Shown here: piece by piece, positions 1-32,000 of the stretch
How the letters are laid out: each line of letters begins with the position of its first letter
Position numbering within the stretch: the first letter of the stretch is position 1
Assembly (NCBI RefSeq): GCF_007748075.1
Contig: NZ_CP036280.1
Span: 2,400,001 to 2,432,000 of the forward strand
Origin: Mucisphaera calidilacus
GTDB lineage: Bacteria > Planctomycetota > Phycisphaerae > Phycisphaerales > Phycisphaeraceae
Length of the DNA stretch: 32,000 nucleotides
Direction of reading: 5' to 3'
Notes under the pieces: generated by a model
What the model was told of the DNA's origin: nothing
What the model saw: only the letters and a program-made list of their open reading frames with translations
The model's database searches: none
Translations under genes and position numbers: made by a program

Positions 1-1
1 T

Positions 2-2853
<2,852 letters not shown>

Positions 2854-2939
2854 ACGCAACCTCCAGAAAAGCAACACCGCCATCATAACCCCCCGCATCA
2901 GCAATCAAACCAACGACAGCCGCAGCGCCGTCAAAACCC

Positions 2940-4430
2940 TCAACCCGCCGCCGAGACCGCCGTCACCATCTCGGGAATCGCGCTCCGCAACGCCGTCGCC
3001 ACCGCGTCAGGGTTCGTCCCCTCCCAAGGCCCGCCACCCCCCGCGTCACGCAAACGGTCAAACGTCGCCAGCAACTGCTGAATCCGCGCCGGCTCCGGAG
3101 GCGTCGTCTCCCAGATCCGGATACTCGGATGCTCCGTAGGCGTCATCGCCTCACTCCGGTACGCCAACTCCTCAAACAACTTCTCTCCCGGACGCGGCCC
3201 CGTAATTCGAACCGACATGTCCACACCCGGCTCCAGGCCGTGCTGACGCAGATAACGCTCCGCCAGATCCAGAATCCGCACCGGATCACCCATGTCCAGC
3301 AGGAACACCTCGCCGCCACGCGCATAACCAGCCGCCTGCAGCACCAGACCCGCCGCCTCCGGGATCGTCATGAAGTAACGCGTCATCTCCGGGTGCGTCA
3401 CCGTGATCGGACCGCCATGCGCCAACTGCTCCGACCAGATCGGCAGCACCGAACACGCCGAACCCAACACGTTCCCGAAACGCACCATCGCCAGCGTCGT
3501 CTCGCTCCGACGCGACGCATACTGGATATACAACTCCGCCAGACGCTTGCTCGCACCCATGATCGACGAGGGATTCACCGCCTTGTCCGTCGAGATCATC
3601 ACCAGCCGCCCAACACCCGCCGCCACCGCCGCATCCACCACCCAACGCGTCCCGTAAAAATTATTCTCCACCGCCGCCGTCGGGTGATCCTCCATCAGCG
3701 GAACGTGCTTGTGCGCCGCCGCGTGCAGCACCACGTCAGGCCGATAACGCGCAAACAACGCCTCGTTCGCATGACGGTGCGTCACATCATGAATCTGCAC
3801 CCGACGCGACACATCCGGGAACAGACGCCCCAACTCCGCGTCCAGCTGAAACAACCCGTTCTCCGAGCGATCCGCCAGCACGATCAGCGACGGCTCATAC
3901 CGACACGCGATCCGCGCCAGCTCCGAACCGATCGAACCCGCCGCACCCGTGATCAGAACCGTCTGACCCCCCAGCGTCCCACGCAGAGCACCCTCGTCCA
4001 GCGGACGGCCCCGACGACCGATCAGCGACTCCGCATCCACGCTCCCGCCACCACAACGCCCCGAAACCGACACCAGACCCGCCAGCTGATCCCCCACAGG
4101 CGGCAGATATCGACACGTCAAACCCAGACGACCCCCACGCGTCATCAGGTCGTCAATCCGCTCCCGCATCGCCTGGGGCAGACAAACCAGCAACCCTTCC
4201 GCCGAACGGTCCGCCACCGCAACCTCAAGCGACTCAAACCCCCCGCACACCGGCACACCCAGACCCGACACGCCGCCACCCTCGCCCGACACCAGCACAC
4301 CCACCACCTCCACAGGCGATGACTCCGATAATCCAAGCGACGCCAAAGACTGACGCACCGCCAGCGACGAGCCCGCCAGCAGCACACGACGCACAGAGTT
4401 TCCAGTGTTTTTAGCCGTTTCTCGCATCAC
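2940..4430 (-). CDS. CapD/PglF/WbpM-type polysaccharide biosynthesis protein (NDP-sugar 4,6-dehydratase/epimerase)
   Basis: Rossmann motif VLITGAAGSIGSELARI sits in an SDR-extended core (MISTDKAVNPSSIMGASKRLAE, VRFGNVLGS), after an N-terminal CoA-binding-like domain. No N-terminal TM helices are present. The first codon at 4430 is GTG and an ATG follows at 4427. Confidence 0.85.
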   Translation of the reverse strand: MMRETAKNTGNSVRRVLLAGSSLAVRQSLASLGLSESSPVEVVGVLVSGEGGGVSGLGVPVCGGFESLEVAVADRSAEGLLVCLPQAMRERIDDLMTRGGRLGLTCRYLPPVGDQLAGLVSVSGRCGGGSVDAESLIGRRGRPLDEGALRGTLGGQTVLITGAAGSIGSELARIACRYEPSLIVLADRSENGLFQLDAELGRLFPDVSRRVQIHDVTHRHANEALFARYRPDVVLHAAAHKHVPLMEDHPTAAVENNFYGTRWVVDAAVAAGVGRLVMISTDKAVNPSSIMGASKRLAELYIQYASRRSETTLAMVRFGNVLGSACSVLPIWSEQLAHGGPITVTHPEMTRYFMTIPEAAGLVLQAAGYARGGEVFLLDMGDPVRILDLAERYLRQHGLEPGVDMSVRITGPRPGEKLFEELAYRSEAMTPTEHPSIRIWETTPPEPARIQQLLATFDRLRDAGGGGPWEGTNPDAVATALRSAIPEMVTAVSAAG

Positions 4431-4575
4431 CCCTCACTTATCGGCGGGATCCCGCGTCCCGCTGCACGCATCGTCACCAACACCCCTGCACACGACTTAA
4501 GCAGCCTCACCAACCACGTCGATACATCTAATGAATCAGACGTCGTGTCCGCACCCAATTCCGAGAGGTTAATCC

Positions 4576-4971
4576 GTGTCCGAAGCCAACAAACAGGATT
4601 CACGCCGAGCACCTCGCTTCACCGTGCCCCCCATGTACACCCTCCTCAGGGCACGCCAGTCGGGCAAAAAACGCTACGACTGGACCGGACACATCTACGA
4701 CATCAGCATCTCCGGCATGCGCTTCGAACTCGACTCACCCCTCCCCCACGGCCAACGCATCGAGATCCGTGGCATGCTCCCAGGCGAACACCACACCACC
4801 TTCTGCGCCACCGGACACGTCGTCCGACTCCACGGCGCCGAAGACAACGACCCCGGACCCGCTCGCATGGCCATGTCCTTCGAAACCTTCGAGAGCCAGA
4901 TCGACCGCCGACGCCTCGCCGAGTACCTCCAGCGGACCGCCGACACCCTCGCCGACCGCGTCGCCGCCTGA
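4576..4971 (+). CDS. Stand-alone PilZ domain protein (c-di-GMP receptor)
   Basis: RxxxR motif (RRAPR) followed by D/NxSxxG (DISISGMRF). GTG start at 4576 with GAGAGG 7 nt upstream. The later Met would delete the RxxxR motif. Confidence 0.8.
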   Translation: MSEANKQDSRRAPRFTVPPMYTLLRARQSGKKRYDWTGHIYDISISGMRFELDSPLPHGQRIEIRGMLPGEHHTTFCATGHVVRLHGAEDNDPGPARMAMSFETFESQIDRRRLAEYLQRTADTLADRVAA

Positions 4972-5069
4972 CACAACACACACAAAACCGAATCACCGAC
5001 TCAACCCATCCTCGCCACGCGTCAGGGTATCCTCTCCGCTTTCCCAATCCACGCCCTGACCCCGAGACC

Positions 5070-5870
5070 ATGGACCGACTCCCTCCAGATCGCTTCCCCG
5101 AAGTGGCCAGCCTCTTCCACGACGGCTGCCCCAACGCCGCCATGCTCCACGCAACCCTCGAGGGACGCGTCCCGGGCATCGTCATCGTCGACAACGCCAG
5201 CCAGCCCACCTGCGCCCTGCTCCAGACCGAGTACTACAGCTTCACCTTCCCGAGCCACCCCATCCCGCCCACCTTCCTCAACCAGGGCCTCAACCACCTC
5301 CTCAACGACCGACCCGTCATGCTCGTCTGGGACCCGCAACACGCCGACCAGCCCCCGCCCGAAGCCCAGAAAACACTCGAACGAAAACAGCTAACCGGCT
5401 TCGACATCTCCAGCCAGCCCCACGAAGACATCCAGGTCCCCGTCGGCGCCATGCTCTCGCCCATGGACTCAGGCATCATCCCGAAATGCAGCTGGCACGA
5501 ACAACTCGTCCACGCCATGGGATCCATCGAACGATTCCTCACTTACGGACTAGGCGTCTGCCTCATCAAAAACGACGAAATCCTCGCCGAGGCCTACATG
5601 TGCTTCTGGGGCAACGGACAGGCCGAAATTGGCGTCGTCACCCACGAAGACCACCGCAACCGTGGATTCGGCGCACTCACCGCACGACACCTCATCGAAC
5701 TCTGCGAAGAACGCGGACTCGACGCCTATATCACCTGCTACACCCAGAATCGCACCCTCATCAAACTCGCCAGACGAATCGGGCTCGACCACCAGCGAAC
5801 CTACCAGCTCCACCTCTACGGCAGCGACCTCGCCAACGAGATCGACGACCTCACACGCCATCAGCCCTGA
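5070..5870 (+). CDS. GNAT family N-acetyltransferase
   Basis: C-terminal GNAT core has the acetyl-CoA motif HEDHRNRGFGALTARHLIELCEERG. The ORF-track start at 4545 overlaps the PilZ gene with Arg/Pro-rich junk, so the in-frame ATG at 5070 (MDRLPPDRF...) was chosen. Confidence 0.7.
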   Translation: MDRLPPDRFPEVASLFHDGCPNAAMLHATLEGRVPGIVIVDNASQPTCALLQTEYYSFTFPSHPIPPTFLNQGLNHLLNDRPVMLVWDPQHADQPPPEAQKTLERKQLTGFDISSQPHEDIQVPVGAMLSPMDSGIIPKCSWHEQLVHAMGSIERFLTYGLGVCLIKNDEILAEAYMCFWGNGQAEIGVVTHEDHRNRGFGALTARHLIELCEERGLDAYITCYTQNRTLIKLARRIGLDHQRTYQLHLYGSDLANEIDDLTRHQP

Positions 5871-5914
5871 ATCCCCAGACTTTCCTTGGACGACCCCCCA
5901 CTCCGTGAGTTAAC

Positions 5915-6490
5915 ATGACCCCGGAGGTTGGGAACATGAACTCACTCAAGGGACATCTGCTCGTCGCGGCTTCGGACCTCAGGGACCCGAACTTCGCTCG
6001 CACCATCACGCTCATGGTCGAGCACAACGAAGATGGCGCTATGGGCCTCACCCTCAACCGGCCCACCGACACCGAACTCGACGACGTCTGGGAACAGATC
6101 AGCGAGCAACCCTGCTCCATCAAAGACGTCCTCTACCGAGGCGGACCCTGCGAAGGACCCCTCATGGTCCTCCACACACAACCCTCCCTCGGCGAACAGA
6201 CCATCCTCGACGGCATCTACTTCACCACCAACGAAGACGCCGTCACCTCCATCGTCACCGCACCCGAAGGACGCGCACGATTCTTCGTCGGCTACGCAGG
6301 ATGGTCGCCCAACCAACTCGAACTCGAACTCAAAGCAGGATCCTGGCTCTACGCACCCGCCTCCTCCGACCACGTCTTCCTCGAAGACGAACGACACTGG
6401 ATCCGACTCCACCACCAGATCACACTCTCACGCGACGGCATCGCCCCCATCGCCACCGCCCACCTCCCCGCCGACCCCACCGTCAACTAA
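5915..6490 (+). CDS. YqgE/AlgH family protein (UPF0301)
   Basis: Characteristic N-terminus LKGHLLVAASDLRDPNFARTITLMVEHNEDGAMGLTLNRPT, plus GGPCEGPLMVLH and FVGYAGWSPNQLELE. An alternative in-frame ATG at 5936 has GGAGG 9 nt upstream. Confidence 0.85.
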   Translation: MTPEVGNMNSLKGHLLVAASDLRDPNFARTITLMVEHNEDGAMGLTLNRPTDTELDDVWEQISEQPCSIKDVLYRGGPCEGPLMVLHTQPSLGEQTILDGIYFTTNEDAVTSIVTAPEGRARFFVGYAGWSPNQLELELKAGSWLYAPASSDHVFLEDERHWIRLHHQITLSRDGIAPIATAHLPADPTVN

Positions 6491-7339
6491 CCCCCCCTCC
6501 TTCAGCAGCAACGCCCGCCGCGCCTCCAGAAACCGCGTCCGGATCTCACGCTCCGTCACACCCTTGCGGTCCGAAGGCATCGTCATCCGCAACAACAGAT
6601 TCACGCGATCCGGATCCGGAAACTCAAGCGACACGCGAGGCTCGATCGAAGGCGTGTCCAACCCCTGACGCTCCACCAGACGCGCCATCCGACGCTTCGC
6701 CGTCTCCAGCCAGTCCCGCCCCACCTCATCCGCAATCGCACCCAACCGACCCGACAACGCCACACAGTCCTCGCTCGCCTTCAGCGGGAACACCATCACG
6801 TGGAAGATGAAATCGTCCAACAGGTTCTCATTGAACACCGGCACCGACAAAAACAGACTGTTCGGCAGCGTCACCGAACGCCCCGTGAACTGATGCGTCA
6901 ACGACCCCGGACCAATCTCCATCACCGTCGTCACCATCAGCGTCTGATCCACCACCTCGCCACGAACACCGCCAACCTCGATCCGGTCGCCCACCGTAAA
7001 CGTCCCCGACGCCGCCTTCACCAGACTCCCGCTGAAACACAGAATCAGCTCCTTCGTCGCCAGCACCAACGCCACCAGAACCGCCACCAGCGACAACGCC
7101 AGCGTACGCAGCTCCGCCGCCCAGATGATCAACGCCCCCACCACGAACAACGCAAAACACAGATTCCGGATCTGCACCAGCCAGCGACGCTTCAGATCAA
7201 GCGACTTGATCTTCGACCCACGCAACGCTCGAACCAGCAGCCACTGCAACCCCAGCAACGCCACCAGCAAACCCAACGTCATCACAACGTTCTGCGCCCA
7301 CACGTTCGCTTCCAGAACAGCCAGCAGATCGTTCATCAT
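6428..7339 (-). CDS. Mechanosensitive ion channel (MscS family)
   Basis: Three N-terminal TM helices followed by the MscS beta-domain signature FTVGDRIEVGGVRGEVVDQTLMVTTVME. The 3' end overlaps the convergent AlgH gene by 63 bp. Confidence 0.8.
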   Translation of the reverse strand: MMNDLLAVLEANVWAQNVVMTLGLLVALLGLQWLLVRALRGSKIKSLDLKRRWLVQIRNLCFALFVVGALIIWAAELRTLALSLVAVLVALVLATKELILCFSGSLVKAASGTFTVGDRIEVGGVRGEVVDQTLMVTTVMEIGPGSLTHQFTGRSVTLPNSLFLSVPVFNENLLDDFIFHVMVFPLKASEDCVALSGRLGAIADEVGRDWLETAKRRMARLVERQGLDTPSIEPRVSLEFPDPDRVNLLLRMTMPSDRKGVTEREIRTRFLEARRALLLKEGGLVDGGVGGEVGGGDGGDAVA

Positions 7340-7605
7340 CCACCCATTCTAAATCCAGACACCCCGCGCCGCCCTCAAACACACGCCCGAGCACACCGAC
7401 ACCCATACCGCTTCCAGACTTGTTCACCCAACATTAACGCAAATAAGCGCAGATCATGCTTGGAACAAACGTAGCTATTTATAAGATGACAAATAGGTCC
7501 GGTGACAAAGACGGAAAGACTCAAGACCGAAAACCCGGACGTCAGAAACCACAGTGATTCGCATGATCTAACCCATCCTCAACCAGCAAACACAGGAGAT
7601 CGGAA

Positions 7606-9984
7606 ATGACCACGACCAGATTGTTGTGCGCAGCAGCTCTCAGCGCATGCATCACAGCCCCTACACCGGCCGCAGAACTCCTCCTCGATCCCGACTTTGG
7701 CGGCATCGGCGAGTTGGGGCAGGCTCAAGTACTCTTCAACGGCGCCGTGGTGAAATTCAAGGAATTCGCTGCGAACAACGTCGCCGTCTTCACCGTCGCT
7801 GGCGACCTCAAACTCGGGCCCAACGACACACTTACCGCAGAACCGGGCTCAAAAAACGCGATCCGTATACTCGTCGGCAACAACGTCATCATCCATGAAA
7901 ACGCAAGCATCAGCGTCGCGGGTGTCAAGGATCTCGGGCGCGCGGGAGGCGGCGACGGTGGTAACGGTGGCCTCGGCGGAGACGGGGGACTGGGCGGTAA
8001 CGGAGGCTCAGGCGGCGTCGGCGGACTCGGAGGCAACAACGTCACGACCGGTGCCGGAAAGGGTGGCATACAAGGCATAGTCAACGTTCAACAACCCGGA
8101 TCAGGCACCGACGGCAAGAACGGCAAGAAAGGTGGAGACGGACTCCCGGCAGCACCACTGGGTGAACCCGGTCAGATCGGAAACAACGGCGATAACGGAA
8201 GCAAAGGCGTCAACGGAGCCGCAGGCGGCCATGGCGGCACCGTCTCACCCGTAATCGGAGCCGGCGTAGGCGGCGCACCCGGCGCAGGCAACAACACGAC
8301 GGTCGAAGGCGGCGACGGCGGAAACGCTGGCAAGGGAGGAGAAGCCGGCGGTCGCGAAGCACGGGGCGGCGAAGGCGGCAAGGCCGGACAGTTCGGAAAG
8401 AACGGCATGAACGGCTCACCAGGATCGCCGGGTACCTCAGGCTTCTTCGGCCAGGGCGGAAAACGCCCCGCTGTCGAAGACGATGAATCACTCGTCGGCG
8501 GGTCCGGCGGCGGGGGTGGCTCAGGCGGCGGTGGAGGCGGCGGGGGCGGCGGCGGCTCCGGCGGATCAGGCGCCGGAGGCGGTGGAGCCGGCGGCGGGGG
8601 TGGCGGCGGAGTGGGCCTGCTCCTGAGCGACGGCACACGGCTGGTCGCTGGCATCGGCGGGGACGGCGGCAACGGCGGCAAGGGAGGTGACGGCGCCGAT
8701 GGCAGCAACGGCGGCAAAGGCGGCGACGGCGGACTAGGTGGCTTCGGAGGCGCAGGCGGCGGGGCCATCGAGATCCGCGCACTCGGAAAAATCACCATCA
8801 ACGGCTCCATCGACGTCTCCGGAGCCGATGGCCAGGCCGGAAACACCGATACCGCCGGAGATACCGCCCTCCTTCCGATCGGTGGAAAAGGTCAACCTGG
8901 CGCACGAGGCGGCGACGAAAAAATCCCTCCAGGTCAAACCAAAGGCTACGACGACTACATCGATCTCAATGGCCCCGGCGTACCGGGTGGACAACCCGGA
9001 TCCGACGGCACCACCGGCGATCGAGGCTACCCGTGGCGTCTCGATGGACTTAATAATTCCAGTTCGGGCTCCGGCGGCGAAGGCGGCGGCGGGGGCGGCG
9101 GAGGAATCGGCGGCTGGGGCGGAAAAGGAGGTACAGGCGGCGACGGCGGACACGGCAGCGCCGGCGGCGGCGGGGCCGGAGGAACCCTCATCCTGCAAGG
9201 CGCAACCATCCTCGGCGACGCCGCTGGCATCGACGCACGCGGAGGCTCCGGCGGAGAAAATCCAGACAACCAACCCAACCACGGCACCAACGGCAAAATC
9301 GTCCGCAAGGGCCTGATCAACATGGAAGGCCACGTCGCGGGCGGGATCAACACGATCGACCGAAAAGGACTCGACGACGCCGTCAAACGCCACAACCCCT
9401 TCGTCGGATTCCAAACACCCGCCATCCCCGACCTCAAGGGCGGTGCCGAGGCCTTCGGACTCCTGACCGAAAACGCAATCCCCGGCATCGATAACCTCGC
9501 CGAACTCGTCAAGCAGCAGACCGGCAACGACATCACACTCTTTGACCTCATCTTTGTCCGAGAAACCAACGCCCTTAACCTCCACAACCCAAACGGCGGC
9601 GACGAAGTCGGCTACGACCTGCTCTACCTCATCGCTCCCAACAACGACATGGCACTCATCTCCTTCGGCGTCAATAACGCCTTCAGCAAACTCCTCACCG
9701 GCGGCTGGTCACTCGACCCGCTGTTCAGCGATGAATTCGGACCCGCCGAACTGCTCGTCCTCGAACAGAACAACGTCTTCGTCACACTCATCGACGATTT
9801 CTCCGCCTCCATCGACGTCGCCCTGGACGAGATCTTCACGGGGAGGCTCAACGCAAATGGCGATTTCGATCTCACCAACAAACTCGCGTTGATCACAGTC
9901 ACCACCCAGATCCCTGCACCGGGCTCACTCGCCATGCTTGGGATCGGAGCGCTCCTGGGCTCACGACGCCAACGCAACCACTAA
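7606..9984 (+). CDS. Glycine-rich (GGX-repeat) secreted protein with C-terminal PEP-CTERM sorting signal
   Basis: AGGAG lies 7 nt upstream of the ATG. Signal peptide MTTTRLLCAAALSACITAPTPAAE. Long GGX tracts (GGDGGNGGLGGDGGLGGNGGSGGVGGLGG; a near-pure Gly run of about 38 aa). The C-terminus IPAPGSLAMLGIGALLGSRRQRNH is a PEP-CTERM variant: motif, hydrophobic helix, Arg cluster. Confidence 0.8.
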   Translation: MTTTRLLCAAALSACITAPTPAAELLLDPDFGGIGELGQAQVLFNGAVVKFKEFAANNVAVFTVAGDLKLGPNDTLTAEPGSKNAIRILVGNNVIIHENASISVAGVKDLGRAGGGDGGNGGLGGDGGLGGNGGSGGVGGLGGNNVTTGAGKGGIQGIVNVQQPGSGTDGKNGKKGGDGLPAAPLGEPGQIGNNGDNGSKGVNGAAGGHGGTVSPVIGAGVGGAPGAGNNTTVEGGDGGNAGKGGEAGGREARGGEGGKAGQFGKNGMNGSPGSPGTSGFFGQGGKRPAVEDDESLVGGSGGGGGSGGGGGGGGGGGSGGSGAGGGGAGGGGGGGVGLLLSDGTRLVAGIGGDGGNGGKGGDGADGSNGGKGGDGGLGGFGGAGGGAIEIRALGKITINGSIDVSGADGQAGNTDTAGDTALLPIGGKGQPGARGGDEKIPPGQTKGYDDYIDLNGPGVPGGQPGSDGTTGDRGYPWRLDGLNNSSSGSGGEGGGGGGGGIGGWGGKGGTGGDGGHGSAGGGGAGGTLILQGATILGDAAGIDARGGSGGENPDNQPNHGTNGKIVRKGLINMEGHVAGGINTIDRKGLDDAVKRHNPFVGFQTPAIPDLKGGAEAFGLLTENAIPGIDNLAELVKQQTGNDITLFDLIFVRETNALNLHNPNGGDEVGYDLLYLIAPNNDMALISFGVNNAFSKLLTGGWSLDPLFSDEFGPAELLVLEQNNVFVTLIDDFSASIDVALDEIFTGRLNANGDFDLTNKLALITVTTQIPAPGSLAMLGIGALLGSRRQRNH
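8497..8610. repeat. GGC/GGN-rich low-complexity DNA encoding the near-pure polyglycine tract
   Basis: The sequence ggcgggtccggcggcgggggtggctcaggcggcggtggaggcggcgggggcggcggcggctcc... was read directly. It encodes GGSGGGGGSGGGGGGGGGGGSGGSGAGGGGAGGGGGGG inside the 7606..9984 CDS. Confidence 0.7.
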
Positions 9985-9994
9985 CCACCACACG

Positions 9995-10026
9995 CTCCCC
10001 CGGCCCCACAAGGCCGGGAGGGCTTT
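9995..10026. terminator. GC-rich hairpin between convergent genes (possible bidirectional terminator)
   Basis: ctcccccggcc (9995-10005) pairs with ggccgggaggg (10012-10022) around the loop ccacaa, with one mismatch and one GU pair. It is followed only by cttt, so the U-tract is weak. Confidence 0.4.
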
Positions 10027-10053
10027 CAGATCCGCTCAGACCTGATTTCCCCC

Positions 10054-10830
10054 TCACCCCAACCCATAAAAACGCTCCGCGTTCCCATCCACCACGCCCA
10101 CAAACGCCTCAAACCCCATCCCGCGACGCTCCGCGAGAAACCGCGCCACCTCCACCACATAACGCGGCTCGTTCGGCCGAATCTTGCGGTAAGGCTCAGG
10201 CGTCAAGTACGGGCTGTCCGTCTCCACCAGCAAGCGCTCCAGCGGAACCAGATCCGACGCCGCCGCCACACCACGACCCGACTTGAACGTCACGATCCCC
10301 GTAAAACCAACCCACGCACCGAAGTCCACGATCTTCACGATTTCCTCCGCCGTCCCCGTGAAACAGTGAAACACAAAACGCTCAGGCGAAATCCCGCTCG
10401 CACGCACCATCGCCAGCGTCTCGTCCGTCGCCTCGCGGTTGTGGATCACAATCGGTAACGACCCCAACTCCGCCGCCACGCCCAGTTGCACCTCGAACGC
10501 ACGCCGCTGCACCGCCAGCGATGGCTCGTCGTAATGCTGGTCCAGCCCCATCTCACCCAACGCCACCACGCCCTCACGCCGCGCCAGCGAACGCATCTCC
10601 TGCGCAAACGCCTCACCATCCACCATCTGCTCCGCGTGATGCGGGTGCAGCCCCACCGTCGCCGACACCTCCCGCCGATGACCCGCCAACTCGATCGCCG
10701 CCGCACTGTCCGCCAGGCTCGTCCCGATGCTCACCACACGGCCCACGCCCGCCGCACGCGCCGCAGCCAGAACCTCCTCCACACGCTCCGCCAACCCGTC
10801 GTACGTCAGATGACAATGCGTATCGATCAC
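10054..10830 (-). CDS. TatD family metal-dependent hydrolase/DNase
   Basis: The N-terminal IDTHCHL motif is followed by typical TatD blocks ([33 protein letters not shown]). The GTG start at 10830 overlaps the upstream TGA (GTGA), giving the canonical protein size. The ORF-track start at 10896 would add a 22-aa Gly/Cys-rich extension inside the upstream gene. Confidence 0.85.
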
Positions 10831-13118
10831 CCCGTCGCTCCGTCCGCCAGCACCACACGCATCACCCTCGGCTCGAGACACGCACCCTCCGTGCACGCCT
10901 GCACCACCACCTCAAGCTCAGGCAGAACACCCTCGCCCGTGAGACGCACCGGCACCTCGACCCGACCCTCATAAACCGTCAGCGACGCGCCCGACAACGC
11001 CGTCTGCTTCCCAACACCCTCAGGCCAGTCCGCCTCCACCTCATAACCCGAATCGCCACGCACTCCCACCGCCACAGGCTTCACGCCCGCCAGCCGAACC
11101 CCCTGCTCCGGCGCCTGAACGTAATACCCCGCCGCGATCTCAAAACGCAGCTGATACCCCTCACCATCACGCTCCGCCGACACCCGCACCGGCTCATCAC
11201 CCCCGCCGCCCGCCGCCGCGACACGCTCCGCATCATGGCCGATCGCACGCAACAAAGCGTGCTGCATGTGCACCATCACCATCCCGATCTGACCCAGCGA
11301 CGCAGCAAAACCACCCAGAAGCGACAACACACGCTCGAAGTAAACCCCCTCACCCGTGATCTCATACAGATCCAGCAGGTTGTGCGCCATCTGCGCATTG
11401 CCCGAAGGCACCGCGCCATCCTGACGCACACGCGTCCGCACAAACATCCCCACCGCCCCCGCCGGGCTGTCAAAGTACCCCCCACCCTCAGCCGCAAAAC
11501 GTTTCTCCACCTCATCCACCAGCCGCCGCGCCTCCGCGAGATAACCGCCCTCGCCAGGCAGAGCACGCTCCAGCTCCAACAAACCCGCAATCACGAACGC
11601 ATAATCATCCAGGTACCCCGCGATCTGCTTCCGCCCGCCACGCATCGACCGATACAAACCACCCGCCCCGTCACCCAGCTCACGCAGCACCGCCTCCATC
11701 CCACGCCGCGCCATGTCCAGCATCCCCTCGTCACCCAGCACACGCGCACACCGCGCCAGACCCACGATCGCCATCCCGTTCCAACTCGCCAGCACCTTGT
11801 CGTCCGTCGAAGGCTGCTCACGACCCATCCGCTCCACCAGCATCACCCGACGCGCCTCCCCCAGACGCTCCAGAAACGCCGCCTCCGTCAGACCCTCACG
11901 CTGCGCAACCTCATCAAACTGGTAAGGCAGACACAACACGTTCGCCGGCTCATCCTCCGGGTGATGCGGGTCCTGGAAATTCGGCCCCAGATCCAGACCG
12001 TAAACACGCTCCGCAAAACCCCGAAGCGCCCCGTCCTCAAACACACCCTCCAGCTCCTCACGACGCCACAGGTAGTTCCCGCCCTCACGAGCATCCACCT
12101 CCGCGTCCTGCGCCGACCAGAACGCACCCGAAGCATCCGTCATCTCACGCAGGAGATAACCCGCCGTCTCACGCACCACCAACGCATACAACGACGCGCT
12201 CGGATGATCAGGCGACAACGCCAGAGCATCACCGTACAACGCCAACAGCTGACCGTTGTCATAAAGCATCTTCTCGAAGTGCGGCACCAGCCACTTCTCA
12301 TCCACCGAGTAACGATGGAACCCCCCGCCGATCTGATCGTACAACCCGCCCCGCGCCATGCGGTCCAGCGTCTGGTGCACGTGCGCCAGCAACTCCTCGT
12401 TACCCGTCGCCGACGCCACCGTCATCTCAAAACCGATCAGCGACGCCTGCGGGAACTTCGGCGAACCCCCGAACCCGCCGTAACGACCGTCCGCCTGCGT
12501 CAGCATCTGATCCACCACCGACTGAACCACCGACGCGTCCAGCTTCCCCGACTCCGAACCACCCGCATACTGCCCGCGAATCATTCCCGCCAGCTGACGC
12601 GCCTGCTCCAGAACCTCCTCACGCTGATCCGACCACGCCTTCGATAATCCCTCCGCCACCTGAGGAAAACTCGGCATCCCCTGCGCCGGCTCAGGCGGCA
12701 GATACGTCGCACCCCAGAACGGCTTCAACCCCGGATCACCCTCGCCCTCCGCCCCCGGAGGCGTCAAAAACACACTCATCGGCCAGCCGCCCCGACGCGT
12801 CATCGCCTGCACCGCCGTCATGTAAACATCATCAACGTCAGGCCGCTCCTCTCGATCTACCTTCACGTTGATAAACCAACGGTTCATCAGCACAGCCATC
12901 TCAGGCCGCTCGAAAATCTCCCGCTCCATCACATGACACCAGTAACACGTCGAATAACCCACCGACAGGAAAATCGGCTTCCCCTCTCGACGCGCCGCCT
13001 CGAACGCCTCCTCACCCCATGGATACCAGTCGACGGGATTCCCCGCGTGCTGCAGCAGATAAGGACTCGTCTCGCGCGCCAGTCGATTCTCAGCCGGGCT
13101 GTCCGTGGGTTGTGTCAT
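10827..13118 (-). CDS. DUF255 thioredoxin-domain protein (YyaL/SSP411-like) with six-hairpin domain and C-terminal DsbD-N-like extension
   Basis: N-terminus [58 protein letters not shown] is the DUF255 signature. The central region looks like an N-acylglucosamine-2-epimerase-type alpha-toroid. The last ~110 aa end in [14 protein letters not shown]. Confidence 0.85.
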
Positions 13119-13148
13119 GCCCGCATCATAGGGCCTGCACCACGACCG

Positions 13149-14189
13149 TTAGCTCAACGCCCCCGTGCACGACGAACCCGCACCCGCCGTGCACCCGAAA
13201 CAATGCGTCCCCGTCCGGATCGAACGCCCCACCAGCTCGTCCACCGAATAATCCCACAGCTTCCGGCTCTCCGTCTCCACCTCATGCTCGTCCGCGCCCG
13301 CCCCGTACCGATCCGGCTCAATCGGCATCTGCAACATCTGATTGAAATCACAGTCGTACACCGAACCCAGCCACCCCACCGACACCAGCGAACGACACAT
13401 CACCGCCTCAACGTTCACCGAATGATGCGCACCCATCAGCTTCCCGATGTACGCCTCGTACGCGCCATCCCGACGCAGCGCGTGCTCGAAACGCTTGATC
13501 GGCATGTTCGTGATCGTCCACAACCGGTTGAACCGAATCCCGAAATGCTCGAGCAGATACGCCTTGTAATCACCCTCAAGGCGCTCCTGCGCAGGCGGCA
13601 GACCATAACCCACCGGGTTGTAAACCAGGTCCAGCCGCAAATCACGCCCCGGCGCCCCATACCCCGCCTCGTTGAGCACCCGCAGCGCCTCGATCGAACC
13701 CTCATACACCCCCGACCCACGCTGCTTGTCGACGTTGTCCTCCAGGTAACAAGGCAGCGACGCCGTCACCTCCACCCCGTGCTCCGCCAGAAAACCCGCC
13801 ATATCCTCATACCCCGGCTCCAGCAGAATCGTCAGGTTGCACCGATCAATCACGTGCAACCCACGCGCACGCAGCTCACCCACCAGCCAACGAAACGCAG
13901 GGTTCATCTCCGGCGCACCGCCCGTCAGATCAACCACCTCAAACCCCGCCGACGAACCCGCACCATCGAGCCATCCCAGAATCCGCTCCATCACCCCACG
14001 CGTCATCACCTCCGTCCGCTTCGGACCCGCCTCCACGTGACAGTGATGACACGCAAGATTGCACATCTTCCCGAGGTTCAGCTGCAGCGTCGTCAGCCGC
14101 TCACGACGAAGCTCCAGCCCGTCCGCACGCAGACGCTCGCCAAACAGATCATCCCCGCCCAACACCGATAGCGACACCGACTGGCTCAT
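13149..14189 (-). CDS. arsS: Radical SAM/Cys-rich protein, ArsS-type (arsenosugar biosynthesis)
   Basis: CxxxCxxC cluster in LNLGKMCNLACHHCHVEAGP, plus a C-terminal Cys-rich tail THCFGCTAGAGSSCTGAL. The gene is adjacent to and coupled with arsM. The ATG at 14189 shares one nt with the arsM TGA (TGATG). Confidence 0.8.
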   Translation of the reverse strand: MSQSVSLSVLGGDDLFGERLRADGLELRRERLTTLQLNLGKMCNLACHHCHVEAGPKRTEVMTRGVMERILGWLDGAGSSAGFEVVDLTGGAPEMNPAFRWLVGELRARGLHVIDRCNLTILLEPGYEDMAGFLAEHGVEVTASLPCYLEDNVDKQRGSGVYEGSIEALRVLNEAGYGAPGRDLRLDLVYNPVGYGLPPAQERLEGDYKAYLLEHFGIRFNRLWTITNMPIKRFEHALRRDGAYEAYIGKLMGAHHSVNVEAVMCRSLVSVGWLGSVYDCDFNQMLQMPIEPDRYGAGADEHEVETESRKLWDYSVDELVGRSIRTGTHCFGCTAGAGSSCTGALS

Positions 14190-15373
14190 CAGCAGCACCC
14201 GTCCGGACCGCAGCACGAGTCCGCTTCCGTCGTCACGTCGTAGTCCGCACCCTTCGTCTCACGCGGGTGACGCAACGCCCGACGCGAACAGTCATACAAC
14301 TCCGCCTCCTCCAGCGGGATCTCGTGAACCGGATCGATCCCGATCACCTGAACGCCATAAGGCCCGTGCTCGTTCGTCATCAAACGATACGTCTTGTCGC
14401 ACACCGCCACACGCTCCCCGCGACGGAACACGTGACCATCATCATCACGCACCTCACGCCACGGACCCTTGTAAACCACCGCCTGCTTCCGCTCCAGACA
14501 AACACCCTGCTTGCCCTTGTGCGCCACCACCGTCATCGCACGGAACTCAACCCCCTCGATCGTCTGCCACGGCTCCCCGCTACGCTCCAGGATCTCGATC
14601 CCGTAAAAACCCGCGTCCGCAAAACGCCGGAGAAAATCACCCTCCACAAACGCGCCCGACACACAGCCCGACCACAGCTTCGGATCATTCATGATCGACT
14701 CGGTAGGCGGCTCATCACACACGATGTCCGAAATCACCGCACGCCCGCCCACACGCAGCACACGAAAGATCTCGTCGAACAGCTTCGCCTTCTCTTCCGG
14801 CTTCACGAGATTCAGCACGCAGTTCGACACCACCACGTCCACCGACTCCGTCTCGATCATCGGCTCCTCGCGACGCAGCCGGTCGCACGCCGCCTCGAAC
14901 GCCGCCAGATCCTCAACACTCGAAACCGCACCCCCCGCCAGCACCGCCTGAGCCTTGTCCAGATCCAACGCCAGGTCCTGAATCCGCCCCTTCACAAACC
15001 GCGTGTTCGCGTACCCCAGCTTCTCCGCCATCTCCGCCTGATACTTCCGCGCCAGCCCCAGCATCGCGTCATTGAAATCCACGCCGATCACCCGGCCGTC
15101 CGCACCCACCTCACGCGCCATCAGGTAGCACGCCTTGCCACCCCCCGAACCCAGATCCACCACCGACTCGCCACGCTTCACGTAACGCGTCGGATCACCA
15201 CACCCGTAATCCTTCTCGATGATCTCCGCGGGCAACAGCTTCAACCGCTCCGGGTCATACGTCGTCGCACAGCAAAGCGACGACTCGCACGCCGCCGCAC
15301 CCTCCGCGTAACGCTCCCGGACCTCACGCTCAACGTCATATCCCGACGACCGACCAACCGTGCCACTGCTCAT
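14189..15373 (-). CDS. arsM: Arsenite S-adenosylmethionine methyltransferase
   Basis: SAM motif VVDLGSGGGKACYLMA. The conserved ArsM cysteine contexts are present (SSLCCATTYD, DYGCGDP, SNCVLNLV, WSGCVSGA), as is a Cys-rich C-terminus CCGPDGCC. ATG 15373 was chosen; the ORF-track start at 15397 is a GTG. Confidence 0.8.
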   Translation of the reverse strand: MSSGTVGRSSGYDVEREVRERYAEGAAACESSLCCATTYDPERLKLLPAEIIEKDYGCGDPTRYVKRGESVVDLGSGGGKACYLMAREVGADGRVIGVDFNDAMLGLARKYQAEMAEKLGYANTRFVKGRIQDLALDLDKAQAVLAGGAVSSVEDLAAFEAACDRLRREEPMIETESVDVVVSNCVLNLVKPEEKAKLFDEIFRVLRVGGRAVISDIVCDEPPTESIMNDPKLWSGCVSGAFVEGDFLRRFADAGFYGIEILERSGEPWQTIEGVEFRAMTVVAHKGKQGVCLERKQAVVYKGPWREVRDDDGHVFRRGERVAVCDKTYRLMTNEHGPYGVQVIGIDPVHEIPLEEAELYDCSRRALRHPRETKGADYDVTTEADSCCGPDGCC

Positions 15374-15456
15374 GCTCTTCGTTCCCTTGACGCACACAAA
15401 AGTACCGGGCTCCCCACAAGTCTAGCCAACCACCAACACCCCCGGAATGTTCCGTT

Positions 15457-16299
15457 TTATTCACACACTTTCGCCGAGCCCTGCCACGCCGACACCCGCT
15501 CCCACACCCACGCCCCCACCAGCCCGCCCAGCAACGGCCCCACCGTATAAACCCAGAACCCCCCTCTCGGCCCGGGAAACGCCGTCTCACCCCAGCCCGC
15601 CACAAACGCCACCGCCCTCGGCCCCAGATCCCGCGCCGGGTTCAAACCCGCCTGCGTCAGCGGAGCCACCAGACAGACGATCGCCGCCACCGTGAAACCC
15701 ACCGCCCACGGCACACCCGACGCCGCCGGCACACACGCCGCATGACGCTCACGCGTGTCCGTCAGACAAAACACCATCCCCACCAGCAACGCCGTCCCCA
15801 CCAGCTCCGCCAGCAACGCACCCCACACCGAAACCAGCCCCCAGCGATCCACCCAGCCCGCCGAACCCTCCGGATTCGGGAAATACATCCCGTACATGCT
15901 CGCCGTCGCCGCCCCACCCGCCGACGATGGGTCAATCCCCGCCGACGCATGAAACGCCTCGATCATCCCCCCGTACATCACGTTCAACAGCCACGCCGCC
16001 AAAGCCGCACCCGCCAGCTGCGCCGCCACGTACCCCGGCACCTTCGCCCACGAAAAACCACGCCACACCGCGAACGCCACCGTCACCGCGGGATTCAGAT
16101 GCGCCCCCGATACCGCCGCCGACACATAAATCCCGAACGTCACCGCCAGACCCCACACCGCCGCCACCTGCCACAAACCCGACATCGCCCCCGTCAGCAC
16201 CGCCGCATGAACCGCCCCCAAACCAAACAACACCAGCACAAACGTGCCCAGCACCTCCCCCAACAACGCCGCGCGATAGTCCGGTTGACCGTCAGCCAT
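15457..16299 (-). CDS. MIP-family aquaglyceroporin (likely arsenite/metalloid channel)
   Basis: Two NPA boxes (HLNPAVTVAF and GLNPARDLGPR) and six predicted TM helices. It lies directly upstream of arsM on the same strand. Confidence 0.85.
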   Translation of the reverse strand: MADGQPDYRAALLGEVLGTFVLVLFGLGAVHAAVLTGAMSGLWQVAAVWGLAVTFGIYVSAAVSGAHLNPAVTVAFAVWRGFSWAKVPGYVAAQLAGAALAAWLLNVMYGGMIEAFHASAGIDPSSAGGAATASMYGMYFPNPEGSAGWVDRWGLVSVWGALLAELVGTALLVGMVFCLTDTRERHAACVPAASGVPWAVGFTVAAIVCLVAPLTQAGLNPARDLGPRAVAFVAGWGETAFPGPRGGFWVYTVGPLLGGLVGAWVWERVSAWQGSAKVCE

Positions 16300-16327
16300 G
16301 ACCGAAAGCTACCAGATCAGCAACCAC

Positions 16328-16360
16328 AAAAAACGATGCCCCCGGATCACCGGAGGCATC
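16328..16360 (-). terminator. Rho-independent terminator of ilvC
   Basis: On the minus strand the hairpin is GATGCC-T-CCGG-TGAT-CCGG-G-GGCATC (16360->16335), followed by TTTTTT (16333->16328). It starts 29 nt after the ilvC stop. Confidence 0.6.
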
Positions 16361-16388
16361 GCTCAAAAATCCAACCGTCAGCAAGGAC

Positions 16389-17402
16389 TCAATCCTTGTC
16401 CAGATCCACCGGGTCCAACCAGGGCATCATCGCGCGAAGCTCCTTACCGACCTTCTCCACGCCATGCCCCTTGTTCTCCTCACGCTGCTTCTTGAACCAC
16501 GGGAAGCCCTTGGCGTAGTCGTCTCGGAACGCCTTGGCAAAACCGCCATCCTGAATGTGCTTGAGCGCCGCAGCCATACGCTGCTTCGTCGCGTCATCGC
16601 AGATCTTCGGACCGGTGTAATAATCACCGAACTCCGCCGTGTTCGAAATCGAGTAACGCATGTAGTCCAGACCACCACGCTTGATCAGATTAATGATCAG
16701 CTCCAGCTCGTGGCAGACCTCAAAGTACGCCAGCTCAGGCGGATAACCCGCCTCGGTCAGCACCTCGAAACCCTTCTTGATCGACTCGCTCAGACCGCCG
16801 CACAACACCACCTGCTCGCCGAACAGGTCCGTCTCGCACTCGTCCTTGAAACTCGTCACCAGAATGCCGCCCTTGCCCCCGCCAACGCCGATCGCCCACG
16901 CCATCGCCTTCTCACGCGCCGTGCCGCTCGCGTCCTGATGAATCGCCATCAGGCAAGGCACACCGCCACCCTTCTCAAACTCCCAACGCACCGTGTGACC
17001 CGGACCCTTCGGCGCCACCATCACCACGTCCACGTCCGCAGGCGGAGCGATCGTCTTGAAGTGCACGTTGAACCCGTGCGTGAACCCGAGCGTCATCCCC
17101 GCCGTCAGATTCGGCGCAATCGACTGCTCGTAAACATCAGGCTGAACCTCGTCAGGCAGCGTCAGAATCACCATGTCCGCCGCCTTCACCGCCTCGTCAA
17201 CCGCCATCGGCTCGAAACCATGCTCCGACGCCAGCTTGCCGTTCGCCGAGTCCTTCCGGTTCGCCACAATCACCTTCACGCCCGAGTCACGAAGGTTCTG
17301 CGCGTGCGCGTGACCCTGCGAGCCGTAGCCCAGCACCGCCACCGTCTTGCCCGAAAGCCCGTCCAGCGAGCCATCTTTGTCGTAAAGCGTCTCGATCGCC
17401 AT
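16389..17402 (-). CDS. ilvC: Ketol-acid reductoisomerase
   Basis: MAIETLYDKDGSLDGLSGKTVAVLGYGSQGHAHAQNLRDSGVKVIV is the class I KARI N-terminus. The C-terminal knot-domain motifs are also present. The ATG at 17402 removes a 32-aa Arg/Cys-rich extension from the ORF-track start. Confidence 0.95.
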   Translation of the reverse strand: MAIETLYDKDGSLDGLSGKTVAVLGYGSQGHAHAQNLRDSGVKVIVANRKDSANGKLASEHGFEPMAVDEAVKAADMVILTLPDEVQPDVYEQSIAPNLTAGMTLGFTHGFNVHFKTIAPPADVDVVMVAPKGPGHTVRWEFEKGGGVPCLMAIHQDASGTAREKAMAWAIGVGGGKGGILVTSFKDECETDLFGEQVVLCGGLSESIKKGFEVLTEAGYPPELAYFEVCHELELIINLIKRGGLDYMRYSISNTAEFGDYYTGPKICDDATKQRMAAALKHIQDGGFAKAFRDDYAKGFPWFKKQREENKGHGVEKVGKELRAMMPWLDPVDLDKD

Positions 17403-17639
17403 CGCGATCTCCCTTGCACTTAAAAGGTCCATGATCCGCCGGCAGCACCCGCGCCGCCGACTCAGCCGAGCCACATAAGCTATCCCCCCCACAAACACCG
17501 GTCAAAAACCACCGATCCCTCCCCCCATCTCGCCCCGCGAAACCTCACCCAACGACACCGCCACCCCGCCTGCCCTAATCTCTACCCCAACGCCAACCAC
17601 CGGACCGCCGACACGCTCCACCTCCACGGAGTTCAACCC

Positions 17640-18740
17640 ATGCCCGCACCAACACAACGATTCACCCTGGGCGGACAACGCATCCCTCGCGGCACCACCC
17701 GCGACATCCGACTCAAAGTCAGCGAACGCTACACAGGCGACGCCATCACACTCCCCATCCGCGTCATCCGTGGACGAAAACCCGGCCCCACCCTCTTCGT
17801 CTCCGCCGCCGTCCATGGCGAAGAGCTCAACGGCGTAGGCGTCATCCACCAGCTCATGTTCGACACCCCCCTCCCCCTCAACGCCGGAACCCTCATCCTC
17901 ATCCCCGTCGTCAACATCTTCGGCTTCGAAAACCAGAGCCGCTACATGCCCGACCGACGCGACCTCAACCGAAGCTTCCCCGGAAAACCCAACGGCAGCC
18001 TCGCCAGCCGGATCGCTCACCAGGTCTTCCAGGAAATCATCACCAAATCCGACTACGGCATCGACCTCCACACCGCCGCAGGCTCACGCACCAACTTCCC
18101 CAACGTCCGAGGCGACCTCAACGTCACCAAAGTCCGACGATTCGCTCGCGCCTTCGGTTGCGAACTCATGGTCCACGGCAGAGGACCCGAAGGCAGTCTA
18201 CGACGCGAAGCCGTCAAGGCCGGCTGCGCCGTCATCACCATCGAAGCAGGCGAACCCCTCAAAATCGAACCACGCGTCCTCGAAGCAGGCGTCCGAGGCG
18301 TACGAAACTGCCTCATCCACCTCGACATGATGACAGGCAAACCCGTCGATCCCCCCTACCAGGTCCGAATCGACCGATCCACATGGATCCGGGCCGAGGT
18401 CGGCGGCATCCTCCGTTTCCACGTCGCGCCAGGCGAAGTCGTCGAAACCGGACAGGCCATCGCCACCAACGTCAGCGTCTATGGCGAAGCCCAAAACATC
18501 CTCCACGCTCCCGCGGCCGGCATCGTCCTCGGCATGACCACACTCCCCACCGTCAAACCAGGCGAACCCGTCTGCCACCTCGCCATACCCAAAGGCGCCA
18601 CCAAAACACTCCAACGCATCTTCGCCTCCAAACAACACAAAAACTACCAGCAGATCCAGAAAGACCTCGCCACCAACGTCACCGTCAGCGAACAGGAACT
18701 CGACGTCCCCAACCTCCCCCAAGACGACGACAACACCTGA
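17640..18740 (+). CDS. Succinylglutamate desuccinylase/aspartoacylase (AstE/AspA) family zinc hydrolase
   Basis: The zinc-ligand context VSAAVHGEELNG is followed by DLNRSFPG and GIDLHT blocks typical of the M14-like AstE/AspA family. Confidence 0.8.
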   Translation: MPAPTQRFTLGGQRIPRGTTRDIRLKVSERYTGDAITLPIRVIRGRKPGPTLFVSAAVHGEELNGVGVIHQLMFDTPLPLNAGTLILIPVVNIFGFENQSRYMPDRRDLNRSFPGKPNGSLASRIAHQVFQEIITKSDYGIDLHTAAGSRTNFPNVRGDLNVTKVRRFARAFGCELMVHGRGPEGSLRREAVKAGCAVITIEAGEPLKIEPRVLEAGVRGVRNCLIHLDMMTGKPVDPPYQVRIDRSTWIRAEVGGILRFHVAPGEVVETGQAIATNVSVYGEAQNILHAPAAGIVLGMTTLPTVKPGEPVCHLAIPKGATKTLQRIFASKQHKNYQQIQKDLATNVTVSEQELDVPNLPQDDDNT

Positions 18741-18777
18741 CCTGACACCAGATGCTAAACCCCCGCCTCCCCGAATC

Positions 18778-20355
18778 TCAGTCATCCATCTCAACGATCG
18801 ACAACGACCACCCGGGAAGCTCCACCACGGCCGACGACCCCAACCAACCCGAAGCAACCGTCTTACGCTCAGGCGTCATCGGACCCTGCTCCCAGACCGA
18901 CAGCTCGGGATGATCCAGACGCACACGCGCCGTCGGCTCGATCGCCTCCTCCGCAAAGTACGTCGTCACCGTCGCCGCCTTCAAACCCTCAACACGCACC
19001 GACACCGGATCAACCCCGCGGTTCATGATCACCAGCGTCCGACCATCACCACGCCCCATCGCCGCACCATAAAGCGCCGAAACACGCTCCACGTCCTCGA
19101 TCGAAATCCCCAGATCGCCACCCCCCTCGAACACCAGCGGGTGCATCGTCTCGTGCTCCTTCGCAAGATGAGCAAGGTGCGCAAACAACTGGCCCACGCA
19201 CGACAGGTCCGCCTCCGTCTCCGAAATGTGACGACCAAGCCCCCAGCCAAGGTCCATGTTGCTGATGCTGTGATGGTTCAGAATCCCCACCGCATCAGGA
19301 CGCGACAAACCCGTCAACCAGTAAGAAGCCTGGTAAAAAGCACTCCAGGGCGTGTCCTTGGTCGCGTCCATCCACCGGTCCGAGACGCTCTCACCCGGAC
19401 GGTAGTAACCGATCACGTTGTACTCGGTGATCCACATCGGCAACCCGCCATAACGCTCCTCGATCAGGCGCGCAGCACGCTCAAGAGTCACCTGCGGGAA
19501 CGCCAGAAAAGCCGCACCACGAGCCTCATCCGTCTCATACGGATCAAGCCGGCTCTGCTGCATCACGTAGTGGTGCAGAATGATCGCGTCGACGTGCTCG
19601 TCCATGCGATCAGCCAGAACGTGCTCGTTCCAGTGCTCGAAACGCGCGTCGCCGCTCTTCTCCTGCTCCTTGGAATCATGCGCGACAAAATAATCGTCCT
19701 CACGCACAACGATGCCGATCTCGACATCCGGATAGAGCGCGCGAAGCCTCGGAGCCAACGCTACAACACGATCCGAGTACCGCCGGCCCGACTCAGCGTC
19801 AATGCCAAACTCGTTGCTCCAGAAGTAAGTCTCGTTGTCCATCTCGACATACTTCACGTCAACGCCGCGATCCTTGAGCATCCGGAACATCGCCAGCTGC
19901 GTGTCCGCACGCGTCGTGAGATTCGGAACCCACTGAGCCGCCATACCCGTCGCCGCCGTGAAGTCCGCAAAGTGGGCAGGACCCAGCAAACCCTGAGGCA
20001 ACTTCGCAACCGGGCCAACCAGCTGCAACATCCAGTTGCCTCCGTCCGCCGCCCAGATCCGGGTGATCTCGGGCACCGGCACGTAACGCGCCGTCTCCCA
20101 ATCCCAGAACGACGCCGTGCTGCCGCCGGGATAACGCATCGACGTAATCCCCAGTCCACGAACCAACGACCGGAACGCCTCGTTCGCCGGAAGGTTCTCA
20201 ACCGTGCAAACCGTGTTGTTCGCCGCGAACACACCCGGATTCATCGGGGCCCCCTCACCCACCAACACCCGCGTCTCCGACGACGACCGATGAACGCAAG
20301 CCGGAACCAGCAAGACCAACAACACGAGCAGCAACGAAGCCTGACGGTGACGCAT
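18778..20355 (-). CDS. Secreted/lipoprotein glycoside hydrolase, clan GH-A (beta/alpha)8-like
   Basis: Signal peptide with lipobox-like LLVPAC. MRYPGGSTASFWDWE near the N-terminus. A candidate acid/base Glu lies in VEMDNETYFW and a candidate nucleophile Glu in PMWITEYNV. The exact GH family was not determined. Confidence 0.6.
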   Translation of the reverse strand: MRHRQASLLLVLLVLLVPACVHRSSSETRVLVGEGAPMNPGVFAANNTVCTVENLPANEAFRSLVRGLGITSMRYPGGSTASFWDWETARYVPVPEITRIWAADGGNWMLQLVGPVAKLPQGLLGPAHFADFTAATGMAAQWVPNLTTRADTQLAMFRMLKDRGVDVKYVEMDNETYFWSNEFGIDAESGRRYSDRVVALAPRLRALYPDVEIGIVVREDDYFVAHDSKEQEKSGDARFEHWNEHVLADRMDEHVDAIILHHYVMQQSRLDPYETDEARGAAFLAFPQVTLERAARLIEERYGGLPMWITEYNVIGYYRPGESVSDRWMDATKDTPWSAFYQASYWLTGLSRPDAVGILNHHSISNMDLGWGLGRHISETEADLSCVGQLFAHLAHLAKEHETMHPLVFEGGGDLGISIEDVERVSALYGAAMGRGDGRTLVIMNRGVDPVSVRVEGLKAATVTTYFAEEAIEPTARVRLDHPELSVWEQGPMTPERKTVASGWLGSSAVVELPGWSLSIVEMDD

Positions 20356-20548
20356 GAGCTAGATCCTTGATCGGATGATTCACAAGAACTGATACAGACA
20401 GACAATCTGCCATAAGTCAATAGCATACCTCCAACAGCTCATGGCCACCACCGTCACCACCCGCCTAAACCGATACTTTCTTTCACCCCCACCCCCGGAT
20501 TCCGGGCCTCGCGCGCACAAGAACGGTCTTTGTGCGCACGTCGTGACC

Positions 20549-20639
20549 AAAAACAGGCCCGTTTTGGACCAAAACGCTCCAAATCGAACGAAAACGAACC
20601 CAAAACGCTCGAAAACGACCCGAAACGAACCCGAAAAAA
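20549..20639. repeat. Helically phased A/T-tract array (degenerate ~10.5-bp repeat)
   Basis: Tracts lie at 20549-53, 20562-65 (T), 20571-74, 20581-83, 20591-94, 20602-05, 20612-15, 20623-25 and 20634-39. The repeating unit is roughly SAAAACGMNCC. Confidence 0.6.
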
Positions 20640-20687
20640 TGTAAATTATTGCAAAGTCGTCAGACTGTGCGCGACCCACCCCGCTCA

Positions 20688-21200
20688 TCAAGGCCAACCG
20701 ATCAGCCACGACACCACCGGCAGGATCGCCCACGCCAGGTAAACCCACTGGATCGCCACCATCAGCCCGTACCACAGCACCAGCAGAATCAACCCCGTGA
20801 TACGACCCGCCGCCGCCTCAGTCTCATCACACAAATACCTGTATACACCGGCGATATAAAACCACAGGTAAGCCGACGCCATCACCGCCGACACCAGCAG
20901 CCAGAACGACGCCAGCCACGCCAGCACCGCAAGCACGACCCAACCCGGCCCCAGCAGCCAGGCAAACCAAGGCGTCAACAACATCATCGCGATCAGCACC
21001 GCCCCCAGCGTCGACCAGTAAAACCACCAGTGCAGCACCGACGCGTTCATCACCGGAACCGCAACCCCAGTCACAGAAGCATCTTGCATCAGATTCAGGT
21101 TGTAGTCCGCCCCGCACTCCGGGCAGTTGCCCCGCAGAGCCAACCCGCGCAGCAGATACCCGCACTGACGACACGCCGGAATCGAACCTTCCTCTGACAT
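20688..21200 (-). CDS. Zinc-ribbon membrane protein, function unknown
   Basis: N-terminal CxxC...CxxC (CRQCGYLLRGLALRGNCPECG) is followed by about four Trp-rich TM helices. Third-position codon bias matches the other minus-strand genes here. Confidence 0.55.
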   Translation of the reverse strand: MSEEGSIPACRQCGYLLRGLALRGNCPECGADYNLNLMQDASVTGVAVPVMNASVLHWWFYWSTLGAVLIAMMLLTPWFAWLLGPGWVVLAVLAWLASFWLLVSAVMASAYLWFYIAGVYRYLCDETEAAAGRITGLILLVLWYGLMVAIQWVYLAWAILPVVSWLIGWP

Positions 21201-21220
21201 AAGCCCGTTATGCTACCGCC

Positions 21221-21661
21221 ATGCGCGACAAGCTCAAGATCCTTTTCCTCTGCACCGGCAACTCCTGCCGCTCCCAGATGGCCGAGGGGTGGACCCGCCA
21301 CCTACAAGGCGACACCCTCGAAGCCTACTCCGCAGGCGTGGTCGCCAAGGGCCTTAACCCCAATGCCATCAAGGTGATGCAGGAAGCGGGCGTCGACATC
21401 ACCAGCCAGCAGTCGCAGACCATGCAGCAGATCATCGACCTCGGCATCGAGCCGGACATCGTCGTCACCGTCTGCCAGCACGCCCACGAGAACTGCCCCG
21501 TCTTCCCCGCCAAAGCACGCATCGTCCACCACGGCTTCGACGACCCGCCCCTCCTCGCGGAGAACGAGCCGGACCCCGAAATCGCGCTCGGCCACTACCG
21601 ACGGGTACGCGACGAGATCAAGGCCTTCGCCCAGGGCCTGCCCGACAACCTCGGAACATAA
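21221..21661 (+). CDS. arsC: Arsenate reductase, LMW-PTP (thioredoxin-coupled) type
   Basis: P-loop ILFLCTGNSCRSQMAEGW (CX5R) plus downstream Cys residues (VTVCQHAHENCP), as expected for the thioredoxin-coupled ArsC family. Confidence 0.9.
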   Translation: MRDKLKILFLCTGNSCRSQMAEGWTRHLQGDTLEAYSAGVVAKGLNPNAIKVMQEAGVDITSQQSQTMQQIIDLGIEPDIVVTVCQHAHENCPVFPAKARIVHHGFDDPPLLAENEPDPEIALGHYRRVRDEIKAFAQGLPDNLGT

Positions 21662-21715
21662 ACCTCTCCCCAACAAATCCTTCCGGCGAATTGATCCGGC
21701 CCAAAACCGGCCCAT

Positions 21716-21760
21716 AAAAAAGGGGCCCCACACGTGCGGAGAGGCGCACAGCAGGGCCCT
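21716..21760 (-). terminator. Two-tier GC hairpin + T6, minus-strand intrinsic terminator
   Basis: Outer stem GGGCCC (21754-59) pairs with GGGCCC (21723-28). Inner stem pairs 21745-49 with 21734-38 around a 6-nt loop. On the minus strand it is followed by TTTTTT (21721->21716). The plus-strand side has no T-run. Confidence 0.6.
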
Positions 21761-22040
21761 GGGTGGTGGGGCTGATTGTGTGAATAGAGTAAATCACAAA
21801 GCCGTGAAACGTCCAGACCCTACCCCCCAGTTTTAGGGGTTTTTCCTGTTTTTTGGGGGATCCCCCCTATCTCTCCATCGTGCTAACTATCCAATTTGCA
21901 ATGATTAACGCGTAATAAGACGTTTTTGATCCCGAAAGCCTCCCCGGCACGTCTCCCCGACCGGAGGAAACCACGTACAGCGCGATTCGTTCATGGAACC
22001 TCGTCGGTTGCGCGAAGAATCACTCCTCGCCCGGCTCATC

Positions 22041-22070
22041 AAAAAACCCCGACGTCGCGCGACGCCGGGG
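22041..22070 (-). terminator. Rho-independent terminator of the spondin-like PEP-CTERM gene
   Basis: The hairpin ccccgacgtc-gcgc-gacgccgggg spans 22047-22070, with one mismatch. On the minus strand it is followed by TTTTTT (22046->22041). It starts 28 nt after the TGA at 22098-22100. Confidence 0.65.
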
Positions 22071-22097
22071 CCGGTGACGAGATTCAGTTTCAAACCA

Positions 22098-22907
22098 TCA
22101 ACGCAGCCGGCGGACCATCGCCAGGCCGAGCAGACCGGTCAGGGCAGCGCTGGCCGGCTCCGGCACGATGGTGATGCGGGCGATCAGGTCGTCCGCCGCA
22201 AAACCTTGACTCACCTGGTAGATGGGGTTCGACGTCCCGACGAGTGAGGTCACGTAAGCGCCCGCGAGGGCGTCATCAAAGAAGGGCGTGACCGGTACGT
22301 CGGTGACGCCGCCGGCGCCGCCGTCCTGGCCGGCGACGAAGGCGGGTCCGTCCGCCGCGTCATTGGCCTCGGTCCCCGCGTCCAGCACCGATCGGCCGTA
22401 GATCAGGATCTCAACCGGGCCCTGGAAGTTGCCCGCCGCGTCAAACAGCTCGATCGCGAAGGGATCATCGTTGCCGACGAACAGGTCGTTGCTGGGGATC
22501 AGCATGGAGGCGTAGCTGAAGTAGCGATTGACCGTGGCGTCGCCGACGCTCAGGGTCAGGGAGTCGGTGTCGCCCGGCGTAAAGACGGGCGGCGCGGTGG
22601 AGGGGCTGGCGACGACGCCATCGACGCCCCCGGCGAGTCCCGCGGCGCTGGCGCCGAAAGCGGCCGAGATCGGGTCGGTCATGCCGAGTTCGGCCAGTTC
22701 CTCGGTGCCGGCGAAGCCGGCGAGGGTCGAGCCGGCGTCGTAGCTGTCGAACCCGCCGTCGTGGGCCGCGACCCAGAAGGGCGTGAACGAGAAACCGCCC
22801 GTCGGCTGGAGATTCTCGACGGTTACCGTGATGTCCTGCCCTTGGGCGGCGGCACCGCTGAGACCCAGAACCGCACCCACCATCATCATTCCTGTCTTAC
22901 GAAGCAT
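22098..22907 (-). CDS. Spondin_N-like domain protein with canonical PEP-CTERM anchor
   Basis: AAGGAGGAG lies 6 nt upstream of the ATG. Signal peptide MLRKTGMMMVGAVLGLSGAAAQG. ITVTVENLQPTGGFSFTPFWVAAHDGGF...ELAELG resembles bacterial spondin-domain proteins; this is from memory and was not searched. C-terminus VPEPASAALTGLLGLAMVRRLR. Confidence 0.7.
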   Translation of the reverse strand: MLRKTGMMMVGAVLGLSGAAAQGQDITVTVENLQPTGGFSFTPFWVAAHDGGFDSYDAGSTLAGFAGTEELAELGMTDPISAAFGASAAGLAGGVDGVVASPSTAPPVFTPGDTDSLTLSVGDATVNRYFSYASMLIPSNDLFVGNDDPFAIELFDAAGNFQGPVEILIYGRSVLDAGTEANDAADGPAFVAGQDGGAGGVTDVPVTPFFDDALAGAYVTSLVGTSNPIYQVSQGFAADDLIARITIVPEPASAALTGLLGLAMVRRLR

Positions 22908-23037
22908 CTTGACTCCTCCTTAGGGGAGATCGCGCGGGATAACTTGCGAGTGTGCCCGCCGCGCACGGACACCTCGTGACGTTTCCGTAGGTTTGAACTT
23001 TCCGTCTTCCCGAGCGGCTCACGCGAGCCGCGATTGT

Positions 23038-23658
23038 TCAGCGATCTCTATCGGTGGGCGCATCGCAGCCGAGGACGCGGAAGATCGCGTCGGCGACTCG
23101 GTCGCAGTAGTGCAGCGCAGGCCCCTGGAGTTTTTCCTCGTTGATCCTTCGCGGGACGTTGAGCATCAGGCCGGTGACCATGGTGACCGCGAGGTCGAGG
23201 TCCATGCCCTCGCAATTGCCCTCGGTCATGCCGTCGGCAAGCAGCCGGCGGAGGAGCCGACCCTGTACGTAATAAATGTCGCCCAGTCGCTCGGCGTAAG
23301 CACGCGGCATGAGCAGGACATAGGTGAAGGCGTCAACGTTGCCGTCGTAGTAGTTGTACGTGAGTTCGACCCAGCGGCGCAGCCGTTGGCGGAAGGGCTG
23401 ATCGGCGTCGACGAGTTCCTGTTTCTCGCGGATCATCTCCAGGACGATGGTCTTGTAGATCTCCTCCCAGAGCGCGGATTTGTTCTGGAAGTGGCGGTAG
23501 AGGGTGGCCTCGGTGACGCCTGCCTCGCGGGTGATGGAGCGGACGGAGGCCTTATCCATGCCGCCATCGCGTGCGAGCCGGAGGGCGGCCTCGGTGAGCG
23601 CGTGCCGGGTTCCGAGCTCATGAACGTCGCCAGTCTCATGTAAACGATCGTTGACCAT
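23038..23658 (-). CDS. TetR/AcrR family transcriptional regulator
   Basis: HTH region ASVRSITREAGVTEATLYRHFQNKSALWEEIY, followed by an all-helical C-terminal ligand domain. Confidence 0.9.
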   Translation of the reverse strand: MVNDRLHETGDVHELGTRHALTEAALRLARDGGMDKASVRSITREAGVTEATLYRHFQNKSALWEEIYKTIVLEMIREKQELVDADQPFRQRLRRWVELTYNYYDGNVDAFTYVLLMPRAYAERLGDIYYVQGRLLRRLLADGMTEGNCEGMDLDLAVTMVTGLMLNVPRRINEEKLQGPALHYCDRVADAIFRVLGCDAPTDRDR

Positions 23659-23663
23659 GCTGT

Positions 23664-23679
23664 GTCAACGCGCGTTGAC
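23664..23679. promoter_or_regulatory. Perfect 16-bp palindrome, candidate TetR operator
   Basis: gtcaacgcgcgttgac lies 6 bp upstream of the TetR ATG. A third copy of the half-site cgttgac sits at 23649-23655, inside codons 2-4. Confidence 0.5.
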
Positions 23680-23807
23680 TTGAGATCATTCCAGATATGC
23701 CGATTTACTTTCCGTTTTCACACAACGCTTACAGAAGGCGTGTCACTGCACAATGAACATCGCTCATCCGTAGTATGATGCTGAATCCCCTTGATACTGA
23801 GCCGGAA

Positions 23808-23881
<74 letters not shown>

Positions 23882-24094
23882 GTGACAGGGCATCGTAACC
23901 CAGAGGGTGGTCGGACGCCACGACGGGGATCGGGGTTCGGTGTCGTGTCCGGATAATGGTCTCCTTTCAAGGCACCGCACCCGTCGCAGCCGGAATTTTC
24001 GCTACGGGCGGCGCAGAGCGGTTAAGTGGGTCATGCGGTGCGTCGATGTCGCTCGTGCCTGCCGGTAAATCCGGCGCAGGCCCGAGGACCGACC

Positions 24095-24757
24095 ATGACC
24101 GTAGCAGACCTCAAACCTCGCCCCGACCACATCGAACCGGCTGTCCCCGTGGGTCGGCTGGACGGACCGGGCCCGGCGTATGAGCTGACCAAGCGTCTGC
24201 TCGACGCGGGTTGTGCTGCCGCGGGGATCCTGGTGCTGTTGCCGCTTCTGCTGGGCTGCGCGTTGTGGATCAAGATGGTAGATCGCGGGCCGATCTTCTA
24301 TTGGCAGTGGCGGGCGGGCCGCAACGGCTGGCTGTTCCGCCTGTGGAAGTTCCGGACGATGTCGCTGAACGCCGAGGACGGCGGGGCGAAGCTGGCGGCG
24401 GCGGGCGATTCCCGGATCCTGCCTGGCTGCCGCTGGATGCGCAAGTCGCACGTGGACGAGTTGCCGCAGCTCTGGAACATCCTCAAGGGTGACATGTCGC
24501 TGGTGGGCCCCCGGCCGGAACGTCCGGAAATCATCGAGCAGCTGCGTGAGGACGTGCCGCACATCGAGTGGCGACTTACCGGACAGCCGGGATTAACGGG
24601 CCTTGCACAGGTCCGAAACGGTTACAGCAACGATCTAAAGGGCATGCGAAGAAAGCTCGCCTTTGACCTGAAGTACCTGCGGAATCGCTCGACGCTGGGC
24701 GACCTGCGACTGATTGCACAGACTCTGCCCCGGTGCTGGGATACCAGCGCCTGCTGA
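24095..24757 (+). CDS. Small (PglC/WbaP-C-like) polyprenyl-phosphate phosphoglycosyl transferase
   Basis: Bacterial sugar transferase signature: KRLLDAGCAAAGILVLLPLLL re-entrant helix, GPIFYWQWRAGRNGWLFRLWKFRTM, DELPQLWNILKGDMSLVGPRP. ATG at 24095; the ORF-track start at 24026 is a GTG. Confidence 0.9.
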   Translation: MTVADLKPRPDHIEPAVPVGRLDGPGPAYELTKRLLDAGCAAAGILVLLPLLLGCALWIKMVDRGPIFYWQWRAGRNGWLFRLWKFRTMSLNAEDGGAKLAAAGDSRILPGCRWMRKSHVDELPQLWNILKGDMSLVGPRPERPEIIEQLREDVPHIEWRLTGQPGLTGLAQVRNGYSNDLKGMRRKLAFDLKYLRNRSTLGDLRLIAQTLPRCWDTSAC

Positions 24758-24779
24758 TGAAGGACCGGAAGTGAGACCC

Positions 24780-25523
24780 ATGATGAGCACAGCACCCCGG
24801 ACCATCACCCTACTCGCGGCGATCGGCCTCCTGGCCCTGACCGGCTGCCAGCCGACCTACACGGACTACGGCGACTTCGTGCAGACGCCCAAGCCTCTGG
24901 TGACGGCGACGGAGTACCGGATGGCGCCGCCGGACTCGATCCACATCGGTTCGAAGCGTGTGCGTGAGATCGACGGGGTGACGCAGCAGATCCGCCCGGA
25001 CGGGATGGTGTCACTGCCGCTGGTGGGCGAGGTGTTCGCGGCGGGCAAGACGCCGATGGAACTCGCCGACGAGATCGAGGCGCACGCGCAGCTCTACTAC
25101 GAGGACGCGGACGTCGCGGTGCGTGTGGTGGATTACCAGAGCAAGAAGATCTATGTCTTCGGCGAGGTGGGTCGTTCGGGCCCGTACTCGTACGACGGCA
25201 CGAACACGGTGTTCCGGACGCTGGCGCTGGCACAGCCCAACCGTCTGGCGAACCCGTCGAAGGTTCAGATTCTTCGCCCGAACCCGGACGGGACGTTCCG
25301 TCGGAAGATGACGATCGACTTCGACAAGATGGTCAAGAGCGGCGACACGTCGCTGGACGCCGTGCTCGAAGAGAACGACGTGATCTACGTGCCGCCGAAC
25401 GCTCTGGCGTCGATCGGCCTGGCGTGCCGCCAGCTGTTGCTGCCGATCCTGCCGATGTCGGAGGTCGTCAACGGCCCGGTCAGCATGCACAACGACCTGC
25501 AGAGTGTGCAGAGCACGCCATAA
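24780..25523 (+). CDS. Polysaccharide export lipoprotein (Wza-like, Poly_export + SLBB; PEP-CTERM-locus type)
   Basis: Lipobox LLALTGC. Poly_export core YRMAPPDSIHIG...IRPDGMVSLPLVGEVFAAGKTPMELADEIE...VVDYQSKKIYVFGEV. SLBB-like tail ending DVIYVPP. Confidence 0.85.
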   Translation: MMSTAPRTITLLAAIGLLALTGCQPTYTDYGDFVQTPKPLVTATEYRMAPPDSIHIGSKRVREIDGVTQQIRPDGMVSLPLVGEVFAAGKTPMELADEIEAHAQLYYEDADVAVRVVDYQSKKIYVFGEVGRSGPYSYDGTNTVFRTLALAQPNRLANPSKVQILRPNPDGTFRRKMTIDFDKMVKSGDTSLDAVLEENDVIYVPPNALASIGLACRQLLLPILPMSEVVNGPVSMHNDLQSVQSTP

Positions 25524-25562
25524 CACGCGCCTGACACAGGGGAGTCCCTGAGGAAGTTCACC

Positions 25563-27221
25563 ATGACACAGCCCAACGAACAACAGACTGCGATCTTCGA
25601 GATGTGGTCGATCGTCTCGCGGTATCGCTGGCGTTTCATCCTGCCGTGCTTCGGCGTGATGGTGGCGGTGATGCTGGTCTGTCTGATGCTCCCGAGGAAG
25701 TATCGCTCGGAGTCGGTCTTCGAGATCCGCACGGACCTGGTGCTCAAGGAGATGACCGCGCGTGGCGCGACGGACGAGTTCCAGGTGCCGCGGAGTTCGG
25801 TGACCGAGGAGTTGTCGGGCGAGGTGGCGATCGACCGCCTGATCCGCAAGATCAAGCCGGAATTGCGTGAGCTGGGCGTGGTGCGATCGTCGTTTGACCT
25901 TCAGCAGTTCCGCCTGAACCTGCTGCGTCGGGTGACGGTTCGCTGGGACCTTGCGAGTCCTCAGCTCGACCGCGTGCGTGTGAGTTACACCGGATCGAAC
26001 CCCGAGGTGACGCGGCTGGTCGTGAACAACCTGGTGTCGGCGTACATTGACCAGACAAACGCGGACATGGATCAGCGTCTGACGGAGTCGGCGGCGTTCT
26101 TCCGCCGCGAGCAGGAGCGTGGCCAGCAAACGATCGAGGCGATCGAGAACCGGATGCTGCGGTTCGAGATCGAGCACGCCGCGTTGCTGCCCGAGAACCC
26201 GCTGAACATCCAGAACCAGCTGCTGGAGAGTCGCCAGGACCTGGACGCGCTGATCGCGGAGCGTGAGACGCACATCGGTCGTCTCGATGCGCTGCACGCG
26301 GTGCTGGACGCCGAGCCCGAGATGCTCGAGGCGGTCGTGATGGGCAACAACCCGGAGCGTGCGGAGGTCGAGGCGCACAAGCGTGAGCTCGAGTCTCAGC
26401 TGAGCACGAACATCAACATCTACCGGATGCGTGAACAGCACCCGGACGTGGTGGCCCTGAAGAATCAGATCGATGCGGCGGCAGAACGGATCAAGGCGAT
26501 CGACCAGCAGGTCGTGACGTCGCGCAACCTGGTCCAGAACCCGCGTCACAACGAGTACACGCTGGCGATCACGCGGGCGGAGGGCGAGTTGGCGTCGGTG
26601 AACGACCGCATCGCCGCGATCCGGATCAGCCTTGATGCGCTGGGCGAGAACTCGGCGAAGCTGTTCCCGGCGCGGAGCGAGTACCGCAAGCTCGAGCGTG
26701 AGCTGGCCGAGGCGCGTGGCGACCTGAGCTTCTGGGAGGCGAACCTCCGCCGGGTCGACCTGGCGTTGGCCGCGGAGAACGGCGACCGGGGCATCCAGCT
26801 GGCGTTCGTGAAGCGAGCGGGTGCGGCATGGAAGCCGGTGTCGCCCGACCTGACGCAGGTGCTGCTCGCGTGCCTGCTGCTCGGGACGCTGTCGGGTTCG
26901 CTGGGCGTCTACCTGGCCTACCGGACGGAGACGGCGTACCACGAGGGTCAGAAACTGGCTTCGGACCTGGGCATCCCGCTGATCGGCACGGTGAGCGAGG
27001 TGATCTCGCGTCAGGACCGCCGTACGCGTCGGATCCGCAACCTCATCCTGTACCCGACCAACGCGGTGGTGATGGCGGCGGTGCTGCTGGGCCTCGCGGG
27101 CGTTCTCTACCTGGATCTCGAGAAGCCTCACGTGTTGTCACTGAGCGGTGACGAGGCGATCGCTCAACCGGAACCGTCCCCGTCCTCGGCCGTCGATGCC
27201 GTGAAGCGTGAGAGAGAGTAA
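25563..27221 (+). CDS. Polysaccharide chain-length determinant (Wzz/GumC-like, PEP-CTERM-locus type)
   Basis: AGGAAG lies 6 nt upstream of the ATG. N-terminal TM segment followed by PRKYRSESVF. A long coiled-coil periplasmic region is followed by C-terminal TM helices (VLLACLLLGTLSGSLGVYLAY). Confidence 0.8.
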   Translation: MTQPNEQQTAIFEMWSIVSRYRWRFILPCFGVMVAVMLVCLMLPRKYRSESVFEIRTDLVLKEMTARGATDEFQVPRSSVTEELSGEVAIDRLIRKIKPELRELGVVRSSFDLQQFRLNLLRRVTVRWDLASPQLDRVRVSYTGSNPEVTRLVVNNLVSAYIDQTNADMDQRLTESAAFFRREQERGQQTIEAIENRMLRFEIEHAALLPENPLNIQNQLLESRQDLDALIAERETHIGRLDALHAVLDAEPEMLEAVVMGNNPERAEVEAHKRELESQLSTNINIYRMREQHPDVVALKNQIDAAAERIKAIDQQVVTSRNLVQNPRHNEYTLAITRAEGELASVNDRIAAIRISLDALGENSAKLFPARSEYRKLERELAEARGDLSFWEANLRRVDLALAAENGDRGIQLAFVKRAGAAWKPVSPDLTQVLLACLLLGTLSGSLGVYLAYRTETAYHEGQKLASDLGIPLIGTVSEVISRQDRRTRRIRNLILYPTNAVVMAAVLLGLAGVLYLDLEKPHVLSLSGDEAIAQPEPSPSSAVDAVKRERE

Positions 27222-27225
27222 GGAC

Positions 27226-28137
27226 ATGTACGAAGAGTTTTTCAGGCTTCGACAGCTGCCGTTCGAGAACACGCCCGACCCTCGCTTCTTCTATGACAGC
27301 GAGCAGCACCGCGAGGCGCTGGCGGCGATCGAGTACACGATCCGCCTGCGCAAGGGCATCGTGCTGGTGACGGGCGAGATCGGCTCGGGCAAGACGACGG
27401 TGGGCCGGAAGATGCTCAGCCGTTGTGGCGACCAGTGCACGGTGGCGCAGATCGTTCACGCGCACAAGGACCGCGCGGACCTGATCGCGCACGTGATCCG
27501 TGCGATCGGCGTGGAGCCGCCCGAGGGCGCGACACACGCCCGTTTGCTGGAGATTCTGCACGAGGTGCTCATCGAGCACGCTCAGCAGCGTCGGCCGGTG
27601 GTGCTGTTCGTCGACGAGGCCCAGAACCTCTCGGACTCGTCGCTGGAGGAGCTGCGTCTGCTCAGCAACTTCGATACGAACACGGTGAAGCTGCTCCAGC
27701 TGGTGCTCGTGGGTCAGCCCGAGCTGCGTCAGCGGATCGCGGCGCCGCACATGCTGCCGCTGCGCCAGCGGATCGTGCTGGCCAAGCAGCTCAAGGCGAT
27801 GAGCCGAGCGGACACGGGCGCGTACATCGCGCACCGGCTGTGTGCCGCGAGCCTGGACCCCGATCACCCGGTGGTCGACTTCGACGAGCGCGCGGTCAAC
27901 GCGGTGTACGAGAACACGGGCGGGACGCCTCGGCTGATCAACGTAGTGTGTGATAACGCGTTGCTGATGAGCTACGTTCGAGAAACGACCACCGTGACAG
28001 CCGATACGGTTCTTGCCGTGATTGAAGACATGCTGCCTAGCTTTGGTGAACCGGTCGTGCGTCCGGTGAGCAAACGCGGCGAGTGGACGGCTCCAAGAAT
28101 GGGGACACGATCGTGGGATACATCTTTGACGCTCTGA
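27226..28137 (+). CDS. ExeA/GspA-like AAA ATPase (PEP-CTERM-locus putative secretion ATPase type)
   Basis: N-terminus MYEEFFRLRQLPFENTPDPRFFY. Walker A GEIGSGKTT and Walker B/DEAQ box LFVDEAQNL. LVLVGQPEL block. The start lies 4 nt after the upstream TAA, with AAGGA upstream. Confidence 0.85.
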   Translation: MYEEFFRLRQLPFENTPDPRFFYDSEQHREALAAIEYTIRLRKGIVLVTGEIGSGKTTVGRKMLSRCGDQCTVAQIVHAHKDRADLIAHVIRAIGVEPPEGATHARLLEILHEVLIEHAQQRRPVVLFVDEAQNLSDSSLEELRLLSNFDTNTVKLLQLVLVGQPELRQRIAAPHMLPLRQRIVLAKQLKAMSRADTGAYIAHRLCAASLDPDHPVVDFDERAVNAVYENTGGTPRLINVVCDNALLMSYVRETTTVTADTVLAVIEDMLPSFGEPVVRPVSKRGEWTAPRMGTRSWDTSLTL

Positions 28138-29108
28138 AGCGCTCTGGACAGGACGGCGCGAAGCGGTCGGAGCAGGCTCCCCCCGCGGCGTCGGCCCCGA
28201 GCGAGCCTGTCGCCCCGACACCGGCAGCGGACGGCCCCTCGACGGAGGCGTCGCCCGGACCGTTTGCTGCGTTGCTCAGTGATCAGGACCTGACCGAGGG
28301 CCTGGACGGCGGATCGGGCTACGCGTCCGACGTGTCGGCCGAGGAGGCTTCGTTCGGCCCGATCGGCGTGATCGGGCAGGAGCACACGTCCGGCTCGTCC
28401 GCGTTTGACGACCGGATGGTGGTGGCGACCAACCCGGGTGCCCGTGCGGCGGAGGAATACCGCCTGATCCGGACGTCGCTGCTGGCGCGTTGGGAGCAGA
28501 AGCGCAACCTGGTGCACACCGTGACGAGCGCGATGCCCAAGGAGGGCAAGACGATCACCAGCCTGAATCTCGGGCTGAGCCTCGCCGAGCTGAGCGAGCG
28601 TTCGACGATCGTGATCGAGGCGGACCTGCGTCTGCCGTCGTTCGAGTCGATGCTGAACGTGGGCGCGACGGCGGGGCTTCTGGCCTGCCTGCGTGGCGAG
28701 TCGTCGCTGGAGAACGCGATCGTGCGTGTTCCGGGGACAAGCCTGAGCGTGATCACGGCAGGCGGGCGAGCCGGGCGTCAGGCGGTGGGCCTGATCGGCT
28801 CGGAGAAGATGAAGATGCTGCTGGGTCAGCTCCGATCGCGTTTTGACCACGTGATTATTGATACGCCGCCGGTGCTGGACCTCGCGGACGCGGGGATCCT
28901 GGGCGGGATCAGCGACGAGGTGTTGATGGTGGCGCGGATGCGTCACACGCCTGGCCCGCTGATCGAGCAGGCGGTGCGTGTCCTGCAGAGTTATCACACG
29001 CCGATCGGCGGCCTGATCGCGACGGATCAGGAGGCGGCGGTGGGCAGCTACCAGTATGCCTACGCGTATCGCTACCGGTACACCGAGCAGCTTCGCGAGG
29101 CGGCCTGA
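28113..29108 (+). CDS. BY-kinase-type P-loop tyrosine autokinase (CpsD/CapB-like)
   Basis: Walker A' context VTSAMPKEGKTITSLNLG. The DxD/Walker B region is VIIDTPPVLDLADA. C-terminal Tyr cluster YQYAYAYRYRY. GTG 28113 gives MGYIFDALKRS, typical of family N-termini. An alternative GTG lies at 28083. The gene overlaps the ExeA-like gene. Confidence 0.85.
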   Translation: MGYIFDALKRSGQDGAKRSEQAPPAASAPSEPVAPTPAADGPSTEASPGPFAALLSDQDLTEGLDGGSGYASDVSAEEASFGPIGVIGQEHTSGSSAFDDRMVVATNPGARAAEEYRLIRTSLLARWEQKRNLVHTVTSAMPKEGKTITSLNLGLSLAELSERSTIVIEADLRLPSFESMLNVGATAGLLACLRGESSLENAIVRVPGTSLSVITAGGRAGRQAVGLIGSEKMKMLLGQLRSRFDHVIIDTPPVLDLADAGILGGISDEVLMVARMRHTPGPLIEQAVRVLQSYHTPIGGLIATDQEAAVGSYQYAYAYRYRYTEQLREAA

Positions 29109-29134
29109 GCCCGTCGTGACTGAGGAATGGACGT

Positions 29135-29785
29135 ATGCCCAGCAGCGCCACGAGCAAGACGCCGGCCCTGATCCTCACGGAGACCCTGCCGGACCCTTAC
29201 GACAGTCACGCGACGCGTCGCCTGGGCCTGATGCTCGAGGTTCTGGCCGAGCGTCACGCGTTGTTTCTGGCGGTGATGGCGACGGGGCGGATGCACCTGC
29301 GTGCGTGGCGCCACGCGAACCGGCTGAGCAGCAGCATCACGATCGAGCCGCTGCGTGCGATTCGTCGCGGCGACCTGCCGATCTCGCGGACGGTTTCGCG
29401 TTGGGTGGACCGGGAGAACCCGCCGCTGGTGGTGACGACGTCGAGTCGTCTGTGGCCGGCGTTGCGTTGGTTCCGTGACCGGCTGGTGGTTGCGGACCTG
29501 GCGGACGAGTTGGCGGGTGCGCTGGACCCGGGGACGCAGGAGGTCCGGGCGAACGGCGGGGCGCGTCGTGTTTACCAGCAGGCGTGCCGGACGGCGGAGC
29601 GAACGCACCTGGCGCTGGTGGCTCGTCAGAGTCACGTGGGGCCGCTGCTGACGCGAGCCGGGCGGACGGTGGTGCTTCCGGACGGGCTGTTGACGCGTCT
29701 GCCTGAGATTCTTGACGCGATCGGTCGTCCCGAGGGCGGTGCGGAGGCCGATTCGTGGTCGACGCGGGTGGCGCAGGCGGCCTGA
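29135..29785 (+). CDS. GT-B (GT4-like) glycosyltransferase N-terminal half only; function unknown
   Basis: The pattern LILTETLPDPYDSHATRRLGLMLEVLAERHALFL ... VVADLADE ... THLALVARQSHVGPLL ... VVLPDG follows the N-domain of GT4 enzymes up to the inter-domain hinge. The ORF then stops at 216 aa and no C-domain (EX7E) is present. Codon bias matches neighbouring genes. Confidence 0.6.
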   Translation: MPSSATSKTPALILTETLPDPYDSHATRRLGLMLEVLAERHALFLAVMATGRMHLRAWRHANRLSSSITIEPLRAIRRGDLPISRTVSRWVDRENPPLVVTTSSRLWPALRWFRDRLVVADLADELAGALDPGTQEVRANGGARRVYQQACRTAERTHLALVARQSHVGPLLTRAGRTVVLPDGLLTRLPEILDAIGRPEGGAEADSWSTRVAQAA

Positions 29786-29814
29786 TGCGGCGTCGGCAGG
29801 TATCATGAGGGCGT

Positions 29815-30522
29815 ATGTCCCTCACCCCGGAACAGCTTTCCATGCGGCGGTCGGCGGCGTTGAGCGCCGTGATGATCGGTCTTTTCGTGGGTTCACTCGC
29901 GCTGGCGGGTTATCTCAAGGTGGAGGCAGAGACTGAAGCGCTGCCTGAGATGGCGGACGACGCGTCGGTGCGTCAGCCGTTTCGCGAGGTTGACCTGGGC
30001 GGGACGAGACTGCACGTGCCCGCGGGGTGGGTGCAGACCGAGGAAACCAACAACGAGGGCTGGCTCGATCAGACGGGGGGTTACCTGATCTTCATCGATC
30101 CGGAGCGCCCCGCGTCGCGTCGGATCCGTCTGGCCTACATCGATCAGCCGGACGGGACGCGCGTGCCGGACGTGTTCCAGAAGTTCCTTGGCGACAAGAT
30201 CAATTACTTCAAGCCGTTCGAGGAGAACATCCGGCGTTACCGGGGGAACACGCACAGCGCGACGACGGTGTCGAAGGTGTTCCCGATCGAGGTTCGGATG
30301 GAGGGCCGGGTGATCCCCGGGCGTGCGCAGATCGATTTCGCGGTGCTGCACCGGAACAACTCGGACGGCGAGCGATTCTGGCTGATCTACCTCTCGGACG
30401 TGATCCCGCCGGCGCCGGAGGGGGAGGAACTCAAGCGGATGAACGACTTCATTTTCCAGACGGCGGTGCGTCACGCGCGGCCCAAGGCGCCGTCGAGCGT
30501 GCCGGAAGCGATCGGTCCCTGA
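29815..30522 (+). CDS. Membrane-anchored hypothetical protein
   Basis: Single N-terminal TM helix (ALSAVMIGLFVGSLALAGYL), then a soluble domain of ~190 aa beginning GGTRLHVPAGWVQ. G/T-rich third positions match the other plus-strand genes here. Confidence 0.55.
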   Translation: MSLTPEQLSMRRSAALSAVMIGLFVGSLALAGYLKVEAETEALPEMADDASVRQPFREVDLGGTRLHVPAGWVQTEETNNEGWLDQTGGYLIFIDPERPASRRIRLAYIDQPDGTRVPDVFQKFLGDKINYFKPFEENIRRYRGNTHSATTVSKVFPIEVRMEGRVIPGRAQIDFAVLHRNNSDGERFWLIYLSDVIPPAPEGEELKRMNDFIFQTAVRHARPKAPSSVPEAIGP

Positions 30523-30526
30523 CGTG

Positions 30527-31780
30527 ATGATGCGTTGCTGCACCACGGTTCTGGTGGTTCTGTGTTGTCTCGTGCTGCCCGGCGTGTGCGCGGGCGCAAC
30601 GTGGTCGGAACCGATGTTCGGGATCAGCATCGACTACCCAGACACGTGCGGCGTGGTGGAGCAGACGACCGACCGGGCGCTGGTGAAATTCGTGGGTCAC
30701 GACGGCGTGGTGGGGAGTCTTTATCTGGAGACGCAGGAGCAGGACTGGGACCTGCCCGCGGTCAAGAAGCGTGCGCTGAGTCAGCTGGCGTTCGGGGCGA
30801 AGCAGCCGCTGCTGGTGGAGGAGTCGCCGCACCGGACGATGGTGGCGGATCATCGTGCGCACTGGTGGACGCTGCGGACACAGACGGAAAACGGCGGGGA
30901 CGTGCTGCTCGGTCAGTTGTTCATCATGCTCAGCCCGCGTCGGGTAGCGGTGATTCAGGTGGAGGCGGCGTGGGAGCAGCGAGACGAGGCGACGCGGCTG
31001 CTGCACGCGTTGCGCGAGGGCTTCTCGGTCGAGGCGCAGGAGCGTCTGGCGGAGGAGCACCTGGAGCGGCTGCGGGCGGGCGACCGTTGGCTCGGGGGCG
31101 TGCTGGAGGCGATGGCCACGCAGGCGGAGACGCAGACACGCTGGTATCTGATCGAGTCGGAGGGGCGGGCGATCGGGTACGAGCGGCGGGTGGTTCGTCC
31201 GACGACGGAGCTGGGTGTGTCGGGGTTGAGCGTGGAGGTGCGTCGGCACGTGGAAACGAATCGCCATCACGAGCGGACGATCGTCCGTGCGTTCGCCTCG
31301 GCGGACAGGCAGGTGGAGATCTGGGAGGCGCGGACGACGGTGACGGCGGCGGATCGACCCGGCGGTGCGGGTCTTGATTCGGCGACGACGGCGGTGCGTT
31401 CGGGGGAGGTGCTGAGCGTGACGTTCGAGTCGCCGACGCGGACCTGGCAGCGTGAGTTCCCGATCCCGGACATGGCTTATCTGCCGCTGGCGCACCAGCT
31501 GGCGATGGGTGTGGGGTGGCGTGATGCTGCGTCGGAGCCGGTGGCCTACTTCAGTTATTACATGCCGGTGGAGTTGATGGCGTTCGCGATCGCGGACGTA
31601 ACGGCGAGCCCGGCGGGCTGGGACGTTCGGCTGTACCCGGCGCCGAAGCGTGCGGCGCAGCGGCTGCGTTTTGGTCGTGACGGGGCGTTGCTGCGGCACG
31701 AGACGCCCGACGGCCGCGTGGTCCGGGTTGTGTCGCCGGGCGAGCTTCGGGCTGTTTTTGGTGACGAGCGGATACGCTGA
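30527..31780 (+). CDS. Secreted hypothetical protein
   Basis: Signal peptide MMRCCTTVLVVLCCLVLPGVCAGA. About 390 aa with no motif I recognise. The start lies 1-4 nt after the upstream TGA (GTG 30524 / ATG 30527). Confidence 0.55.
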   Translation: MMRCCTTVLVVLCCLVLPGVCAGATWSEPMFGISIDYPDTCGVVEQTTDRALVKFVGHDGVVGSLYLETQEQDWDLPAVKKRALSQLAFGAKQPLLVEESPHRTMVADHRAHWWTLRTQTENGGDVLLGQLFIMLSPRRVAVIQVEAAWEQRDEATRLLHALREGFSVEAQERLAEEHLERLRAGDRWLGGVLEAMATQAETQTRWYLIESEGRAIGYERRVVRPTTELGVSGLSVEVRRHVETNRHHERTIVRAFASADRQVEIWEARTTVTAADRPGGAGLDSATTAVRSGEVLSVTFESPTRTWQREFPIPDMAYLPLAHQLAMGVGWRDAASEPVAYFSYYMPVELMAFAIADVTASPAGWDVRLYPAPKRAAQRLRFGRDGALLRHETPDGRVVRVVSPGELRAVFGDERIR

Positions 31781-31786
31781 GGGGCT

Positions 31787-32000
31787 ATGGACGCAGAACT
31801 TCGAATTGATGCGGACGCGGACGTTCGACTGGCCATCACCGGCGCGGGTGAGAGTCACCTGAAGCTGCTGCGTGAGGCGTTGGGCGTGCAGGTGACGTCG
31901 CGTGGCGAGTCGATCCGCGTGACGGGCGATCCGGGGCCGGTGCGTCGTGCGCTGGCGGTGCTGCGTGAGCTGTCGGAGCGGGCGGAGTCGCATCAGCCGA
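31787..32000 (+). CDS. PhoH/YbeZ-like protein, N-terminal fragment (runs off window)
   Basis: My translation is MDAELRIDADADVRLAITGAGESHLKLLREALGVQVTSRGESIRVTGDPGPVRRALAVLRELSERAES. It matches the N-terminal KH-like module of PhoH-family proteins (L.L.G..D.N.K.LE..LG..I..RG..i.l.G). The ORF is open to the window end and is absent from the ORF track. Confidence 0.6.
   Translation, partial: MDAELRIDADADVRLAITGAGESHLKLLREALGVQVTSRGESIRVTGDPGPVRRALAVLRELSERAESHQP

Follow-up and report, generated by a model that had tools for sequence, protein, structure and literature searches.

The Locus and Its Gene Content

The window analyzed here, by which we mean the whole 32-kb stretch of DNA, is part of the complete Mucisphaera calidilacus Pan265 chromosome (Phycisphaerae; 3.5 Mb, CP036280.1) and is given in the orientation of that record. 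At its center of interest lies a 436-bp spacer flanked by two stop codons, those of arsC (plus strand, ending at 21661) and of a PEP-CTERM protein gene (minus strand, ending at 22098), such that the neighboring gene ends are convergent. The features referred to throughout this work are listed below, with GC3 denoting the GC skew at third codon positions.

1..21661, both strands: left regime, in which the plus strand is C/A-rich regardless of gene orientation
16389..17498, minus strand: ilvC, ketol-acid reductoisomerase (annotated protein 337 aa; Pfam KARI_N/KARI_C; 100% identical to the M. calidilacus protein)
17499..22097, both strands: M. calidilacus-specific segment, comprising an AstE-like gene, the genes of a 525-aa unknown and a 170-aa zinc-ribbon protein, arsC, and the spacer
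21221..21661, plus strand: arsC, of the low-molecular-weight phosphatase type, with which the left regime ends (Pfam LMWPc; plus-strand GC3 -0.44)
21662..22097, both strands: the 436-bp spacer, site of the sign change and longest intergenic stretch of the window
21726..21741, minus strand: terminator-like hairpin followed by a T-run, without an annotated upstream gene
21871..21930, both strands: 60-base stretch with the highest A+T content in the window, at 37% G+C (tied with 7431-7500)
22045..22072, minus strand: intrinsic terminator of the PEP-CTERM gene (12-bp stem with 8 G-C pairs, then a T-run)
22098-22907, minus strand: PEP-CTERM protein gene, with the C-terminus VPEPASAALTGLLGLAMVRRLR in translation (plus-strand GC3 +0.32)
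23038-23658, minus strand: TetR regulator gene (Pfam TetR_N; plus-strand GC3 +0.37)
23808..23881, minus strand: tRNA-Arg(TCG), conserved in position in Mucisphaera sp.
24026..32000, plus strand: PEP-CTERM/exosortase-type EPS cluster and, from 31787, the N-terminus of PhoH (Pfam)

The EPS cluster encodes a sugar transferase, a Poly_export protein, a chain-length protein, an AAA_22 ATPase, an AAA_31 kinase-like protein, and three unknowns, while the right regime opens with the PEP-CTERM and TetR genes (22098..23658). The genes around the switch are accessory in character, with arsenic genes, the EPS cluster, and PEP-CTERM proteins all represented. Gene orientation changes across the spacer as the initial annotation had described, with 11 of 17 genes on the minus strand to the left (12 of 18 with a doubtful 131-aa open reading frame included) and 9 of 11 on the plus strand to the right, such that 20 of the 28 genes point away from the spacer. 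The window was also said to be devoid of dnaA and dnaN, which is correct, and parAB, rpmH, gyrB, mnmG, and rsmG are likewise absent from these 32 kb. The spacer holds no convincing open reading frame and yields no Rfam match even at E ≤ 1; an RNA gene at this position was considered and rejected on the basis of this result and of an unremarkable fold (z = -1.2).

Strand Asymmetry across the Spacer

On the plus strand, positions 1-21661 have a GC skew of -0.288 and an AT skew of +0.261, the spacer has a GC skew of -0.119, and positions 22098-32000 have a GC skew of +0.110 and an AT skew of -0.014. Left-side 1-kb windows have GC skews between -0.16 and -0.42, and right-side windows of the same size between +0.03 and +0.25. 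The sole left-side exception at this scale is found at 7.5-9.5 kb, in a glycine-rich gene that is enriched in G at the first two codon positions but still C-rich at the third (C462/G95). For the left genes, plus-strand GC3 is -0.58 ± 0.13 (range -0.81 to -0.33, n = 17), with a corresponding AT skew (AT3) of +0.75, compared to +0.27 ± 0.12 (range +0.13 to +0.46, n = 10) and an AT3 of -0.29 for the right genes. The two GC3 ranges do not overlap (Welch t test, p = 7e-14; Mann-Whitney, p = 2e-5). Left genes carry far more C than G at third positions if they lie on the plus strand and far more G than C if they lie on the minus strand, and the bias is thus wholly independent of gene orientation. When only intergenic DNA is taken into account, the GC and AT skews are -0.348 and +0.335 on the left, and +0.046 and -0.07 on the right, and the cumulative G-C skew reaches its minimum within the 32-kb window at 22,122.

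Bulk, third-position, intergenic, and cumulative skews therefore all bear out the sign flip that the initial annotation had placed at 21662-22097, and its third-position counts over the first 60 codons are reproduced exactly for the MCP gene (C43 G8 A9 T0), ilvC (G34 C18 T7 A1), the chain-length gene (G32 C20 T5 A3), and the PEP-CTERM gene, there called spondin-like (C27 G21 T8 A4). The two strands differ in keto (G+T) versus amino (C+A) content, and the sign of this asymmetry changes at the spacer with the polarity of an origin.

The amplitude of this asymmetry is exceptional, as 5-kb windows on the left have skews of -0.32 to -0.35, beyond every one of the 347 5-kb windows taken from 81 unrelated loci (median 0.033, maximum 0.244). 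The flip itself is asymmetric. Its left edge is sharp, and coincides with the right end of the M. calidilacus-specific segment, the genes of which already have the full skew of the left regime (-0.37 to -0.81); within the spacer, positions 21662-21754 are still C/A-rich (GC and AT skews of -0.21 and +0.46), and the remainder is close to neutral. On the right, GC3 climbs from approximately 0 to approximately +0.5 across 10 kb, and skew increases along 24026..32000, with values for consecutive EPS genes of +0.16, +0.13, +0.22, +0.16, +0.22, +0.41, +0.22, and +0.46, followed by +0.52 for PhoH.

Comparison with Related Genomes

Two of the explanations offered in the initial annotation, a chimeric assembly join and a large inversion breakpoint, are ruled out by the genomic context, the latter in the form of a simple inversion. 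GenBank protein identifiers are consecutive across the junction (ilvC QDU72121, unk418 QDU72135, RplI QDU72138), the order u418-PhoH-HD-rplI is kept in M. calidilacus, both sides encode proteins that match those of M. calidilacus at 100% identity, and the Pan265 record is a closed isolate genome (PMC8882080). In an independent Mucisphaera sp. assembly (ERZ26867466, contig ctg28227), ilvC(-), PEP(-), TetR(-), tRNA-Arg(-), eight EPS genes (+), and PhoH(+) have the same arrangement as in M. calidilacus, and because both gene order and orientation are conserved in this assembly, a simple inversion breakpoint is excluded. Neither a long inverted repeat nor a transposase is found in 21.5-24.1 kb, and the partner end of an inversion would fall beyond the window. 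A single inversion breakpoint or a misassembled join would account for the abruptness of the left-side sign change and for the lineage-specific DNA adjoining the switch; against the conserved arrangement, the unbroken protein numbering, and the species identity of both sides, however, we consider either to be hardly credible and, for practical purposes, already refuted. Nor does the EPS block have the features of a recently acquired island (G+C content 0.658 vs 0.629; the lineage-specific DNA is confined to 17.5-22.1 kb), and both it and the tRNA-Arg gene occupy the same place in Mucisphaera sp.; in the relatives L090 and L093, the EPS-to-VitK2 block, compared on its own without ilvC in view, is in the same order.

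We compared ilvC neighborhoods across six genomes. This gene serves as an anchor, and skew switches recur beside it in related genomes. In Mucisphaera sp., L090, and L093, no switch is seen across the homologous 20-30 kb, and in these three Mucisphaera-like relatives the EPS block lies in the same skew regime as the ilvC side; the switch at the spacer is therefore specific to M. calidilacus. Poriferisphaera sp. WC338 (CP194516.1) has a switch of the same polarity immediately upstream of ilvC, with mnmG (gidA) 3-5 kb off, and this switch adjoins a block (ilvC-ArsM-DUF255-TatD-Polysacc_synt_2) that is syntenic with the left side of our window. There is no DnaA-box cluster at the WC338 switch, and P. 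corsica KS4 (CP036425.1) shows no switch at the same site despite an identical gene order. In the metagenome-assembled genome L087, a switch of the same polarity lies 5-9 kb upstream of ilvC, with a skew gradient inside secA. The WC338 switch falls at 53.7% of its record and KS4 ilvC at 59.6%; we considered these coordinates as evidence on origin versus terminus and rejected them, as WC338 was assembled with Unicycler and the start of the record is probably arbitrary. Unicycler rotates sequences on dnaA by default, a step that was probably not triggered by a genome this divergent.

The M. calidilacus-specific segment at 17499..22097 has no counterpart in L081 in tblastn and blastn searches with the window, and Mucisphaera sp. 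has at this position approximately 0.7 kb with one unrelated 176-aa gene. A plasmid or integrated-replicon origin carried by this 4.6-kb insertion was considered and rejected, the sole plasmid matches being AstE homologues on haloarchaeal plasmids. Screening metagenomes with the 525-aa protein yielded two short contigs, both distant and uninformative, while a genome scan with arsC, a widely transferred gene, returned relatives only at ≤64% identity and in other phyla; a motif search of 80 arsC loci found no dnaA, parB, or mnmG.

Relative to the orthologues in related genomes, plus-strand skew has shifted by +0.13 for the PEP-CTERM gene and by +0.51 for TetR, and on the EPS side the orthologue-controlled shift increases from +0.45 to +1.0 with increasing distance from the spacer. 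As the minus-strand TetR and PEP-CTERM genes shift in the same way as the plus-strand EPS genes, the asymmetry on the right is also independent of orientation. This observation bears directly on the possibility that the right-side skew is driven by transcription or selection, with transcription-associated deamination in a highly expressed EPS operon producing a G+T-rich coding strand against the replication bias. Transcription and replication are confounded here, since the eight EPS genes and PhoH all lie on the plus strand, and the growth of the strain as a viscous colloid (PMC8882080) suggests heavy polysaccharide production. Nevertheless, taking into account the shift of the two minus-strand genes, the preference of highly expressed genes (ilvC and ribosomal protein genes) for C3 rather than G3, and the full orientation independence of the left-side bias, we find a transcriptional cause very improbable.

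We note that first codon positions lag behind third positions, which is the direction expected of a recent switch; the test is noisy, and since a similar ratio is obtained for the Poriferisphaera pair, it is not firm proof of non-equilibrium. The amino acid bias of RplI, used as a probe past the window, offers too few differences to be of use.

These comparisons can also be read as the trace of a past state, in which case the block to the right of 22.1 kb would now be copied leftward, and would simply retain the skew of an earlier state without any origin being present. That earlier state could have been a long inverted period ended by a precise re-inversion between repeats or, alternatively, the polysaccharide locus could have undergone allelic replacement from a relative carrying the block on the other strand with respect to replication. 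In agreement with such a history, the right block is off equilibrium, with a GC3 of just +0.13 to +0.22 at 24-29 kb and an intergenic skew close to zero, the same genes are opposite in sign in three relatives, and no origin motifs were found; polysaccharide loci are, moreover, hotspots of recombinational replacement. However, the conserved gene arrangement rules out a single inversion, and a precise re-inversion requires flanking inverted repeats, none of which are seen in the window. The lead of third over first codon positions suggests (within the noise of that test) movement toward the G+T-rich state, skew grows toward the right end of the window with no return, and it is hard to obtain a switch adjacent to ilvC in a second genus, as well as a smooth gradient through secA in a third genome, from imports or inversions. 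We thus regard fossil composition as unlikely.

Possible Fork Divergence or Convergence, and a Proposed Mobile Switch

Our preferred reading, to which we assign a probability of roughly 45%, is that the spacer is the left edge of a fork-divergence zone (extending from ~21.7 to 24-29 kb) that is unlinked to dnaA and mobile in evolution, and that would most likely be the chromosomal origin region of M. calidilacus. Planctomycetes leading strands have been reported to be G+T-rich (PMC4070872), and given such leading strands, the argument in the initial annotation that a negative-to-positive skew change is an origin signature is correct. This standard polarity is further supported by the position of the essential rpsF-ssb-rplI operon and of ispF on the G+T-rich strand in three relatives. 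If, as established knowledge suggests, the G+T-rich strand is the leading strand, then a leftward fork, with the minus strand leading, would copy the DNA left of the spacer, and a rightward fork the DNA on its other side.

Comparison with the Mucisphaera-like relatives, in all three of which the EPS-PhoH-rpsF block would be copied in the ilvC direction, suggests that the position of the switch is not ancestral. The composition of the right block in M. calidilacus would then be partway to a new equilibrium near the spacer and almost completely there 8-10 kb out. With a switch that is not ancestral and that lies beside a lineage-specific insertion, the initiation site, having neither dnaA linkage nor a canonical DnaA-box cluster, would have shifted with respect to conserved genes. 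Should the right regime extend beyond the window, rpsF-ssb-rplI, which has been kept in place in M. calidilacus, would be transcribed head-on to replication.

The search for positive hallmarks of an origin turned up none. That the spacer is the longest non-coding stretch in the window and holds the 60 bases richest in A+T does count in favor of an origin. The latter bases (21871-21930) sit between two terminators and contain no repeated 13-mers, and are the only element of the spacer that could pass as an unwinding region. No DnaA-box cluster is present in either the spacer or the window as a whole when searched with a TTATCCACA-like consensus, which may not be that of the Phycisphaerae. At ≤1 mismatch, there are 4 matches in 32 kb compared to 2.2 expected, with 0 in the spacer, where one DnaA-box-like 9-mer occurs at 2 mismatches, and a de novo search of the spacer recovers no repeated 9-mer families above shuffled sequence. 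A conserved non-coding element was also considered and rejected: the spacer and the post-ilvC spacer of WC338 have several collinear 8-9-mers, with an alignment z ≤ 3.2 against shuffles, and local alignments of the spacer give scores not above shuffles and no consistent partner.

The proposal of a dnaA-unlinked origin in the initial annotation thus holds up in part: the polarity and the divergence of the genes agree with it, but DnaA-box clusters (in the spacer, the window, and at the WC338 switch), repeats, and origin-linked genes are all lacking, and the accessory surroundings are more typical of a terminus region. As the switch is absent from Mucisphaera sp., L090, L093, and KS4, the origin would need to have moved among unrearranged genes at least twice. 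Furthermore, the 10-kb climb on the right and the secA gradient in L087 argue against a fixed origin, which should give a step.

Several of these points would be ordinary for a terminus or zone of fork convergence with inverted polarity, that is, one whose leading strand is rich in C+A. A polar fork barrier would in this case produce the sharp left edge, forks meeting at variable places would account for the climb on the right, and the position of the zone would drift with replichore lengths. Such a scenario would make ordinary the mobility of the switch between congeners without rearrangement, transitional zones of 5-10 kb, the lack of DnaA boxes and dnaA, a spacer between convergent genes, and genes that are accessory and variable, the insertion falling precisely on the switch. 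In addition, the amplitude is approximately 10 times the usual value (typically ~2.5% in SkewDB), and the underlying mutational process may therefore not be the usual one. Against this stand the G+T-rich leading strands reported for Planctomycetes (PMC4070872) and the keto/amino pattern itself, which is the deamination signature of a single-stranded lagging-strand template. Inverted polarity would also put rpsF-ssb-rplI and ispF head-on to replication in three relatives, and the genes diverge from the spacer. We know of no bacterium for which inverted GC-skew polarity has been established. The skew change at 21662-22097 runs from negative to positive, where that of a terminus runs from positive to negative, and the best match to the E. 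coli and B. subtilis dif sites has 12/28 mismatches and lies outside the spacer; there is no dif model for Planctomycetes, and dif was not predictable in the single Planctomycetes genome covered by Kono et al. 2011 (PMC3025954). The location of the WC338 switch at about the middle of its record carries little weight. On balance, we judge fork convergence at this site to be distinctly unlikely.

Returning to fork divergence, a dnaA-unlinked origin has a well-known counterpart in E. coli, where oriC lies between gidA/mnmG and mioC, ~40 kb from dnaA. The M. calidilacus site resembles it in having a negative-to-positive switch in an intergenic spacer, genes that diverge, and neither dnaA nor dnaN nearby, and the counterpart switch in WC338 is likewise close to mnmG. 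It differs in its lack of a DnaA-box cluster, repeated motif, or clear unwinding element, in its convergent gene ends, in a position that varies among congeners of shared gene order, and in the one-sided 10-kb climb. With a terminus or dif shift point, the site shares variable accessory genes, an insertion exactly at the switch, a labile position, transitional zones, and convergent genes, whereas its polarity is opposite under the rule of G+T-rich leading strands and no dif-like site is found.

SkewDB contains approximately 250 chromosomes in which the skew of one strand is at least 3 times that of the other, for which no explanation is given there (PMC8941118). The two sides of the M. calidilacus switch similarly differ approximately 2-fold in amplitude, but this asymmetry is local, with the right side nearing its full value within 10 kb, and the orthologue comparison points to history as its likely source rather than to a permanent difference between replichores. 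In terms of composition only, the locus, with a third-position GC skew of ~0.6-0.8 and an AT skew of ~0.8-0.9, is also reminiscent of vertebrate mitochondrial DNA, where a keto/amino bias between heavy and light strands dictates codon choice. In contrast to mitochondrial DNA, we are dealing here with a 3.5-Mb bacterial chromosome with two regimes of opposite sign, and the likeness says nothing about the mode of replication, although so extreme a bias hints that DNA may stay single-stranded for unusually long while it is being copied.

Few landmarks of a bacterial chromosome are normally as fixed as its replication origin, which is recognized by DnaA boxes beside dnaA. The sequence comparisons of M. 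calidilacus with its three relatives, and of WC338 with P. corsica, raise the tentative and still somewhat doubtful possibility that in Phycisphaeraceae the replication-direction switch shifts by at least 10-25 kb between congeners while the genes stay put, through either a relocatable origin or initiation zone, or a drifting terminus. An origin that is a relocatable element without DnaA boxes, carried on the 4.6-kb insertion, or a broad initiation zone would account for such shifts, as would inverted skew polarity, the site then being a terminus that drifts and has a polar fork barrier at its boundary.

In the Phycisphaeraceae genomes studied, it is strand identity that governs codon usage (GC3 skew 0.6-0.8), which affects gene finding, estimates of expression from codon usage, detection of horizontal transfer, and binning. 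At this locus, a sign change of origin polarity and very large amplitude carries no origin motif and is placed differently in sister species of two genera. If forks diverge here, the Phycisphaeraceae would provide natural examples of relocated origins or non-canonical initiation; if they converge, the family would be an exception to the rule of G-rich leading strands.

Composition and layout of the window

The window lies on the closed 3,486,541-bp chromosome of Mucisphaera calidilacus Pan265 (Phycisphaeraceae, Planctomycetota; CP036280; PMC8882080), and ilvC, a 417-aa protein of the exopolysaccharide (EPS) cluster and the neighboring L9 each have a 100% identical M. calidilacus entry. Its features are as follows.

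Features of the window (window coordinates; names of left-block genes from Pfam)
1-21661: left block, in order MCP, a 455-aa unknown, Polysacc_synt_2, GNAT, AlgH, MscS-like channel, 792-aa glycine-rich protein, TatD, DUF255 thioredoxin-like protein, ArsS-like radical SAM, ArsM-like methyltransferase, MIP channel, ilvC, AstE-like enzyme, a 525-aa unknown, 170-aa zinc-ribbon protein, arsC
7606-9984 (+): the 792-aa protein, without a Pfam match; GGxGG glycine repeats follow one another over long stretches, and the C-terminus resembles a PEP-CTERM anchor (IPAPGSLAMLGIGALLGSRRQR)
13149-16299 (-) and 21221-21661 (+): arsenic genes on both sides of ilvC (ArsS-like radical SAM with DUF3641, ArsM-like methyltransferase and MIP channel; arsC)
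20380-20775 (-): 131-aa ORF overlapping the 170-aa gene, with weak coding statistics (GC3 0.57); probably not a gene, since the GenBank protein numbering has no slot for it
21662-22097: the gap; arsC and the PEP-CTERM gene converge on it with their 3' ends
21726-21741 (-): terminator-like hairpin and T-run; the PEP-CTERM gene has its own terminator ~300 nt upstream, no gene lies between them, and a small unannotated transcript may end here
21779-21798: inverted repeat TGTGA-N10-TCACA (TGTGAATAGAGTAAATCACA), which resembles paired CRP/FNR-type half-sites, though their spacing is unusual
22098-32000: right block, with PEP-CTERM protein gene, TetR, tRNA-Arg, the eight-gene PEP-CTERM/exosortase-type EPS cluster and the start of phoH (PhoH N-terminus in the final 214 bases)
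23634-23685: 22-nt inverted repeat (TCTCATGTAAACGATCGTTGAC / GTCAACGCGCGTTGACTTGAGA) overlapping the TetR start codon; putative TetR operator, probably controlling the divergent EPS cluster

The initial annotation had reported that strand asymmetry changes sign at the gap, and we reproduce this in bulk composition, per gene, in intergenic DNA and in cumulative G-C, which has its minimum over the window at 22,122. Bulk GC and AT skews are -0.288 and +0.261 on the left, -0.119 and +0.078 in the gap, and +0.110 and -0.014 on the right, while the third-codon-position GC skew of the + strand (GC3) is -0.58±0.13 per gene on the left (n=17) versus +0.27±0.12 on the right (n=10), with disjoint ranges, and is mirrored by AT3 (+0.75 versus -0.29). 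Our recomputed third-position counts match that annotation's hand counts to the last digit. On the left, + and - strand genes have opposite third-position biases (for example, C297/G69/A78/T10 and G294/C67/T91/A4, respectively), and codon choice is therefore set by strand, not by direction of transcription; intergenic DNA shows the same pattern as genes, and we consider a transcription-driven skew very improbable. The sole positive-skew patch on the left, at 7.5-9.5 kb, stems from protein composition, namely the glycine codons of the 792-aa gene, whose third positions are still C-rich.

The left amplitude reaches -0.32 to -0.35 in 5-kb windows, versus a maximum of 0.244 in 347 windows from 81 unrelated loci; the usual value according to SkewDB is ~2.5%. 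We note that Phycisphaeraceae strand bias is extreme, with bulk GC skew of up to +0.49 to +0.51 and GC3 skew of up to 0.88 (examples being Poriferisphaera corsica KS4, CP036425.1 2545862-2566866; Poriferisphaera sp. WC338, locus L082, 10-21 kb; and window 1-21661), one of A/T being nearly missing at third positions and codon positions 1 and 2 and amino-acid usage also being displaced; we found no published account of it in the literature looked through. At all loci, the highly expressed ilvC, rpsF, ssb, rplI, fumC and FBA have a gene-specific surplus of C over G at third positions, ~0.3-0.6 under their neighbors, and single-gene skews near a switch may thus mislead.

The junction in Mucisphaera-like relatives

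GenBank protein ids increase unbroken over the gap (ilvC QDU72121, last complete gene QDU72135), with the RplI id three genes past the latter. Moreover, the order ilvC(-), PEP-CTERM(-), TetR(-), tRNA-Arg(-), EPS genes(+), PhoH(+) recurs, orientations included, in an independent long-read assembly (3.25-Mb contig; loci L081/L088) of another Mucisphaera sp., and HD and rplI come next after PhoH in M. calidilacus (by protein ids) and likewise in relatives. The chimeric assembly join considered in the initial annotation is ruled out, because it would not yield the adjacency of an independent genome, as is a single inversion with its end in the gap, because this would have separated the PEP-CTERM gene from ilvC; we give almost no weight to a large inversion or chimera. 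The sole difference at the junction is that 17.5-22.1 kb (AstE, 525-aa gene, 170-aa gene, arsC and gap) stands in place of ~0.7 kb, one unrelated gene, in Mucisphaera sp.; this insertion carries the left-regime skew at full strength, and the switch is its right end.

The homologous block shows no switch in L088, L090 (a Phycisphaeraceae MAG) or L093 (a Mucisphaera-like contig), where the + strand (window orientation) is C/A-rich from EPS through PhoH, HD, rplI-ssb-rpsF, ispF and NtrC, with an orientation-independent GC3 of -0.3 to -0.7, and EPS coding strands are C-rich versus G-rich in M. calidilacus. The switch is thus specific to the M. calidilacus lineage. The coding-strand GC3 shift relative to the relatives' orthologues grows away from the gap (in order, +0.45, +0.54, +0.58, +0.51, +0.65, +0.81, +0.67, +1.00), and the - strand genes TetR (+0.51) and PEP-CTERM (+0.13) shift on the + strand in the same sense, indicating a strand effect. 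Skew in the right block is close to neutral over 22-24 kb, has gone roughly half the way by 24-29 kb and almost attains full strength over 29-32 kb (PhoH GC3 +0.52). First positions shift less than third (AT1 -0.03 to -0.27), a lag that is only suggestive of a fairly recent change toward the G+T-rich state, because the Poriferisphaera pair has a similar first/third ratio.

In Mucisphaera sp. (L081 11-21 kb; record 338.6-349 kb), gene order ceases to match M. calidilacus and Poriferisphaera directly downstream of ilvC. An FG-GAP protein, a second PEP-CTERM protein, hydantoinases, ArgJ and FBA lie beyond the break, where skew dwindles to ~zero; this stretch could mark either a terminus-type transition or the boundary of a rearrangement in that species.

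Recurrence beside ilvC

Synteny links the left side of the window to Poriferisphaera (ilvC, ArsM-like gene, DUF255, TatD, PilZ, Polysacc_synt_2). WC338 has a flip directly upstream of ilvC, whose polarity with respect to that gene matches M. calidilacus: GC3 runs from -0.57 (fumC) through -0.51, -0.53 (mnmG), -0.30 (zwf) and -0.05 (pgl) to +0.73 to +0.82 past ilvC, with bulk skew up to +0.51. KS4, with the same gene set and order, has no flip (GC3 +0.6 to +0.88 all through); orthologues in the switched block differ by 0.85-1.35 at third and 0.13-0.39 at first positions, versus ~0 for control genes. Poriferisphaera record coordinates were excluded from the evidence; WC338 was assembled with Unicycler, and its record start is probably arbitrary.

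Within secA of MAG L087 (1212-5468), 5-9 kb upstream of ilvC, third-position GC skew slides without a step from -0.45 to 0 within ~4 kb. This points to a replication-direction boundary, spread out or moving, since a rearrangement breakpoint cannot give a gradient inside one 4.3-kb essential gene. MAG L084 has no flip, and the more distant L092 (1-20627; 2.96-Mb Phycisphaerae MAG, record 962287-982913) has a terminus-type, positive-to-negative flip centered on the rpsF-ssb-rplI operon, with an ~8-kb transitional zone. Overall, three of six genomes have an origin-polarity switch no more than 10 kb upstream of ilvC, and congeners whose local gene order is identical have none; each of these switches has a transitional zone of 5-10 kb. 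A fossil composition, left by precise re-inversion or recombinational import, is unlikely, as it fits poorly with both this recurrence and the secA gradient.

Arsenic-island variants also adjoin ilvC in other Phycisphaeraceae (L087 11178-19289; L082 13310-14527), and their recurrence suggests that the ilvC neighborhood is an insertion hotspot.

Fork direction at the gap

The bias is one of G+T versus C+A, regardless of orientation and also in non-coding DNA, a pattern ascribed to deamination of the strand that is exposed in single-stranded form as the fork passes. Planctomycetes leading strands are reported to be G+T-rich (PMC4070872), and forks would therefore move away from the gap on both sides, making it an origin-type divergence point, our tentatively preferred reading (probability about 0.45). 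Gene orientation diverges from the gap (20 of 28 genes), and in L088, L090 and L093 the G+T-rich strand carries ispF and the essential rpsF-ssb-rplI operon. In our own tally of loci that look equilibrated, ~65% of genes are on this strand, which counts for little because gene-strand bias is weak in Planctomycetes (0.50-0.51; PMC4070872).

Of the dnaA-unlinked origin put forward in the initial annotation, polarity and divergent genes stand; a DnaA-box cluster, iterated motifs and a conserved position are lacking. We confirm that the window contains no dnaA or dnaN, nor does it contain parAB or gyrB. Neither the WC338 switch nor any part of the window, the gap included, has a DnaA-box cluster, and the gap has no iterated motifs; missing boxes or dif weigh less as evidence here than in Proteobacteria. 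Within the gap are two terminator-like hairpins on the - strand and a 60-bp stretch at 37% G+C, with no RNA gene detected (no Rfam match, fold not exceptional), and the surrounding gene content is accessory, which does not suit an origin.

If skew polarity were inverted in this lineage and the gap were a terminus, then a shifting position, transitional zones and accessory genes would be ordinary, but essential operons would be head-on in three genomes and a polarity rule to which we know of no exceptions would be contradicted, so that we consider this reading distinctly unlikely. Some of the probability we assign to none of the readings named. Every reading of the switch demands something unusual: as a fork-divergence point, the gap would be an origin without canonical boxes, displaced at least twice relative to unrearranged genes and possibly carried by the 4.6-kb insertion, or may instead be a broad initiation zone.
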